Part shown: piece after piece, positions 1 through 64,000 of the stretch
Layout of the letters: each line of letters starts with the position of its first letter
Numbering within the stretch: position 1 is the first letter of the stretch
NCBI GenBank assembly: GCA_964467615.1
Contig: CAYXRK010000001.1
Coordinates: forward strand, 14,008-78,007
Direction: 5' to 3'
Length of the DNA stretch: 64,000 nt
From: an uncultured Nitrospirales bacterium
Lineage (GTDB): Bacteria > Hydrogenedentota > Hydrogenedentia > Hydrogenedentales > GCA-2746185
Position numbers and translations under genes: made by a program
Notes under the pieces: model-generated
Databases searched by the model: none
Told to the model about the DNA's origin: nothing
What the model saw: only the letters and a program-made list of their open reading frames with translations

Positions 1-5
1 AGGAT

Positions 6-48
6 GCAAGGATGCAACTTCTTATAGAAGATTGCATCCTTGCACGCT
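6..48. repeat. Near-perfect 13-17 bp inverted repeat (tgcaaggatgcaa ... ttgcatccttgca) around a 5-13 nt loop, immediately upstream of a TTGACG -35-like hexamer and the first small ORF. Operator-like palindrome or hairpin.
   Basis: Seen directly: revcomp of positions 6-18 equals 36-48. The inner cttc/gaag extends the stem with one bulge. The local sequence is AT-richer than the window average. Confidence 0.5.
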
Positions 49-96
49 TGACGAAAACACCCTTGAAATCGAGGTATTTGAGGAAGGACTTCGGGT

Positions 97-420
97 ATGA
101 ACATTGATGAACTTTTCGACGCGCTCATCGTCGCTGGCATCGACCTAGTGCCGGACGGAACCGAGCACTTGTTCGCCCGTCCGCAACCCGGCAAGGCGAT
201 ACCGCCTGAAATCGTCGAAGCATTGCGAACGTTGAAACCCTTGGTACTCACGCCCGCCTTGCAAAGCTACATCCGCGTGCTGGCCGCATGGCGTCCGGCG
301 AACGACCGAGACCTACCACCCGCGCCGATGTTCAAGGCACGGCCCGAACGTCCGCTGGCATGGGCGGCATGGTGGACGGCTGTTGAGACAGTCCGCCGTC
401 AACGCAAGGCGGCGCGATGA
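97..420 (+). CDS. hypothetical protein (107 aa)
   Basis: ORF with GGAAGGA Shine-Dalgarno 8 nt upstream. The stop overlaps the start of the next ORF (ATGA). No family recognised. Confidence 0.4.
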   Translation: MNIDELFDALIVAGIDLVPDGTEHLFARPQPGKAIPPEIVEALRTLKPLVLTPALQSYIRVLAAWRPANDRDLPPAPMFKARPERPLAWAAWWTAVETVRRQRKAAR

Positions 421-680
421 CAGCCATGAACAACACCATCCCGGCAACCGAGGAGAACCCTCTCGTCGAGCAAGTCATCCGGCGACTGGCCGAGGTACGC
501 GGCACGGGCGACTCACGAGCGGCGGAGATCGGCGCGGTATGGGATCGGTTTATCTTCCGGCTCATGGCATCGCGGAACCTGGACAGACCTACGGCGCATC
601 GCGTCATCGAGATCGAAATGCCCGGACTACATCAGGCGCACATTCGGGCAATCAACGGAATCGAACCGGGTTTACCATGA
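417..680 (+). CDS. hypothetical protein (87 aa), translationally coupled to the preceding ORF
   Basis: ATGA overlap with the 97..420 ORF. No recognisable domain. Confidence 0.35.
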   Translation: MTAMNNTIPATEENPLVEQVIRRLAEVRGTGDSRAAEIGAVWDRFIFRLMASRNLDRPTAHRVIEIEMPGLHQAHIRAINGIEPGLP

Positions 681-974
681 ACATGACGGCAACCCGAAAG
701 CGGCGACATTGGCCGGACGCGCCTGCATCGCGGCAAAGGCGACACGCCCATAGCGCCGTGTTCGAGCTACAACCGCGTGAGGCTTAGCAAACTCGAATCC
801 GGCCATACTAGACCGCTACCGGAATGCGGATCGTCGATTGTGGGGCATCCTACGCAGTCGCATTTGGAGCGGATCGACCGATAATGAGCGAATTCCCGCC
901 GATCATCGTCGATTCGAGGGAACAGCGCCCGTTGCCAATAGCGCGTCGCCTCTCCTATGGCCGTCGAGACAAGC

Positions 975-1391
975 TCAAATCACAAGCCACTGGAAGATGC
1001 ATCCGGGTTCAACTTCGATGGCGAAATCCTCGGCGAATTGCCTGCATCCGAAGATGCAGTTGCAATATGCCTCGATTCGGATGTCGTAGAGTCCTGGTTC
1101 CAGTTGGAAGACCTGCTGTCCGCCGTTTCGGATTTCGTCTCCTTCGCACGAGGATAGGTCGCCTAAGAGATTTTCGCCCCATTCCGCGCTACCTGTTGGA
1201 GCGATATAGACGACGGCGATCACTTTACCTGAAGTGTTATGAACGGCAATTCCGGTTACACCAGTTCCGCAAATGGGATCAAGTCCTCGCGGCGGGCATC
1301 CCACGCACGCCGTGGCAATCAAGAACAGCGGAACCCACGTCAACTTGGAGAACATAACTTCGCCAAAGGGTACGACACGTCGAGTGCTCAT
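975..1391 (-). CDS. small secreted Cys-rich protein (N-terminal signal peptide MSTRRVV...LFLIATAC)
   Basis: The minus-strand ORF has a clear n/h/c signal-peptide architecture and 9 Cys. The competing plus-strand ORF (824..1357) is Arg-rich with no features. The region has lower GC. Confidence 0.35.
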   Translation of the reverse strand: MSTRRVVPFGEVMFSKLTWVPLFLIATACVGCPPRGLDPICGTGVTGIAVHNTSGKVIAVVYIAPTGSAEWGENLLGDLSSCEGDEIRNGGQQVFQLEPGLYDIRIEAYCNCIFGCRQFAEDFAIEVEPGCIFQWLVI

Positions 1392-1629
1392 AACTACACC
1401 TCCCTTGAGGTAATTCAACCTACTCCTTCGGAACGCGAGTAGTCAACGCTGAATCGCCGTCGAACCGCGCCGCACGATCCGAATCCGGCCATAGTCTGAT
1501 ACTCCCGCGCCCGCGTTCGCGTCTCCTAGGTCAACGTTGCACGTCCGTTTCACGCCCGCGACGCTGAAACCGGCCTATCGCACAACAAATCAGGCCATGG
1601 AACGACCCAGCACCGGAACGGTGGCGGCG

Positions 1630-2079
1630 CTATTTTTTCGGCAACGTGAACCGCTGACCGTAGTAGTCATCGTTAAGCTTATGAATGAGATCCTTGCTCG
1701 CTTCAAGGTCCACCTCGAGAAGTTCGCGCATCGAAATGAATCCTCTCAGACGGCTATCCTCGTCCAGCACGACCAGATGTCGAAAGTTCTTGTTCAGCAT
1801 CAGTGCCGTGGCAACGCTATGCTTTTCGTCGATGGAGACATGGAACACGTCTGTCGTCATCACTCCGGTGATTTTCGTTTCACTCGGGTCGAGGCCCTTG
1901 TGCACAACCCGTCGAAGGAGGTCTCGCTCAGAGAAGACGCCGACAATCTCGTCTCCGTCGCAAACTGCCACCGCACCAACGCCCTTTTCATACAAGTAAT
2001 CAACCACTGCTTTGACCGTAAAGCTTGAATCGACCGAGAAGGCTTCGCGCTGGCCGATCAGATCGCGAATAGTTTTCAT
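1630..2079 (-). CDS. CBS domain pair-containing protein
   Basis: Tandem CBS-like motifs (GVGAVAVCDGDEIVGVFSERDLL ... NFRHLVVLDEDSRLRGFISMRELL). AGGGGAGA Shine-Dalgarno before the ATG at 2079. Confidence 0.65.
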   Translation of the reverse strand: MKTIRDLIGQREAFSVDSSFTVKAVVDYLYEKGVGAVAVCDGDEIVGVFSERDLLRRVVHKGLDPSETKITGVMTTDVFHVSIDEKHSVATALMLNKNFRHLVVLDEDSRLRGFISMRELLEVDLEASKDLIHKLNDDYYGQRFTLPKK

Positions 2080-2685
2080 AGGTCTCCCCTTTGGCCTGGT
2101 TGATCGAAGCACAAATCAGTGTAGCACGCGGGTCGTCATCCAGCGGTGAGCTGGAGCGGCTAATTCCGTAGCACAATCCGCAACGCCCTCAACACGCCCC
2201 GGACACTCGTCCAATCCCGGCCATGTCTAACCCTTACCGCGTTCGCGCTCGCGCCGTATAGGGCATCGTAGCGCGTACAGTTCCCCGCTACGCGCGAAAC
2301 GGCCCGATCCCGCCTAAAGTATGCGCAGCGAGGTAGATCGGGTACCTGGCGCGGCGAAGGGGTGGGGTCGCGGATTCGGTTTTTCAGGCGGGCGGAGAGG
2401 CCCCAAACTTTCGTGCCAATTCTTGCGCCACTTTCGCGCCACTCGCCGGGAAAAAGAGGGGATAAATGGTGTTGCGAGAGGATAGGCAAACCGGCGTAAG
2501 TGATTGACAGCAATAGGTGGAGATAAACTACAAAACTAATACAGTCGGATTTCAAGACCGGTGCGTTACCAATTACGCTAACCCTCCGCGAATAATTGTA
2601 CCCGTGTTTCGTCGATATTCCCAAGCGGGGGACGCGCCTCGGGCCGCGGCATAGTATGATTGTCCGTTGATACCGGGGGGATTCC

Positions 2686-5600
2686 ATGGCGGGTGCGTCG
2701 CGAAAACGTCGTCGGCTAATTGCTGCGCTAGCGGTGTTCGCGGCACTGGTGCCGCTCTGGCTAGTCGCCGAGCGGTATGTGCTTCGGGTAGATCGGTACC
2801 GGCCCGCGCTCGAAGACGCAATCGCCGGCGCAACCGGGCTGTCCGCCAGCATCGAGAGGATAGAGGCCCACCTCCTCCCCTGGCCGTACGTCGCGCTGGA
2901 AAACGTGACCGTCGGTTCGGGCGATTTTTGGGCGTTCGCGGAACGCATCGATGTTCGCGGAGAGTTGCGGGCCCTCGCGCGGGGGCGGCTCGAAATCGAT
3001 CTGGTGGAGGTGAAGCGGCTTTCGGTCGTGGTGCCGCCCGATCCGGACGACATTCGCGAGCGCGTAAACGTCCTCATCGACCACCTTACGGCCCCGTCAC
3101 AGGAGGAGCCGTGGTTTTCCGAGGTGTCGGTGATCAAGGTCGAGACCGAAGATGCGGGCGTTTATCTTAAGGGAGACGCCGAGCCCGCCGCAGTCATCAC
3201 GGTAACGGGCCGCGATGTTCTTTCGGACGCAGTGCAGACTCTGATCGAGGCGCGGCTGCCCGAATATGGCGCGGACGCACGAGCGTGGACGACGCTTAAC
3301 TTTACCCTCGCGGAGCAAAACGTTTTGGCGGTCTCGGGCGAGGGCTCATTCGAAGGATTGGAGCTCGCCTCGCTGCCGCTGGACGGTCTACCGCAAATTG
3401 TCATGCACGCAGGCTTCACGCTGTCGGGCGAAAACTTCGGGAGCATTGAAGCCGCGCTCACGGGGAACACTGCCTCCGTCGACACCGGACAGATGACCGG
3501 CGAATACGCCGGCGCGCTCTGGTGGAAGGACGAAGCGCTGACGTTGAACGATTTCACGTGGATCGGACCGGACGTCAATACCGCGCTCGACTTGACGCGC
3601 CATAAGGACGGACGCATTGTCGTTTCGGTGAAGCGATTCAGCGCGCGCGCCGGCGGACTAAGCGACATTCTCGCGGGCTTGAAGTTGAAGGACGCCGAAG
3701 TGACCGCGGGCCCGGACGCGTCGTTCGCCGCAACGGACCTGTTGTTCGCCCTGGAATCCGACGACACGATTCAATTCTCCCAGGGCAACGCCGAATTCTC
3801 GGGACTCGCCCTCGCACACGCCGACGAAGGCGAACTCGCGCACGGCGTGAAGGGCCACGTCACGATTACCGATGGGACGATAGCGGTCGAAGAACTCGTC
3901 GCCGAGGGCCTCGCGCTTCACGGCAACGTCACGCCGAACCCCGGCTGGACCACGTTCGCGCTCGATCTGTCCGGCAACGCCGATCTCGCCGCCGCACGCG
4001 TCGTCAGTCTCGTGTTTCCCGATTCGGTGCATGACGCCCAAGGCGTACTAGCGATAGACCGCATCGCGGGGACTTTTGATCGAAACGGCGCGCTTCCCGA
4101 CGATCTTGTCCTCACCGCGACGGTGAACGACGGTGCCTTTCGCGTCGAGTCCGAAGACTTCACTGCGGCTTTCGAAAGCGTGAACGTTCAAGTGCGGACG
4201 GACGGAAAGACCATCGCGACGGCGGCCTCCGCGGCTTCGCCCGAACTGGGCGCGATGCATCTCGACGGCCAGTATTCGGTCGCCGATCGCCTTTGGTCGG
4301 GCGCGACGACAATTGACGTACCGAAGGCCGCGACACACTTCATTGACGACGACGAGGTGTCCGCTCGGTTAGCGGGCCTGCTCGATCAGTATGGGACCGC
4401 CGAGTGGAAGACGGACGTCCAGTTTGCGGCCGAGGACGGGGACCCAATCGAGGTCCGCGTCTCTGGGGAAAATGCTCCTATGCTCAATGGCAAGGTACTC
4501 GTGGCAACCAACGAAGAACACACGCGGTTCGGCGATGTTCACGTCGAGACTGAACTCGCGTCGGACCGGTTGCCTCGCCTGCTTCCCGAGGGCATCCGCG
4601 CCGAGGGGCCCGTGACCGTCCGGTTCGACCGAGACGCCACCGCAGGCGAATTCACGGCGACCGCGAATCTTACCGGATGCACGCTAACGACCGAAGGCGA
4701 CGTTCAGAAGCGGTTCGGTGACGAACTTCTGATCGACCTGTCCGGCCAGGCCACGGAAGGAACGTGGCGCGCCGAGAAGGGCGCCCTGACGTGCCTCGGA
4801 CAACAGTTGGACTTTATTATCGAGGACAAACGGGTCGTCGCGCCGCATTTCGACATCGCCGCCGTGGCATGGGCACGGTTGCTGCCCGAGGGCGCGTCGG
4901 CGCATGGGAGGATTTTCGGGAAGGCGGCGTTCAATCCATTCGAGGCAGACCTGACGTTCCATGATCAGGGATTTCGACTCGATGACGAGATCGTGATCGA
5001 GCGCATCAACGGTAACGTCTCGATCTCCGGTCCGTATTTAACATGCCGCGATCTGAAAATCGAAGGCGCACGTTCGGATTGCACGGTCAATGCAGGCCGC
5101 TCGGACGGCGTCTGGCGTGGCGAAGTCCGCGGCCGGACATTGGATGTGAACGCATTCGCGCCGCTCGCGGGAGCGCTTATTGGACTCGCACAATCCGGCG
5201 GGAGTCCGAAGGACGCCACGGAAAAGAGTGAGGCCGATCCCTTCGTCGGCGACTTCAACATTGCCCTGGATCAAGTGTTCTTCCGTAAGGGACGGCTGGA
5301 CAAATTCACGGCGATGGTAAACGCGCGGGAGCAAGGCGTGTTCGTGAAGGACATCCGCTGCACGCCGTACAGCGGGTCGCTGACCGGCACAATAGATTGG
5401 GTGCCTTCGAACGCGGACGAACACGAAGTGCGCGTCAGTCTCGCCTTTGACGGGGCAGACTCGCGCATCGTCGACGAGATCCTTATGAACGACGAACGAG
5501 GGTTGGACGGAATTTTCTCGGGAACGCTCGACTTCAGTTCGCCCGCTATCGAGGGCAAGGAGTCCGTCAAACGCGCAAACGGCCGCGCAGAGATTCGGGC

Positions 5601-6006
5601 GGCAAACGGTAGTCTGGGAAAAATGGGCTGGGCCACGAAACTCATTTCGGTGTTGAAGACAACGGAAATCCTCGCGTTCCGGAGGCCGGAGTTCCGCGAT
5701 AAAGGGTTGACCTACGACGACTTATCCGGTAGGCTGGAGATGGTGAATGGCGTGCTGACGCTGCGGGACGTGAAGCTCGAAAGCCCCTCCTACTCGATGA
5801 CCGCCAGGGGAACGGTGGATTTCCCGCAAGACCGGTCGGACGTCGTGGTTCGGGTGCAGCCGCTCGAGAATATCAACCGGACCGTCGGTCGAATACCGAT
5901 TATCGGAGATGCGATTCGTCAAGTGACCAAAGTCGCCCGGGTGCGCGTGAATATCACAGGGTCGCCGTACGACACATCGCAGAGCGCGCAGGAAGACAAG
6001 GAATAG
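2686..6006 (+). CDS. AsmA-family / YhdP-like giant envelope protein (1105 aa) with N-terminal membrane anchor
   Basis: N-terminal TM helix followed by an AsmA-like N-domain. The C-terminus (PLENINRTVGRIPIIGDAIRQVTKVARVRVNITGSPYD) resembles the AsmA_2/YhdP C-terminal motif. The stop TAG is immediately followed by the ATG of the next gene. Confidence 0.55.
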   Translation: MAGASRKRRRLIAALAVFAALVPLWLVAERYVLRVDRYRPALEDAIAGATGLSASIERIEAHLLPWPYVALENVTVGSGDFWAFAERIDVRGELRALARGRLEIDLVEVKRLSVVVPPDPDDIRERVNVLIDHLTAPSQEEPWFSEVSVIKVETEDAGVYLKGDAEPAAVITVTGRDVLSDAVQTLIEARLPEYGADARAWTTLNFTLAEQNVLAVSGEGSFEGLELASLPLDGLPQIVMHAGFTLSGENFGSIEAALTGNTASVDTGQMTGEYAGALWWKDEALTLNDFTWIGPDVNTALDLTRHKDGRIVVSVKRFSARAGGLSDILAGLKLKDAEVTAGPDASFAATDLLFALESDDTIQFSQGNAEFSGLALAHADEGELAHGVKGHVTITDGTIAVEELVAEGLALHGNVTPNPGWTTFALDLSGNADLAAARVVSLVFPDSVHDAQGVLAIDRIAGTFDRNGALPDDLVLTATVNDGAFRVESEDFTAAFESVNVQVRTDGKTIATAASAASPELGAMHLDGQYSVADRLWSGATTIDVPKAATHFIDDDEVSARLAGLLDQYGTAEWKTDVQFAAEDGDPIEVRVSGENAPMLNGKVLVATNEEHTRFGDVHVETELASDRLPRLLPEGIRAEGPVTVRFDRDATAGEFTATANLTGCTLTTEGDVQKRFGDELLIDLSGQATEGTWRAEKGALTCLGQQLDFIIEDKRVVAPHFDIAAVAWARLLPEGASAHGRIFGKAAFNPFEADLTFHDQGFRLDDEIVIERINGNVSISGPYLTCRDLKIEGARSDCTVNAGRSDGVWRGEVRGRTLDVNAFAPLAGALIGLAQSGGSPKDATEKSEADPFVGDFNIALDQVFFRKGRLDKFTAMVNAREQGVFVKDIRCTPYSGSLTGTIDWVPSNADEHEVRVSLAFDGADSRIVDEILMNDERGLDGIFSGTLDFSSPAIEGKESVKRANGRAEIRAANGSLGKMGWATKLISVLKTTEILAFRRPEFRDKGLTYDDLSGRLEMVNGVLTLRDVKLESPSYSMTARGTVDFPQDRSDVVVRVQPLENINRTVGRIPIIGDAIRQVTKVARVRVNITGSPYDTSQSAQEDKE

Positions 6007-6945
6007 ATGAGCACAGCGACACTAACGGGCCCTCCCCGGATTCAAATCCAGACGCAGTCGGGCTGCAACGGTCGTTGCGTTTTTTGTCCGAACGAGGCCG
6101 TGCTCAACTCCGACCTGTCCCAGGGGCGCATGCCGCCGGCGCGGTTTCAGCAGATCATCGATGAACTGGCGAAGACGCCCCCTCGGCGCGTGAGTCTGTA
6201 TTTGCAAAACGAACCCATGCTGGACAAGCGGCTGCCAGACTTCTGCCGGTACGTCACCGAGCGCATTCCGTCGGCCTCCACCCTGGTGACGACCAACGGC
6301 ACCTATCTGAGCGAGGCCAGCGCCGCCGCGTTGATCGGCGGGGGGCTCAAACGCATCAAGGTCAGCATTCAATCCCTGGTTCCTGAACGCAACATGGACA
6401 TCATGGGGAAAGTCTGTGATTCGGACAAGGTCGTGAAGAACGTCTTGGGCGTGCGCAAGGTCATGAAGGAAATGCGGGCGAAGGCGTTTGATCTGCGCGT
6501 GTCAACCATCGTCACCGCCATGAACGAAGACGAAATCGGCGATATGCACAGGTTCTGGAAATCGCATGGCGTGAAGATGGTCACGTCCGCGCTCGAGAAC
6601 CGCGGCGGCAACATCGCCAACGCGCTCGAGATGAACGGCGCTGAGATGCGCACGCGAAGCGACTGCATCCGCCCGCACCGCGAGATGTGCGTGCTGTTCA
6701 ACGGCGACGCCGTACTTTGCTGCGTTGACTGGCACCGTGTCGAGGTCGTCGGCAACGTCTTCCAAGACGGCGTAGCGAACGTGTGGAACGGCGCGCGCCT
6801 TCAGCACATCCGCAAGGCGTTCAAAGAGGGCAATACTCAGGCGCTTCCGGAAATCTGCGTCAATTGCACCGAGAGCGCGTGTTCGGCGAAGCAGCGCAAG
6901 GGCTGGCCTTCATTCTTCAGGAACGTTTTCGCGCATGCGGGGTAA
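6007..6945 (+). CDS. radical SAM enzyme with C-terminal SPASM/twitch-like Cys cluster
   Basis: CNGRCVFC (CX3CX2C) at residues 20-27. C-terminal C..C..CC ... CVNCTESAC cysteine cluster. Start codon abuts the AsmA-like stop. Confidence 0.75.
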   Translation: MSTATLTGPPRIQIQTQSGCNGRCVFCPNEAVLNSDLSQGRMPPARFQQIIDELAKTPPRRVSLYLQNEPMLDKRLPDFCRYVTERIPSASTLVTTNGTYLSEASAAALIGGGLKRIKVSIQSLVPERNMDIMGKVCDSDKVVKNVLGVRKVMKEMRAKAFDLRVSTIVTAMNEDEIGDMHRFWKSHGVKMVTSALENRGGNIANALEMNGAEMRTRSDCIRPHREMCVLFNGDAVLCCVDWHRVEVVGNVFQDGVANVWNGARLQHIRKAFKEGNTQALPEICVNCTESACSAKQRKGWPSFFRNVFAHAG

Positions 6946-6999
6946 TCTACTTGGGTACGTTGCGGTAAGTCGTCAATCCGACAAGGAGTATCATCAACT

Positions 7000-7164
7000 A
7001 TGATATCGATTAGTCAATTGCAACGCTTGGCCAACCTTTTCCTGCAACAGGTTGTTGGCCTCGGAGACGACCTCCTGGGCCTGCTCCAGTTTCGTTTCTA
7101 CGAGCTTCTCGGCGAACTGTTTGCCATCATCGCGCCACTCATTGGCTACACGCCCCCGCAATAG
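7000..7164 (+). CDS. small ORF A (54 aa) with AAGGAG Shine-Dalgarno: MISISQLQRLANLFLQQVVGLGDDLLGLLQFRFYELLGELFAIIAPLIGYTPPQ
   Basis: Not in the ORF track (<60 aa). AAGGAG sits 11 nt upstream of the ATG. High GC3. Lies directly downstream of the rSAM/SPASM gene. Paralogous in composition to ORF B. Confidence 0.4.
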   Translation: MISISQLQRLANLFLQQVVGLGDDLLGLLQFRFYELLGELFAIIAPLIGYTPPQ

Positions 7165-7191
7165 ACGTAGGCCGGAAAAGGAGTAGCCACA

Positions 7192-7317
7192 ATGGTTCGC
7201 GACCAAATTTTTGCCGCCATCCAAAGTTTCATCGACGACATTACCGTCTTCATCGCCGATTTTCTGGACACGGTGCTAAACGATCTCCTGCCCAATTTCC
7301 TGCCCTTCGACTTCTAG
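7192..7317 (+). CDS. small ORF B (41 aa) with AAAGGAG Shine-Dalgarno: MVRDQIFAAIQSFIDDITVFIADFLDTVLNDLLPNFLPFDF
   Basis: GGAG 8 nt upstream of the ATG. GC3 about 70%. Acidic/hydrophobic with no Cys. Tandem to ORF A. Confidence 0.4.
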   Translation: MVRDQIFAAIQSFIDDITVFIADFLDTVLNDLLPNFLPFDF

Positions 7318-7443
7318 AAGCTATTCCAAAACCAAGTCCCAATCGGTTCGAGGGTACAGAGTCTTCGAAATCGCCCAGGAATTGGGCCGGAGATATTCTT
7401 CGGTTCGCCGCCGCTCGTCTGATAGTGGTAGGTTACTCGCACG

Positions 7444-8898
7444 ATGAATCGTCGCGCGTTTCTTCAATCCGCCGCCGCGAGCGCCTTCGCCGCCTCGGCC
7501 CTTGGCGCAAAAGGCGCCTGCCGCGCCCCAGCCGGATCGCCTGCGCCGAATTCGGGACCCACCCTTCCGATCATCGACGCGCACTGCCACATCTTCAACG
7601 CCTCCGACCTCGCCATCGAAGGCTTCATCAAACACGCCGTCCTGCATGCCTCGGGCGATCACCCCCTCGACGCCGCCATCGCCGCGCTCGACTTCCAACT
7701 CCAACGCGCGGCACCCTCCTTCGAGGAAGAGAATGCTTTGCTCGACGCGGTGCTTTGCGGAGATCCCATCCCCGAAGAATTTAATCGCACGGGACCATCA
7801 ATCGAAGATATCGACAACTTCCTCGAGCACCTCGCCAAGTCCCGCCCCGATCTGATTCGCGGCGTTGACAAACAGGACGTCCCGCACTTCGGCGAGGGCG
7901 TCCTGTTCAACGCCTTGCGCTGGGCCTGGATTCTCACGCGTCATCGTCTCCACATCATGCAACTCATGTTCAACACCTTCCCCGAAGTCGGGCTTTTCGT
8001 CCCTGCAATCGTCGATATGGACCTCTGGCTTTCGGATCACGCCGAGACATCAATTCCCAATCAAATTCGGCTATACGAAAAACTGATCCGGATTAGCCAA
8101 GGCCGCATCATGCCGCTCGCACCCTTCGATCCCTGGCGGCAAGTCAAAGCCGAACGCGCCGGTACCGATACGCCCCTCGAGTGGATCCAAGACGCCGTAC
8201 TCCACCGCGGTTTTGCCGGCGTAAAACTTTATCCGACGATGGGCTTTCGGGCGGAGGGCAACGCCGAATTGCGGCCCCGGTGGTTCTACCGCCCGCTCGA
8301 TTCCGCGCTCGAAGAACTCTACGAATGGTGCCAACAAGAACGCGTACCCATTTTGGCGCACGCAAACGCTTCGTGGGGATCCGAACGAGGGTTCGAGGAA
8401 CGCGCCGGCCCGGAATACTGGCGGCGCGCACTCGAACGGTTTCCGGAACTCCGAATCAGTTTTGGGCACTTCGGCGGCGACAATGACCTACTGTCACGCG
8501 GGATGGACAGCCGATGTTGGGACTTCGCGAATCTCATGCAAGAGTATCCAAACGCGTTCGCGGACATAGGTTTCCACGACATCGGGTTTCCCTCGACGCG
8601 CGAGTGCGACGTCGAGAAGTACTTCGCCTTGATGCGTGAACTCGCGGCACAATTTCCGGCTGCGATTGACCGCATCATGTACGGCAGCGATTGGCACATG
8701 ATCGTGCAAACATCAGGAAACGACCAATACTTCACGACCACCTTCGAGCGCTTCGCCTCCCACTGGCCCGAAGCCCAGTCCGGCGTCTTTAACGCGAACG
8801 CGCGCCGATGGCTCGATCTCGACGACACGCAATCCACAGCCCGTCAACGACTCGACGCCTTCTACTCCACGCGAGGAATCACACCAAGCTGTACGTAA
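7444..8898 (+). CDS. amidohydrolase-2 (TIM-barrel metal-dependent hydrolase) family protein with Tat signal peptide
   Basis: N-terminal MNRRAFLQSAAASAFAASA (twin-arginine motif). IIDAHCHIF metal-binding motif typical of the amidohydrolase_2 family. Confidence 0.55.
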   Translation: MNRRAFLQSAAASAFAASALGAKGACRAPAGSPAPNSGPTLPIIDAHCHIFNASDLAIEGFIKHAVLHASGDHPLDAAIAALDFQLQRAAPSFEEENALLDAVLCGDPIPEEFNRTGPSIEDIDNFLEHLAKSRPDLIRGVDKQDVPHFGEGVLFNALRWAWILTRHRLHIMQLMFNTFPEVGLFVPAIVDMDLWLSDHAETSIPNQIRLYEKLIRISQGRIMPLAPFDPWRQVKAERAGTDTPLEWIQDAVLHRGFAGVKLYPTMGFRAEGNAELRPRWFYRPLDSALEELYEWCQQERVPILAHANASWGSERGFEERAGPEYWRRALERFPELRISFGHFGGDNDLLSRGMDSRCWDFANLMQEYPNAFADIGFHDIGFPSTRECDVEKYFALMRELAAQFPAAIDRIMYGSDWHMIVQTSGNDQYFTTTFERFASHWPEAQSGVFNANARRWLDLDDTQSTARQRLDAFYSTRGITPSCT

Positions 8899-8908
8899 AA
8901 AGCGCTCG

Positions 8909-9895
8909 CTACGCCAACCACCGCGCCGCATCTTTCGCCCAATACGTAAGAATCAATTTCGCCCCTGCCCGCCGAATCGCGAGCAACGACTCGAGCGCCG
9001 CCCGCTTCTCGTCAATCCAGCCGTTCAACGCCGCCGCCTTCAGCATCGAGAATTCCCCCGACACGTTGTACGCGGCGATAGGCAAATCGAACTCGTCCGC
9101 CGCCCGTCGAATAACGTCGAGATACGGCAACGCGGGCTTAACCATGACAATGTCCGCGCCTTCGTCCACGTCCTCGGCAATCTCGCGCAGGGCCTCGCGC
9201 AGGTTCGGCGGATCCATCTGATAGCTCGAACGATCGCCGAATTGCGGCGGCGACTCCGCGGCGTCGCGGAACGGGCCGTAAAACGCCGACGCGAATTTCG
9301 CGCTGTACGCCATGATCGGCACGTCGGGGTAACCCGCGTCGTCGAGCGCCATGCGAATCTCGCCGATGCGCCCGTCCATCATGTCCGACGGCGCGACCAT
9401 GTCCGCCCCGGCGTTGACGTGCGCCAGCGATTCCTTCACCAACAACTCGAGCGTCTGGTCATTGTCGACGTCGGGCTTCCCGTCGCGGTTCTCGGTGATG
9501 ACGCCGCAGTGACCGTGGTCGGTGTATTCGCACATGCACACGTCCGTGATGACGCACAACTCAGGCGCGGCCTTCTTGATGCGTTCAATAGCGCGCGGAA
9601 TGATCCCGTCCTCCGCATACGCCTCGCTTCCCATCTCGTCCTTGGTCTCCGGTATACCGAACAGGATGACGGCCGGCACGCCTAGTCCCGCGAGTTCCTT
9701 CGCCTCCTCGGCCAGCGTATCGGGCGACCACTGAAAGTTGCCCGGCATCGACGCAATTTCCTGCTTGACCCCAGTGCCATGGCGCACGAAATACGGCATG
9801 ATCAAATCGTCAACGGAAAGCTTCGTCTCGCGCACCATGCGGCGCAACGTCGGGTTTCGGCGCATGCGGCGCAGTCGCGTTTCGGGAAAGGGCAT
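8909..9895 (-). CDS. hemB: porphobilinogen synthase (delta-aminolevulinic acid dehydratase)
   Basis: Full-length match to HemB, including active-site Lys regions ([17 protein letters not shown]) and the Cys-rich Zn site [12 protein letters not shown]. Confidence 0.92.
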
Positions 9896-9964
9896 GGCGG
9901 CGCGGCTCCTTGCTGCGGGACAGTTCTTTGCGGGTCGCGTATGATAGCAAAGGCTGGCCCGTCC

Positions 9965-10147
9965 TAGCCCGCGTCGCGCACCAGTGTTCGTAGCGAGGAA
10001 GTGGAGATGGTTGGTATATCAGGACTTGTTCGGTTCGGATCGGACGACAGCGTGTAGAAACACGTCGAGTTCGATCCGAGACGAAAAGTTCCGAGAGAAC
10101 GGCCATATCCGCTTCCGCAGTAGAATGGTGGTGAGCGATGCGGGCTA
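9965..10147. mobile_element. 183-bp MITE-like palindromic element, copy 1 (about 25-bp terminal inverted repeats TAGCCCGC...)
   Basis: About 93% identical to the reverse complement of 57221..57403. The termini are inverted repeats of each other. The internal sequence is quasi-palindromic. Lies in the hemB / AMP-ligase intergenic region. Confidence 0.7.
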
Positions 10148-10307
10148 AGTCAGCGAGGGAATGCGTCGCGCCCTGCAACCCGGCAGAACTTTCCTGGAAC
10201 GCCCGGACTCGCCGACTGCGGACACGGCGACCCCATCATTCCTGGCGAGAGCCCACCTTCACTGTTTGTTTCTCATCGACTCGCATTCGACATAAACTTC
10301 CCTCGGC

Positions 10308-11687
10308 ATGACACAGATTCTCCCCGATCCCACCAAGCGCGCTCTCCTATTCGCAGGCGGCGAATGGTCATACGCAGACCTCCATGCCCGCGTCGCCTGG
10401 GCGTCCGAACGCCTCCGCGATCGCGGCCTGCGGCCCGGTGACCGCCTCGTCATCAGTCTGCCTGCGGGAGTCGAAGCCGTCGTCTGGCTCTTGGCCGCGC
10501 TCGAGGCCCGCGCCGTGGTTTGCCCCGTCAATCCCAAACTCCCTCACCACGCCCTCGGCGATATCCTCAAGCGCCTCCGCGCGAAACATATCGTCCAGCA
10601 GGCTGACTCCGCCATCGAGGGCGAAATATCTGGCGTCGGCGTTCTCGAGTTCAGCGATGAAGAACTCGCCCGGCCAACCATCGTCGTCGCGACCTCCGGC
10701 AGCACAGCCGAACCGAAGCTCGCCGTGCTGTCGCTCCGAAATTTCCTCGCGAACGCCGACGCCTCGAACCGGAACATCCCCATCGCACCCGGCGACGCGT
10801 GGCTCCTCTCGCTGCCCCTGTTCCACATCTCCGGTCTCGGCATCGCCTTTCGGTGCACGCAGGCCCGCGCGACGATTACCGTGCCGCATCCCGATCAATC
10901 GTTGGCAAGCGCGATCACCGAATTCGGCGTAACGCATGCGTCGCTGGTTTCAACGCAACTGTACCGCCTGCTCGAATCCGAGGAGGGCCGCGCCGCCCTA
11001 TCCGGCCTCAATGCCGTGCTGCTCGGCGGCAGCGCCATCCCGGAATCGCTGATTCGGCGTGCGGTCGAGCGCGGCGTCCCAATCCACACCACCTACGGCC
11101 TCACCGAAAGCGCCGGTCAAGTCACCACCACGCCTCCGGTCTCTGACCTCGAAACGCTGCTGAGCTCGGGGCGCCCCCTCGCCGAGAGCACCATCCGCAT
11201 CGCCGCATCCGGCGAGATCGAAATCGCTGGCCCCACCCTATTCCTCGGCTACCTACAACCCAACGGCAGCATCACCCGGCCCGCCACGCCGGACGGTTGG
11301 TTTCCGACGGGCGACCTCGGCCGCTTCGACGACCACGGCCTACTCCACGTCACCGGCCGCCGCGACAATATGTTCATCAGCGGCGGCGAAAACATCCAGC
11401 CCGAAGAAATCGAACGTGCCCTCGCACAGATCGACGGCGTCGCGCAAGCGATCATCGTCCCCGTCCCAAGCGCCGAATATGGCCACCGCCCCGCCGCGTT
11501 CGTCCAATTGAGGGACCAAACCGCCCTCGAACCCGAAAGACTACGCGCGGCCTTGCGCGAATTGTTGCCAAGCTACAAACTACCCGACGCGTTTTTCGAC
11601 TGGCCGGAAGATCTCACCCGCGACGGCCTCAAACCCAGCCGTGCGGACTTCGCGAAACGGGCGCAGATGCTCGGCGGCAATCACTGA
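10308..11687 (+). CDS. AMP-dependent synthetase/ligase (MenE-like o-succinylbenzoate-CoA ligase family)
   Basis: [12 protein letters not shown]-binding motif, YGLTE and [17 protein letters not shown] motifs. About 459 aa, the size of MenE. menB is present elsewhere in the window. Confidence 0.7.
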
Positions 11688-11758
11688 AATGTAGCAACGC
11701 GCACGTTGCTCCGGGGCCCCTCTTGCGCGTATCGTCTCGCTTTTCGTCAGGACGGGTA

Positions 11759-13138
11759 ATGGCAGTTCATAGGATTAAAAAGGGCCTCGATCTGCCCATC
11801 TCGGGCGAGCCCGAGCAGGCCGTTCGACCAGGCGCGGCCGTGACGCGGGTCGCGCTTTTGGCGGACGACTACCCCGGCATGAAGCCGACGATGCTCGTCG
11901 AGCCGGGCGACGCGGTCAAGCGCGGCCAGGAGATTTTTGAAGACAAGAAGAACCCCGGCGTCGTGTACACGTCCCCGGGAGCGGGCGCCGTTCTCGCGGT
12001 GAATCGTGGTGAGAAGCGTGCGTTCCAATCCGTCGTAATCGAGCTAAGCGCCGCCGAACGCAAAGGCGCGCCCGCGGCGGACGAGTTCCAAGAATTCGAA
12101 CACTATACCGGCGGCGGCCCCAACGCGCTCGACGCCGCGCAAATCCGGGCGCTGCTGATCGAGTCGGGCCAATGGACGGCTTTCCGCACACGCCCGATGA
12201 GCAAAGTCCCCGCCGTCGATTCGACACCTGCCGCGATCTTCGTTACGGCGATGGACACCAATCCGCTCGCGCCGTCGGTCGACGTCGTGTTCAACGAAAA
12301 CAAGGACGCATTCAGCGCGGGTCTCGGGGTCGTGTCGAAGCTCACGACCGGGCCGACGTATTTGTGCCGCGCGCCCGCCGGCGCCGTCTCTTCAAATGGA
12401 CACCAGAACATCCGCGTCGAAGAGTTCAAAGGCGTGCATCCCGCAGGCAACGCTGGGACGCACATTCACATCCTCGAAGGCGCGGGCCGCTCCCACGTGG
12501 TCTGGCATATCGGCCTTCAAGACGTGATCGCCATCGGCCATTTGTTCAAGACAGGTCGCCTCTACGTGGACCGCATCATCGCGCTGGGCGGTCCGCAAGT
12601 CTCAAAGCCGCGCCTCCTGCGAACTCGCACAGGCGCATCCACTGATCAATTGGCCACCGGGGAACTGAAGGAAGGCGAGAACCGCGTCATTTCCGGCTCG
12701 GTGCTGTCCGGTCGATCCGCGCACGGCGACGTCTTCGGATACTTGGGCCGTTTTCACCAGCAAATCTCCGTCCTGCGCGAAGGCCGCGAGCGCGAGTTCC
12801 TCGGTTGGCTCACGCCGGGCGGCGATAGGTTCTCCGTCACCCGCTCGTTTCTATCGAGTCTCTTCCGCGGCCGCCGCTTCGATTTCACGACGAGCACAAT
12901 GGGCAGTCCGCGCGCGATGGTGCCGATTGGCCTCTACGAAAAAGTCATGCCGCTCGACATCTTGGCGACCTATCTCTTGCGGGCGCTCATCATGGGCGAC
13001 GTCGAGCGCGCCGAACAGTTGGGCTGCCTCGAACTCGACGAAGAAGACCTCGCGTTGTGCTCGTTCGTGTGTCCGGGCAAGACCGAGTACGGCCCCTTGT
13101 TGCGCGCCGTGCTCATGCAGATCGAGAAGGAAGGCTGA
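11759..13138 (+). CDS. nqrA: Na+-translocating NADH:quinone oxidoreductase subunit A
   Basis: [18 protein letters not shown]... N-terminus typical of NqrA. The ORF-track upstream extension is Arg-rich and spurious. First gene of the nqrABCDEF series. Confidence 0.85.
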
Positions 13139-14403
13139 TGGTCCGGTTCATCCGAAAAATTCAGGAACGGCAAGCCAAGCTCTTCGAGAAGGGCGGCCGC
13201 CTCGAGAAACTTTACCCGATCTACGAAGCGAACGACACGTTTCTCTTCACGCCCGGCCACGTGACGCACGGCGCATCGCACGTCCGCGACGGCCTCGATC
13301 TCAAACGCATGATGGTGACCGTAGTCATCGCCCTCGCGCCGTGCATGTTCATGGCGATGTACAACACCGGCTATCAAGCCTTCCTCGCCATCGAGGGCGG
13401 CGCGAGCGCGTTGAGCGACTGGCACACCGCCCTCTACAACGCGCTGGGACTAAGCTGGGCGCCGGCGAATTTCCTCGGTTGCGTCCTCTACGGCGCATTG
13501 TTCTACGTCCCCGTCTATATCGTGACCCTCGCCGCCGGCGGCTTCGTTGAGGTCGTCTTCGCCGTCGTCCGCAAGCATGAAATCAACGAAGGCTTCCTCG
13601 TCACCAGCGCGCTGTTCCCGTTGACGCTCCCGCCAACGATCCCCCTCTGGCAGGTTGCCCTCGGCATCATGTTCGGCGTCTTCTTCGCTAAGGAAATCTT
13701 CGGTGGCGTGGGCATGAATATTTTCAATCCGGCGCTCGTGGCCCGCGCGTTTTTGTTCTTCGCGTACCCGGCGCAGATTTCCGGCGATGCCGTCTGGATC
13801 GCCGCGAGAACCGCGCCGGACACGTATTCCGGCGCGACGTTGCTCGCGCGCGCCGTGTACGGCGCGCCCGTCACGCAGCCGGACGGCACGATAGTGCAGA
13901 GCGGCGTGCAAGCGTTGCACGAGAGCGGCATTACGTGGATGCAGGCCTTCCTCGGGCTTCTTCCCGGCTCGATGGGCGAAACGTCCAAACTGTTTTGCTT
14001 GTTCGGAGCGTTTGTACTTATTTATACCGGTATCGGTTCCTGGCGCACCATGGCGGGCGGCGTCGCCGGCAGCTTCATGATGGTGATTACATTTAACCTT
14101 ATCGGTTCCTCGACAAATCCGTTACTCGACGTCCCCATTCACTGGCATTGGGTCCTCGGCAGCTTCGCCTTTGCCATGGTCTTCATGGCCACCGATCCCG
14201 TCTCCAGCGCCTTCACTGCGCCGGGCCAACTCATCTACGGCTTCGCCATCGGCATGTTCGGTAGTCTCATTCGCGTCATCAATCCCGCCTATCCCGAAGG
14301 TTGGATGCTCGCCATTTTGTTCATGAATATGTTCGCGCCCTTGATTGACTGGTTCTTCAAGCAGCGCAACATCAAGCGCAGGCTCGCGCGCCATGCAGCG
14401 TAA
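13138..14403 (+). CDS. nqrB: Na+-NQR subunit B
   Basis: Polytopic membrane protein. ATGA overlap with nqrA. Conserved NqrB/RnfD-like sequence. Confidence 0.85.
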   Translation: MVRFIRKIQERQAKLFEKGGRLEKLYPIYEANDTFLFTPGHVTHGASHVRDGLDLKRMMVTVVIALAPCMFMAMYNTGYQAFLAIEGGASALSDWHTALYNALGLSWAPANFLGCVLYGALFYVPVYIVTLAAGGFVEVVFAVVRKHEINEGFLVTSALFPLTLPPTIPLWQVALGIMFGVFFAKEIFGGVGMNIFNPALVARAFLFFAYPAQISGDAVWIAARTAPDTYSGATLLARAVYGAPVTQPDGTIVQSGVQALHESGITWMQAFLGLLPGSMGETSKLFCLFGAFVLIYTGIGSWRTMAGGVAGSFMMVITFNLIGSSTNPLLDVPIHWHWVLGSFAFAMVFMATDPVSSAFTAPGQLIYGFAIGMFGSLIRVINPAYPEGWMLAILFMNMFAPLIDWFFKQRNIKRRLARHAA

Positions 14404-15184
14404 CAGTTGGCAGTACATCATCGGTTTCGCCGGCCTCATCTGCGTCTTCTGCTCCCTTCTCGTATCGACCGCCGTCGTCGCGCTCAAGGAACGCCAAAGC
14501 GCGAACGCGCTCCTCGACAAACAAAAGAAAGTATTGTGGGTCGCCGGCCTCATCGACGCTGACGCCGTGCCGGATCCTGACGAAGTGCACCGCTTATTCG
14601 AGGGGCGTGTCCACGCGCACGTCGTCAGCCTGCAAACGGGCGAAGAAGCGCCGGAGTCCGAGATTGATCCGGCCACGTACGATCAGCAGAAGGCCCTTTC
14701 CGATCCCAACGCCAGCCGCGAGGCCCCGGCGAACCCGGCCCAGGTCAAGCGGCTTCCGAACTACGCAACAATGTACCAGGTGCTGGACGAATCCGGCCGC
14801 GTCGAACTACTCATTCTCCCGGTCTACGGTAAGGGGCTTTGGTCCACCATGTGGGGCTTTGTCGCGTTGAACCGGGACACGACGACCGTCAGGGGCCTCA
14901 TCTTCTACGCTCATGGCGAGACACCCGGACTCGGCGGCGAAATCGAGAACCCTCTCTGGATCGCCAAGTGGCCGGGGCGTAAGATATTCGACGAGCAATG
15001 GCGGCCAGCGATCCGGGTCATCAAGGGGCCCGCGAAGGGCGCCGAGGAAGCGCCGCACGACGTGGATGGTCTGTCCGGCGCGACGATAACGAGCAACGGC
15101 GTGACGTTTCTGCTGCGGTTTTGGCTCGGCGAAAACGGGTTCGGGCCGTACCTGGCGAAGTTTCGGGAATCCGAAGGGAGTTAG
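14393..15184 (+). CDS. nqrC: Na+-NQR subunit C (FMN-binding)
   Basis: Single N-terminal TM helix. LSGATITS flavin-attachment motif. Confidence 0.85.
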   Translation: MQRNSWQYIIGFAGLICVFCSLLVSTAVVALKERQSANALLDKQKKVLWVAGLIDADAVPDPDEVHRLFEGRVHAHVVSLQTGEEAPESEIDPATYDQQKALSDPNASREAPANPAQVKRLPNYATMYQVLDESGRVELLILPVYGKGLWSTMWGFVALNRDTTTVRGLIFYAHGETPGLGGEIENPLWIAKWPGRKIFDEQWRPAIRVIKGPAKGAEEAPHDVDGLSGATITSNGVTFLLRFWLGENGFGPYLAKFRESEGS

Positions 15185-15187
15185 CCC

Positions 15188-15823
15188 ATGGCGATACTCG
15201 GTAAGGCAGAACGCGCGGTCCTGTTCGATCCGCTGTTCAACAACAACCCCATCGGGCTCCAGGTGATCGGAATTTGTTCCGCGCTCGCCGTCACGACCCA
15301 GATGACCACCGCGGTCATCATGGCGCTTTCGGTGACCGTCGTTACGGGGTTCTCCAACCTTTCGGTCAGCTTGGTGCGGAACTTCACGCCTTCGAGTATC
15401 CGCATCATCGTCCAAATGACACTCATCGCCTCGCTCGTCATCGTCGTGGACCAACTCATCAAGGCCTACGCCTTCGACACGAGCAAGCGCCTCTCCGTTT
15501 TCGTCGGCCTCATCATCACCAACTGCATCGTGATGGGCCGCGCCGAGGCCTTCGCAATGGCCAATGCTCCCTGGCGCAGTTTCCTCGACGGCATCGGCAA
15601 CGGCCTGGGCTACAGCCTCGTCCTGGTTTCCTGCGGATTTGTCCGTGAGATCACCGGCTCGGGCAAGTTGTTCGGCCAACCGATCTTCGTCACGGTGAAT
15701 GACGGCGGGTGGTACGTTCCGAACGGTCTGATGCTGCTCTCGCCCAGCGCGTTCTTCCTCATCGGTTGCCTCATCTGGGCGCTCAGGGTATGGAAGCCCG
15801 AACAAATCGAGAAGGACGAGTGA
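15188..15823 (+). CDS. nqrD: Na+-NQR subunit D
   Basis: NqrD/RnfA-like membrane protein. GGGAG Shine-Dalgarno. Confidence 0.85.
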
Positions 15824-15826
15824 GCC

Positions 15827-16453
15827 ATGTTCGAACATTACCTGGGACTGTTTATTAAGAGCGTGTTCATCGAGAACATGGCGCTCGCGTTCTTCCTCGG
15901 CATGTGCACGTTCCTCGCGTGCTCGAAAAAGATCGAGACAGCGCTGGGCCTGAGCGCGGCGGTCGTTTTCGTCCAGACCATCACCGTGCCCATCAACAAC
16001 CTCATCTACAACGCGGTGCTGCGCGAAGGCGCGCTCGCGTGGGTGCCCGGCGCTGGCGGCTACTTGAAGCAATTCGACCTGAGTTTCCTCGGCCTGCTCA
16101 GCTACATCGGGAGCATCGCCGCCGTCGTCCAGGTCCTCGAAATGTTTCTGGACAAATACGTGCCCAAGCTCTACGCGGCCCTCGGAATATTTCTGCCGCT
16201 CATCACCGTGAACTGCGCCATCCTCGCCGGTTCCTTGTTCATGGTCGAGCGCGACTACACCTTCGGCGAGAGCGTCGTCTACGGCGTCGGGAGCGGCGGC
16301 GGCTGGGCGCTTGCCATTATCGCGATGGCCGCGGTGCGCGATCGCATGGCCTACAGCAATGTTCCCGCCAGCTTGCGCGGGCTCGGCATGTCGTTCATCC
16401 TCGCCGGGTTGATGGCCATCGGGTTTATGAGTTTCGGCGGAATACAACTCTAG
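15827..16453 (+). CDS. nqrE: Na+-NQR subunit E
   Basis: NqrE/RnfA-like membrane protein immediately after nqrD. Confidence 0.85.
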
Positions 16454-16479
16454 TCGTCGTCATTGGGGGCGGTAACGTC

Positions 16480-17721
16480 ATGGGCGTCAGTATGCTGATC
16501 ACCATCGGGTTCAGCATGTTCATGTTCACATTCATGATCCTGGCCTTCGTCGCCGTGCTCATCGTCGCCAAGAACAAGCTTGTGACCGTCGGCAACGTGC
16601 GGATAGTCGTCAACGGCGATACCGAGCACGCCCTCAATGTCGCCGGCGGCGGGACCCTCCTCGGCGCGCTGGCCGAACAAAAGATTTTCATCCCCTCGGC
16701 CTGCGGCGGCAAAGGCAGTTGCGGCGTGTGCAAGGTGAGGGTCCTCGAAGGCGGCGGCGCATTTCTCCCCACCGAAAAAAACTTCATCAGCCGCGGCCTG
16801 GAACGCGAAGGCGTCCGCCTCTCCTGCCAAATCAAAGTCAAGCAAGACTTGCGCATCGTCGTGCCGGACGAGGTCTTCCACGTCCGCAAGTGGAAGTGCA
16901 AAGTCCGCTCGAACCACAACGTCGCCACCTTCATCAAGGAACTCGTCCTCGAACTCCCCGCGGGCGAGGAAGTCCCCTTTCGCGCGGGCGGGTACATTCA
17001 GATTGAGTGCTCGCCGCACCACGTCGATTTCAAGGACTTCGACATCGAACCCGAATACCGCGGCGACTGGGACAAATTTAACCTCTGGCGATACGCCTCC
17101 GACTGCAAGGAGAGCGTCTTCCGCGCCTTCTCGATGGCCAACTATCCGGATGAAAAGGGCGTCATCCTGCTCAACATCCGCATCGCCACGCCGCCACCCA
17201 AAGTCGCCGACGCGCCCCCAGGCATCATTTCGTCCTACACGTTCGGGCTTAAGCCGGGCGATGAAGTTACCATTTCCGGTCCCTACGGCGAGTTCTTCGC
17301 AAGAGACACCGGGAACGAGATGATTTTCGTCGGCGGCGGCGCGGGCATGGCGCCCATGCGTTCCCACATCTTCGACCAATTCCGCCGCCTGCACACCGGC
17401 CGCAAAGTTACGTTCTGGTATGGCGCGCGCAGTCTGCGCGAAGCGTTCTATATCGAGGATTTCAACGCCATCGCCGCCGAAAACAAGAACTTCACCTGGA
17501 ACTTGGCCCTGTCCGAGCCGCTCCCGGAAGACAACTGGACCGGCTACACCGGCTTCATCCACCAAGTCCTGTTCGATAACTATCTCAAGGGCCATCCCGC
17601 GCCCGAAGACTGCGAGTACTACATCTGCGGTCCGCCGATGATGAACACCGCCGTCATCAACATGCTCCACGGCCTTGGCGTCGAGGATGAAAACATCCTC
17701 TTCGACGACTTCGGCGGCTAA
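16480..17721 (+). CDS. nqrF: Na+-NQR subunit F (2Fe-2S ferredoxin + FAD/NADH-binding)
   Basis: N-terminal TM helix, [12 protein letters not shown] 2Fe-2S motif, and a ferredoxin-NADP reductase-type FAD/NAD domain (GGGAGMAPM). Confidence 0.88.
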
Positions 17722-17856
17722 CCCCAATTCCGGCCGCCACCGTAGCGCCTGCCTCGCCGAGGCCGGCGCAGCCTCACCCCAAGATCCACGATTCACCCAA
17801 ATCTAACCCGCCATTCAGTCAAACGCCCGCCGCGATTCCGCTATACTCACAACACA

Positions 17857-18663
17857 ATGAAACACGGATTCCTCATCGACATGGACGGTGTCATCTACCG
17901 CGGCGCGGACGTCATCCCCGGCGCGGACCGCTTCGTGCGCATGCTCCGCGAGCGCGACGTCCCCTTCATGTTTCTCACCAACAACAGCCAGCGCACCCGC
18001 CTCGACGTCGCCACCAAGCTCCGCCGAATGGGCTTCGACGTCGAGGAACACCACGTCTTCACCTGCGCCATGGCCACCGCCCGTTGGCTCGCGCACCAAG
18101 GCCCCGGCGCCTGCGCCTACGTCATCGGCGAAGGCGGCCTCCTCACCGCGCTCAACGACAACGGCATCGCCATCGTCGATCACGACCCCGACTACGTCGT
18201 CGTCGGCGAAGGCCGCACGCTCAACTTCGAGAACATCGAGGCCGCCGTCGGCATGGTCCTCAACGGCGCGAAACTCATCGCCACCAACCTCGACCCCAAC
18301 TGCCCGACGCCCCTCGGCATGCGGCCCGGATGTGGCGCAATCATCTCCATGCTCGAAACCGCCACCGGCGCGAAGGCCTTCAGCGTCGGTAAGCCCAACC
18401 CCATCATGATGCGCATGGCCCGCAAAGAACTTGACCTCGACACCGCCGAAACCACCATGATCGGCGACACCATGGAAACCGACATCCTCGGCGGCGTCCA
18501 ACTCGGGTTCCGCACCGTTCTCGTCCTCACCGGCGGCACCCAAAACAAAGACCTCTCCCGCTACGCCTACCAGCCCGACCTCGTCGTCGACTCCATCCAT
18601 GACCTCTGCACCGACGAATTCATCATGGCCTCCCCCGAACACGCCGTCCTCACCCGCGACTGA
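17857..18663 (+). CDS. HAD-superfamily hydrolase, subfamily IIA (NagD-like)
   Basis: IDMDGV motif I and FLTNNS motif II. GDTMETDI motif IV. Confidence 0.75.
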   Translation: MKHGFLIDMDGVIYRGADVIPGADRFVRMLRERDVPFMFLTNNSQRTRLDVATKLRRMGFDVEEHHVFTCAMATARWLAHQGPGACAYVIGEGGLLTALNDNGIAIVDHDPDYVVVGEGRTLNFENIEAAVGMVLNGAKLIATNLDPNCPTPLGMRPGCGAIISMLETATGAKAFSVGKPNPIMMRMARKELDLDTAETTMIGDTMETDILGGVQLGFRTVLVLTGGTQNKDLSRYAYQPDLVVDSIHDLCTDEFIMASPEHAVLTRD

Positions 18664-19236
18664 AGACCCTTCGCGGGGCACCACGTATTGTGGTGGGCAG
18701 AAGTTGCCGCATTGAGGCCCTCCCGCAATCGTTTGGTCATCTTTTTAACACCTCCAGATCGGGGTCACGACCGTCTTCGTCGATTTTGCTCGAAAATACT
18801 TTCCTGAAGAAACAAAGGTATCTAGGTTTTCGAGTTTTTGAAGTGCAACCACGGAGCCACCGAGATCACTGAGGACACAGAGAGTTGAAGACGTGAGCAC
18901 CCCCTATATATAGAGCCAAACGTGTTGACCTAAAATTTTGAAAAAGGGCCGGAAAATGGGGCTGGAATGCGTGTTTACGTGCCCGCAGATGACGCAGACA
19001 GACGCAGATGAGAAGTACTTCGCAAGGCGGGAGGACACATGGGTGCGCGACCGTCTGAGACAACCTTCAGTCCATCAGTGTCGATCTGTGGCTGAAATAC
19101 GTTGCCCGACCCCAGCCCACCTTACTTCCGCCTACACCCGCGAAAGAACGGGTATACAAGGGTCTCTACGTCGCATCTCGTGCCTGTCGTCACTGGTGTA
19201 GGATAGCGTGGCGGTCACGCTGGGGGCTCGGAATAA

Positions 19237-21093
19237 ATGCGAATCGCACGACTCGTCATCGTCGTCCTGGCAGGCATTCCGTTCGCGTCGTCCTCCGGCC
19301 ACGCCGCCCAATTGAGCGAAGAGGAGGCACTCAATTTACTGGACGCCGCATTCGCACGGCCTGGAGATGCCACGAAATTGACGCGCGTATTCCGAGATGT
19401 GCCGATGGATCGCGAGGTGGCGTTCCAGCTCGCTGAAAAGACGGTCTCCATCATGCCATCGGCGAACGGTCAATTGAATCAGGATGAAATCGAAGCGCTC
19501 GCCGAAGAGTTGCGCGCCATTCTTCGGAAATATCCACCAATCGACCAGGTGGCATGGATCGGCTACCACTCGGTGGCGTTTGCGTTCGGTAATCTTGGTC
19601 GCCTGAACGATGCTGAAAAAACACTGCTGACGTTGCGGTCTGCGGCCAAGAGCATTCCCAGCGAAGCGCTTGCGGCCCCGAACTCGCGATACGCGTGGGT
19701 GGAACCTGCTTCCGCGCAGATAGATCAGTTCCTGCCTCCCGGCGTTCTGGGGCTCGCGCATGCCAATCGCCTGCTTCAGATGGTTCGCGGCGACGCCGCA
19801 CTCGAGGAGAATATTCAACGATGGATTCGCCGGAGCCAAGAGCAATTAGCGACGAATCTCAATGCCTACAAAGACCGCTTTGAGGAAGAATTGCGCATCA
19901 TACGGGAGGACGGCTCAAAGGGGATTTGGCATTGTCTGAATTCCGGCCAAATGATCGTTATGTTGTTGGAAGCGGGCCGGGTTGAAGATGCCGAAGAGCT
20001 GATGGTCGATCTGTGGAACGGACTCGAAAATGTTTCCTACGATCCAAATGAACCGTCATGCAAGCTCGGTCTTGCCGAGACGATTGTCGCGTATTGGCGG
20101 CGCTTGGGTTTTGATCCTGTCTCACGTGTAAAGATTCTCAAGTCCGGCTACGACGCCGGCCCAAGCCTCGTCACGGCGCTAGCCGATGCGGCGGCGGTGA
20201 CACCTAATTCCGCGCCACAATTGTGGCATGCGCTCGGAAGTTACGCACTCGCCGAGATCGTGGACTCGCCTCGGGGTACGTTCACCAATCCCGACTATCG
20301 CTGGCTGGGTACGGGCCGACTGGAGAACGGTGTCCTGAATGTCCGTGCAAGTGACGGCGCCGATGGATTGCCAGGCGAATTCCGATCGGCCGATCCGTTC
20401 ACCGTCCTTCATGTGCTGATGCCTTTCTATCGTGCGCCGGTGTCCCTCGAAATCGTCGGGGATATGAGCTCGTCCCGGGACCTTAGCTTCCTGGTTCGCC
20501 GTAATGCGTCGTTGCGGTACACGCTCGATACCATCGCTCAACGCAATCCTGGACGTTTCCGGTGGACCGAGTTATCCGGTATCGTCTCCATCGTTGCCGG
20601 ACGGGTGCCGCCAGGCTACGTAAACAAATTGGAACTACCCATCGATTTGACGTTCAAGAACAAGTCTCTCATCGAGGCGTTTCTCGAATGGTCGGCGGCA
20701 GTGAACCGGGCCGCCGGAGACGGCGGTAGTCTGAAATTCCAGATCGACGCGGTGGAGAATTTGGTCAACCCCGAGCCGGTCTATTGGGACAACAAAACGA
20801 TTTCGTACGACGCAACGCACGTGCTCGCGCGTGAAGCCGCCTGCGCAATCTTAGCGGCTGCTCCCGCCGAGGCTATCTACTGGCAAACGACTTATCAGGA
20901 TACGTCTAATGGCCGCCGGGACGATATCTTTACTCTTTCAGTGCGAGGAGATTCGAATTGCAGTCCACAGGATCACGTGCAATGGCAGATCCGCCTTTAC
21001 GGAACCGATGTATTTCCGCGTAGTCGGCTCGAAAGTCGAGGCTTCGGCAACATCCAACGCGACACCGGAAGCCCTGCCGCAGTCCAGTGGTGA
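19237..21093 (+). CDS. secreted hypothetical protein (618 aa) with signal peptide
   Basis: MRIARLVIVVLAGIPFASSSGHAA signal peptide. No recognised domain. Lies in a lower-GC stretch preceded by a 570-bp AT-richer intergenic region. Confidence 0.5.
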   Translation: MRIARLVIVVLAGIPFASSSGHAAQLSEEEALNLLDAAFARPGDATKLTRVFRDVPMDREVAFQLAEKTVSIMPSANGQLNQDEIEALAEELRAILRKYPPIDQVAWIGYHSVAFAFGNLGRLNDAEKTLLTLRSAAKSIPSEALAAPNSRYAWVEPASAQIDQFLPPGVLGLAHANRLLQMVRGDAALEENIQRWIRRSQEQLATNLNAYKDRFEEELRIIREDGSKGIWHCLNSGQMIVMLLEAGRVEDAEELMVDLWNGLENVSYDPNEPSCKLGLAETIVAYWRRLGFDPVSRVKILKSGYDAGPSLVTALADAAAVTPNSAPQLWHALGSYALAEIVDSPRGTFTNPDYRWLGTGRLENGVLNVRASDGADGLPGEFRSADPFTVLHVLMPFYRAPVSLEIVGDMSSSRDLSFLVRRNASLRYTLDTIAQRNPGRFRWTELSGIVSIVAGRVPPGYVNKLELPIDLTFKNKSLIEAFLEWSAAVNRAAGDGGSLKFQIDAVENLVNPEPVYWDNKTISYDATHVLAREAACAILAAAPAEAIYWQTTYQDTSNGRRDDIFTLSVRGDSNCSPQDHVQWQIRLYGTDVFPRSRLESRGFGNIQRDTGSPAAVQW

Positions 21094-21372
21094 CGCTCGT
21101 CTATTCGTCAAGCCAAAGCAAAGCGATTGCCCGGCATCGCTTACGAAAACTTGTAAACCGGGGTCGCGATCACTATCCGGCTTACTCTTGCTCGTGATGA
21201 GGGCCTGGATGTGCTCCACGGTCTCCGGAGAGAAATATTGTTCTCCGGTTTCGCGGCACACGCGCGCTGGCACTTGCTCGATGAGGACGAACTCACCGTC
21301 TTGCTCGAGCGCGTAGGTCACGTGGGTTTCGACGATGGTTTTCATTCCTTCACTCCGTAAACCTGCTCGCGT
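20938..21372 (-). CDS. YgiT-type (MqsA-like) zinc-finger domain homolog with zinc ligands lost
   Basis: THVTYALEQDGEFVLIEQVPARVCRETGEQYFSPETVEHIQALI matches the TIGR03831/MqsA N-domain pattern (VPA.VC..CGE.YFS.ET), but only one of the four Cys is retained. GGAG Shine-Dalgarno. The C-terminal extension overlaps the 3' end of the 19237..21093 gene. Confidence 0.35.
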   Translation of the reverse strand, partial: TRAGLRSEGMKTIVETHVTYALEQDGEFVLIEQVPARVCRETGEQYFSPETVEHIQALITSKSKPDSDRDPGLQVFVSDAGQSLCFGLTNRRASPLDCGRASGVALDVAEASTFEPTTRKYIGSVKADLPLHVILWTAIRISSH

Positions 21373-21600
21373 GAGGTATCCGTGGAATTTTCCGGCTTTC
21401 GTTTTCTGTATTGCACGCCGTCGAGATTCTTGAAGTCGGCATCCTGAATCCAAAGGGTCGCATCGTGGGCCCGGGCCGTGGCCAACATTGGAGATACCTT
21501 TGCGGTTCCTGGTTGGATTCACCGGCCCTCGTGCTATAATTCGGCGAATTTCGCATCGGGAACTTTCCGTTTCGACGGGATATGAATAGGGTTACTGACA

Positions 21601-22293
21601 GTGTCTAGCGGGGAGTCTAAGGTCATGGCGGAAGGGTTGGCCGCGCGGCGCACGGCTGGGGGTGCGGTGTTGCGCGTCCTGGAACGGGACCAGCGTCTGT
21701 TCCGGGAATTGAAGGATGAAGATTTGATGCTGGAACACGCGGGCGGGTCGGAACCGGCGTATGAAGAGCTGGTCCGGCGCCACCAGAAGGGCGTGCTCAA
21801 TTATATGTACCGGATGGTGCAGAACCGCCACGTGGCGGAGGAACTGACGCAGGACGTTTTCCTGGCGTTGGTGCGGAACGCGGTGCGGTATCAGCCGACG
21901 GCGAAGTTTACGACGTATTTGTACGCGATTGCCTCGAATATGGTCTCGAAGGAATGGTTGCGCAGGAAGCGTCGCCCGAAGGTGTTCAGCCTTTTCGGCT
22001 GGGCGAAGGAGGGCGACGAACCGGGCTTCAATCCCGTCGAGCATGCGGCGGATGCACGGGCCGATACGTTGGCGGCGTTTCGGCGCGGGGAAGTCTCCGA
22101 GGCGGTGAACGAGGCGTTGCAGCATCTGCCGGAACATCAGCGCGAAGCGTTCGTGTTGCGGCGTTTTGAGGACATGTCGTACGAAGATATCGCGCAAGTG
22201 ACGCAAGTGCCGGTTGGGACGGCGAAATCGCGGGTAGTACGGGCTGAGCGGGCGCTGCGGCCGTTGCTAGAAGCGTTCCGGGAATACGTGTAG
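21601..22293 (+). CDS. ECF (sigma-24-type) RNA polymerase sigma factor
   Basis: Sigma-70 region 2 (YRMVQNRHVAEELTQDVFL) and region 4 (MSYEDIAQVTQVPVGTAKSRV). TATAAT at 21534-21539 upstream. Confidence 0.85.
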   Translation: MSSGESKVMAEGLAARRTAGGAVLRVLERDQRLFRELKDEDLMLEHAGGSEPAYEELVRRHQKGVLNYMYRMVQNRHVAEELTQDVFLALVRNAVRYQPTAKFTTYLYAIASNMVSKEWLRRKRRPKVFSLFGWAKEGDEPGFNPVEHAADARADTLAAFRRGEVSEAVNEALQHLPEHQREAFVLRRFEDMSYEDIAQVTQVPVGTAKSRVVRAERALRPLLEAFREYV

Positions 22294-22299
22294 GCGGGT

Positions 22300-22977
22300 A
22301 TGACAAAAGAACATCCAAGCGAGGCGAGACTGTTTGAGTACGCCGAGGCGCTGCTCGATGGCGGGCCGTTGCCGAAGGCGTTGGGTGGGCACGTTGCGGC
22401 GTGTTCGGTGTGCCGCGCACGCGTCGAGTCGGTCCGTGCGTCGTTGGCCTACGCCGGGAACTCGCGAGAGCTCGAACCTTCGCGCGAGATGACCGCGCGC
22501 ATTCTCTTGACCGCAAGGAACGAGCGGCGCAGGAACGATGCGCGGGCAATGCGGCAGGTAGTATTGCGGCGGGCGTCGAAGGTCGCCGGCGTCGCCGCGT
22601 TTGCGATCGTTGCGACGTTGACGTACCGCTCGGTGATGAGCGCGCCGGCATTGGCACAGGCGCCGGCAATTGTAGAGCAGACCGCGGCAAGCACCGTTGA
22701 CTCAACGGTGTTCGCGGATCGGGTGGCGACGTTAAGCGCTTCGAGCGCGGAGGAGACGGTGCTGAGCGGGGCGGTGATGGCGTCATATTGGCAGCCGCGG
22801 CGGCCTTTGGAAAAGGCGCAGCTTCGCGCGGTAAAGGAACTCGAGGACGATATTTCGGAGGCGCTCGAGGCGGTGCAGGAGAACCCGGGGCTTGCTCGTG
22901 CGGCGAGCGTGGTGTCGAGCGCTCGGCAGCGGCGCGCGGACACGATGAAAGCGTTGTTCGTCGCGAGAAGTCTATAA
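22300..22977 (+). CDS. anti-sigma factor (zinc-finger HxxxCxxC, single TM helix)
   Basis: HVAACSVC motif near the N-terminus. Central TM helix (VAGVAAFAIVATLTY). Directly follows the ECF sigma gene. Confidence 0.7.
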   Translation: MTKEHPSEARLFEYAEALLDGGPLPKALGGHVAACSVCRARVESVRASLAYAGNSRELEPSREMTARILLTARNERRRNDARAMRQVVLRRASKVAGVAAFAIVATLTYRSVMSAPALAQAPAIVEQTAASTVDSTVFADRVATLSASSAEETVLSGAVMASYWQPRRPLEKAQLRAVKELEDDISEALEAVQENPGLARAASVVSSARQRRADTMKALFVARSL

Positions 22978-22984
22978 TCGCTGC

Positions 22985-25009
22985 ATGAGACAACCGTGCG
23001 GGTCGAGGGCCAAGGCGGCGGTCTTGGCCTGTTTTGTTTGTTGGGGGTCGCTTGCGCAAGACGCGCCGCCTGCTGATCCGCCGCCCGTGCCCACGGAAGC
23101 GCCGGCGCAAGAGCCTGCGCCACAGCCTTCGGCTGAAACACCCGCCGCAGTACCGCCGGCGGATATACCGGCGGAAACGCCTGCGCCGGAGGAACTATCG
23201 GCGGCGGCGCCTGCACCAGCGCCGGTGGCGCCACTAGAGTCCCTTCCCTCGCCGGAAGAAACGCCTGCGCCCGCGGCGGTGGATTTCACAGGTCTGCTCA
23301 CGTTTACGCGCACTTGGGAGCAGCAGTTTCCCGCGGCGGAACCACCGCGCATCGACGTGTCCCACAAGCATGGGCCGTTGCTGGTTCGGGTATGGGACCA
23401 GCCGCTCGTGCGCGCCACGGCGACCATGACGGTTGGCGCTCTGGATCAGGCCGTGGCTCAGCAATTCGCTGATGCAATTATCGTTCAAGCCGAGCAGGAG
23501 GGCCCCCGGCTTCTGTTCGTTTCGACCTATCCGAGTGGGGACGGTACGCCCGCAATCGGGGCATACACGATGGAACTGTCGTTGGACGTTCCGAGAGCGT
23601 CGTCGCTGTCGGTGCGAAATGAATTCGGTGACACGAACGTGGTTGGGATAAACGGGCAATTGACGCTCAACTCCGTATTCGGCGCGGTCGAATTGCGCAA
23701 CATTGGCGGTGTAGCGCGGGTGTTTGCGAAGGGCGAGTTCCCGTTCGTGGCGCGCGGACTGTTGCAAGGGGGGACGTTTGTGCTGCGCGGATCCGCCGCA
23801 GTGTTTTCCGAGTACTCGGACGCGCTCGTAGTCCGGAGCACGTCGGGCGCCGTCGAGGTGCGTAACCCTGGGGCTGCGAGCGAGTTGGACGTCACGGCGG
23901 ATTTCTGCCCGGTGCACGTCTACGTGCCCGAGGGCGCAGCGCCGAGCCTGTACTTCGCCGCGCAGGAGGGCGCGATTGAATCCGAAATCGAACTCGAGCG
24001 GGACGCATGGGGCACGAATCTTCTGGCGCGTAAGTTGATCGACACGGCGACGCAGCGCATCACGGTGCATTCGTCGTTTGAAAAGATTTACGTCCATCAG
24101 GAAAGCGCGCAACCTGCCCCCGCGCCCGTGGTCAACGAAAGCGCGCAGAGCGTGCAGGAGCCCATCGGGCCGGTGGAGCTTCCGATCGCGGCGGACGGCG
24201 TGTTGCTGGTGCAGTCCGCCATCGGCGACGTCCGGGTCCAGGCCGGAGACGTTGCCACGGTAACGATTACGGCCGCGAAGCACGCGCGGCTCGGTGACAT
24301 CGCGCAAGCCCCGGCCGCGCTGGCGCTGTTGGGCTTCGAAACGGGCCAGGCCGCGGACGGCGCGCTGACTGTAACGACCAGTGTTGGCGAAGGCATGGCG
24401 CAGTTGACGGCGAGCGACTACCGGATCGATTTGCAGATCGTGTGTCCGCGGACGATAACGGTGCGCCTGAAATGCGAAGAGGGGCACACGAACGTTTCGG
24501 GTACCGCGGGCGCCGTCGTGGTCGAGCAGGGGCGCGGACTCGTCGAGATCACGGACACGAAGGGAAGCCTGGACTTGTCGAGCCGGCTTGGCGACGTTAC
24601 CGTGGTCAATTCGGCTGGCCCCGTCGCCCTACGCGCTACCGCCGGTACGGTTTCACTGCGGGAGGTATTGGCCTCCGCTGAAGTGCGGTGCGCTGCGGGC
24701 ACTATCGTCGTGGACACACCCAGGGCGGGTCTGTTGGCCGCCGCGCAGAAGGGCGACGTGCGCGTGATCGCGGCAGCAGGTATCTTCGGCGATTTCGACA
24801 TCAAGACCGAGGACGGCAGCATAAACGTTCTCGCTCCGGAAGTCCCCAATGCCAACTTTCACTTGAGCACGTACGGCGGCAGCGTGCACAGCCGCCTTCC
24901 GATATCCGGCACCCAGGTCGGGGACGTGCAGTCGTTTCAAACCGAGCCAATCAGCGATGCGCCCCGCGTGTTCCTCGAAGCCAAGCGCGGAAATATCTAC
25001 CTCGACTGA
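22985..25009 (+). CDS. DUF4097 (putative adhesin) domain protein with signal peptide and Pro/Ala-rich linker
   Basis: Repetitive beta-rich C-terminal half typical of DUF4097. Third member of the sigma / anti-sigma / DUF4097 triad. Confidence 0.6.
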   Translation: MRQPCGSRAKAAVLACFVCWGSLAQDAPPADPPPVPTEAPAQEPAPQPSAETPAAVPPADIPAETPAPEELSAAAPAPAPVAPLESLPSPEETPAPAAVDFTGLLTFTRTWEQQFPAAEPPRIDVSHKHGPLLVRVWDQPLVRATATMTVGALDQAVAQQFADAIIVQAEQEGPRLLFVSTYPSGDGTPAIGAYTMELSLDVPRASSLSVRNEFGDTNVVGINGQLTLNSVFGAVELRNIGGVARVFAKGEFPFVARGLLQGGTFVLRGSAAVFSEYSDALVVRSTSGAVEVRNPGAASELDVTADFCPVHVYVPEGAAPSLYFAAQEGAIESEIELERDAWGTNLLARKLIDTATQRITVHSSFEKIYVHQESAQPAPAPVVNESAQSVQEPIGPVELPIAADGVLLVQSAIGDVRVQAGDVATVTITAAKHARLGDIAQAPAALALLGFETGQAADGALTVTTSVGEGMAQLTASDYRIDLQIVCPRTITVRLKCEEGHTNVSGTAGAVVVEQGRGLVEITDTKGSLDLSSRLGDVTVVNSAGPVALRATAGTVSLREVLASAEVRCAAGTIVVDTPRAGLLAAAQKGDVRVIAAAGIFGDFDIKTEDGSINVLAPEVPNANFHLSTYGGSVHSRLPISGTQVGDVQSFQTEPISDAPRVFLEAKRGNIYLD

Positions 25010-25081
25010 CGTAGAATTGGCGTCGTTGTTTGTGTGACGCCCCTCGGTTTGTCGAGCCGATCATTGAAGGGAGCGAGTACG

Positions 25082-25324
25082 ATGCTACACATGGCGCGCC
25101 CGGCCCATCCGGGACAATTCGTGAGGATGGAAGTGATCGGACCGCTCGGCCTCACCGTTACCGAAGCCGCTAAAGTCCTTGGCGTGACGCAGCCCGCGCT
25201 TTCCGCTCTGCTCAACGCGCGCGCGGCGATTTCTCCGGAAATGGCGCTGAGGATAGAACTGGCCTTCGGCCCCCAATGGATACGCTTCTCCGCATGCAGG
25301 CGGCTTACTCGGCGGCGAAAGTAA
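25082..25324 (+). CDS. higA: HigA-family antitoxin (XRE-type HTH), probably frameshifted; the intact reading would extend to about 25410
   Basis: HPGQFVRMEVIGPLGLTVTEAAKVLGVTQPALSALLNARAAISPEMALRIELAFG matches the HigA consensus. The conserved C-terminal FG..xxFWLNLQxAYDL is recovered only in the +1 frame after the C5 run at 25270-25274 (…FGPPMDTLLRMQAAYSAAKV…). No higB partner nearby. Confidence 0.55.
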   Translation: MLHMARPAHPGQFVRMEVIGPLGLTVTEAAKVLGVTQPALSALLNARAAISPEMALRIELAFGPQWIRFSACRRLTRRRK

Positions 25325-25488
25325 GGAACGACTCCAAACATATCAAGGTTAAGCGATACGTCGCGCGGGCCGGCAGCCGAGGGCGGCCGCCCCCCACTCG
25401 CTCGGCGTAACGCGCGACGCTATGCTTTGTTGGTAGGAAGAATTCAGCGTATGATGTTTAGCGGACATGTGCCTCGGAGGATCGGACC

Positions 25489-26064
25489 ATGAGATTGTCG
25501 GCGATGCTTATTGCATTCGTGTTGTTCACCGCGCCGGTAACGTCGTTCGCGCAAGGTGCCCCCATGCCGGAAGAGAACACCGGGCCGAAAGTCGGCGCGA
25601 AGGCGCCGGAGTTCACACTCAAGGACCAGAACGGCGCGGACCGAGTGCTCGCCGACTTCCTCAAGGAAGGCAAGGTCGCGCTGGTGTTCTACCGATCGGC
25701 GGACTGGTGACCGTACTGCAAAAAGCAACTGGTCGAGTTGCAACAACGTTCGGAAGAGTTGAAGGCCGCTGGAATCGTCGTCGTTGGAATAAGCTACGAT
25801 TCGGTCGACGTATTGAAAAAATTCTCGGATGCGAACAAAATTTCGCTTCCACTTTTGTCAGATGAAGGCAGCAAGACGATTGATGCGTTCGGCATCCGTA
25901 ACAAGGAGATGGCCGGGAAGGGCAAGTTCGACGGCATCCCGTATCCGGGCACGTACGTGTTGGACGCAAAAGGCGTCGTGCGGGCGAAGTTGTTCATCGA
26001 GAAGTATCAGGAGCGGCATCCGGTGGACGCGTTAATCGAGGCCGCGAAGACGATAGGCGAATAA
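25489..26064 (+). CDS. BCP/PrxQ-type peroxiredoxin selenoprotein (Sec encoded by in-frame UGA at 25708-25710; UxxC redox motif), secreted
   Basis: ORFs 25489..25710 and 25738..26064 are in the same frame, separated only by TGA. The joined product …VALVFYRSADW-U-PYCKKQLVELQQRSEELKAAGIVVVGISYDSVDVLKKFSDANKISLPLLSDEG… aligns continuously to BCP-type peroxiredoxins, with Sec replacing the Thr of TxxC. SECIS-like hairpin follows. N-terminal signal peptide. GGAGG Shine-Dalgarno. Confidence 0.75.
25725..25741 (+). promoter_or_regulatory. bacterial SECIS-like hairpin (GCAACU-GGUCG-AGUUGC) 14 nt downstream of the UGA
   Basis: Perfect 6-bp stem with apical loop GGUCG. The loop starts 20 nt after the UGA. 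Comparable to the E. coli fdhF minimal SECIS (apical GGUC loop about 18 nt after UGA). Confidence 0.6.
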
Positions 26065-26104
26065 TAGTCCAGCGTTGCTGGTTACAAAACGGGAGGTACG
26101 GGAA

Positions 26105-27451
26105 ATGAACGCAAGTTGGAGAATAGTGGTAGGGCTGGCGGCGTGCGCGCCGTTGGCGTTGGCCGACGCCACGCCCTCGCAGCAGGTAACGTGGGCGAAG
26201 GACGTGATGCCGATCGTCCAGGAGAATTGCCAGGGGTGCCATCGCCCCGGGCAGATCGGGCCATTCTCGCTGATGAGCTTCGACGAGGCGAGGCCTTGGG
26301 CGAAATCAATCAAGCAGAAGGTGTCGGCACGGCAGATGCCGCCGTACTTCGCGGATCCGGCGTCGCTGCCGATGAAGGGCGACTTGAACTTGTCGCAAGG
26401 CGAGATGGACACGTTCGCCGCGTGGGTGGATCAGGGCGCCAAGTTAGGCAACGAAGCGGACCTACCCGCGCCGAGGAAGTTCGAGACCTTCGAGGGCGGC
26501 TGGCAACTGAAAAAGCCGGACGTGGTCATGCAGATGCCCGAACCGTTTGGTGTCGGCGCGGGCCAGGACGATTTGTATCAGTGCTTCAGCGTGCCGTTCG
26601 GACTGGACCAGGACGTATGGCTAAAGGGCGTCGAATTCAAGCCGGACAACACGAAGGTCGTCCACCATTTCATCCTGTTTGAGGACAAGTCTGGCAAGTT
26701 CAAGGAATACGACGCCGAGACACCCGAACCAGGCTGCGAATGCGCCGACATGGAAAAGGTGTTGCAGGGCACGAGCATGATCAAGATGTGGGCCCCTGCG
26801 AACGTGCAGCCGTTTCCGCCGGTTGGCGTGGCGCAGCGCGTCCTGAAGGGCAGCAACCTGATCCTTCAAGTTCACTACCACAACGTCACCGGCGAGGACC
26901 AATCAGACCAATCGAGTTTCGCGTTTCACTTGGCGCAGCCGGGCGAAACGATCATGAAGGAAATCCGGGGCCAGTTGGTCGTGCAGCCGAACTTGAACAT
27001 CAAGGCCGGCGATCCCGCGTCCAAATTTCAGGCGACGTACAAGACGCCGAAGGACATCACGCTATTTTCGTCGGGCGTACACATGCACTACCGCGGCAAG
27101 GACATGGGCATGTGGGCGAAGCGTCCCGGAGATACAGACGAAACGACGATCGTCTGGGTGCCGCGTTACGATTTCAACTGGCAGCTTACGTATGAGTTCA
27201 CGCAGCCGTGGAAAGCGCCCGCGGGGACCGAGTTCACGATGCGGTGCACGTTCGATAACTCAGCGAACAACCCATTCAACCCAGACCCAACGGTGGACGT
27301 GCATTGGGGCCTGTACAGCACGCAGGAGATGGCGTTCTCCGGATATTCGTACACACTTGATGAAGAGGCATTGAACATCACGCCCGTGATGCCTGCGCCC
27401 GAAGTGCTCTCACGATTCTCCGGATCCACGAAGGCCGTATCAGGCGACTAA
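26105..27451 (+). CDS. c-type cytochrome domain fused to a PHM/DBH-like copper type II monooxygenase domain, secreted
   Basis: Signal peptide. CQGCH haem-binding motif. HHFILF (CuH-like) and HMHYRGKDM...M (CuM-like H-x-H ... M) motifs as in the Cu2_monooxygen family. GGGAGG Shine-Dalgarno. 40 nt downstream of the Sec-peroxiredoxin gene. Confidence 0.55.
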   Translation: MNASWRIVVGLAACAPLALADATPSQQVTWAKDVMPIVQENCQGCHRPGQIGPFSLMSFDEARPWAKSIKQKVSARQMPPYFADPASLPMKGDLNLSQGEMDTFAAWVDQGAKLGNEADLPAPRKFETFEGGWQLKKPDVVMQMPEPFGVGAGQDDLYQCFSVPFGLDQDVWLKGVEFKPDNTKVVHHFILFEDKSGKFKEYDAETPEPGCECADMEKVLQGTSMIKMWAPANVQPFPPVGVAQRVLKGSNLILQVHYHNVTGEDQSDQSSFAFHLAQPGETIMKEIRGQLVVQPNLNIKAGDPASKFQATYKTPKDITLFSSGVHMHYRGKDMGMWAKRPGDTDETTIVWVPRYDFNWQLTYEFTQPWKAPAGTEFTMRCTFDNSANNPFNPDPTVDVHWGLYSTQEMAFSGYSYTLDEEALNITPVMPAPEVLSRFSGSTKAVSGD

Positions 27452-27500
27452 ACGCGACAACTTAGGCGATCCAAAGCCCGGCCGAACATGGCCGGGCTTT

Positions 27501-28295
27501 TCATTCTGCGACGAGGATATCGAGCGTTTGGCGATGAAGCGCGGCATTCGCCGACGCGACCACCGTCCCCCCGAGCATCGGTACATCCCCATACAGATCG
27601 GTGACGACGCCGCCGGCGCGTACGATAATTGGGATGAGGGGAATGATGTCGTAGGGTTGGAGCATCGACTCGACGACGAGGTCGACCGTGCCGAGCGCGA
27701 GCAGGCAGTACGAGTAGCAGTCGCCGCCCCAGCGGTGCAGCCGGCAGCGGGTGCTTAGCTCTTCGTAGCGCCGCGCGAATTCAGGATCGATGAACATCGT
27801 GTGGTGCGTGCTGTAGAGCACGGCGTCCGCGAGGGCGGCGTCCGCTCGGCACTGAAGGGGGGTGCGTTCGCTCAGATGATCAAGCCACGCGCCGCCGTGG
27901 TGCGCGGCGAAGGTCTCGCCCGTGAAGGGCTGGTGCATGATGCCGGCGGCGGGCTTGCCGTCGACAACGAGGCCGAGCAAGATCCCCCAGCAGGGCATGC
28001 CGGAGATGAACGCGCGGGTGCCGTCGATGGGATCGATGATCCAATACGTGTCGCCGCCACCGGTGTCGCCGTGTTCTTCGCCGACGATGCGGTGGTCCGG
28101 GAAACGTTGGCCGATGCGTTCGCGAATGAGCGTCTCGATTTCCGTGTCGGCCTTGGTGACGGGATCGTAGAACACGCCGGGGCGCTTGTCCTTCACGTCC
28201 ATCGGTTTTCGGAAGTACCGGAGCGCGATGTCGCCGGCTTCGCGCACGGCGTCGAGCCCCACGGCAAGGCACTGTTCGATTTCGACGTGCGTCAT
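27501..28295 (-). CDS. inositol monophosphatase family protein (IMPase / HisN-like)
   Basis: WIIDPIDGT and GGDCYSY signature motifs. The true start MTHVEIEQ is used; the ORF-track N-extension is Arg-rich and spurious. Confidence 0.8.
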   Translation of the reverse strand: MTHVEIEQCLAVGLDAVREAGDIALRYFRKPMDVKDKRPGVFYDPVTKADTEIETLIRERIGQRFPDHRIVGEEHGDTGGGDTYWIIDPIDGTRAFISGMPCWGILLGLVVDGKPAAGIMHQPFTGETFAAHHGGAWLDHLSERTPLQCRADAALADAVLYSTHHTMFIDPEFARRYEELSTRCRLHRWGGDCYSYCLLALGTVDLVVESMLQPYDIIPLIPIIVRAGGVVTDLYGDVPMLGGTVVASANAALHRQTLDILVAE

Positions 28296-29878
28296 TTTTT
28301 CTTTCGTCCTATGGCGTTGAGCGCGCGGAAGATGGGCCGGTTGTTTTTGAAAGCCGCAAGGAACTGCGGGAACATTTCGTCGTAGCGGTCGCGGGCCTCG
28401 AGGCGCGGTTCGAACACGCGCCGAATCGGCACGAGCTTGTGGAATTCGTCGAAGCCGAGGAGGCCGAGCCGTTGGAATGCGAGAAGGCCCGCGCCGACGC
28501 AGGTCGTGTATTGCGGCTGCTCGAGCTGATGCACGGGCAGATCCAACACGTCGGCCATGATTTGTGACCAGTCGTCCGATTCGGCCCCGCCGCCGTAGTA
28601 GAGCACGTGGGTAAAGTCGCGCTTCGCGAACTTCTCGACGGGCCCGCGCAACCAGCGCAGGTTCATCGCGACGCCCTCGAGCACGGCGCGCGCCATATGC
28701 GCGCGGGTGGTCTGCATGCTGAGGTTGAGAAAGCCGCCGCGCATGCGGGCGTCCGCGGCGGGTGCGATCGACCCGCTCATCCACGGGAGGAAGAGCAGTC
28801 CACCGCTGCCGGGCGGAATGGGGCCGATGGCGCGGCCCAGCGCGGCGAATTGCTGTTCATTCGAGAGATGGCCGAAGTCGTCCTCCGCGAAAATGAGGTG
28901 CTTGAGGAAATGTTCGAGCGCGCCGCCGCCGATGCCGTTTTCGGCCATGACGAAGTAGGTATTGGGCACGGGGCTGGGCATGCTCAGAATCGCGTGACGG
29001 ATGTCGGTGCGTTTGAAGTCGACGTGGGTGATCATCACGCTCGTGCTGCCGACGGAAACTGCGGCGTGGTTGCCGGTGAAGGCGTAAGTCCCCATGCCGC
29101 CGGCCTGCGTGTCGTTGAGTCCGATGATGATTTTCGTCTCCGGCGAAAGGCCGATCTCTTCGGCGACATCGGGGAGAATCTTTCCGAGAATCGTGTCGAA
29201 CGGGAGAATATCTGGCAGCTTCTCCTCGTCAATCGCGGAGATTCGGATCAGGCCGGGGTGATAGCCCGTCGCGTCGAGCCGCCGGTTGTCGGTCGATAGA
29301 AACATGAGGGCGTTGCCTTGATTGGTCGCGCAGACGCCGGAGAATTTGAGCGTGAGGAAGTCCATCGGCTCGAGGAATTTGTGCGTGCGCGCGTAGATGT
29401 CCGGCAGCGCGTATTTGACCCAGCGGACGTGCGAAAGCGATTCGCCGCCGGACAATGGCGGGAGTCCGTGGACACGCAGCCAGCGCAGGGTATGCAGGGG
29501 CGAGTTCGCGCGTTTCGGGAACCCAGCAAGTTGCTTCAGTCGCGGCACGGCCCCGCGCTGGTCCATCCAGACAATCATGTTCATCGTCGGTCCGCCGGCG
29601 GCGTCGATGGGCACGACGGAGGAGTATTGGCTGCTGCAGATCACCGCGAGCACGTCTTCGCGGCGGACGTTCGCGTAGGCGAGCGCGCCCTTGCATGCGG
29701 CCTTCGAGGCGTCCCAGACGGCGCGCGGGTCCTGCTCGACACCGTCGTGCGGAAGGAACGTCGTCTCGACGTGCGCGCGCGCGGTGGACAAGATGCGGCC
29801 GGAGTTGGTCACGACGGCGGCCTTGGGGCCGCTCGTGCCGAGGTCAATCGCGAGGACGCATTTTTCGGTGGCGGGCAT
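28292..29878 (-). CDS. FGGY-family carbohydrate kinase (xylulokinase/glycerol kinase-like)
   Basis: N-terminal AIDLGTSGPKAAVV. FGGY N- and C-domains. Stop overlaps the IMPase start. Confidence 0.75.
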   Translation of the reverse strand: MPATEKCVLAIDLGTSGPKAAVVTNSGRILSTARAHVETTFLPHDGVEQDPRAVWDASKAACKGALAYANVRREDVLAVICSSQYSSVVPIDAAGGPTMNMIVWMDQRGAVPRLKQLAGFPKRANSPLHTLRWLRVHGLPPLSGGESLSHVRWVKYALPDIYARTHKFLEPMDFLTLKFSGVCATNQGNALMFLSTDNRRLDATGYHPGLIRISAIDEEKLPDILPFDTILGKILPDVAEEIGLSPETKIIIGLNDTQAGGMGTYAFTGNHAAVSVGSTSVMITHVDFKRTDIRHAILSMPSPVPNTYFVMAENGIGGGALEHFLKHLIFAEDDFGHLSNEQQFAALGRAIGPIPPGSGGLLFLPWMSGSIAPAADARMRGGFLNLSMQTTRAHMARAVLEGVAMNLRWLRGPVEKFAKRDFTHVLYYGGGAESDDWSQIMADVLDLPVHQLEQPQYTTCVGAGLLAFQRLGLLGFDEFHKLVPIRRVFEPRLEARDRYDEMFPQFLAAFKNNRPIFRALNAIGRKKK

Positions 29879-29991
29879 GAAGTAAACCGGGAGCGAACGG
29901 CGGACAGGGAACTCTAACGAGGCTACATTCGATGGGGCAACTTACGATTCAACTGAAATGAGGTACACTGCGGGCCTTCAAGCGCGGAACT

Positions 29992-31230
29992 ATGGAAACC
30001 TCAACGTACATTGACAGCAGGGCCGGGTGGTGGGTCGTGTTTGGCGCGTTCCTCGCGCAGACGATCACGGCGGGCGTCGCGTTTTTTGTGATGGCCGCGC
30101 TGCTCGGCCCAATCGTGGAGGACACGGGTTGGTCGTTGACGGAAGTGTCGTACGGCCTGACGCTGTGGGGCCTGAGCGCGGCCATATTCAGTCCGCTGTG
30201 CGGCTGGCTCATCGATCGGTTCGGGCCGCGGCGGATGATGCTGTTCGGGACGGCGGTGCTGTTCATTACGACGTATCTCATGGCGAAGGTGACGGCGCTT
30301 TGGCAATTGTATGTGTTGCTGTGCATCTCGCCGATTGGGGGCATGTCGAACACGTACATCCCGGTGGCGACGGTGGTGTCTCAATGGTTCGAGCGGCGAC
30401 GAGGGATCGCGACGGGCCTGGCGATGCTGGGCATTGGCGTGGGCGGGGCGGTCTTTCCCGTTATTGCGAATACCCTGGCGCACAACCACGGCTGGCGGAC
30501 GGCGTACACCTACATCGCGTACATGACGCTGATCGCGTTCGTGCCGATCGCGCTGTTAATCCGATCGCCGAAGGGAGCATCCAGCGCAGCGGCGAACCAC
30601 GCATTGGCGGCTGCAAAAGATATCCCGGATCTAACGTTGCGCGAGGCGGTATTCACGCGAAGTTTCTGGGGGCTGAGTCTGGGCGACGCGCTGACCGGCT
30701 TGGTCTTTGCGATCTTCAATCTGCATCTGGTCTTCTACCTGACGCGCGACCTGGGCGGAGACGGACCGGCGACGCAAGTGTACAGCGTGCTTCAATTGTG
30801 TCTTGCCGGCGGCGTGTTGCTGTTTGGTCCGCTCGGCGACCGCTTCCGATTCACTCGCGTGCTTGTGCTGTGTTACTTCCTGCCGACGCTGGGGACCGCG
30901 TTGCTGCTCGCGCCCGGCGCGGGGTTCGCGCTCGGGATGGCGTTTGCACTCGTGGCCGGTTTGCCGGGCGGCGGGCGTACGGCCCTGTTTCCCATGGCGA
31001 TCGTGAACAGTTTCGGCGAAACGCACATGGCCGCGATCTATGGCCTGAGCAACACCTGCTTCATGCTCGGCAACGCGATCGGGCCATCGCTCGCCGCGCG
31101 AATCTACGACGACACGGAGAACACGCGCATTGTGTATGCGGTGTGCGCGGGGATTTTGGTGGTGTCCGCGGGGCTGGTGTCGCTGATTCGCGATGAACGG
31201 CCCCTTCGGCGACGGAGTAAGGCCGCGTGA
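29992..31230 (+). CDS. MFS transporter
   Basis: 12 predicted TM helices. GWLIDRFGPRR MFS motif A. Confidence 0.75.
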   Translation: METSTYIDSRAGWWVVFGAFLAQTITAGVAFFVMAALLGPIVEDTGWSLTEVSYGLTLWGLSAAIFSPLCGWLIDRFGPRRMMLFGTAVLFITTYLMAKVTALWQLYVLLCISPIGGMSNTYIPVATVVSQWFERRRGIATGLAMLGIGVGGAVFPVIANTLAHNHGWRTAYTYIAYMTLIAFVPIALLIRSPKGASSAAANHALAAAKDIPDLTLREAVFTRSFWGLSLGDALTGLVFAIFNLHLVFYLTRDLGGDGPATQVYSVLQLCLAGGVLLFGPLGDRFRFTRVLVLCYFLPTLGTALLLAPGAGFALGMAFALVAGLPGGGRTALFPMAIVNSFGETHMAAIYGLSNTCFMLGNAIGPSLAARIYDDTENTRIVYAVCAGILVVSAGLVSLIRDERPLRRRSKAA

Positions 31231-31976
31231 ACATTCTTGTCGTCGCGGACATTCACTACAGCCTCAAGCAATTCGATTGGCTTCTCGAACGCGCGGTGGG
31301 CTACGAGGCCGTCATCATCGCCGGGGACCTGCTCGACTTGCAGGGGCACGCCACGATGGATGCTCAGATTGTCGTCGCATCGAAATACCTGAAGCGGCTG
31401 ACCTCGTTGACGACCGTCATCGCAAGTTCCGGAAACCACGACGGGGACGTGCAGACGCAATCGGGCGAGTACGTCGCCGAGTGGCTGAAGGAGGCCGGAG
31501 GCGGACGGCTGTACGTCGATGGACAGAGCGTGGTGTTCGGCGACACGTTGGTGACGATCTGTCCGTGGTGGGAGGGGGCGCGCGGGCGGGCAGACGTGGA
31601 GCGCTTTCTCGAAGCGGAAGAACTACGCCGGGTGAGGCGCTGGATTTGGGTGAACCACGCGCCGCCGAACGATTCGCGCGTGAGTTGGACCGGCAAGAAG
31701 TTTTTCGGCGAGACGGAAGTGAATGCCCTCGTGCAACGGTTCAAGCCCGACGCGATCATCTCGGGGCACGTCCACAACTCGCCGTTTTTTCCCCAAGGAT
31801 CGTGGTTCGATCTCGTGGGGAAGACGTGGGTGTTCAACCCGGGCCGGCAAATGGGATCGATCCCCGCCTATATAGAGTTGGATCTCGCGGCCTGGCGCGC
31901 GGGGTGGGTATCAGAGATGGACGAACAGCAGTTTAGTTTGGACGATCTCGAGGCCGTGGGCCGCTCGCTGACGTAG
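31227..31976 (+). CDS. metallophosphoesterase (calcineurin-like)
   Basis: VVADIHY, GDLLD, GNHD and GHVH motifs. ATGA-type overlap with the MFS gene. Confidence 0.75.
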   Translation: MNILVVADIHYSLKQFDWLLERAVGYEAVIIAGDLLDLQGHATMDAQIVVASKYLKRLTSLTTVIASSGNHDGDVQTQSGEYVAEWLKEAGGGRLYVDGQSVVFGDTLVTICPWWEGARGRADVERFLEAEELRRVRRWIWVNHAPPNDSRVSWTGKKFFGETEVNALVQRFKPDAIISGHVHNSPFFPQGSWFDLVGKTWVFNPGRQMGSIPAYIELDLAAWRAGWVSEMDEQQFSLDDLEAVGRSLT

Positions 31977-32187
31977 CAACTCGAGCTCGCTCAGTTCGCG
32001 CCTTGATCGATCCAATCAGCTCGCCACGACGAGCGCGCGAATCGGAGGAGCGAGTGCCTGGTTTGCTCTTGGCGGCGGGTGAAAGAACAACGTTGCGCCG
32101 CGTCTGAGCAATTTGTAGTATGCGTTGCTTTCTTCGGGGATTCTGCTTTACAGATATGAACGCTTGCTGGATATTCCTACCACCATC

Positions 32188-34548
32188 ATGACAGAACTAT
32201 CCGCATGGGACCGCATGGCGCGGCGCTACGCCCAGTGGGTAATCCGCTGGCGCTGGGCGGCGATTGGCGTTTCCGTGCTGCTTTTTCTTGGGGCGGCAGC
32301 GGGGCTGCGAAATGGTCTGGCGATTAGCGATAACTATCGGATTTTTTTCGATCAGGACAATCCGCACCTAAAAGCGCTCGACCAACTCGATGCGACGTAC
32401 GCAAAGGAAGAGGTCATCCTCTTTGTGCTTGCGCCGAAGGACGGAAACGTCTTCACGCGCGGCACGCTCGGGGCAATCGAGGAGCTGACCAAGGCGGCGT
32501 GGCAGATCGCGTATTGCCAGCGCGTCAATTCGATCACGAACTTCCAACACACCCGCGCCGAAGGCGATGACATTATCGTCGAAGACCTCGTCGAGGGCGC
32601 AGCGGATTTATCAGACGAAAACTTGGCGCGTGTGCGCGAGACTGCCGTCAACGAACCCCTGCTGCAATCCCGGTTGATTTCGGCGAAGGGCCACGTTACC
32701 GCCGTCGCCGCAACACTCGTGTTACCCGGTTTGAAAGGCGGCGAACGCGCCGCGCCGATCGGGGACGCGCGGACCATCGTGTCGGAGTTCGAGAAAAATC
32801 ATCCCGATATCCGGGTGGTCATAACCGGCGGGGCGGTGTTGTCGCAGATGTTCTCCGACTACACCAACAAGGACATGGCGACGCTTACGCCGCTGATGTA
32901 CCTCGTTATATTCGTCCTGCTTGGCGTCTCTTTTCGAAGCATTTCAGCGACGGTCGGCGCGTCGCTCGTCGTCATCATGTCGGTCGCCTCCGGGATGGGC
33001 CTGACGGCGTGGTGCGGTCTGAATTTTTCGGCGGTGGCGTCGGCCATGCCGACCGTGGTGATGACGCTGGCGGTGGCGGACTCGGTGCATGTAATCGCCA
33101 CAATGCTCGCCTTCATGCGCGAGGGCAAGGCCAAGCGCGAGGCGCTCGCCGAGGCCCTGACTGTGAACGTGGGGCCGATGATCGTGACATTTGCGACGAC
33201 GTTGATGGGCTTCCTAAGCATGAATTTCAGCACCGTGCCGCCGCTGCGCGATTTCGGAAACATGACCGCGATGGGCCTGACCGCGGCGTTTATCTATTCG
33301 CTCCTTTTCTTGCCTGGGTTTATCGCCGTCGCGCCGCTGCGCGCGCGGCAACGGCCCGCCAATAGCGCGTCCGCTGTGAAGTCGACGGGGGATTGGGTCA
33401 TTCGCCATCGGCGGCTGATGCTCTGGGGCCCGCTCGCCGTGTTGATCGTGCTCGGGGCGGGCATTCCGCTGAACGAATTCAAGAACAATTGGGTGCGATG
33501 GTTCAAGGAATCAACGCCGTTCCGGCAGGACCTTACATTTGTCACGCAGAACCTATCAGGCATCAACGCGCTCGAGTTTTCGGTCCCCGCCAACGGGCCT
33601 TCGGGGATCAGCGATCCGGAGTACCTCAAGGCGCTGGACGAATTCGCAGCGTGGTATCGCGCGCAGCCGCATGTGGACCACGTGAGCACGATCACGGACG
33701 TGTTCCGGCGTCTGAATATGAACATGCACGGAGACGACCCGAAGTCGTACACCATTCCCGAGGGCCGCGAACTCGCCGCGCAATATCTCCTGTTATACGA
33801 AATGTCGTTGCCGTTCGGCATGGACCTGAACAATCAAGTCAACGTGGACAAAAGCGCGACGCGGGTGCAGGTCATCACCGAAGACGTGGATTCGGACGTG
33901 ATGAATGCCATGGCGCGCGCGGGCGAGGCCTGGCTGCGCGACAATGCCCCGGCATACATGCAAAGCCACGCCACCGGGAACGGCGTGATGTTTGCAAGCA
34001 TCGCCACCGATACCATGAAAAGCATGGCGTACAGCACCCCCGCCGCCCTGGCGTTCGTGTCGCTTACGCTAATCGTCCTCTTCCGCAGCGTGCGGTACGG
34101 ACTGCTCAGCTTGCTGCCGAACGTTGCGCCGATCCTGTGCGCGTTCGGCGTGTGGGGCTATTTGGTCGGCGAGATCAATTTCGGGCTTGCGTGCGTCGCC
34201 GCGCAAACGATGGGTATCCTCGTCGACGATACAATCCATTTTATGAGCAAGTACATCCGCGGGCGGCGGCTCTACGGTTACGACGCCGAAGAGGCCGTGC
34301 GCTATGCGTACAATTCCGTCGGCCAAGCCGTCTGGGTGACGACATGGGTGCTGGTGATTGGATTCCTCGTCCTGTCGTTGTCGTCGTTTCGGTTCAATTC
34401 ATACATGGGGCAACTCGGCGCGATAACAATCGTGCTGGCGCTCGCGGGCGATGCGTTCTTGTTGCCCGCAATACTCTTAACGTTCGATCGCGGACGAGGT
34501 CAAACATCTGCTAAGAACGCGGCGGAAGTTTCGAGGGACCTCGCATGA
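32188..34548 (+). CDS. MMPL/RND-superfamily exporter (HpnN-like, 12 TM, two periplasmic loops)
   Basis: Duplicated 6-TM SSD-like halves. Large hydrophilic loops after TM1 and TM7. Typical MMPL length (about 786 aa). Confidence 0.7.
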   Translation: MTELSAWDRMARRYAQWVIRWRWAAIGVSVLLFLGAAAGLRNGLAISDNYRIFFDQDNPHLKALDQLDATYAKEEVILFVLAPKDGNVFTRGTLGAIEELTKAAWQIAYCQRVNSITNFQHTRAEGDDIIVEDLVEGAADLSDENLARVRETAVNEPLLQSRLISAKGHVTAVAATLVLPGLKGGERAAPIGDARTIVSEFEKNHPDIRVVITGGAVLSQMFSDYTNKDMATLTPLMYLVIFVLLGVSFRSISATVGASLVVIMSVASGMGLTAWCGLNFSAVASAMPTVVMTLAVADSVHVIATMLAFMREGKAKREALAEALTVNVGPMIVTFATTLMGFLSMNFSTVPPLRDFGNMTAMGLTAAFIYSLLFLPGFIAVAPLRARQRPANSASAVKSTGDWVIRHRRLMLWGPLAVLIVLGAGIPLNEFKNNWVRWFKESTPFRQDLTFVTQNLSGINALEFSVPANGPSGISDPEYLKALDEFAAWYRAQPHVDHVSTITDVFRRLNMNMHGDDPKSYTIPEGRELAAQYLLLYEMSLPFGMDLNNQVNVDKSATRVQVITEDVDSDVMNAMARAGEAWLRDNAPAYMQSHATGNGVMFASIATDTMKSMAYSTPAALAFVSLTLIVLFRSVRYGLLSLLPNVAPILCAFGVWGYLVGEINFGLACVAAQTMGILVDDTIHFMSKYIRGRRLYGYDAEEAVRYAYNSVGQAVWVTTWVLVIGFLVLSLSSFRFNSYMGQLGAITIVLALAGDAFLLPAILLTFDRGRGQTSAKNAAEVSRDLA

Positions 34549-34981
34549 AAGCGGAGGCGAGAGCATACGTTGAGATTACTGCCTTCGCAGGAATGACAGG
34601 GTGGGGGCCTCGGTTTGAATATCGAGTCGCCCACTATTCACCGAACGCGTGTGGGGCAGCCGCCCCCGACTGCCAGCCTCAGTCGCGGACCCAGATTTCA
34701 TGACAACTGCTTCGAAAATGACCGCACCGCACGACCCATCTTCCCTGCGCCCGCTATTTCCCTTCACACCCTTCGCACGTTCGCACCCAACGTCGCGCCG
34801 CTCCAAAAATCGCGCCCCACACCCAACGAACCAATCACGCACGTGCTGCTCCGAAAATAGCGCGCCACTTACCCAATTCGTGCCTTTTACGACTCGTCAT
34901 CGTCATCGGACGCGCACGCTCAATTTTCATCCTTTCCGGGTGAAAGCCTGCTTTCATGACAATTCCTAAGGAAGCAACGCA

Positions 34982-35767
34982 ATGACTCGACATTCCGTTC
35001 ACTGGATCGCAGTCGCCACGGTGCTATGCGCGTGCGCGGTGGGCCAGACGCCCGAGGAAAAGGGCCTATCCATCGCCCAGGAAGCCGATCAACGCGACAC
35101 CGGCTGGGCCGACTTCACCGCCGAGATGAAGATGACGCTGATGAACAAGGCCGGTGACGCGAGCGCACGTAGCATCCGCATCCGTGTGCTCGAACAGAGC
35201 AGCGACGGCGACAAGGGCCTCACCATTTTCGACGAGCCGAAGGACGTTCAAGGCACGGCGTTCCTATCGTTCAGCCACCGCGAAGGCGACGACGATCAAT
35301 GGCTATACCTTCCGGCGCTCGAGCGCGTGAAGCGAATCGCGTCGAGCAACCAGAGCGGCCCCTTCATGGGCAGCGAGTTCGCGTACGAAGACATGACCTC
35401 GCAGGAGGTCCCGAAATTTACCTACAAATATTTGCGCGACGAAGCGCTGGACGGCCAACCTTGCTTCGTGATCGAGCGCTATCCCAAACACCCCAAGTCG
35501 GGCTATACGCGGCAGATCGCGTGGATCGACCAGGAGCACTATCGTTTCCAAAAGATCGAGTATTACGACCGGAAGAACGAACTTCTCAAGACCTATCGCG
35601 CCTCCGACTGGGAACAGTTCCTCGGCAAATACTGGCGCTCCAAACGCATGACAATCGAAAACGTGCAGACGGGGAAATCGACCGTGCTCGAATGGACCAA
35701 CTTCGCTTTCGGCGCGGGCCTGACCGACCGGGACTTCGACCAGAATAGTCTTGCGCGAGCTAGATAG
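34982..35767 (+). CDS. outer-membrane lipoprotein-sorting (LolA-like, DUF1329-type) protein with signal peptide
   Basis: Signal peptide plus LolA-like fold family often paired with RND/MMPL exporters. WLYLPALERVKRI and YKYLRDEALDGQPCFVIE motifs. Confidence 0.55.
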   Translation: MTRHSVHWIAVATVLCACAVGQTPEEKGLSIAQEADQRDTGWADFTAEMKMTLMNKAGDASARSIRIRVLEQSSDGDKGLTIFDEPKDVQGTAFLSFSHREGDDDQWLYLPALERVKRIASSNQSGPFMGSEFAYEDMTSQEVPKFTYKYLRDEALDGQPCFVIERYPKHPKSGYTRQIAWIDQEHYRFQKIEYYDRKNELLKTYRASDWEQFLGKYWRSKRMTIENVQTGKSTVLEWTNFAFGAGLTDRDFDQNSLARAR

Positions 35768-35943
35768 GGACGTTCAAGGTTCAAAGTAGGCGGGGCCGTC
35801 CGTTCGTGGTGTGCCACGCAAACCGTTCGTGGTGAGCTTGTCGAACCATGAACGGACGACCCCGGCCCTTCGACAAGCGCAGGGCGAACAGGATAGTAGA
35901 TAGTAGATAGAGGATAATTGGCGGAAACGGCGGGAAGGTAGAT

Positions 35944-37110
35944 GTGATGCCAAGTTTCACGGCATACAACGCGATCTTTTTCGTGTTTCTCGGGGGGGCG
36001 TGTGCATGCGCGGCGGCGCTGCACGTTTACACCGACCCGTTTGGGCAGTATGAGGGACTCGCGCCCTCGCGGTTCGGACCGTACAAGGCGCAGTTGGGAT
36101 CGCGCCGGGGGAAATCCGAAATTCCGCTGCGCAACGCGTGTTCGACGCTCGTGCTGGGTACGTCACGGGCGGAAATGGGGATCGATCCGGAGTCGCCCGT
36201 GTTCGAGACTGGGACGGCGTGCAACATGGGGCTGGCCGGCGCGAACATGGAAGAAATACTGGCCGCGTATCGCTACACCCTGAAGCATTCGAACGTTGAG
36301 CGGGTCATATTCCTTGCTGACTTTTTGGCGTTCAACACGCTCATCGAAGCGCCATCGGATTTCGAGAAATCGCGGTTGGCGAGCGATCGGCCGGAACTCG
36401 AGTACCGGCTGGACGTGGCGTTTCGCATCGGCGCGGCGCAGAACGTTTTGCGAATGTACTACCGCGACCGGAAACATTACTACACGCCGCTTGGGCACAA
36501 GAGCGCGCTTTCCGACGGAGAGATGAAACCGACGCGGCGGCTTTTCAGGCACAACGTGCTTAAAGCGTTCGGCCTCGTGCGGTACACGGACGAGGGCTTC
36601 GACTTGTACCGGGAACTGGTCCGCGACTGCGCGGCGCGGGGCATCGATCTCGTCGTGGCGGTTTCGCCGGTGCATGCGCTCGAATTGGAGGCGATGCACG
36701 TGGCGCGGGCATGGGACTTTTTCGAGCAGTGGAAGCGCGAGTTGACGCTGATCACGGACGAGGAATCGAAGGGCGCGGCGCCGGTCTGGGACTTTTCGGG
36801 ATACACGCCGTACACGACGGAGCCGGTACCGTTCGACGACAAAATCGTGGACGGCATGAAGTGGCACTGGGAGTCGTCGCACTTCAAGCGCGCGCTGGGG
36901 GACATCGTGCTCGGGCAGCTTCTGGGCGAGGACGCGCCGAACACGCAAGTCGGCGAGCGAATGACCACGGCCACGATAGAACGTCACTTGCAAAAGATTC
37001 GGAGCGACCGTGCGGCCTGGGTGAACGCGAACCGGGCAGAGGTGCAGTGGGTGCGGTCGGTCGCGCAAGAGGTCATCCGCGAGCAGCGAGAACAAGACGC
37101 GCCGCTGTAA
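35944..37110 (+). CDS. membrane-anchored hypothetical protein (388 aa); weak DltD/SGNH-like resemblance
   Basis: N-terminal TM anchor followed by LVLGTSRAEMG (compare the DltD YGSSE block). No confident family assignment. Confidence 0.4.
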   Translation: MMPSFTAYNAIFFVFLGGACACAAALHVYTDPFGQYEGLAPSRFGPYKAQLGSRRGKSEIPLRNACSTLVLGTSRAEMGIDPESPVFETGTACNMGLAGANMEEILAAYRYTLKHSNVERVIFLADFLAFNTLIEAPSDFEKSRLASDRPELEYRLDVAFRIGAAQNVLRMYYRDRKHYYTPLGHKSALSDGEMKPTRRLFRHNVLKAFGLVRYTDEGFDLYRELVRDCAARGIDLVVAVSPVHALELEAMHVARAWDFFEQWKRELTLITDEESKGAAPVWDFSGYTPYTTEPVPFDDKIVDGMKWHWESSHFKRALGDIVLGQLLGEDAPNTQVGERMTTATIERHLQKIRSDRAAWVNANRAEVQWVRSVAQEVIREQREQDAPL

Positions 37111-37130
37111 CGCCCTCGTTATAATGGGGC

Positions 37131-37778
37131 ATGGCCGATCTCGACCTGCAACTGACGCGCGAGTTCTTCGAATTGCATGGGTTTACCACGTACACCCATT
37201 GGAAGCAGACGCAACCGCGCTCGAAGCGCGGTGACAGCGGCGTGCAGTTATTCATCGAAAACATCCACCCTGGGGGCGAGGCGCCGGAAGGATTGGTGCT
37301 GAATGCGGGGGAGCTGGCGGGGATTCACAGGGCGGTCGCGGAGATTCGCGCGTGGCACACGGACCGTTTCTACGCGGCCACGGTGGAATCCAACCCGATT
37401 GTGGCGCACTTCGCGCAGCCCCATTCGCTGGTCGCGGCGCGAGATCACTTCGGAACCGACGATTTCCGCACGATTTTAATCATCAGCGAACTCGCCGCGA
37501 GTCCCCAACGGCGCGCCGAGGCGATTGACGCGTTCCGCGCGACGGGCCTCAAGCACGTCATCGAGTTCCCGACGGTCCTCCGAGGCATCACGGACAAGAT
37601 TTCCGTGAGCGGTCCGGTCGCCCCAACGGCCACGCTACAAATCATGCAGATACTGAAACGGTACCGATTGTTTCGCGACCAGCAGATGGAATTCTTGTTC
37701 CCGTTCGACGCGCCGCCACCCGTCTCGCAACCACGCGTCGACACGATGGCAACATCGGACGACGGCGAAGACGACTAG
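37131..37778 (+). CDS. hypothetical protein (215 aa)
   Basis: ORF ending 3 nt before thiD. Acidic C-terminus. No domain recognised. Confidence 0.4.
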
Positions 37779-37780
37779 AG

Positions 37781-38590
37781 ATGGCGGACGGGACAACGCC
37801 GCGCTGCTTGACCATCGCGGGAAGCGACAGTGGCGGCGGGGCGGGCATCCAGGCGGACCTAAAGACGTTTGCGGCGCTGGGCGTGTACGGGATGTCGGCG
37901 GTGACGGCGGTGACGGCGCAGAATAGCGTGGGCGTCACTGCAGTTCACAACATTTCGCCAGAAGTTATTGGGAAGCAGATCGATGCGGTATTGGGAGACA
38001 TCGGCGCTGACGCTGTGAAGAGCGGGATGATCCCAACTTCAGAGGCGATCGAGGCGGTCGCAAGCGCGCTCGAGCGGCACAACGTGCGCAACTATGTGCT
38101 CGATCCAGTGATGATTGCGGAGAGCGGGCATAGGCTAATCGAAGCCGATGCGATCGAAACGTTAAAGCGACGGTTGATTCCGCTGTCGTTGGTCGTGACG
38201 CCGAACGTACCCGAGGCGGAGGCACTGACGGGAATTCAGGTTCGCAACGTGCAAGAACTGAAAGCGGCAGGGGAGTCGATACACGCGATGGGCGCCAGAT
38301 ATGTATTGATGAAAGGCGGGCATATGCCGGACGCTGAAGCGACAGACTATTTGTTTGACGGTAACGTGTGGATGGAGTTCGCTGGCGAGCGACTCGTGAC
38401 GAAGAGCACTCATGGAACGGGTTGCACATATGCCGCAGCGATAGCGGCACATTTCGCGAAGGGCAAACACATACAGACCGCGGTCGCGGATTCGAAACGC
38501 TACCTAACCGAGTGCATGCGGCGCGGGTTCACGTTCGGAAAAGGCGCGGGGCAATTGAATCACGCGTGGCCGGTGCAGGGATCGCGCTAG
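37781..38590 (+). CDS. thiD: hydroxymethylpyrimidine/phosphomethylpyrimidine kinase
   Basis: [21 protein letters not shown]-terminus and [13 protein letters not shown]-terminal motif are canonical ThiD. Confidence 0.9.
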
Positions 38591-39471
38591 TTCCGCACGG
38601 GCATTTTGAAGCCGGGTTCGTCGGCGGGAAGGCTGTAGACTTTTCCGTGGTTGCCCAGCGTGATGTAGAGGGTCCTTAGATCGGGGCCGCCGAAGCAGAC
38701 GTTCGACACGCCTGCGCCGCGCGGGAACGGATATTCCTTGAGGACTTTTCCTTCGGGGCTGACGACGGCGACTTTTGCGCCGAGATTGAGCGCGACGTAG
38801 ACGTTGCCGCTGGCGGCGACGGTCATGCCGTCCGGGCCACCGCGGCCGAAGTCGACGAACACTTCGCCTTTGCCGAGGTTGCCGTCCGCGAGGGGGTAGC
38901 GCCAGAGTTTGCTGCCGCCGGCGGTGTCGCAGACGTATAGCCATTTGCTATCCGGGCTGATGCGAATGCCGTTGGGGTATTGCTGGTCCGACGCGACGAT
39001 GTTCGCCGTGCCGTCCGGTTTCACGCGGACCACGCAGGGTTTACTGTGCGAACCGGGGTTCGTGAAGAAGAGGTTGCCGTGCGAATCGAAGACGAGATCG
39101 TTCGGCTGGTTGAGCGGCGCGCCATCGGCGGCGTCGCAGAACTTCGTCAGCGAACCGTCTGGGTTGACCTTCGAGACCGTGCGACCCGCACCTTGGCAGG
39201 TGTATAGGTTGCCGTCTATGTCGAAGGCGAGACCGTTGCCACCGGCGGTGTTTTCGGCGATTGCTTTGGGCGCGCCTTTGCCGTCCCAGCGGTAGACTTT
39301 TCCCGCGCGGGTGTCGGTGAAGTAGAGCGAGCCGTCAGGCGCGATCGCGGGGCCTTCGGCGAATTGGTAGCCTTCGCCAATCAGGATCGCGCCCTCGGGT
39401 GGGCCCGCTGGGCCTTCGTCCGCCGCAAACGCAGCGGTAAATGCGGCGGCGAAAAGTAGAACGGCGCGCAT
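38587..39471 (-). CDS. SMP-30/gluconolactonase/LRE-family protein (secreted beta-propeller)
   Basis: Signal peptide. Repeated GxxxD..G propeller blades. Family-typical motifs (YFTDT, LYVCDT). Confidence 0.7.
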   Translation of the reverse strand: MRAVLLFAAAFTAAFAADEGPAGPPEGAILIGEGYQFAEGPAIAPDGSLYFTDTRAGKVYRWDGKGAPKAIAENTAGGNGLAFDIDGNLYTCQGAGRTVSKVNPDGSLTKFCDAADGAPLNQPNDLVFDSHGNLFFTNPGSHSKPCVVRVKPDGTANIVASDQQYPNGIRISPDSKWLYVCDTAGGSKLWRYPLADGNLGKGEVFVDFGRGGPDGMTVAASGNVYVALNLGAKVAVVSPEGKVLKEYPFPRGAGVSNVCFGGPDLRTLYITLGNHGKVYSLPADEPGFKMPVRN

Positions 39472-39482
39472 GGCGAATCTCC

Positions 39483-41322
<1,840 letters not shown>

Positions 41323-41408
41323 CGGTCTTCTCCTTCGATTGGTAACGTGACTGCGAACGGGGCAGTATAAAGTACGAACATCGGACCCGTTGAAGGCGCG
41401 TACGTTCC

Positions 41409-43055
41409 ATGAGCAAAGCCCCGCTATCGGCCATTAATTCGAGCGCGTGGAGCGCCGCGCACGCGCGCCATTTGCTGAATCGCGCGGGTTTTGGTGTGCC
41501 GCGCGAGCTGGCCGGGCGTCTGGCGAATATGACGTCGTCCGAGGCGGTCGACTACCTCGTCGACTATCGGCGGATTGACGACCCGCTGCCTTCGCCCGAT
41601 TTCGTCATCCCGCAATTCAGCAAGGCCGAAACACAATGGCTGACCGACGGGATGGCGCGGCCCGCGATCGAGCGCGCGGGCCAAGCGGGCCGCGAAGTGC
41701 AGAAAGAATCCGTCGGGATGTTGCGGGCGTGGTGGTTTGACCGGATGGCGCGAACGCCGCGGCCGCTCGAAGAAAAGCTGACGCTCTTTTGGCACGGGCA
41801 CTTTGCCGTGTCCGCGAACAAAGTGCAGGAGTCGGGGCATCTGTATCAACTCAACTCCGTGATGCGGGAACACGCGGCGGGAAACGTGAAGACGCTTACG
41901 ACGCTCGTCGGCCAGTCCCCGGCGATGTTGCAGTACCTCGACAGCGCGCAGAACACCAAGGACGGCCCGAACGAGAACTGGGCGCGGGAACTGCTCGAAT
42001 TGTTCACGCTCGGACACGGCGCGTACAGCGAGCACGATATCAAGGAGGCGGCCCGCGCATTCACGGGCTGGACCTGCAATCACGAGCGGTTCATCTTCCG
42101 CGAACGCGACCACGACACAGGCGAGAAATCTTTCTTGGGGAGGAGCGGCGCGTTTACCGGCGAGGACATTATCGACATCGTGTTCGATCAGCCCGCGTGT
42201 GCGGAGCATTTTGCGCACAAGCTGTGGAGGTATTTCGCGTACGACGATCCGGAACCGGAAATCGTGTCCGGTTTGGCCGCGACGTTGCGCGACAACAACT
42301 ATGAACTCGCGCCGATGCTCAAGCAGTTGTTTTTGTCGCAGGCGTTCTATAGCGAGCGCGCCATTGGGACGCAGATCAAGTGCCCGGCGCAGTTGCTCGT
42401 TTCGCTTTGCCTCGATCTTCGCATCGATCCCCTGCCCTTCATCCATGTAACTGAGGCGATGCAGGCGCTCGGGCAAGAGTTGTTCTATCCGCCGAACGTC
42501 GGGGGTTGGCCCGGCGGGCGCGAATGGGCGAACGCAAACACATTGACCTTGCGATACAACCTACCCGTGGCGCTCGTGACGGCGGCGATGCCGAACGAAT
42601 CGGACGACAAACTGCGCGGCATGCAGAACAACATGATGTCGCCGGCAGCTGGCGGCGCGGGAGACACGCCGGATCCGAGCGGCGCGCTTGGGCGGCTCCT
42701 TGCCGAGTTCGACGGCGAGCGGCGGCGGCGCATCGAGGAGCGCCTGGGTGCGGATCGCGGGCGTTTCCGGCAATGGTTGGGCCAATGGCTGACCGCGTGG
42801 AACGCGCGGGCTCCGTGGAACGCGGAACGAGTTGTGGGCGATGTCCCCACGAAGACCGCGGGAGGATGGATCGACGCGCTTACCGATCGTTACCTCGCCA
42901 TGCCCATTTCCGCGGAACAACGCAAGGACTTGCTCTGGGCGATGGGCGCGATGGGCGATTCGGAACGCGCGATGCCGACCGGGGGACCGCCGCGCGGGCG
43001 CGTGCATTCCACGTTGCACCTGCTGTTCAGCCTCGCTGAATACCAGCTTTGCTAA
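41409..43055 (+). CDS. DUF1800 domain-containing protein
   Basis: Characteristic DUF1800 blocks (LLNRAGFG, LTLFWHGHFA, LELFTLGHG, FTGWT). No adjacent DUF1501 partner in the window. Confidence 0.75.
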   Translation: MSKAPLSAINSSAWSAAHARHLLNRAGFGVPRELAGRLANMTSSEAVDYLVDYRRIDDPLPSPDFVIPQFSKAETQWLTDGMARPAIERAGQAGREVQKESVGMLRAWWFDRMARTPRPLEEKLTLFWHGHFAVSANKVQESGHLYQLNSVMREHAAGNVKTLTTLVGQSPAMLQYLDSAQNTKDGPNENWARELLELFTLGHGAYSEHDIKEAARAFTGWTCNHERFIFRERDHDTGEKSFLGRSGAFTGEDIIDIVFDQPACAEHFAHKLWRYFAYDDPEPEIVSGLAATLRDNNYELAPMLKQLFLSQAFYSERAIGTQIKCPAQLLVSLCLDLRIDPLPFIHVTEAMQALGQELFYPPNVGGWPGGREWANANTLTLRYNLPVALVTAAMPNESDDKLRGMQNNMMSPAAGGAGDTPDPSGALGRLLAEFDGERRRRIEERLGADRGRFRQWLGQWLTAWNARAPWNAERVVGDVPTKTAGGWIDALTDRYLAMPISAEQRKDLLWAMGAMGDSERAMPTGGPPRGRVHSTLHLLFSLAEYQLC

Positions 43056-43062
43056 CGGGCCG

Positions 43063-43686
43063 CTACGCTTTCGCTGGCTTTGGGCGCGTGGCAAACTGCG
43101 TGAACGCGCCGAGGCCCGCAATGGCTACCCAGATTGCGAGCACGATGGGGCGGCCGTATTCGCCTTCGAGCGTCGCGGTGTAGTCGTCCAGCCAGCCGCT
43201 TGCCAGCAAGAAGAAGAGCAGGCCGGAAACGACCAACCACCCGCCGATCGCGGAGGTGGCGATCATCACAACGGGCCGCTCGATGAGCAGCGCGACGAGA
43301 CCGCCCGCCACGCCGAGTCCGATGATCGCCGCGGGAATCCATTGTTCCGGACGGCCTTGCAGGAAGTTGTACGCGACTAGAATTCCGCCGATGAGTCCCA
43401 GGAAGAACACGCCCGTTTTGTATAGAAAGAAGAGCGCCATCGCGCCGCAGATTCCGCCGATGAGCATCCCGACTGCCATCGAAATGAGATGGCCCGCGCT
43501 GATCCAGCCGACGAGCAGCGCCGCGACGGTCCCGGCGATGAAAAAGCCCGTGACGCCGAGGACAAACCGGAGCGTGCGGTAACCCAGGAAGCAATAGAGC
43601 GTGCCGACGGCGACGCTGCACGCCACGGACGCGTTCATCTGCGCGTCCGAGAGGTCCTCCAACCGCATTCCCGGAATGTCGATCAT
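43063..43686 (-). CDS. integral membrane protein (about 6 TM, Gly-rich helices), hypothetical
   Basis: Highly hydrophobic ORF. The antisense ORFs are compositional artefacts. Confidence 0.5.
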   Translation of the reverse strand: MIDIPGMRLEDLSDAQMNASVACSVAVGTLYCFLGYRTLRFVLGVTGFFIAGTVAALLVGWISAGHLISMAVGMLIGGICGAMALFFLYKTGVFFLGLIGGILVAYNFLQGRPEQWIPAAIIGLGVAGGLVALLIERPVVMIATSAIGGWLVVSGLLFFLLASGWLDDYTATLEGEYGRPIVLAIWVAIAGLGAFTQFATRPKPAKA

Positions 43687-43702
43687 GTCGGCCCAAGGTT
43701 CG

Positions 43703-45091
43703 TCAGATGTGGACTTCGATCCGGTGGCCGTCCACGTCGTTCTTTGGTTCCGTATCGCGCGGCCGCGACGGCCACAGCGGCGCGACCATTTGCGATTCCC
43801 ATTCGGCGTACAACTTCTTCAGTTGTTCGACGACCTCGGGGCGTTCCGCGGCGAGGTTTTTTGTCTCGCCGACGTCGTCGCCCAATTCGTAGAGCGCGGT
43901 GAAGTCTTGATCGAAGAACAACTTCAGATTGCCCTTGCGCATGGCCTTGTTGGGACCATTGCGCCAGAACAAGGTTTCGTGCGGCGCTTCGTCCTTTTGA
44001 CCGGTCAGGTAGGGCAAAAGATTCGTGCCGTCGATCGTGCGATCGCTCGGCACTTCGGCGCCGGTGATGGCGGCGATAGTCGGGAATAGGTCCATCGACA
44101 CGACCGGCTGGTCGTACCGCAGCCCGCTCGGCAACTTTCCCGGCCACTGTACGGCGAAGGGAATCCGCACGCCGCCTTCAAACAGGTATGTCTTGCCCAG
44201 GCGCAACGGGCGATTGTCACACACGTTGGCGTACAGCGCGCAGCCGTTGTCGCTGAGAAACGCCACCAGCGTACGCTCGCGAAGCCCGGTCTGCTCGAGT
44301 GCGCGAAGGATTCGCCCCACGCCGTCGTCGAGCGCGCTAATCATGGCGACGTAGCGGCGGCGGGCCGGGTCGTCAATGTTCGGAAACCGTTCGAGATAGT
44401 TGTCGGAGACCTCATGCGGCGTGTGCGGCGCGTTGTAGGGAACGTAGAGAAAGAACGGCTTCTCCTTGTTCCGTTCGATGAACGACACGGCCTCGCGCGT
44501 GAACGCATCGGTGAGATACTCGGGTTCGGCCACCGCCTTGCCGTTGCGCTCGATGGGGGTCCGATCGGCGGGATCGAACGTATCCGGTGGATTGAAGTAT
44601 TTATGTCCGCCGAAACGGAAGCCGAAGAACTCATCGAACCCGCGCTTGTTCGGGCCAAAGCGTTCTTGCAAACCGAGATGCCACTTGCCGACGATCCCCG
44701 TCGCGTAGCCGGCTTTCTTCAGCACGTCCGCGAGCGTTATTTCCGAGGGCGGCAGACCGAATTCGCCCTTGATCGAGCGCTGCAACGGTCCGGCGTTGAA
44801 CTCAAACCCGTAGCGCTGTTGGTAGCGGCCGGTCATCAACGCGGCCCGCGAAGGGCTGCATGTGCCGGCGGTGACGTAGCCCTGCGGAAAGAGAACGCCA
44901 TTCTCCGCGATCGAGTTGATGTTCGGCGTGGGAATGTCCTGGCAGTCGTAGAGACCCGTGTCGCAGTAGCCCAGGTCGTCAGCGAGAATAATGACGACGT
45001 TTGGCCGCTCCTGCGCGCTAGCTATGGGGTGCAGGACCGCCCACGTCAACGCGGCCGCGAGTAAGCGCCATGCCATGCCATTGTTCGCCAT
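43703..45091 (-). CDS. Cys-type arylsulfatase (formylglycine-dependent), secreted
   Basis: CSPSRAALMTGRY FGly motif. Signal peptide MANNGMAWRLLAAALTWAVLHPIASA. Confidence 0.85.
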   Translation of the reverse strand: MANNGMAWRLLAAALTWAVLHPIASAQERPNVVIILADDLGYCDTGLYDCQDIPTPNINSIAENGVLFPQGYVTAGTCSPSRAALMTGRYQQRYGFEFNAGPLQRSIKGEFGLPPSEITLADVLKKAGYATGIVGKWHLGLQERFGPNKRGFDEFFGFRFGGHKYFNPPDTFDPADRTPIERNGKAVAEPEYLTDAFTREAVSFIERNKEKPFFLYVPYNAPHTPHEVSDNYLERFPNIDDPARRRYVAMISALDDGVGRILRALEQTGLRERTLVAFLSDNGCALYANVCDNRPLRLGKTYLFEGGVRIPFAVQWPGKLPSGLRYDQPVVSMDLFPTIAAITGAEVPSDRTIDGTNLLPYLTGQKDEAPHETLFWRNGPNKAMRKGNLKLFFDQDFTALYELGDDVGETKNLAAERPEVVEQLKKLYAEWESQMVAPLWPSRPRDTEPKNDVDGHRIEVHI

Positions 45092-45251
45092 AAGAATTCT
45101 CCCAGCTTGTTTCACCAATTCAACTTCGTCCCTGATGGTTCCATCGGTACCGGCCCGGAACATAGATTACAGTGCGAACCGCAAACTCCGTTAACACCAT
45201 TCGTCCCAGCATCGTACGAGGGGGATCCAAATCCTTAGCGTTATCGAAGTC

Positions 45252-48200
45252 CTATTTCCCGAGCTCCGCCATCAGCCGCGCGATTTCCGCGCGCACGCCT
45301 TGAATCGCCTTGTAGCGCCGATCGGCGACGGCCCGTTCGCCCGGCGCGCCGCCTTTTCCCGGCAACGTGCCGTCGGCATCGAGGCCGCAAAACTGCGCGA
45401 TTGCCGCCGCGCCCCCGCCGAGCAGCCTCTCCGCCTCGCGCGCGGCCTCCGGATGCGCCCCGCGTTGCCTTGCCGCCGCATCGCGCAGCGCATGCAGCAT
45501 CGCGTAGTCCTCGACCCCGTCCCGAACGGCCTCCCAACGCTTGCTGGAGACCACGCCATCGCCCTGATACACCATCAAATAGTCCGGGGATTCCGCCGAT
45601 CGGTACCAGGGGTCCGCGCTTGAGGTGCAATACGACCAAAACCCTATTCCCGTCAAACCGTGATGCCACGCCAGCCACGCCTGCGCTCTGTAGTAACCCA
45701 GCGGCGATTGGTGCTTCGCGTTTCCGTCGCATTCGTAGGTCCACATCTGGGCGCCGGAGTCTTGCATGATCTTTAGTTTCTCGGCGCCCGTATTCAGCAA
45801 GAACCCATTCCGATTCGGACACCAAATGTCGACATACGGGACCATCGACTGCAATTCCTCGGCGGTGATCCGCCCGACCGGGTCCGTGTACATCAGCACC
45901 TTCGGGTCCGCCTCGCGCGTGAGCTTCGCGTTGTTCAAATATAAATCGACCAGGCCTTCGTTCAGTCCCGGTTCGTCGACCGGATACATCGCAAACCCGT
46001 CGTACCCGACGCCCATTTCCTTCAAATGCGCCACCCAATCGCGCATCCACGGGATATACGCCTTCTTGTAGGCCTCGCCGTCCATACCGCCCGGTCCGGT
46101 TAGTGCGCCGAGTTGTTGGAAGAGGAGCATGCCGTGCGGCGCATAGAGGCGGACGAAATTGTCGTGGTCGGCGAAGTCGATCTCGCCGACGAGGTTTCCC
46201 GATTCGTCGAATGTGGCGCGCGGCGCGAACGACGTCGCAAACACGTTAGTCCCATGCGCGGTCATGTCTGCGATGGCCTCCGCCTCGTAGTCCTTGAGGC
46301 GCGAATTGTGGACGTAGGCCCAGTTGCATTGCCGCAATACGTTCGTATCGGCGAGCGGTGTGGGCCATACGTTGACGCTTAACACAGCATAGAGGGTCTT
46401 CGGTTCGGGCTCGAGCGTCCGCAATTTCACGTACGTAAAGGACACCCCCCGACCCATGCCTTTCGTATCCACCGAAAACCAAATCTGCCGCGCATCCAAA
46501 CCCGGAATTGTTAGTACATTTCCCGAGTTCATTCGTGGCAACGCGTCGAAGGACGTATCCAGCATCTGTGTCGGAACGTCGGCTACTTCGAGCAGCGTGA
46601 TCTTGCCCCTCGGGTTTCCCGGATCGCTGCCTTCGTGAACAAGCGGATCGACTTCCACACGCACGGTGTGTGACACGCTGTCCCAATTAATAATGTTCAG
46701 CGCGGCCGACTCCACTTCGCCCGCAAACGCCGACAACGTAAACGCATCGCTCCCCGTACGCCCCTCGATCACCTCGTCCATTCCGCCGAACGGTGCCCAG
46801 GGATTTGCCCAACTCGCCTGCAAGGGCCACGCGCCCGCATCGTGCTGCTTCATTGCCGCGCTCGAAAGCGTTCCCAATCGCTCGAAACGATCCAGGTCTG
46901 CGCGCAATGCGTCGCGCAGGTCTCGCCGCTCCACGTCCGTCAACGTTCCTGCCGTCAGCGCCCGCTCCGCGTATCCGGCAAGCCGCGTCCTCAACTCGCC
47001 CGCCTCACCGAGCAACGCGAACGCGTTCGGCAATCGCCGCGCTTGTTCCTCGATTCGGCCAAGATACTCCCGTAAATCCTGCACCTCCTTGCGGAACGGC
47101 ACGACGTACGCCTCGGTGTTCCGCTGCGCCACGAGCGCGTCTCCCGAATACACGCGGCATTCAATCGTCAGCGCGATTGGCGCCCCCGAAGAAAGCGAAT
47201 AGTCGAACTCGTAGTCGAACGTCTCTTCCGATGACGCGTACGTGCGTGGCCGCGCAGCTTCGCCGTTCTGGCTCACTGTCACGCCGACATGCAGCGCCTC
47301 TTGCTTCGGGTTGCTCACGGTCACGGAAAACGTGTTCGGTCCGATGTACATCTTGCCAAAATCAATCGACGCAATTGTCACGGGCGACCGCGAGAGCGCA
47401 TCGCCGTACGCCGCCTGCCGCGCGCTGCTGAATCGATATTCTGGCCACGCGATCCTCGCATCCGGCTTCGCGTCCGGCCACGCATACGCGAACACCTTGC
47501 TCGTAGATCCCGCGTAGATGATGTACGGAGTTCCGTTTCCGTCCAGATCGGCGACGGTCGGCGATGCGTTCGTCGCGCCCGTCATCGGAATGGTTTCTTG
47601 CAGTTCGCCGTCCGCGCTGAATACGTACATCTCGCCCGAATACCCAGCGGCCACGATATCGATTTTTCCGTCGCCGTCCACGTCGGCGATTGCGGGCGAA
47701 CGCCGCACGCGCTCGTGTACGTTCGCCGTCCACCGCTTCCCGCCATCGGGCGTCAGACTTACCATCACACCGGACAAATCGATTGCGTATATCTCCGGCA
47801 CGCCGTCTTCGTTCGCGTCCGCCACCGCAATGCTCCCGTCAATGGCCTTCGTCGTGGCGTAGGTCCAACGGACTTTACCCATGCCGTCCACCACGGCGAC
47901 CGCGTTGTCGATCGCGCTCACGATCTCGTTCCGCCCGTCGCCGTCCAAGTCCGCGATCACCGGGCTGGTCCCGTTGCCCGGTTTGGCCGCGCGCCACCAC
48001 TCCGTGCCATCGGCATTCAGGCATACGAGCGGAATCTTCGAACCGCCTATCAGCACCGCCGACGACTCGTTCTCCCCGATCGCTCCTATCGCAGGGCAGT
48101 ACGCGTACCCGTGCTCGCCGTTGTATTGCCAGCGCAGTTCACCCTCGTTCGACAGGCAAACAACGTGGCCCTGATCGTCCCCCGCCACGATCTCCAGCAC

Positions 48201-48629
48201 GCCGTCGCCATCGAGATCGAATGCGGCAATTGACGTCGTCCCCCAAACCACCTTGCCGGGAAAATCGAACTGCCAGATCGTGTCCCCCGTTTTCCCCGAC
48301 AGGCAATACATTCGCCCGGCCTGGTTCAGCACCAACACCTCCGGCGTTGGATCCTCGAGCAGATCAACCACCGTCGGCGGGATGCTAATCGGAATTTGCA
48401 CCCCGCTCATCCACATCTGCCGCCCCGCGCTATCGACCGCGATCGTCATTCCTGCAGTCGTCGTCACGACGAGGTCGCTCTTCCCATCGCCGTTCAGGTC
48501 CGCTACCCCCGGCGAACAGTCCACGTCCCCCAACGGCGGATCGAACGTCCACTTCGCCTCCAAAGCCTGCGCGGCAAAACCCCACAGGCCCGTCGTCATC
48601 AAAACACCGCAATATGCCGCCCTCATGCG
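45252..48629 (-). CDS. large secreted FG-GAP/VCBS beta-propeller protein with C-terminal glycoside-hydrolase-like domain
   Basis: Signal peptide. Repeated DLNGDGKSD / DLDGDG / DVDGDGKID FG-GAP calcium-binding motifs. About 600-aa C-terminal domain of unknown (glycosidase-like) function. Confidence 0.6.
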   Translation of the reverse strand, partial: RMRAAYCGVLMTTGLWGFAAQALEAKWTFDPPLGDVDCSPGVADLNGDGKSDLVVTTTAGMTIAVDSAGRQMWMSGVQIPISIPPTVVDLLEDPTPEVLVLNQAGRMYCLSGKTGDTIWQFDFPGKVVWGTTSIAAFDLDGDGVLEIVAGDDQGHVVCLSNEGELRWQYNGEHGYAYCPAIGAIGENESSAVLIGGSKIPLVCLNADGTEWWRAAKPGNGTSPVIADLDGDGRNEIVSAIDNAVAVVDGMGKVRWTYATTKAIDGSIAVADANEDGVPEIYAIDLSGVMVSLTPDGGKRWTANVHERVRRSPAIADVDGDGKIDIVAAGYSGEMYVFSADGELQETIPMTGATNASPTVADLDGNGTPYIIYAGSTSKVFAYAWPDAKPDARIAWPEYRFSSARQAAYGDALSRSPVTIASIDFGKMYIGPNTFSVTVSNPKQEALHVGVTVSQNGEAARPRTYASSEETFDYEFDYSLSSGAPIALTIECRVYSGDALVAQRNTEAYVVPFRKEVQDLREYLGRIEEQARRLPNAFALLGEAGELRTRLAGYAERALTAGTLTDVERRDLRDALRADLDRFERLGTLSSAAMKQHDAGAWPLQASWANPWAPFGGMDEVIEGRTGSDAFTLSAFAGEVESAALNIINWDSVSHTVRVEVDPLVHEGSDPGNPRGKITLLEVADVPTQMLDTSFDALPRMNSGNVLTIPGLDARQIWFSVDTKGMGRGVSFTYVKLRTLEPEPKTLYAVLSVNVWPTPLADTNVLRQCNWAYVHNSRLKDYEAEAIADMTAHGTNVFATSFAPRATFDESGNLVGEIDFADHDNFVRLYAPHGMLLFQQLGALTGPGGMDGEAYKKAYIPWMRDWVAHLKEMGVGYDGFAMYPVDEPGLNEGLVDLYLNNAKLTREADPKVLMYTDPVGRITAEELQSMVPYVDIWCPNRNGFLLNTGAEKLKIMQDSGAQMWTYECDGNAKHQSPLGYYRAQAWLAWHHGLTGIGFWSYCTSSADPWYRSAESPDYLMVYQGDGVVSSKRWEAVRDGVEDYAMLHALRDAAARQRGAHPEAAREAERLLGGGAAAIAQFCGLDADGTLPGKGGAPGERAVADRRYKAIQGVRAEIARLMAELGK

Positions 48630-48880
48630 CGCAATCCCTTCCGTATCGAATTCGTTAAAACCCGAATACCAATCCTGCATTCCATTGTATGCCTTATTCG
48701 GCGCTGATCCGGCGGTATCGGTGTTCATCGGCGGCCAACTCGAAAGTTCAAACGGCCGCGCACTCTTAGCAAGTGCGGGGCAGACGCCCTCGGCTGCCGT
48801 GCTTTCCCGTGCGAAACCCTTTGATCGGCCCTCATCTCCGCGCCATACGTGATAACATTTTTCCGATCAGGAGAAAGGCC

Positions 48881-49375
48881 ATGCACATCCGCCCCGCCGA
48901 GGAACGCGATTGCGCCACCATCAACGACATTCGAAATTACTACATCGTCCACACGCCGATTACGTTCGACCTCGAAACCGAACCCGTCGAGGCGAGAATC
49001 GAATGGTTCACCCACTACCACGTAACCGGACGCCACCGGCTCTTCGTCTCCGAAACGGACGGCAATGTCACGGGCTACGCATACACCTCTCAATTTCGCT
49101 CGAAGGCCGCTTACGACACCACCGTCGAGATGACCATTTACCTCGCGCCTGAAGCGGTTGGGCGCGGCATCGGGTCAGTGCTTTACGCGACGTTATTCGA
49201 CGCGCTCCGGGACGAGGACGTACACCTCGCCGTCGCCGGCATCACGCTTCCCAACGAAGCGTCAATCGCGCTGCACAAGAAATTCGGTTTCGAGGACGTC
49301 GGCGTCTACCACGAAGTCGGACGCAAGTTCGGCAAATACTGGGACGTGGTCTGGATGGAGAAGCGGCTGGGATAA
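48881..49375 (+). CDS. GNAT family N-acetyltransferase (phosphinothricin acetyltransferase-like)
   Basis: AVGRGIGSVL acetyl-CoA-binding motif. AGGAGAAAGG Shine-Dalgarno. Confidence 0.75.
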   Translation: MHIRPAEERDCATINDIRNYYIVHTPITFDLETEPVEARIEWFTHYHVTGRHRLFVSETDGNVTGYAYTSQFRSKAAYDTTVEMTIYLAPEAVGRGIGSVLYATLFDALRDEDVHLAVAGITLPNEASIALHKKFGFEDVGVYHEVGRKFGKYWDVVWMEKRLG

Positions 49376-49464
49376 GCGTGACGCAGCGTATCATCGCGAA
49401 ACGGTGATCGGTTTCGGGCTGGGCTTGGCGGAAGTTTGGGTTTCGTCATATTCGATTTTTCCCA

Positions 49465-50484
49465 CTACGATTCTGCAACTGAATAATCAGGCAACTGCAA
49501 GCGCACCAAGTCAATTAGCGTTGCGTTTCCATGCGAATGATCCAGCGGCCTTAAAAGCAAAAAATCATCTGCCGTTACCACGAATTCATCTGCTGGCGTC
49601 TTTGTCATTCCGTTGAAATACGACATAAAGAAACTAAAAAATGATTGTCGTTTCCGCTTCGCAATTCTTTCTATGAATTCGGCATAGCGGATGATCGCTT
49701 CGTCCTTTACCTGAAATGTGTAATCCACGTAGGTTTCCAATACTGACAAGTCATGATCAGTCCAATGAACACCATTGCCTAGTAACGCGAAACTGCGAAA
49801 CGGACGTTTGCTCGCGCTGCCAGAAGACGCCAACAAATTTTCGTTGAATTGAAGATCAAAATCGACCGCGACTAATGACGTTTGCTTTGCTTTCTCAATT
49901 GTTTGAATTCCGCTTCCTAACTTATCTGAACTTGAAAATCGTTGCGCTCCAACACGCTTACTTTCTAGGGATGCAAGAGGAGAAGCACTGTTGAGAAGAG
50001 CAATGCGGCAATACTGCTCTTTGACGGCAATCAGTTTTACAAAAAGCGTACTAGCCTTGCCACCCCATACGACGATAACAGGGAACGCCTGTTCAACGGC
50101 GATGGTTTTTATCGTTTCACCTTCACCGGTCAAGACACCAATTCGCGCCTGCTGCATCAATGGATCGTGCCGTTTCAAAGTGATTTGAAGCGATGGATTG
50201 CCGATACGAAGGTTGTGACCCTTTTGGATATGGGCAACTAACAACGGAGCAAATAGGACGAACTCGACTTTATGAGTGGCTCCAGAACGTCCGCGAAGTT
50301 TCGGCTCATAGATGAGACAATCGCGAATTTTCAAATCAGTAAGTAAAAACTTCTTTATAATGATTTCCTGAACTACACCAATCTTGCGACCTACAGTTCG
50401 GCCGTTCTTTATATTGGTATGCGTCTCAAAATAATAGAAAATCTCCGAAATTCGAGGATCGTGAGGATCGCGTGGATTCGCCAC
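49465..50484 (-). CDS. putative Type II restriction endonuclease (partner of the adjacent MTase)
   Basis: Low-GC (about 43%) ORF immediately downstream of, and overlapping, the N6A MTase gene. Start taken at GTG with GGAG Shine-Dalgarno; the ORF extends to a TTG at 50565. No recognised family. Confidence 0.45.
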   Translation of the reverse strand: MANPRDPHDPRISEIFYYFETHTNIKNGRTVGRKIGVVQEIIIKKFLLTDLKIRDCLIYEPKLRGRSGATHKVEFVLFAPLLVAHIQKGHNLRIGNPSLQITLKRHDPLMQQARIGVLTGEGETIKTIAVEQAFPVIVVWGGKASTLFVKLIAVKEQYCRIALLNSASPLASLESKRVGAQRFSSSDKLGSGIQTIEKAKQTSLVAVDFDLQFNENLLASSGSASKRPFRSFALLGNGVHWTDHDLSVLETYVDYTFQVKDEAIIRYAEFIERIAKRKRQSFFSFFMSYFNGMTKTPADEFVVTADDFLLLRPLDHSHGNATLIDLVRLQLPDYSVAES

Positions 50485-50537
50485 TATTTTCTCCGGCGAA
50501 CGAATCTGACTATCAGTTCCTCTATGATGCTCATATA

Positions 50538-51164
50538 TTACGTTTGTTGCTGCGTCGGGCGCCAAACGGAACTGTGATCAAATAGAAGAGGTTGTTCTTG
50601 CTTCTTTGCCCGTTCGTACTTCGCCATACGTGCCGAACGTAAATCTATCGCAGCGCCGTATTTGGAAAAGACCTCTAAGAACTTCGCTACTTCTGGTCCC
50701 CAATAGACCATTGCACACGACATAGGGGCACCCTTGCCACCGGTCCTTCCGTTTACGAGAAATTTTAATCGGGTGTCGTACAAGAATGCGACCGCTGCAG
50801 TATTGTTCCAGATGAAACGCTTCCAGTGACTTGTATTCGTTGCGACGGGTACTAATGCGATGACTTCCGAATTATGTGTTTGATGACTTTCGGCGCAACG
50901 TCTCAACCAGTCGTAGATTGTCGTGCCTCTCGTCCGATCTGCTCCGTAAGGTGGATTGACGAATATCGTCGGGTAATCCCAACTCGCACTGAGGCCATCC
51001 GTCTTTGGTAAGTGGTACTCAATCGCGGCATCAACGACTGAGTATTTATTTGAGCAAGGGTCTAACGAAATTCTGCCTCCGAATACTTGGCGAACCGCTA
51101 CCACATACTCAAGCGGCGTCCCCCAGTGATGGCTTACTGCGTTGACCGTTCTTCCTGCTGTCAT
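50538..51164 (-). CDS. DNA N6-adenine methyltransferase (Dam-like, phage-type)
   Basis: DPCS (motif I-like) and TIFVNPPYG (motif IV NPPY) signatures. GGAGGGGAAA Shine-Dalgarno before the ATG (MTAGRTV). Low GC. Confidence 0.75.
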   Translation of the reverse strand: MTAGRTVNAVSHHWGTPLEYVVAVRQVFGGRISLDPCSNKYSVVDAAIEYHLPKTDGLSASWDYPTIFVNPPYGADRTRGTTIYDWLRRCAESHQTHNSEVIALVPVATNTSHWKRFIWNNTAAVAFLYDTRLKFLVNGRTGGKGAPMSCAMVYWGPEVAKFLEVFSKYGAAIDLRSARMAKYERAKKQEQPLLFDHSSVWRPTQQQT

Positions 51165-51519
51165 TTTCCCCTCCATGTTCCCAGAACGCGTGGGCTTTAA
51201 TACAGCAATGTTCACTTTGCCTCGTGGTACGCGAGCCGCTTCCGCGCGCTGCCTTTGATCGCTTCAACGGCATGCTTGCCGTCCGTCACTTCCCGCTGGT
51301 TCCACTGGAACCCATTGCCGAAGCGTGATATGCGATCCGTGCATGACCGTCCCTACGGCGACGGTGAACTACTTGCAGCATACATTACACTGAATAAGAC
51401 CGTCTCGCACCTTCAAGGACTTGACGATAATTCGCGTGCTTTTTGTGCCGTGGCAATGCGTCACGAAAACTCGAAGTCTCGCCGAGTTCGAAGACCCGGC
51501 CACGATTTCGATCTCGACT

Positions 51520-52116
51520 TTACGTCGCCGAAGCGTCGAGCAATGGATCGACCGTCATGACCAACTCTTCGAGCGTTACTTCTCCGAGCCAGGACGTTAT
51601 AAGTTTGCCCGCTTTGTCGAAAAGAAACGTCTCGGGCAACGCGCCGCTCACTTCCGCCCCCACCGCCGCGCTGAGTTGGTCGGGCATGACGCCTTCCATG
51701 ACGAGCACGTTGTATAGGACGTCGTATTTGTCGATAAAAGGGACCACTTTGTCCGCCAGCGTCGCGGGGTCATCGGCCGAAATGCTGACGAACCGTACGC
51801 CCCTGTCCTTGTATTCGCTGTAGAAGGTGTTGAGGGCCGGCGTTTCCTTTACGCACGGCGGGCACCACGTCGCCCAGAAATTAACAACGGCGACACCCCC
51901 GGCCTTGGCGTCCTTAATCGTCTTAGCGATCAGTTCCGCGTTAGCGATGCTGGCGCCGCCCTTCGGCGCGACCGCGATAGCTAGAGCCGGAGCGGCAACC
52001 GACATCGCTCCATTTGTCGGTCCCGACTCCGCGGGTCCGCTGCATCCGTAGCCGAAGAAGGTGACTAGAAGAGCGGCGGCGCGGACGGTTCCGCGCCGCG
52101 AGTTAATAAGGTTCAT
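51520..52116 (-). CDS. TlpA/ResA-like thiol:disulfide oxidoreductase (WCPPC), lipoprotein
   Basis: FWATWCPPC thioredoxin motif. Signal peptide with a Cys near the cleavage site. Confidence 0.8.
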   Translation of the reverse strand: MNLINSRRGTVRAAALLVTFFGYGCSGPAESGPTNGAMSVAAPALAIAVAPKGGASIANAELIAKTIKDAKAGGVAVVNFWATWCPPCVKETPALNTFYSEYKDRGVRFVSISADDPATLADKVVPFIDKYDVLYNVLVMEGVMPDQLSAAVGAEVSGALPETFLFDKAGKLITSWLGEVTLEELVMTVDPLLDASAT

Positions 52117-52147
52117 CTCTTAGGTCCGTCTTGTCGGCGGCAGCGAG

Positions 52148-52756
52148 CTATTTCGAGGCCCGCTTGATCGTGCAGCCCCAGGCGCTCACTTCGGGTGTCG
52201 AAACCGCTTTGCCTCCAAGCAGATTGTCGATTGCCGCCGCCGCATAGGGTGTGTCGCCGTCTTTCTCGGGCACCGTGCGGTTGTCGAACGCGCCGTGAAA
52301 CGCGAGCTTGCCTTCCGCGTCAACGATGTAAAACTCCGGCGTGCGCGAAGCGCCCACCGCGTCCGCGAAAGTGTTGTTTACGTCCTTGAGAATCGGGTAT
52401 TCGAACCCGCCCTTCTCGACGTACGCGGAGACATCTTCGACGGAGTTTCCAGCGTCCGAATCCACTCCGAAAATTAGCGCCTTGCCGCCGTAGGCGTCCG
52501 CCAACTTGTCGATTCCGGGGTCCGCGCCGCGCGACCAGGGGCAATTTTTCGACACGAACGCCAGCGCCACCACCTTGCCCTTATAGTCGCTGAGCTTGTG
52601 CGTCTTGCCTGTCAGGTCCTTCATGTCGAAGTCCGGCATCGATTCACCAATAGCGGGCGCCTTGCCCGCGTAGGCCGGGGAGCCGTACATCAACGCCACG
52701 GCGAAGGCCACCATCGCCGCCAATACCACACCAACAATCGCCTTTTTCATACGCAC
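52148..52756 (-). CDS. redoxin/thioredoxin-fold family protein (single-Cys KNCPWS), secreted
   Basis: Signal peptide. Thioredoxin-like fold pattern with one active-site Cys. Confidence 0.6.
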   Translation of the reverse strand: MRMKKAIVGVVLAAMVAFAVALMYGSPAYAGKAPAIGESMPDFDMKDLTGKTHKLSDYKGKVVALAFVSKNCPWSRGADPGIDKLADAYGGKALIFGVDSDAGNSVEDVSAYVEKGGFEYPILKDVNNTFADAVGASRTPEFYIVDAEGKLAFHGAFDNRTVPEKDGDTPYAAAAIDNLLGGKAVSTPEVSAWGCTIKRASK

Positions 52757-52938
52757 GTCTCCTTCTGTTGTGATTCACGCTAGTGTAACACCAAACGCAA
52801 CACGCGAGGGCAGGGAACACAGCCCGCATCGCGGATTGACGGATAACCGCGCGTTTTTCGCATCTTTCGTAATAGATTGAGATCGCCTATACGAGCAAGA
52901 ATGGTCTATAAAAGCTGGCGAAATTATGAATCACTACA

Positions 52939-54339
52939 TTAGAGAATCGGCGAAATCATCCGGACAATACTGTGACCAACCTCCTGGAACGTATTTACTT
53001 GTTCGAGTCCTTCGGCCGATTCTCCGATCAATCGCTCGGCCCACCGGTTCAACACTTCGATTTCGTCGTGGCTGTGGATCAGTACGGCGACTTCGTAATT
53101 CAGCAATAGGCTGCGCATGTCCATGTTGGCGGAGGCGACCACGGCCAAATCATGGTCGAGAAGCAAGGCTTTGGCGTGCATCATCGGCCCGCCGTGCAGA
53201 AAGATGCGGCCGCCGGCATGTTGAAGATCGCGGAGATACGAAAGCCGCGCAAGATCAGCCGTCCAATGGTTCGACTTGCGCGGGACGATGATGCGCACGT
53301 CGACGCCGCGATGCGCCGCGAGTTCGAGGGATTTGGAGAGCGCCTCATCCGGAACGAAATACGGGGTGACCACCCATAGCCGCTCCTGTGCGTTGAAGGC
53401 AGCGGTCATCACTCCGTCGTAAATCGGGTCGCCGTCGGTGTCGGGACCGGAGGGCACTACCTGAAGCACGGCGTCGCCGCGCGCGCCATGGTCCACGACA
53501 ACGCGACGGAACGGTTCGCCGTTGGCGAATTCCCAATCGGACTTGAAGATGTATTCGAAATGATCCACCGCGGGCCCCTCGATCACAACCGCGAGATCTT
53601 CCCAGAGACCTTTGGTCGGGCGCGGCCCCATGTATTCCGCGCCGATGTTGAACCCGCCGGTCATGACGATGAGTCCGTCAACGATCATGATCTTCCGGTG
53701 GTTGCGAAGGTTCGTTCGCCCGTGCCACGGAATCCGCATCAACGGCATGAAAAATGAAACTCGCCCACCGGCCTCGATTAGCCCGCGCAGATGGGAACGG
53801 CGCACCCACATGGAGCCGAAGCTATCGATCAACACCCGCACCTCGACGCCATCGCGCGCCTTGGCCGCGAGCCGCTCGACGATGTCGCGCCCGACCGCGT
53901 CGGGCCGGAAAACGTAAGTCGCGATCTCGATGGATTCCTTGGCGGACGCGATGAGTCCAACGAATTTGGCATAGGTGTCTTCGCCGTTCGAAATGACGTC
54001 GAGCTTGTTTCCGCGCGTTGCTCCGGGCAAGTCGTATTTCCGCATCAGGCGGTCAATCCCGCTCGCGTCGTCAAGTGGGACGACAGATCCGCCGGCCAGC
54101 CGTAGAAGGTTCTTTTCGGCGGCGCGGCGGCGCATTTTTCTTCCGCTCAGCAGAAGATACAGGGGGACGCCGATTTCGGGCAGAAACAATATCGCCAACA
54201 CCCATGCGATCGTACCCGAGGGGGAGCGCCGCTGGCGCAGCATGTGCGCGATGGCCGCCATGCCAAAGATAAAGCCGACGATCAGGCCGAGATGCGAAAC
54301 GATCCACGTAAGCTGTACGTTGCGTGCGGGAACGTCCAT
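52939..54339 (-). CDS. cls: cardiolipin synthase (phospholipase D family)
   Basis: Two HKD motifs (HRKIMIVDG, HAKALLLD...DLAVVASANMD) and N-terminal TM helices. Confidence 0.85.
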   Translation of the reverse strand: MDVPARNVQLTWIVSHLGLIVGFIFGMAAIAHMLRQRRSPSGTIAWVLAILFLPEIGVPLYLLLSGRKMRRRAAEKNLLRLAGGSVVPLDDASGIDRLMRKYDLPGATRGNKLDVISNGEDTYAKFVGLIASAKESIEIATYVFRPDAVGRDIVERLAAKARDGVEVRVLIDSFGSMWVRRSHLRGLIEAGGRVSFFMPLMRIPWHGRTNLRNHRKIMIVDGLIVMTGGFNIGAEYMGPRPTKGLWEDLAVVIEGPAVDHFEYIFKSDWEFANGEPFRRVVVDHGARGDAVLQVVPSGPDTDGDPIYDGVMTAAFNAQERLWVVTPYFVPDEALSKSLELAAHRGVDVRIIVPRKSNHWTADLARLSYLRDLQHAGGRIFLHGGPMMHAKALLLDHDLAVVASANMDMRSLLLNYEVAVLIHSHDEIEVLNRWAERLIGESAEGLEQVNTFQEVGHSIVRMISPIL

Positions 54340-54436
54340 AGCTGATTTACTCTCCGGCGCAGGCCCTGTAAGATTGGCGGCGCGACCCGCGTAAGCCTTT
54401 CATGGGCACATCGACCGGCGCAACTCGGAATCGGCC

Positions 54437-55507
54437 TTGAGACCCTCGATTAGAACACTCCTCACCGGGTTCGCGTTTCTAGGCGGCACGATCGCGGTTT
54501 CGGTGCTCGGGTACATGCTGCTGGCCGAGGCGAGTTTTCTCGACGCGCTTTTTATGGTGATGATCACCGTGTTTAGCGTCGGGTATGAAGACGTGATTGG
54601 CCTCGACACGCCGGCCCTCAAGGTCTTTACGTTGTTTGTTATCGTCGCGGGATGCGGTTCGTTTGTCTACGCGGTAGGAGGATTTGCGCAAATGGTCATG
54701 GAAGGCGAGATCACGCGGGCGCTCGGCGCGCGCAGGCAGATTCGATCCATCGACGCTCTTCGGGACCACGCGATCGTTTGCGGGTATGGGCGCGTCGGGC
54801 AAATCTTGGCGGCGGAACTGTTGCAAGCGGACTATCCGTTCGTCGTCATCGACGATTCCGAAGAGCGCGCGCAGCAGGCGGGCGCGCGGGGGATACTGGC
54901 CATTACCGGCGACGCCACCGACGAGGGCGTGTTACAGTCCGCCCATATCGAGCGGGCGCGATCGCTGGCAACTGTCTTGCCCGACGACGCCTCGAATGTA
55001 TTCATCACCCTGAGCGCCCGGAACCTGAACCCGAAGCTTAGGATTTTCGCGCGGGGGGAACTGCCCTCGACCGAAGGTAAGCTTACGAAAGCGGGCGCAA
55101 ACCACGTTGTCCTCCCGGCGGCCATCGGCGCGCTGCGCTTGGCGCACATGATTGTGCGGCCTTCCGCTTCGCATCTCATCGACACGCTCGAGAACGCGAC
55201 CATGATCAACGACGACCTCGAATTGCTCGGCGTGCGGCTGAGCGAGATCGAGGTGCCCGCGGGATCTCCTCATGAGAACAAAACCGTCGGCGAACTCGAA
55301 ATTGCTGGCGAAGGCGCGTACCTAATCGTGGCGTTGCGGCGCAGGAACGGAGAAGTCATTCGCAGGCCCCTCGCCGGCGCGGTCGTCGAAGGCGGTGACA
55401 TTGTGATCGTCATCGGCCACGGAGAAGACGACCCGCGATTTGTGTTGGCGAAATCCGGGGCACGCTTGCTCGTCCCGAGCGATCCGCCGCGCGAAACGGC
55501 GGGCTGA
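54437..55507 (+). CDS. K+ channel-like protein with RCK (TrkA-N/TrkA-C) domains; non-canonical filter SVGYED
   Basis: Two TM helices flanking a pore loop (TVFSVGYEDV). Rossmann RCK domain (IVCGYGRVGQ). TrkA-C at the C-terminus. TTG start in the ORF track, so the start is uncertain. Confidence 0.6.
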   Translation: MRPSIRTLLTGFAFLGGTIAVSVLGYMLLAEASFLDALFMVMITVFSVGYEDVIGLDTPALKVFTLFVIVAGCGSFVYAVGGFAQMVMEGEITRALGARRQIRSIDALRDHAIVCGYGRVGQILAAELLQADYPFVVIDDSEERAQQAGARGILAITGDATDEGVLQSAHIERARSLATVLPDDASNVFITLSARNLNPKLRIFARGELPSTEGKLTKAGANHVVLPAAIGALRLAHMIVRPSASHLIDTLENATMINDDLELLGVRLSEIEVPAGSPHENKTVGELEIAGEGAYLIVALRRRNGEVIRRPLAGAVVEGGDIVIVIGHGEDDPRFVLAKSGARLLVPSDPPRETAG

Positions 55508-55513
55508 AACGCG

Positions 55514-56248
55514 ATGACGTTGTATGTGGTGGGCGCGCTCGGCGCGTTCGCGGGCGGATTCGTGCAGGGGTGCGTGGGGTTCGGCATGGCGATTATTCTC
55601 ACGCCGCTCATGATGCTCGTCGCGCCGCAGGAATACGTCATTCCCATGGTCGTGATCATCGGCTTCACGAACGTGGTCCTTCTTACGTGGCGGCTGTACC
55701 GAAACGCCAGCCGCGAAATTCTCGTGCGGCTCGTGCTCGGGGCGGCGATCGGGATTCCACTCGGGGTGCAAGTCTTGGCCGCATTTAGCGGGCCGGGGTT
55801 TCGCGTGGCCCTCGGTTTGTTCATGGTCGTGTTCGCCGCTGTGATGTTTTCCGGCTGGACGCGCCCCCTCCGCAACCAGCGCGCGGCCCTCCTTTGGGTA
55901 GGTCTGGCGAGCGGATTTCTGGGCGGCAGTACGTCCATCTCGGAGCCGCCCTTAGTCATTTTCCTGTCCAATCAGCGGGTCTCGAAGGAGGTGTTCCGCG
56001 CCACGATGGTCTGTTATTTCGCCTTGACGGGCGTTATCGGCCTCGCCTCGTTCGCCTGGAAGGGGCTCATCACCGCGCCGGTCGTCACAAATGCCGCCGC
56101 CTGCCTGCCGCTGATGCTCTTGGGCACGTACTTCGGGATGCGCCTCGCCACACGCGTCTCCGAGGAACACTTCCGCCGCGCCTCGATGGCCGCCGCCGGC
56201 ATCATGGGCGCGGTGCTCACGGCGAACAACCTGCCCGGTTTGTTTTGA
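55514..56248 (+). CDS. sulfite exporter TauE/SafE family membrane protein
   Basis: DUF81/TauE duplicated 4-TM repeats. Confidence 0.7.
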   Translation: MTLYVVGALGAFAGGFVQGCVGFGMAIILTPLMMLVAPQEYVIPMVVIIGFTNVVLLTWRLYRNASREILVRLVLGAAIGIPLGVQVLAAFSGPGFRVALGLFMVVFAAVMFSGWTRPLRNQRAALLWVGLASGFLGGSTSISEPPLVIFLSNQRVSKEVFRATMVCYFALTGVIGLASFAWKGLITAPVVTNAAACLPLMLLGTYFGMRLATRVSEEHFRRASMAAAGIMGAVLTANNLPGLF

Positions 56249-56290
56249 TGCGGCTTCGGCGCCCGAGAATCGGGACACCCATTTTGCTCA

Positions 56291-56318
56291 TTGCTTTTTA
56301 ACTCGGTGCGAGTAAAAT
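56291..56318 (+). promoter_or_regulatory. sigma-70-like promoter candidate (TTGCTT-16-TAAAAT) upstream of the parA-like gene
   Basis: Hexamers and spacing read directly. Sits 33 nt upstream of the ATG. Confidence 0.35.
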
Positions 56319-56350
56319 AGGGCGGGGACCACGGGAGGGCGCTCAGACCG

Positions 56351-57223
56351 ATGTCCATCGTATTGATGCTCAACTTGAAGGGCGGCGTCGCGAAGACGAC
56401 CAATTGCGTCGCCGTCGCCGAGGCCATGGCGGACTCCGGTCACAAGGTCCTCGTTATCGACGCGGACCACCAATGCATGGCGAGCGAACTGCTTATCGGC
56501 GAGGAGAAGTTGCTCCGCTGCGAGGTGCGCAAGAAGACGCTGCACGACATGCTCGGCGCGATGATGGACGACGAGTTTACCGAAGCCAACATTCCGCCGT
56601 ACATCGTCGAGCAAGTATCGAACATCGGCGGAGGGTACCCGAACCTTCACTTGCTGCCGTGCTCGATTCGCATCGACGAATTCCAGACGAACATGGCCAA
56701 GGCCCGCCGGGGCTTCAATACGGTCGACGAATATCGCCAGGAATTGCAGCGAAAACGGGGCGTGTTGCAGCGGTTTTTGAAGAGCAACTACGATTCCGTA
56801 CTGATCGATTGCCCGCCGAGTTTGGCCATGCAAGTCGTGGAGTTTCTCCTCATCGGCGACGCGTTCATCATCCCTTCGGTGCCGGACCGTCTTTCCGTGC
56901 GCGGATCGATTTGGCTGCTCGAGCGACTGCGCCGCCGCAACATCTCGCGCATTCAGCCGCTTGGCACGCTGTGGTCCCTCTACCGCACCCAGGCCGCGAT
57001 TCACAATCACATCATCGATCAGGCCGAGAAGGGCATCGAACCGCTCGACATCCTCCCGCGGCCTTTCCGGACGATCATCCCCAATGCGGCGCGCATCGCC
57101 GAATCAACCGAACCCGATCGGCACCCGCATACCTTCTCGTCCAAGTACTCGCCGTTCTTCGCGCAACGCTATAAACACCTCGCGAGAGAAATCCGCACGC
57201 GCCTTACGCGCATGGGGGTCTAG
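56351..57223 (+). CDS. ParA/MinD-family ATPase (orphan ParA-like)
   Basis: Deviant Walker A KGGVAKTT. Walker B VLIDCPP. Confidence 0.8.
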   Translation: MSIVLMLNLKGGVAKTTNCVAVAEAMADSGHKVLVIDADHQCMASELLIGEEKLLRCEVRKKTLHDMLGAMMDDEFTEANIPPYIVEQVSNIGGGYPNLHLLPCSIRIDEFQTNMAKARRGFNTVDEYRQELQRKRGVLQRFLKSNYDSVLIDCPPSLAMQVVEFLLIGDAFIIPSVPDRLSVRGSIWLLERLRRRNISRIQPLGTLWSLYRTQAAIHNHIIDQAEKGIEPLDILPRPFRTIIPNAARIAESTEPDRHPHTFSSKYSPFFAQRYKHLAREIRTRLTRMGV

Positions 57224-57403
57224 CCCGCATACCTCACCACCATTCTACCGCGGAAGCGGATATGGCCGTTCTCTCGAAACTTTTCGCCTCGGATCGAACT
57301 CGACGTGTATCTACATGCTGTCGTCCGATCCGAACCGAAGAAGTTCCGATATACCAACCATCTCCACTTCCTCGCTACGAATGCTGGTGAGATATGCGGG
57401 CTA
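57221..57403. mobile_element. 183-bp MITE-like palindromic element, copy 2 (inverted relative to copy 1); uses the parA TAG as its first three bases
   Basis: Reverse complement is about 93% identical to 9965..10147. Terminal inverted repeats TAGCCCGCATA(C/T)CTCACCA. Confidence 0.7.
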
Positions 57404-57464
57404 GCGCCGCGCGTGAATGCAGGGGCGCGAATGTCTTGCATCGGCCAGTAACGGGGATCCGGAT

Positions 57465-58928
57465 ATGGAGGCGAAGAAGGTGATGTCAGCGCGAGTTGGA
57501 ATTCTCACCGCGACGGTTGTTGCAGTCGCGTTGGCGGGTTGCTCGGGGCCGGCGGAAAAGACAACTCAAGCGCTCGTAGCCGCAGGCGCCGAAGCAAATT
57601 TTCTGCTCCCGCCCGGTTCCCCGCCTCACGTCGTGTTCATTAGCCTGGATACGGCGCGGCCCGACTATCTCGGACTCTACGGCCACCCATGGGTCAAGAC
57701 GCCCAATCTTGACGAACTCGCGGCGGAGTCTGTCGTTTTCGAGGACGCAATGACCCCAGCGCCGACGACGCTGGCCGCGCATACGGCGATGATGACGAGC
57801 ACCTATCCTCACACGCACGGCGTGCCGCGAAACGGCTTCGTTGTTAGCGACGAAAACGTGACGCTCGCCGAAATCTTGAGGGCCGCCGGATACAGCACCG
57901 CGGCAATCGTTGGCGCGTTTCCGCTGTTACACCGTTTCGAGCTGGACCAGGGATTCGATCTCTACGACGACAAGTCCGCTCATGGCGACTTTTGGCAGCG
58001 GACCGCCGAAGAGGTGACCGATGCCACGCTGCGTTATGTTGCGCAGCGTGGACCAGGTGGACCGCTGTTCCTCTTCGTGCACTATTTCGACGCGCACGCA
58101 CCCTACTCCCCTGGCAAAGTGTGGTTTAATCCATACCGCGAACAGCCCGTGGAAGACCCTGGTCATCCCATCACTCCCGATTGGATGGAGGTCATGACCG
58201 GTAAGAAATCCATGGGCGCGCGCAAATACCTGGTGCAGCGCTACGCCGCCGAGATTACCTACCTCGATCACCACCTGGGACGATTGCTCGAAGGCCTCCG
58301 CCAAGCCGGGATCGTGGACAACGCGATCATTATCGTAACCAGCGATCACGGCGAGTCGCTGTGGGACAACGGGCCGTGGTTCGATCACGGGCAGAACACG
58401 GTCCAATCGGTCATCCACGCGGTCGGCATCCTTCGGCTTCCCGGCGCCCGGCACGGAGGCACGCGCGTCGGTGTGCCGGTTTCGACATTGGATTGGATGC
58501 CGACGGTGTTGGCCTATGCGGGAATCACCGCGCCGCCGGGTATCGATGGCCGCGCGATCGATCTCAACGGCGACGCGCCTCGCGTCGGGCCCCGCGACTT
58601 ATTCTGCGAGGCGACGAAACCCTTCACGGTCGAGCGCGAGGGGGAATGGTACAACGCGCAAAAGGAGCGGTGCATTCGTTCGGAGAACTACAAGTTCGTT
58701 TACTCACCGTATGCAAACACGCGGGCCCTGTTTAACGTCGCTGATGATCCTTACGATCACAAGAACTTGCTCGACGCGCCGACTCCGGAGATCGAAAAGC
58801 TCGCCGCCGAGTTGGAGGCAAAGCTCGCGGCATGGCACGCGAGCGCCGCGCCGAAGTCCAGCGCGTTCGACCAGGAGAACGAACAAGAAACCCGCGATCA
58901 ACTCGAGGCGCTCGGCTACGTGAATTGA
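57465..58928 (+). CDS. sulfatase-like (alkaline phosphatase superfamily) lipoprotein lacking the C/S-x-P-x-R FGly motif
   Basis: Lipobox VALAGC. Sulfatase-family N-domain (VVFISLDTARPDYLG), but TPAPTT occupies the position of CxPSR. Confidence 0.65.
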   Translation: MEAKKVMSARVGILTATVVAVALAGCSGPAEKTTQALVAAGAEANFLLPPGSPPHVVFISLDTARPDYLGLYGHPWVKTPNLDELAAESVVFEDAMTPAPTTLAAHTAMMTSTYPHTHGVPRNGFVVSDENVTLAEILRAAGYSTAAIVGAFPLLHRFELDQGFDLYDDKSAHGDFWQRTAEEVTDATLRYVAQRGPGGPLFLFVHYFDAHAPYSPGKVWFNPYREQPVEDPGHPITPDWMEVMTGKKSMGARKYLVQRYAAEITYLDHHLGRLLEGLRQAGIVDNAIIIVTSDHGESLWDNGPWFDHGQNTVQSVIHAVGILRLPGARHGGTRVGVPVSTLDWMPTVLAYAGITAPPGIDGRAIDLNGDAPRVGPRDLFCEATKPFTVEREGEWYNAQKERCIRSENYKFVYSPYANTRALFNVADDPYDHKNLLDAPTPEIEKLAAELEAKLAAWHASAAPKSSAFDQENEQETRDQLEALGYVN

Positions 58929-59003
58929 CGGCGCACTACGAGGTGCGATGAGATTGTGTCCTTGCGGGAGATTCGCACGCGGCTCACGCGCATGGGCGTG
59001 TGA
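58929..59003 (+). pseudogene. duplicated 3' end of the parA-like gene (encodes ...SLREIRTRLTRMGV*), in frame directly after the sulfatase-like stop
   Basis: The 12 C-terminal codons are identical in protein to the ParA-like C-terminus (REIRTRLTRMGV). About 80% nucleotide identity, with synonymous differences. No start codon. Confidence 0.5.
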
Positions 59004-59014
59004 CTCTGCACTCC

Positions 59015-59197
59015 CTAGATAATCCCGCGAGAGAGAACGAACATTACCATCGCGAAGAGGACGGCCAATAGGATCAGGCGTTTACGTTTACGTCGGCGTT
59101 CCCTTGCCGAGTCGAAAGCGTCTCCGGAAAAGAAAGTTGTCCAGAAAATTATTATCAGAGCAAACGGCGCAAAAAGTAGTAGCAGGTAGAAGAGCAT
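59015..59197 (-). CDS. small membrane protein (60 aa, 2 TM), hypothetical
   Basis: Hydrophobic ORF downstream of maf on the same strand. AT-richer. No Shine-Dalgarno verified. Confidence 0.3.
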   Translation of the reverse strand: MLFYLLLLFAPFALIIIFWTTFFSGDAFDSARERRRKRKRLILLAVLFAMVMFVLSRGII

Positions 59198-59247
59198 GAG
59201 GATCGAAATCTCGTTGCGTTTGGAATACGCCCTATTGCTCTATCGGT

Positions 59248-59859
59248 TCAAAGGAACCGTGCCCGCTCCGGCTCAATGTAATCGAATAAATCGTGCCCAA
59301 TCGTCCTGACTAGCGCATTCAACCTAACCATCGGCAGGCCGAGCACGTTTTGGTAGCAGCCGTTGTAGCGCGCGACAAGAAGGCTGCCGGGGCCGTCGAC
59401 GGTGTAGGCGCCGGCGCGATCTACGGGATTGACGGCGTTGACGAAGCAGTCGATCTCGGCCTCGGTCAACGCGCAGAACGTGACCTCGGTCGTCTCGTGA
59501 TCCGCCGCCGATTTCCCAGAATCGGTGTCGATGACCGCGACCCCCGTGATGACGCGGTGCGTTGCGCCCGAAAGCTGCCGGAGCATGGCGCGGGCGTCTT
59601 CGAGATCGCGCGGTTTGCCGAGGACGCAATCGCCGATCACCACGACGGTGTCCGCCGCGATGATGAGGGCGGGCGAATCGAGGGTCTTGGCGACGCCGTC
59701 GCGCTTGGCGACAGCGTTGCGCGTCGCGGCCTCAGCGGGATCGCCGCCGAGCGTTTCGTCCGCCGCGCTCGGGCGGACTTCGATGCGCATGCCGAGGGCC
59801 TCGAGCAACGCGCGGCGGCGGGGCGAGGCCGACGCGAGAACGATCGGGAGGCGGCCCAC
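59248..59859 (-). CDS. maf: Maf-like nucleoside triphosphate pyrophosphatase (septum formation protein Maf)
   Basis: LASASPRRRALL N-terminal motif and overall Maf-family alignment. Confidence 0.85.
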   Translation of the reverse strand: MGRLPIVLASASPRRRALLEALGMRIEVRPSAADETLGGDPAEAATRNAVAKRDGVAKTLDSPALIIAADTVVVIGDCVLGKPRDLEDARAMLRQLSGATHRVITGVAVIDTDSGKSAADHETTEVTFCALTEAEIDCFVNAVNPVDRAGAYTVDGPGSLLVARYNGCYQNVLGLPMVRLNALVRTIGHDLFDYIEPERARFL

Positions 59860-60548
59860 TATTCCTCCGCCGGGCCTTCGGGGAGCCTTTTCCCACGCGG
59901 CCCGACGGTCTCCACGAAGTCGTCATTCATCAGAATGTCAGTGCCTTCGGGAAGGTCGAGGCGGGTCTGCTCGACGGCGAGGCGGCCGTTAATGCGATAC
60001 TCGCCGATGGTAATGAGGACTTCCGATTCCGCGTCGTTGACGATCTGGATTTCGCGGGGGAGCATGTCTTTCTCGTCGATGCGCAGGATGATTTTCTCGA
60101 AATACTTTTCGTCGTCATTCTCGTTTTTTGGTGTGAGCTCAATCGCGCGCATGCCTTCGCTGGGATCGTCCACGACGACGTTGTACGCCTCGAGCAATCG
60201 GGCGGGGTCGTCTTCAAAACCGAGGAACAGGGCGGCGGTCTGAGGGTCGTCCTCGAGTTCGAACATCTGACACTGCTTGAGCTCGGGGTCGTAGTCGTAC
60301 ACGGTCAGGTTGTCGAGAAGAAAGACTTGGCCCGGGTCCTCGTATCGGAACGCGAGGCGGCGCGGCTTGCGAAACGCAATGACGCCCTTCGATTCCAGTT
60401 GCTCTTCGGGCGTGATCGTCAATTGCTTGAACGGCGCGGTGAGCGTGCGGATTTCTTGCCGGCGCTCGGCGAATTGCCGTAGAAAAGTCGCCGCGTCTTC
60501 CGTCCCAATCACCGGCAATAGCGCCGCAACTATCAAAACCAAACTCAT
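59859..60548 (-). CDS. LolA-like outer-membrane lipoprotein carrier protein
   Basis: Signal peptide. LolA-family pattern (FTQ-like FKQLTITPE ... FRYEDPGQVFLLD). Confidence 0.55.
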   Translation of the reverse strand: MSLVLIVAALLPVIGTEDAATFLRQFAERRQEIRTLTAPFKQLTITPEEQLESKGVIAFRKPRRLAFRYEDPGQVFLLDNLTVYDYDPELKQCQMFELEDDPQTAALFLGFEDDPARLLEAYNVVVDDPSEGMRAIELTPKNENDDEKYFEKIILRIDEKDMLPREIQIVNDAESEVLITIGEYRINGRLAVEQTRLDLPEGTDILMNDDFVETVGPRGKRLPEGPAEE

Positions 60549-60618
60549 ACTTTTGCCTTCCTCATACCTTCAATGCACGCCACGCCGTTCTTCATTGAAT
60601 TTTGCACGTTGAACCTTT

Positions 60619-61428
60619 CTATTGTCCCAATTCGCGAGATCGCGCCGCCGCCGCGTGGACGCTCTCCGCGACGATGCGGGAGAATTCGTTCGCGCGGAAT
60701 TTTTCGAGCGCGGCGAACGTCGTGCCGCCCTTCGAGGTGACGCGCTCGCGCAAGGTCGCCGCGGACTCGCCGGATTCGACGAGGAGCTTGCCCGCGCCGT
60801 AGAGGGTTTGCGCGGCGAGGCGCGCGGCTTGTTGTTCCGTCAGGCCTTCCGCGACGGCCGCCGCCGCGAGGCACTCGACCATATAAAAGAAGTACGCCGG
60901 ACCGCTACCGCTCAGGCCGGTGACGGCGTCGATGGCGCTCTCGGGAACACGTTCAGCGACGCCGATTGCGTTGAAGATTTCGAGCGCGGCGGATTCGTCT
61001 TTCGGTGTGCAATTCGCGCTGAACGACGCGCCCGAGGCGCTGGCGTTGACCATCGCGGGCGTGTTTGGCATGACGCGCACGACATGCACGCCCGCGCCAA
61101 GCCTCGCCTGGATGAACTTCGTCGAAATTCCCGCCGCGATCGAAATCACGAGAACGCCGGGTTTGACATCGCCTTTGATGGTCGCGAGGGCGGCGTCCAT
61201 ATCCTGCGGCTTCGGCGCGAGGATGAGGGTGTCGCTTTCATGCGCAAGTCGGGTGGGTGAATCGGCCACGCGCGCGCCCAAGTCTCGGCCGCGATCGCGG
61301 CGCGCGGCGGCAACGTCGAACACAAGCACGCGGTCCGGCGTAAGGGTGCGCGCCGCGACGAGGCCCGATAGCATCGCCTCGCCCATGTTGCCGAAGCCGA
61401 GAAAACCGAGTGTTCCTTCCAGCGCCAA
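60619..61428 (-). CDS. proC: pyrroline-5-carboxylate reductase
   Basis: GFLGFGNMGEAM NAD(P)-binding motif. P5CR C-terminal dimerisation-domain signature (SKGGTT). Confidence 0.88.
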   Translation of the reverse strand: MALEGTLGFLGFGNMGEAMLSGLVAARTLTPDRVLVFDVAAARRDRGRDLGARVADSPTRLAHESDTLILAPKPQDMDAALATIKGDVKPGVLVISIAAGISTKFIQARLGAGVHVVRVMPNTPAMVNASASGASFSANCTPKDESAALEIFNAIGVAERVPESAIDAVTGLSGSGPAYFFYMVECLAAAAVAEGLTEQQAARLAAQTLYGAGKLLVESGESAATLRERVTSKGGTTFAALEKFRANEFSRIVAESVHAAAARSRELGQ

Positions 61429-61486
61429 GAGAAATCTCCGTGAGAGAGGGGGAACGATAGCACGTTCCTCGTTTCGCCAAGAATGG

Positions 61487-62392
61487 TCAGCGCTTCCTAC
61501 GGAAGGGCGGCACGATTCTCGCGAACATCCGGGCGAGCAGACCCGGCGTGGGAGTCTTTGTTGCCGCCTTAGTTTCGGCAGCCGCCTCGGCCCTGTCCAT
61601 TTTGCTCAGTTGGTAGACGCGCCAGAGCGCCTCGCGGAATTCCTTGGCGGACTGAAACCGTTGCTCCGGATCGGCCGCCATCGCCTTCTCAACAAACGTG
61701 TCGATCTCCTGCGGGAGGCCCGGCACAATCGACGTGAGCGGCTTGCCGGGTTCGGGCAGCGCGCGGCACATCATCTCGTAGAACAAGACGCCGAGCGAGT
61801 AGAGGTCCGCGCGGTGGTCAACGTTCTTCGCGTCGGCGCGCTGTTCCGGCGCGCTGTACTGAATTTTGCCGAGGCTCACACCGACCCGCGTGAAAGACGA
61901 TGCCGCGTCGGTCAGCTTAGCGAGGCCGAAGTCAAGCAACTTAACGTCGCCCTTCGGCGTGAGCATGATGTTTTCCGGAGAGATGTCGCGGTGGATCGTG
62001 TAACGGTGCGCGTGCTCGAGGGCGTGGCTGAGCATGCTCAGCACGCGAACGGTGGAACCCATGCCGAAGCGCTTGCCCTGGCCCATCCACGTGCGGAGCG
62101 TTTTTCCCTCGACGAACTCCATCGTGTAGAAGATCAGATCGCCCGTCTGTTGGGCGTCGAAGACTTTTACGATGCAGGGGTGGTCGAGCTTACGGACCGC
62201 GTTGACCTCCTGCAGAAACCGCTGAAGCGCGCGCGTGTTGCGAACATATTCCGGCAACAGCGTCTTGAGCGCGATCTGCTCGCCCGTTTCCTGGTCTCGG
62301 ACGATGTAGACCATGCCCATGCCGCCGCGGCCAAGCGCGCCAAGGATTTCGTACCGTTCGGCAACGAGTTCGCCCTTGTTGAACGACGGCAC
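61487..62392 (-). CDS. serine/threonine protein kinase
   Basis: GRGGMGMVY glycine loop, ALK (VAIK-like), HRDISPENIML catalytic loop, DFGLAK, APE motifs. Confidence 0.88.
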   Translation of the reverse strand: MPSFNKGELVAERYEILGALGRGGMGMVYIVRDQETGEQIALKTLLPEYVRNTRALQRFLQEVNAVRKLDHPCIVKVFDAQQTGDLIFYTMEFVEGKTLRTWMGQGKRFGMGSTVRVLSMLSHALEHAHRYTIHRDISPENIMLTPKGDVKLLDFGLAKLTDAASSFTRVGVSLGKIQYSAPEQRADAKNVDHRADLYSLGVLFYEMMCRALPEPGKPLTSIVPGLPQEIDTFVEKAMAADPEQRFQSAKEFREALWRVYQLSKMDRAEAAAETKAATKTPTPGLLARMFARIVPPFRRKR

Positions 62393-62518
62393 TGCAGCGG
62401 CTCCTTGCCGGGGGCGGCGAACACGGTGCTCGCCCGCCCCGGTACAACCCCAAAAAAAAAGTATACCAATGTGCGTCGGCTGGGGTTAAAATCCGCAAGC
62501 GGCATCCACGAGGATTTC

Positions 62519-63094
62519 ATGCGGAACCTGCACCAATTGCGTATTTTGTTGGTTTTCATAGCCGCGGCGTTGCCCGTCGCGTTTGCCGATTGGACCGAAT
62601 GGTCTGAAGTTAAGATGCGGCGCGATCCGGTGGTCGCGTACCGCGCGGCACTCTCCGGCGAGAACTTAGTGATTGAAGTCCGGCACTCGGAAGGCTGGCA
62701 CACGTACGCGCTCGACAACGTCGAACGCGCGCGCGAACGCTCCGGCAAAGAGACGCCAGAGACGGAACTGCCGACGCGTATCGCGGTCGAAGGCGGGTTG
62801 CGCGTCGCCGGGCCGTGGCTTCAGACGAACCCCAAAGACCTTTCGCAAACGGACATCAACTGGTTTACATGGGGCTTCGAGAAAACCGCTACGTTCGCGG
62901 CGAAGGTCGAGCGGACAGGGGCAGGCGCTGAAGCGATCGTCACGATCAATGCTCAGGCCTGCAACGCCTCGACCTGCGCGATGGTAGATCGGCTCGAGAT
63001 TAAAGTGCCCATTGATGCGCCCGGCCAGCCCGTGACAGTGGAGATCAGCGACCTCGTCGAGAGCCACTTGCGCATAGAGAGCGGAGACCGATGA
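62519..63094 (+). CDS. secreted hypothetical protein (191 aa)
   Basis: Signal peptide MRNLHQLRILLVFIAAALPVAFA. The enclosing 724-aa ORF in this frame is a GC artefact upstream of this start. Confidence 0.45.
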   Translation: MRNLHQLRILLVFIAAALPVAFADWTEWSEVKMRRDPVVAYRAALSGENLVIEVRHSEGWHTYALDNVERARERSGKETPETELPTRIAVEGGLRVAGPWLQTNPKDLSQTDINWFTWGFEKTATFAAKVERTGAGAEAIVTINAQACNASTCAMVDRLEIKVPIDAPGQPVTVEISDLVESHLRIESGDR

Positions 63095-63140
63095 CGTTCG
63101 AGCGCGGTGGAGGAACGCGCATCGGCGCGTTGACGAGGGT

Positions 63141-64000
63141 TTAGCTCCGCTTGCGCGCTCGCCGTTTCTTAGGTTCCTCCGAAACGGCCAACGGTGTGGT
63201 CAATTGCTCATACAGCCGAAACAGGAATTCGATGCGCTCACGTTCGCTGTCGAATTTTTCTTTTCGGTAACAGCGATCCACAGCACGATCCAGCGCCCGA
63301 TGCGCTTTCAACAGGTCCCCCGGCATGTAAAGCGGATCGTAGAGATCCGCTAATGTCTGGCCACCGTCCAAATGCTTTTGGCGCACGTCCAACAGTGCCT
63401 GGGCGCACTCCTCGACCTTTGCACGCCGCGCATCGGTCACGTCGACCGGCCAAGGGAAGTTGTTGTAGACCAGTTTGGCCGAATACCGAAGATCAGACTT
63501 TATCCGGCCGCACACTTGGCGGACCCACGCCATGTGCATCGCACTCGTGAGAATGCCGAAGTGAAAAGGGGTAGCGTTCGGAATAAAAAGACAACTATCG
63601 TGAACAATACTTTCGGGACCGAAATATGAGAATGGTATGTACACGCGCCTCTCGGAGCTATGGCGGGGCAAAACGATGAAGTTCGAATCAGGTTGCCTTA
63701 TTTCCGCAAATTGAAATGGGCGCTCGGCCAATCGCTTTGTCGCCGCGCGATTACTTCGGAGGCGATACTCCCGTACGGCTTCGATACGTTCCTTCACGCC
63801 AGGAAGATTTCGATACTGTTGAATGGGGACGTCCTTAAGCCAAATGCACCATCGTTCGGCGCCGCTGAAGTATTCTTTGGCGCTAACCAGCGGACGCAGA
63901 AAAGCCGCGGCCCTCGGCGCGCGAGACAACAGTTCTCTCTTCTCATCCGCGTCGAGTATCAGTTGCCCATCGTCGTTCGGCATACTGCCGAAATTCATCG
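63141..64000 (-). CDS. C-terminal portion of an MmeI/PglX-like class I SAM-dependent N6-adenine DNA methyltransferase (type IIL R-M or BREX-type); N-terminal part lies beyond the window edge
   Basis: YNNFPWP and LYDPLYMPGDLLKAHRALDRAVDRCYR...RIEFLFRLYEQL motifs resemble the conserved C-terminus of MmeI-family / PglX enzymes. The ORF is open to the window end. Lower GC. Confidence 0.5.
   Translation of the reverse strand, partial: MNFGSMPNDDGQLILDADEKRELLSRAPRAAAFLRPLVSAKEYFSGAERWCIWLKDVPIQQYRNLPGVKERIEAVREYRLRSNRAATKRLAERPFQFAEIRQPDSNFIVLPRHSSERRVYIPFSYFGPESIVHDSCLFIPNATPFHFGILTSAMHMAWVRQVCGRIKSDLRYSAKLVYNNFPWPVDVTDARRAKVEECAQALLDVRQKHLDGGQTLADLYDPLYMPGDLLKAHRALDRAVDRCYRKEKFDSERERIEFLFRLYEQLTTPLAVSEEPKKRRARKRS

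Follow-up and report, generated by a model that had tools for sequence, protein, structure and literature searches.

A UGA-interrupted gene of a Hydrogenedentota bacterium most likely encodes a predicted exported, peroxiredoxin-like selenoprotein of the UxxC type

In the 64-kb stretch of DNA analysed here (the window), a reading frame runs from an ATG at 25489 to a TAA at 26062-26064, and its sole internal stop is the TGA at 25708-25710. Re-reading the frame bore out the initial annotation, which had described two open reading frames in the same frame parted only by this TGA. The translation reads FYRSADW up to the TGA and PYCKKQLVELQ directly after it. The two adjacent open reading frames are one gene, and its features and neighbours are collected in Table 1.

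Table 1. Features of the UGA-containing gene and its neighbourhood (positions in the window)
Feature	Position	Strand	Details
ECF sigma factor gene	21601-22293	+	Pfam; upstream
Putative anti-sigma factor gene	22300-22977	+	Pfam; upstream
DUF4097 protein gene	22985-25009	+	Pfam; upstream
HTH_3 regulator gene	25034-25324	+	Pfam; upstream
Shine-Dalgarno-like GGAGGA	25476-25481	+	7 nt 5' of the ATG; read from the sequence
Predicted selenoprotein CDS	25489-26064	+	191 codons including Sec74; peroxiredoxin fold (AhpC/TSA), W-U-P-Y-C redox motif
Predicted Sec-type signal peptide	25489-25551	+	MRLSAMLIAFVLFTAPVTSFA / QG; n-region, hydrophobic core, SFA cleavage motif
Redox motif Trp-Sec-Pro-Tyr-Cys	25705-25719	+	Residues 73-77; UGA (Sec74) 25708-25710, Cys77 25717-25719
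SECIS-type hairpin	25725-25741	+	Stem GCAACU/AGUUGC, loop GGUCG (25731-25735); 14 nt 3' of the UGA
Cu2-monooxygenase-like secreted protein gene	26105-27451	+	Pfam Cu2_monoox_C 1e-5, Cu2_monooxygen 1.4e-4

In place of this one gene, the GenBank and ENA gene calls hold two proteins, of 73 aa and 101/108 aa, a split that had been foreseen for automated annotators. In GenBank, the 73-aa "hypothetical protein" is MEK7794977.1, and the C-terminal part is a separate 101-aa protein. The split calls, together with the lack of selenocysteine (Sec) machinery within the 64-kb window, could be taken to mean that the TGA is a true stop and that the locus is a pseudogene or holds two small genes, i.e., one for a secreted peptide of 73 aa and one for a C-terminal fragment of 108 aa read from a TTG at 25738. 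However, a single Pfam AhpC-TSA domain (PF00578) bridges the TGA over residues 35-166 (E 3.6e-35; 121 bits against a cut-off of 26), and neither half of the split gene is a complete domain. Uninterrupted homologues with Cys share 50-64% identity, with 83-99% of the length aligned. A sequencing error is excluded, since the same TGA is found in an independent assembly (locus L001, Hainich groundwater).

The codon is also conserved well beyond these two assemblies. Among 160 homologous loci (80 from metagenomes and 80 from genomes, at 42-62% identity), 155 carry TGA at the Sec74 codon, i.e., 76 of the metagenome loci and 79 of the genome loci, and the remaining five have a Cys codon (TGC or TGT) in its place. 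These loci are spread over at least five phyla, with sources in Planctomycetota, Verrucomicrobiota, Hydrogenedentota, Sumerlaeota, and Blastocatellia. Coding conservation is seen on both sides of the UGA, with tblastn alignments that cover residues ~1-189 and both halves 42-62% identical. A disabling mutation is unlikely because it would not be conserved in this way across 155 of 160 loci. Moreover, the TGA coincides exactly with the catalytic Cys of a CxxC motif: in 101 of the 120 best database homologues, which are full-length, the UGA column falls on the first Cys of W-C-x-[FY]-C, and the more distant full-length homologues read W-C-P-[FY]-C. The alignment that had been proposed as a check thus places Sec on a conserved residue, as a Sec/Cys pair. 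With a covarying hairpin directly 3' of the TGA as well (see below), we regard a true stop as exceedingly improbable.

The UGA could also be read through without selenium, either because it is reassigned to Trp or Gly (code 4 or 25) or by near-cognate decoding as Trp or Cys aided by the hairpin. For example, 16 of the best 120 database homologues were deposited with "WW", i.e., with Trp at the UGA column, and UGA reassignment is known in some Verrucomicrobiota (PMC13462651). On the other hand, TGA is the ordinary terminator of 15 of the 41 Pfam-supported genes in the window, which shows that UGA is not reassigned in the host organism. For one of the "WW" proteins (P0021/L166), the underlying DNA was inspected; it has TGA at this codon and gives no such protein under table 11, so that this Trp is an artefact of gene calling on a short contig. 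A genuine TGG occurs at the codon in none of the 160 loci, and the true homologues have Cys, never Gly. Sec-insertion genes also lie near an orthologue in two genomes, as described below. Decoding of UGA 25708-25710 as Sec is most likely, and a selenium-free readthrough is very improbable.

Directly downstream of the UGA lies a perfect 6-bp hairpin with a GGUCG loop, which had been described from the sequence and was found again on re-reading; covariation now supports it. It lies within the codons for Gln-Leu-Val-Glu-Leu-Gln, except that the stem opens with the third base of the Lys codon before them. The fold of the RNA near the UGA gave a divided answer. In isolation, the hairpin has a folding energy of -8.0 kcal/mol (z = -3.3), which none of 200 shuffles matched, but in contexts of 43-66 nt, the fold is no better than that of shuffled sequences (z = +0.39, -0.84), and the minimum free energy structure selects a competing helix. 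Single-sequence folding is thus not decisive in context, and comparative evidence was relied on instead. In Rfam, no relevant match reached the gathering score in the whole window, and over 25700-25760 (25400-26100 scanned), there was no plus-strand match at E <= 10. A "terminator-like" site on the minus strand at 25741-25725 was rejected, as it is the same stem read backwards beside a run of AAAAA.

In 70 distinct sequences, 96.1% of the alignment cells form pairs, and four of the seven pairs show compensatory changes: GC/CG (60/8), GC/AU (54/11), CG/UA (58/12), and CG/GC (38/16). The covariation score is 0.301, a value reached by none of 500 shuffles (0.126 in shuffles), and controls in which the stem was slid along the alignment are at most 43% paired. 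The same helix is predicted by RNAalifold. The loop G-U at +24/+25 from the U of the UGA is invariant in 70 of 71 Sec-type sequences, and in most family members, the stem has 7 bp and the loop is a 3-nt GUN. Of the 16 "WW" (Sec-type) database proteins, 15 have this loop Val codon, whereas only 36% of the Cys forms have Val. The residue that follows is Glu or Gln in the Sec forms and, in 40% of the Cys forms, Asp, which would break a pair.

Since the stem lies entirely within the coding sequence of a conserved helix, one could consider it a by-product of the peptide Q-L-V-E/Q-L-Q, whose codons are self-complementary, with no function as RNA. The closest Cys homologues (L101, L162-L165) retain the stem, as a by-product would; these loci would also fit recent Sec-to-Cys swaps. 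However, the six outer pairs are kept in 149 of 152 sequences (98%), compared to a mean of ~25 (~16%) and a maximum of 39 under synonymous-codon resampling. The pair +21/+29 covaries perfectly at synonymous sites, being CG in 62 sequences and UA in 16 with no mismatches, and at the outermost pair, GC is exchanged for CG where the encoded amino acids change together (from Thr/Lys...Gln to Ala...Glu). Distant Cys homologues drop the Val and use Asp, so that the stem is broken. A by-product of the peptide is therefore extremely unlikely, and the comparative evidence shows that the hairpin is a selected RNA structure.

The hairpin had been likened closely to the SECIS of E. coli fdhF, and this likeness holds in part. 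Both lie within the coding sequence just 3' of the UGA and have a short upper stem capped by a small apical loop. In the fdhF element, the loop bases are G23 and U24 (1-based), and the loop starts ~18 nt after the UGA. The loop here starts 20 nt after the UGA and likewise begins with GGUC, with a conserved G-U, and its binding by SelB is putative. By contrast, the stem here is perfect and lacks the bulged U of the fdhF SECIS, and its distance from the UGA is 14 nt, compared to 11 nt in fdhF.

The genes needed for Sec insertion were also searched for. Pfam scans of ~50 window ORFs found no selA, selB, or selD in the 64 kb, ARAGORN found no tRNA at all in the window and thus no tRNA-Sec, and it found no tRNA-Sec in 80 related genome loci. 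In one Verrucomicrobiota genome (L153), selD (265 bits; cut-off 125), selA (460; 268), and selB (316; 242) lie 2-8 kb upstream of the orthologue, and in another (L145), selA and selB lie upstream of it, above the NCBIfam cut-offs. These genes were located by tblastn with SelD and SelA of E. coli as probes, and the matches were then confirmed with NCBIfam. Complete Sec-insertion gene sets have been reported for Gemmata and Isosphaera (PMC4807772), and the families of both include the Sec form among the loci examined.

The protein begins with a predicted Sec-type signal peptide, judged by eye from the sequence, implying that it would be exported to the periplasm with a mature length of ~170 residues. 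The homologues all have comparable hydrophobic N-termini, and the 30 N-terminal residues are of low confidence in the AF2 model of one homologue, P0005. This model, which is of a 64%-identical Cys homologue and not of the window protein, has a pLDDT of 87.5, and its top Foldseek matches are AhpE, Bcp4, and BcpB (E ~1e-13, TM 0.85-0.87, rmsd ~1.9-2 A); against ResA, the TM is ~0.8. The homologue model thus points to a peroxiredoxin fold for the window protein as well.

The active site departs from that of the peroxiredoxins. In the alignment to Aeropyrum pernix PrxQ (2cx3), Ser70 takes the position of the peroxiredoxin Pro, Sec74 that of the Thr/Ser, and Cys77 that of the peroxidatic Cys, and Pro153 sits at the catalytic Arg position of 2cx3 and of Sulfolobus Bcp1 (3drn). 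S70 is invariant in the clade and P153 in the Sec clade. The protein had been taken as a BCP/PrxQ-type peroxiredoxin in which Sec replaces the conserved Thr. Sec does align with the Thr/Ser of PxxxTxxC, but the closest homologues have Cys there (W-C-P-[FY]-C). Of the class assignment, the Prx-like UxxC motif and the AhpC-TSA domain across the TGA stand, but the strict type does not, because the Pro, Thr, and Arg of the peroxiredoxins are all missing and the BCP score is 79.9 bits against a cut-off of 140 (NF006960). A second BCP/PrxQ model (NF053650) gives 49.5 against 260. The scores are likewise under the cut-offs for PrxU (32.9 against 270), the SelL-related redox protein NF040769 (48.9 against 120), ResA NF002854 (51.4 against 170), DsbE TIGR00385 (29 against 123), and TlpA (26.9 against 230). 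By sequence, the protein is thus a Prx-like protein of the thioredoxin type with UxxC, and not a strict BCP/PrxQ peroxidase.

A selenium-dependent peroxidase would share the gene and the Sec decoding but differ in its chemistry: Sec74 or Cys77 would attack peroxides and a partner would resolve, as in PrxU or GPx. The overall fold of the P0005 model is nearest the 1-Cys/BCP peroxiredoxins, the top NCBIfam and PDB sequence matches are BCP-type thiol peroxidases, Cys77 is at the peroxidatic position, and Sec is intrinsically reactive toward peroxides. The nearby genes for an ECF sigma factor and an anti-sigma factor suggest a stress regulon, although regulation of this gene by them is a matter of context only. 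This is countered by the loss of all the residues that activate a peroxiredoxin, with their replacements conserved (S70, U74, P153), and by scores far under the BCP, PrxQ, and PrxU cut-offs. In addition, W-C/U-P-x-C followed by an I-P-x-P-G-T segment recalls oxidoreductases of the thioredoxin/ResA type, and the literature separates the UxxC group from the TxxU peroxiredoxin selenoproteins (PMC1088965). We consider a peroxidase unlikely, though not so improbable as to be set aside, and from its motifs, we infer a thiol:disulfide oxidoreductase.

Selenoproteins of this kind have been described before. The Prx-like thiol:disulfide oxidoreductase family, defined by pfam00578 together with UxxC, was described by Kryukov and Gladyshev in 2004 and by Zhang et al. 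in 2005 and 2008, and its function is only predicted (PMC1088965, PMC2398784, PMC9312934). Its motif is UxxC or UxxU, thioredoxin-like, and the TxxU peroxiredoxin selenoproteins are kept apart from it (PMC1088965, PMC9312934). By this definition, the gene belongs to the family, its motif W-U-P-Y-C being neither TxxU nor UGC. The class had been called rare in the initial annotation, a view that does not hold for metagenomes in light of the 225 "Prx-like 1" UxxC sequences in the GOS survey (PMC2398784). The clade found here was set against the family by description (reference protein WP_010940744.1). Like the family, it has a SECIS with a small, G-containing loop directly 3' of the UGA. In the family overall, Cys homologues are more numerous, whereas the clade here is nearly fixed for Sec (155 of 160 loci), and it has a signal peptide. 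Its members come from Hydrogenedentota, Planctomycetota, and Verrucomicrobiota of soil and groundwater, unlike the marine and deltaproteobacterial sources of the family.

Other relatives are less close. With BCP/PrxQ proteins such as A. pernix PrxQ, Sulfolobus Bcp1, and Mycobacterium tuberculosis AhpE (1xvw), the protein shares the fold (as judged from the homologue model), Cys77 as the peroxidatic Cys, and Sec74 at the Thr/Ser of PxxxT/SxxC; it differs in having Ser70, Sec74, and Pro153 for Pro, Thr/Ser, and Arg and in being predicted to be exported. ResA, TlpA, and DsbE are also exported members of the thioredoxin superfamily with W-C-x-x-C and a Pro segment (I-P-Y-P-G-T-Y-V-L-D here) before the central beta-strand, but the scores against them are well under the cut-offs, the fold is nearer to peroxiredoxins, and a cytochrome-maturation context is absent. 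The PrxU of Eubacterium acidaminophilum is a selenoprotein of the AhpC/TSA superfamily as well. The Sec of PrxU stands in place of the peroxidatic Cys (TxxU), whereas here Sec lies three residues upstream and the peroxidatic Cys is retained.

Taken together, the locus very probably holds one gene for an exported protein with a peroxiredoxin fold, in which UGA is decoded as Sec and serves a thiol:disulfide redox role. The core of the initial annotation, a single gene with UGA as the Sec of a UxxC motif and a SECIS hairpin 3' of it, is upheld by the conserved TGA and the covarying hairpin. In the proposed mechanism, the hairpin, with its stem of 6-7 bp, small loop, and invariant G-U, would be bound by SelB-GTP-Sec-tRNASec as the ribosome meets the UGA, and the complex would supply Sec in place of termination. 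Sec74, as the N-terminal and nucleophilic redox residue of a thioredoxin-type W-U-P-Y-C motif, would then form a reversible selenenylsulfide with Cys77. After export by the Sec pathway, the protein may act as a periplasmic thiol:disulfide oxidoreductase or reductant.

The neighbourhood of the gene gives little functional guidance because it is not conserved. The Cu2-monooxygenase-like gene that follows after a 40-nt gap, which encodes a protein with an N-terminal CQGCH haem-c motif (CxxCH at residue 42), is probably co-transcribed with the selenoprotein gene. Its homologue adjoins the Sec gene in only three other species-level loci (L107, L141, L160), so the functional link between the two is weak. 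Near the homologues at other loci, an ECF sigma factor gene is found in ~12 and an NrsF-type anti-sigma gene in ~8, and across the homologous loci, the analysis found no universally conserved partner gene. At one locus (L162), a Cys homologue adjoins a DsbD gene. In 28 of the ~160 loci, the gene adjoins that of a second, unannotated UxxC selenoprotein, which consists of a Trx-like domain with "FASW-U-[AV]GC", TPR, and a C-terminal domain. Both UxxC genes share an island with sel genes in two Verrucomicrobiota genomes.

The mechanism is not new; both the Prx-like family and the UxxC motif have been in the literature since 2004-2005. Hundreds of public orthologues in MAGs and metagenomes are likewise split, or are given Trp by code-4 gene models, and correcting their annotation would alter estimates of selenium use for Planctomycetota, Verrucomicrobiota, and Hydrogenedentota of soil and groundwater. 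The gene also offers a clean case of a SECIS embedded in a conserved peptide, Q-L-V-E/Q-L-Q, that it constrains, and a selenoprotein with a predicted signal peptide is of biological value in itself. As a tentative proposal, to which we give a rather low probability, the clade from Hydrogenedentota, Planctomycetota, and Verrucomicrobiota could form a secreted selenoprotein subfamily of its own, nearly fixed for Sec, and might provide one of the two halves of a periplasmic selenium redox relay. If so, this would suggest that abundant aerobic bacteria of soil and groundwater use selenium in their cell envelope more than has been appreciated.

From its ATG to its TAA the Prx-like gene is one reading frame with 191 sense codons. 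Its only interruption is a TGA, as the initial annotation had it, and ORF listing returns two pieces. When the stop is read as Cys, Pfam recognises AhpC-TSA once (E 3.6e-35, residues 35-166) and Redoxin once (4.3e-21), and each match runs across position 74. Searching some 5.8 billion proteins yielded 2043 matches, and the best 120, mostly of 180-240 residues with 44-64% identity and 75-100% query coverage, were examined. At the site of the window's W-UGA-P-Y-C, 101 of these 120 carry W-C-x-[FY]-C and 16 carry W-W-P-[FY]-C; also among them is P0002, a 108-aa fragment with 97% identity. Its source, a Hainich groundwater contig (locus L001), differs from the window gene by two substitutions, both near the 3' end, and is identical over the TGA and the hairpin that follows, so the TGA is not an assembly error. 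The expectation that annotators would split the gene is borne out in GenBank, where one entry, "hypothetical protein AAB353_10625" (MEK7794977.1), covers the N-terminal 73 aa and another protein a C-terminal piece of 101 aa. This is one gene, not two.

Features of the Prx-like gene and its surroundings (window positions unless an L-number names a homologous locus)
Feature	Position	Strand	Remark
Na+-translocating NADH:quinone oxidoreductase operon, nqrA-F	11297-17721	+	complete
HTH_3 (Xre/HigA-like) small regulator	25034-25324	+	immediately upstream of the Prx-like gene
GGAGGA	25476-25481	+	precedes ATG 25489
Prx-like UxxC gene	25489-26064	+	TAA 26062-26064
First ORF piece	25489-25710	+	73 aa
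In-frame TGA	25708-25710	+	
Hairpin GCAACU-GGUCG-AGUUGC	25725-25741	+	begins 14 nt past UGA
Terminator prediction	25741-25725	-	false positive
Second ORF piece	25738-26064	+	108 aa, internal TTG start
Secreted Cu2-monooxygenase-like protein	26105-27451	+	begins 40 nt past the Prx-like gene
Low-GC3 stretch	49465-51215	-	
Tandem AhpC-TSA/Redoxin genes	51520-52116; 52148-52756	-	
MmeI-type TRD/C-terminal gene, truncated	63141-63998	-	right edge of window
Selenium island	L153:1857-7672; L145:1-6733		
Second UxxC gene	L153:8546-9931; L145:8512-9942		also L158, L022, L082, L110, L089, others
Orthologue of the Prx-like gene	L153:10001-10546		

The codon is maintained well beyond this genome. In a degenerate-pattern scan of metagenome contigs, 76 of 80 loci (42-62% identity to the window protein) have TGA and four have TGC or TGT; in genomes taken one per species, the count is 79 TGA and one TGC, making 155/160 overall. 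The genomes belong to Planctomycetota (Isosphaeraceae, Gemmataceae), Verrucomicrobiota, Hydrogenedentota, Sumerlaeota and one Blastocatellia MAG, and the upkeep of TGA at a catalytic Cys position across phyla is not what a nonsense mutation or gene boundary would show. Nor is the genetic code reassigned, since TGA is the ordinary terminator of 15 of 41 Pfam-supported genes in the window. The sixteen homologues deposited with Trp at this position (P0004, P0012, P0014-17, P0021, P0024, P0025, P0027, P0028, P0031, P0032, P0037, P0042, P0085) stem mainly from JGI gene calling on metagenome contigs about 1-2 kb long. In the one checked at the DNA level, P0021, the codon is TGA and the gene does not translate under table 11; these Trp residues are probably code-4 gene-model artefacts that mask selenoproteins.

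The perfect 6-bp hairpin with a GGUCG loop is where the initial annotation placed it. Alone it folds at -8.0 kcal/mol (z = -3.3), but contexts of 43-66 nt have unremarkable energy and a competing helix in which the UGA region takes part, and for this reason the case was built on comparative evidence. In a gap-free alignment of 70 distinct Sec-type sequences, numbered from the U of UGA, 96.1% of cells pair in the helix +17..+23 / +27..+33, which RNAalifold predicts independently. With the 3' arm shifted by 1-3 nt, pairing falls to 9-43%. Compensatory changes occur in four of seven pairs (GC/CG 60:8; GC/AU 54:11, with five GU; CG/UA 58:12, with no mismatch; CG/GC 38:16), and the covariation score of 0.301, against 0.126 +/- 0.013 on shuffling, was attained in 0/500 shuffles. 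Because the stem sits in codons of the conserved peptide Q-L-V-E/Q-L-Q, synonymous codons were redrawn from the genes' own usage with each peptide kept. All six outer pairs were observed in 149 of 152 unique sequences, compared with a resampled mean of 25 and maximum of 39, so the stem is not a mere by-product of the peptide. Where the outermost pair switches from GC to CG, the encoded residues change together (Thr/Lys...Gln to Ala...Glu). The loop G-U (+24, +25) lies in a Val codon and is kept in 70 of 71 sequences; Val occurs here in just 36% of Cys-type homologues, which often have a following Asp that would disrupt a pair. Comparison of sequences thus marks the hairpin as a selected RNA structure. 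A minus-strand terminator predicted on it is produced by the stem lying next to a plus-strand A5 run.

Close Cys-type (TGC/TGT) relatives retain the stem (L101:10208, from Gemmataceae bacterium CJuql4, L162, L163-L164 and L165), some without the loop G-U; in the more distant L041, L054 and L063 the stem has been lost. The retained stems suggest recent Sec/Cys interconversion and look like "fossil" SECIS elements left after Sec-to-Cys replacement.

The 64-kb window contains no tRNA, no Rfam match and, among about 50 ORFs scanned, no selA, selB or selD. Related genomes give good indirect support, with the machinery close by: on a Pedosphaera sp. chromosome (L153) a selD fusion (TIGR00476, 265 bits, cut-off 125), selA (460, cut-off 268) and selB (316, cut-off 242) precede the orthologue, and selA and selB lie likewise upstream in a Limisphaerales locus (L145). 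No tRNA-Sec was found within these two 20-kb loci. Gemmata obscuriglobus and Isosphaera pallida, whose families include carriers of the Sec form, reportedly have complete Sec-insertion gene sets (PMC4807772). Taken together, the gene very probably encodes a selenoprotein.

The same two Verrucomicrobiota loci hold a "selenium island" in which an NAD/FAD-oxidoreductase-SelD fusion, selA and selB, all above NCBIfam cut-offs, lie directly upstream of two UxxC selenoprotein genes. The second of these, apparently unannotated, has the Prx-like gene as its neighbor at 28 of about 160 loci. Its product of about 460 aa has a Trx/ResA-like domain with FASW-U-[AV]GC, then TPR and a conserved C-terminal domain, and weakly matches NCBIfam WAxxUGC_long (26-30 bits, cut-off 300). 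The in-frame stop falls in the same column in 29 of 29 tblastn alignments, and in L153 a 7-bp hairpin (ACGUGCC-CGGGU-GGCACGU) begins 16 nt past the TGA.

What the protein does is a matter of lower confidence. In alignments to PDB sequences Sec74 falls on the Thr/Ser of PxxxT/SxxC, as first proposed, and the peroxidatic Cys of BCP-type peroxiredoxins corresponds to Cys77. Two residues differ from that type, invariantly in the Sec clade: Ser70 replaces the motif Pro and Pro153 the catalytic Arg (alignments to 2cx3 and 3drn). No NCBIfam model attains its cut-off (BCP 79.9 bits of 140, PrxQ 49.5 of 260, PrxU 32.9 of 270, SelL-related 48.9 of 120, ResA 51.4 of 170). For an AF2 model of P0005, a Cys homologue with 64% identity (pLDDT 87.5), the best structural matches are AhpE, Bcp4 and BcpB (TM 0.85-0.87, rmsd about 2 A), and ResA-type oxidoreductases match slightly less well (TM about 0.8), so the protein has a peroxiredoxin fold bearing a thioredoxin-type W-U-P-x-C centre. 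The main functional rival, a Sec-dependent peroxidase, is considered rather unlikely. In the favored thiol:disulfide oxidoreductase role, SelB would bind the hairpin for Sec insertion at the UGA, and Sec74 of the exported protein would be the attacking nucleophile, forming a selenenylsulfide with Cys77; the protein would then be re-reduced, probably by a DsbD/CcdA-type system. A Cys homologue adjoins DsbD in L162. The N-terminus, MRLSAMLIAFVLFTAPVTSFA|QG, resembles a Sec-type signal peptide, as in all homologues, and implies a predicted periplasmic location.

The window neighbors lack conservation across homologous loci and give weak hints of an envelope-stress or redox role. Upstream is an ECF sigma/anti-sigma/DUF4097/HTH cluster; the HTH_3 gene recurs in L001, and no toxin partner was seen. 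The downstream product, without NCBIfam matches, has an N-terminal CQGCH haem-c motif (CxxCH) and weak Cu2-monooxygenase (PHM/DBH-like) N and C domains; its homologues adjoin the Sec gene in one Hydrogenedentota locus (L107) and two Planctomycetales loci (L141, L160). Of the tandem AhpC-TSA/Redoxin genes, one has W-C-P-P-C and a lipoprotein-like N-terminus (ResA/TlpA-like), the other C-P-W-S with a single Cys. The low-GC3 stretch (0.43-0.51 vs about 0.75-0.8 elsewhere), with a Dam-like N6-adenine methyltransferase and a 366-aa ORF without Pfam match, may be a foreign restriction-modification island. The nqrA-F operon, sulfatases, a DUF1800 gene and an FG-GAP/GH123 protein fit a PVC-like lifestyle of this Hydrogenedentota MAG.

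The initial finding is real and its interpretation essentially right: the gene adds a mis-annotated member to a selenoprotein family that has been known since 2004-2005. Beyond the routine are the near-fixation of Sec in the clade, the predicted export of the selenoprotein, a SECIS dual-coded with the conserved peptide, and, in related genomes, the linkage to selDAB and to another UxxC selenoprotein gene.

Follow-up and report, generated by a model that had tools for sequence, protein, structure and literature searches.

A predicted periplasmic cytochrome c-copper monooxygenase fusion encoded downstream of a putative AhpC/TSA-fold selenoprotein in an uncultured Hydrogenedentota bacterium

The enzyme gene and its upstream neighbour

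The window (the whole stretch of DNA that was analysed, 64 kb) carries a gene for a 448-aa protein in which a c-type cytochrome domain precedes two domains similar to those of peptidylglycine alpha-hydroxylating monooxygenase (PHM). The neighbouring genes encode an HTH protein, an AhpC/TSA-fold protein (called below the Prx-like protein), an inositol-monophosphatase-family protein and an FGGY kinase. The features of the enzyme gene and of the Prx-like gene upstream are as follows.

25489..26064, + strand: gene for an exported AhpC/TSA-fold thiol/selenol redox protein of 191 aa (Pfam); stop codon at 26062-26064
25708..25710, + strand: in-frame TGA, a putative selenocysteine codon, where the family CxxC motif has its first Cys
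25725..25741, + strand: small hairpin GCAAC-UGGUCGA-GUUGC with a 5-bp stem (sequence and inverted-repeat scan)
26091..26096, + strand: Shine-Dalgarno sequence GGGAGG, 8 nt 5' of the enzyme ATG (sequence)
26105..27451, + strand: cytochrome c/PHM-like copper monooxygenase gene (ORF, Pfam)
26105..26164, + strand: predicted Sec-type signal peptide, aa 1-20, cleavage at ALA/DA (direct sequence reading)
27473..27500, no strand assigned: G+C-rich hairpin AAAGCCCGGCC-gaacat-GGCCGGGCTTT followed by a T-rich run (sequence reading)

The enzyme ORF, as read from the sequence, runs from ATG at 26105 to TAA at 27449-27451; a longer alternative with a TTG start at 26075 was judged less likely. The N-terminus, MNASWR-IVVGLAACAPLALA|DA, reads as a Sec signal peptide (by eye rather than by a dedicated predictor); covalent attachment of haem c requires protein export. 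The AF2 model has an overall pLDDT of 87.3, with residues 1-19 below 50. The protein is present in the database as P0001, a record identical to the window enzyme.

The gap of 40 nt between the Prx-like gene and the enzyme gene, reported in the first-pass annotation, is correct. Given this short gap, in which the terminator scan found no terminator-like site on the + strand, and the hairpin located directly 3' of the enzyme gene, the two genes are probably co-transcribed as a two-gene operon. The hairpin at 27473..27500 is a probable terminator common to the enzyme gene and the convergent inositol-monophosphatase-family gene, although it is not among the four sites returned by the consensus terminator scan. 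The Rfam scan detected no known RNA element; a weak match at 27470-27501 is to the CC0196 sRNA model, of whose 58 positions it covers 29-58, the 3' end. The promoter scan detected no promoter-like site 5' of the Prx-like gene. The sole promoter-like site lies inside that gene (25813-25841) and is not evidence of function.

The Prx-like protein, with Cys put in for U, matches the Pfam models AhpC-TSA (121 bits) and Redoxin (75.7 bits), and the match spans the TGA codon. At the TGA position 102 out of 120 homologues have W-C-x-x-C, in the context ADW-C-P-[FY]-C; the window protein has F-Y-R-S-A-D-W-U-P-Y-C. A 97%-identical relative, P0242, is recorded as a 108-aa fragment that begins just past this codon, as expected if its gene likewise has a TGA. 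The small hairpin begins 17 nt past the U of the UGA codon, and the fold of 25705-25770 is no better than that of shuffled sequences (z 0.39); the hairpin is a possible, if weak, candidate for a bacterial SECIS element. No tRNA-Sec or sel genes were found in the 64-kb window.

The protein had been called a Sec-peroxiredoxin. While the in-frame TGA and the AhpC/TSA fold stand, the peroxiredoxin status does not follow: the active site is of thioredoxin type (W-U-P-Y-C), and the NCBIfam peroxiredoxin equivalogs all score below cut-off (the best, 79.9 bits against a cut-off of 140). The peroxidatic-Cys motif P-x-x-x-[TS]-x-x-C is absent, as Ala rather than Thr or Ser is located three residues before the catalytic residue. 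On these motifs and scores, assignment of the upstream protein as a true peroxiredoxin is not established.

Haem and copper domains

The following domains and ligand positions were identified in the enzyme.

26183..26479, + strand: monohaem c-type cytochrome domain, aa ~27-125, the predicted built-in electron entry point
26228..26242, + strand: haem-attachment motif C42-Q-G-C45-H46, invariant in 230/230 homologues
26336..26338, + strand: M78 of the M-P-P motif, invariant in 230/230
26522..26908, + strand: PHM N-domain-like beta-sandwich with the CuH site, aa ~140-268 (profile alignment, Pfam)
26663-26668 and 26873-26875, + strand: CuH ligands H187-H188 and H257, aligned to PHM H107/H108/H172; invariant in 230/230
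26915..27364, + strand: PHM C-domain-like beta-sandwich with the CuM site, aa ~271-420 (profile alignment, Pfam)
27080-27088 and 27329-27331, + strand: CuM ligands H326-M-H328 and M409, aligned to PHM H242/H244/M314

The enzyme has two consecutive PHM-fold beta-sandwich domains behind the cytochrome domain. As claimed in the first-pass annotation, a single secreted protein, with a signal peptide read from its N-terminus, joins a haem c domain to PHM-like copper sites, and both the CuH and the CuM ligand sets are intact. The Pfam check gave a divided answer: on the window enzyme Cu2_monoox_C reached 25.5 bits, above the cut-off of 23, but Cu2_monooxygen (22.5 bits over aa 170-263, cut-off 30) and Cytochrome_CBB3 (18.2 bits, gathering cut-off 27) remained below theirs, and no NCBIfam model matched. 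Among 31 homologues, matches at E<=0.01 were obtained for Cytochrome_CBB3 in 28, for Cu2_monooxygen in 26 and for Cu2_monoox_C in 16.

A PDB search with the window enzyme alone returned just one weak cytochrome c match; PHM was reached only by the family profile, which matched structures of rat PHM (E 8e-14) and brought every one of the six ligand columns into register. Of the CuM ligands, H326 and H328 are present in 230/230 family proteins and M409 in 229/230. Taken together, CxxCH, M78 and the six copper ligands recur unchanged in 229-230 of the 230 family proteins, down to ~35% identity, which indicates selection on a functioning haem and two-copper site. M78 is the probable sixth (distal) haem ligand, judging by its conservation. 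Further residues conserved in the family around the CuM domain are W359, Q360, D384-N385-S386 and E408.

The rat PHM catalytic core (PDB 1PHM/1SDW) is ~21% identical to the window enzyme. In comparison with PHM, the window enzyme is bacterial, has a covalent-haem cytochrome domain in front and has no PAL partner: no PAL lyase domain was detected by Pfam in the 448-aa protein, nor a PAL gene among the window neighbours. PHM has five disulfides, whereas the family has at most one co-varying Cys pair (C160/C213), which is missing in the fused forms described below. Ascorbate, the reductant of PHM, is unlikely to serve in these bacteria, and the fused haem c suggests another donor. The residues that anchor the peptide carboxylate in PHM (R240, Y318 and N316) correspond in the window enzyme to G324, G413 and F411; across the family they are replaced by G/M/S/A at R240 and F/I at N316, with G/F/W/Y at Y318 (G/F/W in the unfused group). 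The loss of these anchors argues that the substrate is not a glycine-extended peptide, and peptidylglycine alpha-hydroxylating monooxygenase proper (EC 1.14.17.3) was rejected as an assignment.

Dopamine beta-hydroxylase, tyramine beta-monooxygenase and MOXD1 (PDB 4ZEL) have an N-terminal DOMON beta-sandwich where the window enzyme has a helical haem c domain; unlike this group, the window enzyme is bacterial and periplasmic and lacks the C-terminal dimerisation domain. The monohaem c-type cytochrome PccH of Geobacter sulfurreducens (PDB 4RLR) is a free-standing electron carrier, whereas the window enzyme has its haem domain in one chain with the copper domains. Next to some family genes are paralogous ORFs that encode the haem domain and lack the copper ligands, which suggests that the haem domain is able to act alone as a carrier.

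Family distribution and gene neighbourhoods

The arrangement had been described as unusual and uncharacterised. It is far from rare: at E<=1e-3 the family comprises 15,402 cluster representatives (50% identity), mainly from Acidobacteriota, Planctomycetota and Hydrogenedentota; >4,389 database entries match the enzyme closely, and >600 loci were found among GTDB species representatives. The second part of the description holds, in that a full-text literature search of partial coverage, which therefore is not proof, turned up no publication about copper monooxygenases of bacteria that are PHM-like or fused to a cytochrome. The enzyme family is thus a very large bacterial family with no description found in the literature. 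A comparative-genomics review places PHM and dopamine beta-monooxygenase among eukaryote-only copper proteins (PMC7435645).

Conservation of the pair with the Prx-like gene, expected at the outset, was ruled out by tblastn across related loci: in none of ~110 of them is an orthologue of the Prx-like gene located beside the enzyme gene. The search with the window Prx-like protein against 80 genome loci produced five weak matches, four of which were the enzyme's own fused domains, and in ten loci of close relatives it produced nothing. Among full-length Cys homologues of the Prx-like gene, the nearest does not adjoin any cytochrome c-PHM gene.

Thioredoxin-fold proteins are nevertheless associated with the family in other forms. 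A TlpA-like WCVPC protein is encoded directly upstream of the enzyme in two 70%-identical relatives (L081 and L115). Single ORFs that combine AhpC/TSA, CxxCH and PHM-like parts are present in L046, L053, L064 and L065, and the database has at least 120 clusters (90% identity) of such fusions, ~600 aa in length. Of the 150 top-scoring cluster representatives (50% identity), 35 (about 23%) have an N-terminal extension of ~170-250 aa, and an AhpC-TSA match was found in 36 of 49 long forms scanned. C-terminal TPR repeats are present in eight of these 49 long members; some carry ankyrin repeats.

Planctomycetota proteins annotated as 'Redoxin domain-containing protein' or 'peroxiredoxin/mono/diheme cytochrome c family protein' (e.g. 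P0121, 625 aa) share the cytochrome c/PHM-like module of the window enzyme, with identical ligand columns. In these proteins the AhpC/TSA-fold unit is part of the fusion, with one conserved Cys in the context [E/D]-C-P, without a conserved Thr/Ser at -3; in the window it is encoded by a separate gene and has U-x-x-C. The window Prx-like protein belongs to another AhpC/TSA subfamily, 28% identical to the fused domain of the P0121 type. For most of the family, no neighbour has a thioredoxin fold. Still, given the thioredoxin-fold genes upstream in two relatives and the N-terminal AhpC/TSA fusions, the association is recurrent and independent and the thiol-redox link is real. Fusion of AhpC/TSA to the cytochrome c-copper module in a large sister subfamily suggests that a thiol/selenol partner is part of the system in many lineages. 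The partner might help to mature or protect the haem/Cu enzyme, might deal with peroxide, or might take part in the reaction itself.

In the Pfam census of same-strand neighbouring ORFs, upstream and downstream, the context was heterogeneous across the family with no dominant partner, and so the substrate is not deducible from neighbours. Paralogues were found among these neighbours in 23 cases upstream and 27 cases downstream. PQQ dehydrogenases were the commonest same-strand upstream neighbour (8/90), and these counts make them possible electron donors. Sulfatases made up 4 of the 89 same-strand downstream ORFs.

Proposed mechanism and alternative readings

We consider it fairly probable that the window gene encodes a Sec-exported, periplasmic three-domain enzyme, a monohaem cytochrome c followed by two non-coupled binuclear copper monooxygenase beta-sandwiches, that acts by the following mechanism. 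The haem c would accept electrons one at a time from a donor in the periplasm (a soluble cytochrome or a quinoprotein dehydrogenase, for instance) and would pass them to CuH (H187, H188, H257), thereby filling the role of ascorbate in the animal enzymes. CuM (H326, H328, M409) would then be reduced by CuH, and activation of O2 at CuM would lead to hydroxylation of a C-H bond in the bound substrate. The observations behind this reading are domain homology, fold, metal-ligand conservation, the export signal, gene adjacency and domain fusions. Loading with metal and haem, the electron route and the O2 chemistry are predictions from them, as are co-transcription and the role of the partner.

Precedents exist for a cytochrome that gives single electrons to an extracytoplasmic copper oxygenase. 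The cytochrome domain of cellobiose dehydrogenase feeds lytic polysaccharide monooxygenases (LPMOs), and it has been proposed that particulate methane monooxygenase (pMMO) is coupled to methanol dehydrogenase/cytochrome cL. The likeness is one of analogy, not homology, as the folds and copper sites are unrelated (histidine brace or CuB/CuC versus CuH/CuM) and the window enzyme combines the two functions in one polypeptide.

Against the copper-monooxygenase reading, besides the sub-cut-off Pfam scores of the N-domain and cytochrome models and the absence of an NCBIfam model, it can be argued that the same ligand set could in principle serve an oxidase or peroxidase reaction. The haem/Cu protein would then be a cytochrome-c-dependent peroxidase, an oxidase or an H2O2 peroxygenase in peroxide or oxygen detoxification, with the AhpC/TSA partner as scavenger or supplier of peroxide and without hydroxylation of any organic substrate. 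Such a function would suit the recurrent neighbourhood of and fusion with AhpC/TSA-fold domains. LPMOs can leak or use H2O2, and by extension the copper monooxygenases of this family may do so as well. We regard it as unlikely, given that the window partner is of thioredoxin type, lacks the peroxiredoxin Thr and scores below the NCBIfam peroxiredoxin cut-offs, that the fused domains have one Cys in [E/D]-C-P and no Thr/Ser at -3, and that thioredoxin-fold neighbours are missing from most family members; also, the full His2Met set of CuM and the PHM-like two-domain cleft are typical of substrate-hydroxylating enzymes. As PHM is the closest structural relative, and some long members carry protein-binding TPR or ankyrin repeats, one might think of modification of exported peptides or proteins, by PHM-like alpha-hydroxylation/amidation or by side-chain hydroxylation, with the thioredoxin-fold partner acting on Cys residues of that substrate. 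This is less likely still: the PHM anchors are replaced, the genes next to the enzyme gene in the window include no PAL-like lyase, precursor-peptide or RiPP-type gene, and no such family is among the 25 commonest in either neighbour scan. The haem-only paralogues located next to some family genes could hint at a non-catalytic electron-transfer or copper-handling protein that retains the PHM fold. Here we see very little chance, as the CuH and CuM sets, including the catalytic Met, are kept in 229-230 of 230 proteins along with the conserved residues around the CuM domain, an active-site pattern rather than a relic.

A sulfur-linked function in the window's clade concerns the identity of the substrate and does not conflict with the copper-monooxygenase mechanism. 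In one version the target would be a carbon that carries a sulfate ester or sulfonate, and its hydroxylation would give oxygenolytic desulfation in the manner of TauD/AtsK. In the other the enzyme would modify a sulfatase, for instance by periplasmic generation of formylglycine. Among the relatives of 57-70% identity, Cys-type sulfatases are encoded directly downstream in L081 and L094 (as also in the more distant L028) and one gene off in L115 and L117; in L116 the gene is followed by a sulfatase remnant of 80 aa. In L118 and L093 the next protein has a Sulfatase domain without CxPxR, and TauD is encoded upstream in L081, L116 and L117. However, the two sulfatase genes of the window are 16 and 30 kb from the enzyme gene, with none among the immediate neighbours, and the family-wide share of downstream sulfatases is as low as given above. 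Synteny is common to L115/L117 and to L081/L116/L117, so the sulfatase and TauD counts are not independent events. Another point against it is that Cys-type sulfatases have a known maturation enzyme, FGE. Ser-type sulfatases, which would have hinted at a new route to formylglycine, were considered and dismissed, the adjacent sulfatases being of Cys type or without the motif. A sulfur-linked role is therefore doubtful. We would give a similarly low rating to the composite picture of an ascorbate-independent PHM-type family, wired by haem c to periplasmic carriers and equipped with a thiol/selenol partner, whose substrate in the window's clade is a sulfate ester, a sulfonate or a sulfatase under maturation.

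PHM and dopamine beta-monooxygenase are familiar from textbooks as the animal enzymes that make peptide hormones and noradrenaline. Thousands of bacterial members with the full CuH/CuM site, and with a cytochrome in place of ascorbate, would give this chemistry a wider range. The gap between CuH and CuM is ~11 A, and how the electron crosses it is still debated; a covalent, optically visible haem donor would offer a direct handle on CuH to CuM transfer and, if the proposed mechanism is true, a natural system where electron entry into CuH/CuM can be triggered and followed via the haem. The AhpC/TSA fusions and the putative selenoprotein neighbour suggest an unexplored coupling of thiol/selenol chemistry to a copper oxygenase, and the sulfur-substrate reading of the family, if true, would add a new oxygen-dependent periplasmic route. 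Abundance of the family in Acidobacteriota, Planctomycetota and Hydrogenedentota, phyla whose periplasmic oxidative metabolism is largely unannotated, points to an oxygenase function in soils and waters.

Domain structure of the cytochrome c-copper fusion

The ATG of the enzyme gene is preceded, at a distance of 8 nt, by the ribosome-binding site GGGAGG; an alternative longer start, the TTG at 26075, lacks such support. The product begins with what looks like a Sec signal peptide, MNASWR followed by IVVGLAACAPLALA up to DA. The haem and copper motifs named in the first-pass annotation were all found in the translated sequence:

26105-27451, + strand: enzyme ORF, 448 codons, ATG to TAA
C42-Q-G-C45-H46, + strand: haem motif
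H187-H188 and H257 (within LQVHYHN), + strand: CuH motif
H326-M-H328 and M409 (within STQEMAF), + strand: CuM motif

The reading of this protein as cytochrome c joined to a PHM-like copper monooxygenase proved right, and it is more than motif-spotting because four lines of evidence agree. In Pfam, Cu2_monoox_C scored 25.5 bits (cut-off 23), with Cu2_monooxygen (22.5 bits, cut-off 30) and Cytochrome_CBB3 (18.2 bits, cut-off 27) under their thresholds. Among 31 homologues of 38-70% identity, Cytochrome_CBB3 was matched in 28, Cu2_monooxygen in 26 and Cu2_monoox_C in 16. A profile built from homologues matched rat PHM structures across both domains (E 8e-14), pairing VVHHF with TVHHM (H107/H108) and LQVHY with LQVHY (H172) at CuH, and HMHYRGK with HTHHLGK (H242/H244) and EMA with EMC (M314) at CuM. 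The alignment-based AlphaFold2 model was confident (pLDDT 87.3, pTM 0.83); Foldseek placed PHM entries at the top of its PDB matches (E 4e-16), and human dopamine beta-hydroxylase came next.

Across 230 family proteins aligned with MAFFT, CxxCH, M78 (part of an invariant M-P-P motif) and the six copper ligands were identical in 229-230 members; these columns are also invariant in 49 further, more distant long forms. Directly 3' of the gene there is a G+C-rich hairpin followed by T's (27473-27500); at 27470-27501 Rfam weakly matched the CC0196 sRNA model, over the 3' end of the latter.

The upstream gene and proposed thiol-redox partners

The Prx-like gene (25489-26064, + strand) stops at 26064, so the reported 40-nt gap to the enzyme gene is correct; a terminator scan detected no terminator-like site on the + strand of this gap. 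Near the enzyme gene, the sole match to a sigma-70-like consensus (25813-25841, + strand, ~265 nt 5' of the enzyme's ATG) falls inside the Prx-like coding region; it may be a promoter within that gene or may have arisen by chance.

With the in-frame TGA (25708-25710) taken as Cys, the ORF matched Pfam AhpC-TSA at 121 bits across that codon. Its homologues are exported proteins of ~190 aa with the motif ADW-C-P-[FY]-C, whose first Cys position the TGA occupies. A 97%-identical relative (P0242) is recorded solely as a fragment starting after the TGA codon; a fragment starting past a Sec codon is typical gene-caller output. From the position of the TGA, the match across it and the fragment, it is therefore likely that the gene encodes a selenoprotein. 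A 5-bp hairpin beginning 17 nt past the U of UGA is statistically undistinctive. The identification as a peroxiredoxin was not borne out: the motif is a thioredoxin-type CxxC without the peroxidatic Thr/Ser, and every NCBIfam peroxiredoxin model scored under its cut-off. The full-length Cys homologue closest to the Prx-like protein (P0245, 64% identity) is not encoded beside a cytochrome c-PHM gene; 1.1 kb upstream of its own gene is one for DsbD, two CsrA genes occupying the interval (L119, 965-2857 and 4001-4576), an arrangement that fits a DsbD-reduced periplasmic thiol protein.

Other genes of the window include two adjacent thioredoxin-fold ORFs weakly similar to the Prx-like protein (51523-52756, - strand; 22-26% identity). 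On the + strand 5' of the putative operon are a small HTH_3 protein just upstream (25034-25324), a 674-aa DUF4097 'toastrack' protein (22985-25009) and, judged solely from translation, an apparent ECF sigma factor (21601-22293), whose adjoining ORF (22300-22977) may encode its anti-sigma factor.

The peroxiredoxin-oxygenase module proposed earlier, in which peroxide detoxification would feed the haem/Cu oxygenase, is supported only in part. The Prx-like gene is not a conserved partner: tblastn of ~110 loci found no orthologue beside the enzyme, and a Pfam census of same-strand upstream and downstream ORFs revealed no dominant neighbour family. The link to thiol redox does exist, in three independent kinds of thioredoxin-fold association: the U-x-x-C gene of the window, a TlpA-like protein with WATWCVPCR directly upstream of the enzyme in two relatives of 70% identity (L081, L115), and AhpC/TSA fusions. 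The fused polypeptides run from signal peptide through AhpC/TSA and CxxCH domains to the PHM-like domains; they occur in Armatimonas (L046) and Planctomycetota (L053, L064, L065), and in at least 120 database clusters (90% identity) at ~600 aa. An N-terminal extension of ~170-250 aa is present in 35 of the 150 best cluster representatives (50% identity), and 36 of 49 scanned long forms, which include those 35, matched AhpC-TSA. The fused domains have a single Cys ([E/D]-C-P) and no CxxC. These fusions are good evidence, at the sequence level, that in many lineages the cytochrome c-copper module operates together with a thiol-redox unit.

Metal site, proposed mechanism and possible roles

The enzyme and PHM share ~21% identity. 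PHM anchors its glycine-extended peptide by the C-terminal carboxylate, through R240, N316 and Y318; here these residues are replaced by G324, F411 and G413, at positions that vary across the family. Neither a lyase domain in the enzyme nor a lyase gene beside it in the window was found. From the ligands, the lost anchors and the absent lyase, the enzyme is therefore PHM/DBM-like in its metal site, which is predicted to work as in those enzymes, and its assignment as a peptidylglycine monooxygenase was rejected. Residues invariant only in this family surround the CuM domain (F357-x-W359-Q360, D384-N385-S386, E408). C160 (26582-26584) and C213 (26741-26743) co-occur in 106 of 110 unfused members, are both absent from the fused subfamily, and probably form one subfamily-specific disulfide. 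Judged by its sequence, the protein is a bacterial copper monooxygenase of the PHM/DBM type that differs in its substrate site and carries its predicted electron donor, a cytochrome c, within the same chain.

The PHM/DBM mechanism is established for animal enzymes. In the bacterial protein, haem c would draw electrons one at a time from the electron-transfer pool of the periplasm and pass them to CuH and on to CuM, where O2 would be activated and a C-H bond hydroxylated; the fused cytochrome would thus stand in for ascorbate. With moderate confidence, we take the enzyme to be such a periplasmic, cytochrome-fed monooxygenase. The analysis itself shows the fold, the ligands, the export signal, the gene adjacency and the domain fusions, whereas the loading of the metals, the route of the electrons, the reaction and the operon are inferred. 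PQQ dehydrogenases, the commonest same-strand upstream neighbours family-wide (8 of 90), would be plausible electron sources via cytochromes. In Bryobacteraceae/Terriglobia, a frame of ~245-270 codons between stops directly downstream of the enzyme gene carries an enzyme-type haem-c N-domain (CxxCH, RPWA, MPPW) and a short beta domain without any copper His ligand; it may encode a dedicated cytochrome partner.

Copper-ligand-less haem-c frames, by locus
L011, 7277-8023
L017, 7172-7909
L037, 2932-3690
L052, 7269-8027
L057, 7157-7885
L061, 7169-7969
L078, 7122-7934

Four rival readings are each judged much less likely. A sulfur-linked substrate is suggested by a sulfatase-family gene recurring beside the enzyme among its closest relatives (57-70% identity), the true sulfatases there being Cys-type, and by TauD upstream in L081, L116 and L117.

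Sulfatase-family genes near close relatives
L081 7475-8881; L094 ~1287-2594: directly downstream, Cys-type CxPxR
L115 4129-5559; L117 5592-7001: one gene away, Cys-type CxPxR
L028 7306-8715 (a more distant relative): directly downstream, Cys-type CxPxR
L118 1676-4123; L093 ~6514-7662: directly downstream, no CxPxR
L116 5373-5612: remnant, 80 aa

These cases are not independent because several loci share synteny, and the window has no sulfatase gene within 16 kb of the enzyme; we take the sulfatase and TauD neighbours to hint at the substrate without settling it. Far from the enzyme, the window holds two sulfatase-family genes, one with a Cys-type CSPSR motif (43703-45163, - strand) and one without CxPxR (57417-58928, + strand). 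A role in peroxide or oxygen detoxification is to be set beside both the thiol-redox association and the missing peroxidatic residue of the upstream protein; modification of peptides, beside the PHM-like fold and the replaced carboxylate anchors; a non-catalytic role, beside the near-complete identity of haem and copper ligands.

Extent of the family

An identical protein from an NCBI assembly is on record (P0001), as is a partial copy labelled Candidatus Hydrogenedentota (P0022). The arrangement had been called unusual, wrongly: more than 4,389 relatives were retrieved by a word-index search, and more than 600 loci when each species was represented by one genome. When HMMER was run exhaustively against 1.84 billion cluster representatives (50% identity), it gave 15,402 matches at E<=1e-3, 8,667 at <=1e-10 and 2,374 at <=1e-30. 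The best 80 of the more than 600 loci are mostly from Acidobacteriota (Blastocatellia, Terriglobia, Bryobacteraceae, Thermoanaerobaculia), with Planctomycetota, Hydrogenedentota and Armatimonadota also present.

In Acidobacteriota genomes, cytochrome c-PHM-like paralogues stand in tandem, from two up to four or more in a row (e.g. L008, 2927-8799; also L003, L005, L007, L013, L015, L023, L025, L026, L034, L036, L041, L049 and L078), which suggests diversification over substrates. Further architectures combine ankyrin repeats, redoxin, cytochrome c and PHM-like domains (P0220, P0230; 761-767 aa), add C-terminal TPR repeats (8 of 49 long forms, alignment A4) or double the module (P0361, P0362; 1,064-1,251 aa).

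A metalloproteome review lists PHM and DBM as eukaryote-specific copper proteins (PMC7435645). Family annotations are generic ('c-type cytochrome', 'hypothetical protein', 'thiol-disulfide isomerase', 'redoxin domain-containing protein'), no NCBIfam model matches the enzyme, a structure search found no bacterial member in the PDB, and searches of the accessible full texts yielded no publication on such bacterial cytochrome-fused PHM-like enzymes. The fusion is thus common in nature yet, as first supposed, apparently uncharacterised, and the family matters as one that is large, conserved and apparently unstudied.

Follow-up and report, generated by a model that had tools for sequence, protein, structure and literature searches.

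Orphaned gene 3' ends that arose by homology-facilitated illegitimate recombination are described for Rhs and CDI loci, where C-terminal ends are displaced, and for the T6SS effector-immunity modules of Vibrio cholerae, which are displaced sequentially (as summarized in PMC5361080, citing Jackson et al. 2009 and de Vries & Wackernagel 2002). A related arrangement is described for the e14 prophage at icd of E. coli K-12, where icd is accompanied by the C-terminal pseudogene icdC (as outlined in PMC13626634, citing Hill et al. 1989). e14 is a 15-kb element that carries an integrase, has a defined att core and excises.

We analysed a window, a stretch of 64,000 nucleotides from a metagenome-assembled genome of Candidatus Hydrogenedentota, an uncultured groundwater population. 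In this window, the end of a ParA-like gene recurs 1.8 kb downstream of the gene itself. As at the Rhs/CDI and T6SS loci, a conserved upstream gene appears to serve as the homologous anchor, with the other end illegitimate, and a short, diverged copy of the 3' end lies downstream, is polymorphic among close relatives and has no integrase beside it. However, the gene encodes a ParA-like ATPase of housekeeping type where those loci have polymorphic toxins, the relic is single, with 12 (perhaps 20) codons, instead of an array, no orphan immunity-like gene follows the relic, and the direction of the event and its anchor (parA or maf) could each be either of two. The locus shares with e14/icd two direct C-terminal copies with mostly silent differences, one on the gene body and one a stranded pseudogene fragment. 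Unlike e14, the interval between the copies is 1.7 kb, has a MITE and a sulfatase-fold gene as its sole contents, and is kept by relatives that lack the distal copy. The duplicated parA end is most likely a displacement scar of the kind known from Rhs/CDI and T6SS loci, an ordinary genome scar. The features of the locus are as follows.

56351 to 57223, forward strand: orphan ParA/MinD-like ATPase gene, 290 aa (open reading frame; Pfam AAA_31, 1.4e-27, and CbiA, 7.9e-12)
57185 to 57223, forward strand: resident parA tail, 12 codons REIRTRLTRMGV plus TAG
57223 to 57401, no strand: MITE of 179 bp, a near-perfect hairpin (ends fixed by alignment with a second copy)
57465 to 58928, forward strand: sulfatase-fold lipoprotein gene, 487 aa (Pfam PF00884, 1.5e-39; gene calls; motif survey)
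58929 to 59247, no strand: lineage-specific spacer of 319 bp between the convergent sulfatase and maf stops (alignment gap against the relatives at 58930 to 59251)
58965 to 59003, forward strand: relic parA tail, 12 codons REIRTRLTRMGV plus TGA (peptide and degenerate-pattern matches; synonymous-only differences)
59015 to 59197, reverse strand: 60-codon open reading frame, earlier labelled a small membrane protein (not called in any source assembly)
59248 to 59859, reverse strand: maf gene (Pfam Maf, 3.3e-55)

The product of the first gene has both hallmarks of a ParA/MinD-type P-loop ATPase, the family domain and a deviant Walker A motif of the form KGGxxK[ST] (KGGVAKT, within NLKGGVAKTT at residues 8-17). 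It is not an equivalog of partition ParA, as it scored 61 bits against the cutoff of 180 for NCBIfam ParA_partition, and no parB lies next to the gene. Among the three lineages available, dN/dS of parA is about 0.03. The orthologous tails read REVRTRLTRMGV-TGA in one relative (L023) and REVRTRLTRLGM-TAG in the other (L026).

The first-pass annotation had placed a second copy of the last 12 parA codons at 58965-59003, in frame after the sulfatase stop, with an identical peptide and about 80% nucleotide identity. The coordinates, the frame and the 12/12 peptide match are confirmed, and the identity figure is fair, given 29/39 nucleotides with the stop included, 28/36 when only sense codons are counted and 27/32 (84%) for the core without gaps (57188-57219 against 58968-58999). 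The sulfatase stop (58926-58928) lies 36 nt, or 12 codons, upstream of the relic tail in the same frame, with no stop between. The longest identical runs between the tails are 11 nt (ACGCGCATGGG) and 8 nt. In the six-frame translation of the window, the peptide motif occurs at just these two places. Additionally, a degenerate 29-mer allowing up to three mismatches matched exactly two sites, and 100 dinucleotide-preserving shuffles gave 0 second matches.

All eight sense-codon differences between the tails are synonymous, and the stops differ (TAG and TGA). In neutral simulations, random substitutions kept the peptide in 0 of 200,000 trials. Silent-only divergence is incompatible with neutral drift, and thus the copy belonged to a working parA allele, under purifying selection, until recently. 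This bears out the earlier view that the second copy evolved under coding selection. The relic differs at silent sites (pS) by 0.79 from the window's own tail, by 0.58 from that of L023 and by 0.38 from that of L026; across parA, pS between lineages is 0.29-0.40 (0.22-0.42 is also quoted for the silent-site difference between lineages). As far as its sequence goes, the relic looks like the parA allele of a fourth lineage. It may reach upstream to 58944 (CDEIVSL). The 36 nt upstream of the relic hold a CDEIV hallmark and a 14-nt exact match to another parA end, and a parA-family C-terminus profile gave E = 3.3 there (rank 7 of 1912); the CDEIV resemblance is only suggestive of a parA origin for this stretch. 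Past its stop, the relic is followed by DNA that bears no relation to the region between parA and the sulfatase gene, which suggests that the parA from which the relic came had another downstream neighbour. Selection on the antisense frame of the tail was considered and rejected, as the antisense peptide is less conserved than the sense peptide.

Only two close relatives of the window, L023 and L026, are present in the databases, at about 85-92% nucleotide identity. Both have the gene order parA-sulfatase-maf, and both lack the MITE and the second parA tail. Three independently assembled replicate contigs show the window's arrangement at 99.9-100% identity, and coverage in the source assemblies is low (3-4x). 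The sulfatase lies at the same position in both relatives, with protein identities of 88% (L023) and 86% (L026). By gene order, the sulfatase is no cassette peculiar to the window genome, and the variable unit at the locus is the 319-bp sulfatase-maf spacer that carries the relic. The idea of a cassette bracketed by the duplication is not supported, because both relatives have parA-sulfatase-maf without the distal copy. Its proposed check, that parA should directly precede maf in relatives, came out negative in every genome retrievable. The first-pass annotation had also named an observation that would count against it, a conserved independent small reading frame ending in the tail peptide in related genomes; none was found there.

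The description of the gene between the tails as a sulfatase-family lipoprotein without CxPxR is correct. The protein has an LAGC lipobox, and the formylglycine-dependent sulfatase motif C/S-x-P-x-R is absent from its position despite the PF00884 domain; the window reads a Thr-type T-L-A-A-H there. Among homologues, 92 of 119 read T-(L/V)-x-x-H at this position, most commonly T-L-A-S-H. An alternative upstream start at 57417 would give a protein of 503 aa.

The MITE next to the resident tail has a second copy in the window, 91% identical and also between TA/TAG flanks:

9967 to 10145, reverse strand: second MITE copy

An element at the parA TAG is real, as had been noted, with a length of 179 bp and not the 183 bp first given. 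It is flanked by a TA duplication (57221-57222 and 57402-57403), and its target was the CTAG that holds the parA stop codon, which was re-formed from TA and the first G of the element. IS630 elements prefer CTAG as their target. The terminal inverted repeats are 26 nt long (also given as about 20 nt), the hairpin has a folding energy of -44 kcal/mol (z = -8.3), and the element has no coding capacity. Neither relative contains it, and the unoccupied site (..TAGCGC..) is seen in L026. Thus all the marks of a TA-duplicating MITE are present: terminal inverted repeats, a short non-coding body, a target-site duplication, multiple copies and an empty site. The TA on both sides, the hairpin fold, the two copies in 64 kb and the empty site resemble MITEs of the IS630/Tc1-mariner type, an assignment made by the target duplication only, with no parent transposase found in the window. 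A 3-bp TAG duplication in place of TA is formally possible. The MITE is an independent insertion that came by TA-targeted transposition and landed in the parA stop codon; its adjacency to the duplicated tail turned out to be a coincidence. Accounts in which the duplication was MITE-associated are not supported, since the MITE has its own TA duplication and the relatives without it already have parA followed directly by the sulfatase.

In both relatives, the spacer is missing and the sulfatase and maf stop codons abut (TGA directly before CTA). The abutting junction is identical in the two (TGACTATAGG), whereas its flanks are only 78-83% identical to each other; thus, the abutting state is old. 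GC content of the spacer is 0.52, and native intergenic DNA ranges from 0.44 to 0.65. The spacer has no matches in phage, plasmid or viral collections or in Rfam, and neither an integrase, an RNA family nor a conserved small gene is present at the locus, which also shows no clear att-type core. No convincing promoter or terminator signals were seen in the spacer and tail region. The 60-codon reading frame is probably not a gene: an exhaustive HMMER search of 1.84 billion representatives gave no homologue, viral contigs gave no match, and its GC3 is 0.57, compared with 0.73-0.84 in neighbouring genes. On the other side of the spacer, the 3'-terminal ~84 nt of maf (59252-59335) carry an excess of differences unique to the window (15/30; elsewhere in maf 21/99; Fisher p = 0.0045). 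This excess suggests a recombination breakpoint near 59335 and, together with the left boundary at 58929, delimits a distinct patch.

Based on these results, we propose that the relic most likely stems from recombination between related genomes, which left it behind as a dead remnant, rather than from a gene cassette carried by a MITE. It would be what remains of another parA allele that had diverged, a 3' end without function that stands at the start of 319 bp of ordinary intergenic DNA. The recombining chromosomes would belong to the same genus-level group and differ in what comes after parA. One type would be parA-sulfatase-maf with abutting stops, as in L023 and L026. We infer that in the other, an unsampled type, parA is followed directly by the spacer and a convergent maf. 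One crossover would have occurred through homology. The second junction, located at the sulfatase stop codon, would be illegitimate; the process was probably homology-facilitated illegitimate recombination. In the polarity that we prefer, the recipient was a parA-sulfatase-maf chromosome, the homologous crossover fell inside maf, and a patch of about 400 bp (58930 to ~59335) comprising the relic tail, the spacer and ~84 nt from the maf 3' end was imported. In the reverse polarity, a fragment with the parA 3' end and the sulfatase was imported and the native parA end was displaced, which would give the same structure. The earlier proposal that recombination displaced the original parA end therefore stands in part: some recombination split the copy from the parA body, and displacement is one of the two polarities. 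Transposition of the MITE into the parA stop is a separate, later event. As a whole, recombination between two chromosome types that left the relic and the spacer is in our judgement a probable explanation, with considerable room for doubt.

A displacement scar is expected to hold a diverged 3' end from another functional allele, as seen here (12/12 residues, 8/8 synonymous differences, pS 0.38-0.79). It should also be polymorphic among close relatives and have one boundary in homologous sequence, and the locus is so (maf breakpoint, p = 0.0045). A partner genome with parA directly before the spacer would be the third mark, and none was found. No parA then spacer then maf arrangement was present in genome, metagenome or protein-collection searches, in which the group is represented by three lineages. 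Full-length ParA matches in scans of 185,579 species genomes and of JGI metagenomes reached at most 60% identity and had no synteny. Distant ParA homologues (at most 67% identity) likewise had no synteny, and the neighbourhoods of five of the best homologues are all unrelated. Sulfatase and Maf protein searches gave the locus only in the window, L023 and L026 lineages. A further Maf match (76% identity) is on a 982-nt contig (ENA ERZ27301951), the sole outgroup-like one, where gene calling left the 126 nt past maf empty, and in Maf outgroups at 66% identity an unrelated gene follows maf. Gain or loss of the spacer is polarized from three lineages that are star-like and mosaic, with no usable outgroup.

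The recombination model leaves two points to be weighed. The illegitimate join falls exactly one base past the sulfatase stop codon, a coincidence with a chance of a few percent under either recent-event polarity, and the 14-36 nt between this stop and the relic are left unaccounted for. An ancient cassette, the first-pass reading taken literally, would need no such coincidence. In this reading, a replacement parA tail and the sulfatase were inserted near the parA end in the common ancestor, the original tail was pushed downstream, the window lineage kept this relic, and the relatives later deleted it together with the spacer. This is the most natural one-step route to the structure, and it agrees with a spacer that is like ordinary native intergenic DNA and with the absence of a called gene in those 126 nt past maf. 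A single deletion shared by L023 and L026 is possible, since close to the junction these two resemble each other more than they resemble the window. However, the complete lack of decay in the relic speaks against an old insertion common to the three lineages: at pS 0.22-0.42, its 36 nt should have gathered several non-synonymous or nonsense changes, and zero are seen (a probability roughly estimated at ~0.02 at most). Moreover, the relatives' abutting junction is itself old (flanks 78-83%), so the relic would have to be older still, and one deletion taking exactly the whole spacer and leaving both reading frames intact is improbable. The choice between gain and loss of the spacer depends mainly on the no-decay argument, from 12 codons only. 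We regard the ancient cassette as unlikely.

A site-specific integrative element at the parA 3' end, in the style of e14, would make the tails attL and attR and the sulfatase its cargo, the integrase having been lost. Direct repeats of a gene 3' end with an identical peptide and silent differences are the classic look of icd/icdC (PMC13626634). The 11-nt identical run is long enough for a recombinase core, and the 11-nt and 8-nt runs fit a core but are equally expected from identical codons. Yet 57224-58964 holds no integrase, recombinase or mobile-element gene beside the MITE and one sulfatase-fold ORF. The relatives keep the supposed cargo without the distal repeat, so there is no empty site for the whole interval, and the degenerate tail pattern is unmatched in 2.9 million viral contigs. 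Such an element is highly improbable. An integron gene cassette would carry an attC site and have an IntI integrase nearby; gene calls reaching 8 kb to each side of the locus include no evident integrase. Slighter than the chance of an integrative element is the chance that the second copy functions, either as a mini-ORF (for instance 15 aa from GTG-TCC-TTG...) or by read-through that lengthens the sulfatase, with its peptide under selection. The copy shares its frame with the sulfatase stop, with 24 codons open, and its peptide is perfectly conserved across eight silent differences. But neither relative has it, and in both the sulfatase stops at the identical TGA. A shared frame arises by chance one time in three, and at 60% GC runs of 24 open codons occur commonly. 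The copy showed no promoter-like signal, and what a cytoplasmic ParA tail would do on an exported lipoprotein is not obvious. Finally, low coverage would allow a metagenome assembly chimera, and the similarity could be fortuitous. Both are effectively refuted: the shuffles and the six-frame translation gave no further site, the replicate assemblies agree, and the longest exact match, at 11 nt, would not lead a k-mer assembler astray.

Silent-only differences in a short duplicated gene end are a reliable marker of recombination between diverged alleles. By itself, such a duplicate is no evidence for a mobile cassette, and the locus may serve as a caution and a small case study; it opens no long-standing question. 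It does imply an unsampled lineage with a different gene order downstream of parA, and if the postulated parA-spacer-maf type is real, a full-length parA should be found before the junction ATGGGCGTGTGACTCTGCACTCCCTAGATAATCCC. A broader reading, which we consider very unlikely, is that recombination in Hydrogenedentota is repeatedly anchored at the parA end and exchanges the modules downstream of it with no integrase involved, with the relic (a CDEIV-type fragment and a REIRTR...MGV tail) recording two successive displacements. If true, this would parallel the displacement of C-terminal ends at toxin loci, with a housekeeping-type ATPase in place of the toxin. Two other window-specific indels, at a TrkA gene and a low-GC Dam island, showed no duplicated gene ends.

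The three lineages are mosaic. For instance, lolA is 97.6% identical between L023 and L026, and the last 98 nt of the sulfatase, up to the junction, show only two differences between the window and L026. This mosaic appearance shows that recombination is frequent here, and that uncultured groundwater populations of Hydrogenedentota exchange DNA often enough for mosaicism at a scale of about 100 bp.

The locus lies in a Candidatus Hydrogenedentota MAG from Hainich groundwater, in the order cls, TrkA-type channel, TauE, ParA-like gene, MITE, sulfatase-fold lipoprotein gene, 319-bp spacer, maf, lolA and proC, with the last three on the opposite strand. In the ParA-like protein the Walker A motif is of the deviant type, and the domain matches are to AAA_31 and CbiA. 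The protein does not qualify as an equivalog of partition ParA, and no parB adjoins its gene. Three features concern us here.

56351-57223, + strand: ParA-like gene, ending in REIRTRLTRMGV and a TAG stop at 57185-57223
57223-57401, 179 bp: MITE, with bounds taken from an alignment of the window's two copies
58965-59003, + strand: second copy of the parA tail, the same 12 residues followed by TGA

The second copy begins 36 nt past the stop codon of the sulfatase-fold gene, in the same frame. The two tails are identical at 29/39 nt overall (27/32 in the ungapped core), and all eight sense-codon differences are synonymous. In a six-frame translation of the window the tail motif occurred at these two sites only, a degenerate 29-mer search with up to three mismatches returned just the same two (none in 100 shuffles), and the whole arrangement is present in three replicate contigs, each of which was assembled independently from the same groundwater well. 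Thus the duplicated parA end reported by the first-pass annotation is real and not a product of chance.

When eight random substitutions were simulated in the tail, the peptide was kept in 0 of 200,000 trials. Thus both tails diverged under purifying selection, each as the end of a working parA gene. REIRTRLTRMGV (57185-57220) is hydrophobic at positions 3, 7, 10 and 12 with arginines in between, a spacing that resembles the amphipathic helix of the MinD membrane-targeting tail; such a tail could account for the selection. Related short-tail ParA homologues end in ...RVHTMGL and ...RVHALGL.

Only two close relatives, L023 (a Logan assembly) and L026 (an ENA assembly), were found across all collections searched, and each pair among these and the window shares about 85-92% DNA identity. 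The first-pass annotation had proposed checking whether parA directly precedes maf in related genomes; both relatives have TauE-parA-sulfatase-maf, as in the window, and parA followed directly by maf was found in no genome of the collections searched. Neither relative contains the MITE or the spacer; the sulfatase TGA abuts the complement of the maf stop, giving TGACTATAGG in both. No genome in these collections besides the window carries the second tail copy. More distant ParA homologues (up to 67% identity; Planctomycetota, Nitrospirota and other Hydrogenedentota) have unrelated neighbourhoods, and in the nearest Maf outgroups whose DNA could be read (66% identity) maf is followed by a different gene. 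In another Hydrogenedentota MAG (L019, 10001-11833), the HsdR gene of a type I restriction system is followed directly by a parA homologue with 81% identity over 58 residues; the homologue is cut off at codon 59, and transposase-like ORFs follow.

The MITE folds into a near-perfect hairpin (z = -8.3) and is flanked by TA on each side. The pre-insertion site was GTC-TAG-CGC, i.e. CTAG; the unoccupied site is visible in L026 (..ATG TAG CGCGG..), and L023 also lacks the element there. The parA stop is re-formed from the duplicated TA and the first G of the MITE. Because the element has its own target duplication and is missing from relatives that already have parA-sulfatase, it is a separate event, unconnected with the arrival of the sulfatase gene or the second tail. 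The earlier interpretation, a MITE-associated cassette bracketed by the duplication, thus falls, as relatives keep the sulfatase gene without copy or MITE; its idea of a displaced, once-coding parA end survives in the silent-only divergence.

The sulfatase-fold protein has a lipobox and carries T-L-A-A-H at the C-x-P-x-R position, where 92/119 homologues have T-(L/V)-x-x-H. Thus its subfamily is of a Thr type that is conserved, and the protein is no degenerate sulfatase. The large subfamily to which it (57465-58928) belongs has a conserved T-L-A-S-H in place of C-x-P-x-R, which by analogy with same-fold phosphodiesterases and phosphotransferases suggests a Thr nucleophile. Its constraint is relaxed (pN/pS about 0.2-0.33) compared with that of parA (about 0.03).

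Among the three lineages, parA is under strong constraint, with a dN/dS of about 0.03 and a pS (proportion of differing silent sites) of 0.29-0.40. At about 10 silent sites, the second copy differs at 8 from the window's resident tail, at 6 from that of L023 and at 4 from that of L026, and it has individual codon states in common with each. By its looks it ended a fourth allele, as divergent as the other three are from one another or slightly more so. As the sequence 3' of its stop shows no relationship to what separates parA from the sulfatase gene in any lineage, the source allele had no sulfatase gene next to it downstream. GC in the remainder of the spacer is 0.48-0.52, typical for native intergenic DNA (0.44-0.65), and searches against RNA families, phages, plasmids and viral contigs gave no match; the spacer's 60-codon ORF has atypical GC3, was never called as a gene and found no homologue in a set of 1.84 billion representative proteins. 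Thus the spacer looks like the DNA 3' of parA in a chromosome that has parA and maf convergent and no sulfatase gene between them.

The sulfatase stop and the second copy are separated by 36 nt (58929-58964), which translate in frame as RRTTRCDEIVSL; C-[DE]-E-I-V is the hallmark motif at the C-terminus of proteins in the wider ParA family. Fourteen of these nucleotides match exactly the parA 3' end of another locus, L028, and a family-profile test of the stretch was not significant (E = 3.3). Two parA-end fragments may be joined in the second copy, or its source may have been an allele with an insertion of 6-7 codons. At the spacer's right edge, a 16-nt palindrome (CGGTTC-AAAG-GAACCG, 59244-59259) spans the maf stop, of which the relatives have the right arm only; it could be an inverted duplication from junction formation.

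The abutting sulfatase-maf junction is old, as L023 and L026 share it although its flanks are only 78-83% identical between them. Taken literally, a cassette inserted in the common ancestor would have left the second copy to drift for at least as long. Over that time its 36 nt should have gathered several replacement or nonsense changes, yet they show none, an outcome with a probability of a few percent or less by rough estimate. This argues against the ancestral cassette and favours a recent event in the lineage of the window. A functional mini-ORF or read-through sulfatase extension is unlikely, because the sequence is absent from both relatives, whose sulfatase stops at the same TGA.

A recent event could have had either polarity with the same resulting structure. 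A patch of second copy, spacer and maf 3' end may have been imported into a parA-sulfatase-maf chromosome, or a parA-3'-plus-sulfatase fragment into a parA-spacer-maf chromosome, displacing the native tail. We prefer import of the patch: window-specific substitutions are in excess in the 84 nt of maf beside the spacer (15/30 versus 21/99; p = 0.0045) and both outer flanks resemble the common gene pool, so that a single patch from 58930 to about 59335 would suffice, whereas the opposite polarity would require extra exchanges. Both make the illegitimate join one base past the sulfatase stop a few-percent coincidence, and both leave 14-36 nt without explanation. Recombination is plainly frequent in the group; L023 and L026 share 97.6% identity in lolA, and over the final 98 nt of the sulfatase gene the window and L026 differ at two positions only. 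In the TauE-parA intergenic region (56249-56350), L023 and L026 are 94% identical to each other but only 79-80% to the window, with genes on either side at 90-93%; this is another local mosaic patch.

The pattern seen here is one of stranded gene 3' ends, as produced by homology-facilitated illegitimate recombination, a mechanism proposed for C-terminal displacement at Rhs/CDI loci and for arrays of T6SS effector-immunity modules (PMC5361080). The locus is another case of this already known type of recombination scar. The paired tails also resemble icd/icdC flanking the e14 prophage (PMC13626634). An integrative element is ruled against: the interval between the tails contains no integrase, and we found neither an empty site without the whole interval nor a viral counterpart of the tail.

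The window varies elsewhere too. A low-GC island (0.42-0.50) at 49400-51471, absent from L023 and without duplicated gene ends at its borders, encodes a Dam-type methylase and a 339-aa ORF that matches no Pfam family, and is probably acquired DNA. The TrkA-N/ion-channel gene between cls and TauE (54437-55507, within 54405-55513) is missing from L023, where an unrelated spacer of about 100 nt takes its place; it adds further presence/absence variation within 3 kb of the finding. At the window's end (about 63141-64000; 14077-15309 in replicate contig L001) lies an MmeI-type restriction-modification gene with MmeI_Mtase, TRD and C domains, which together with the Dam island suggests a region rich in defence or acquired genes.
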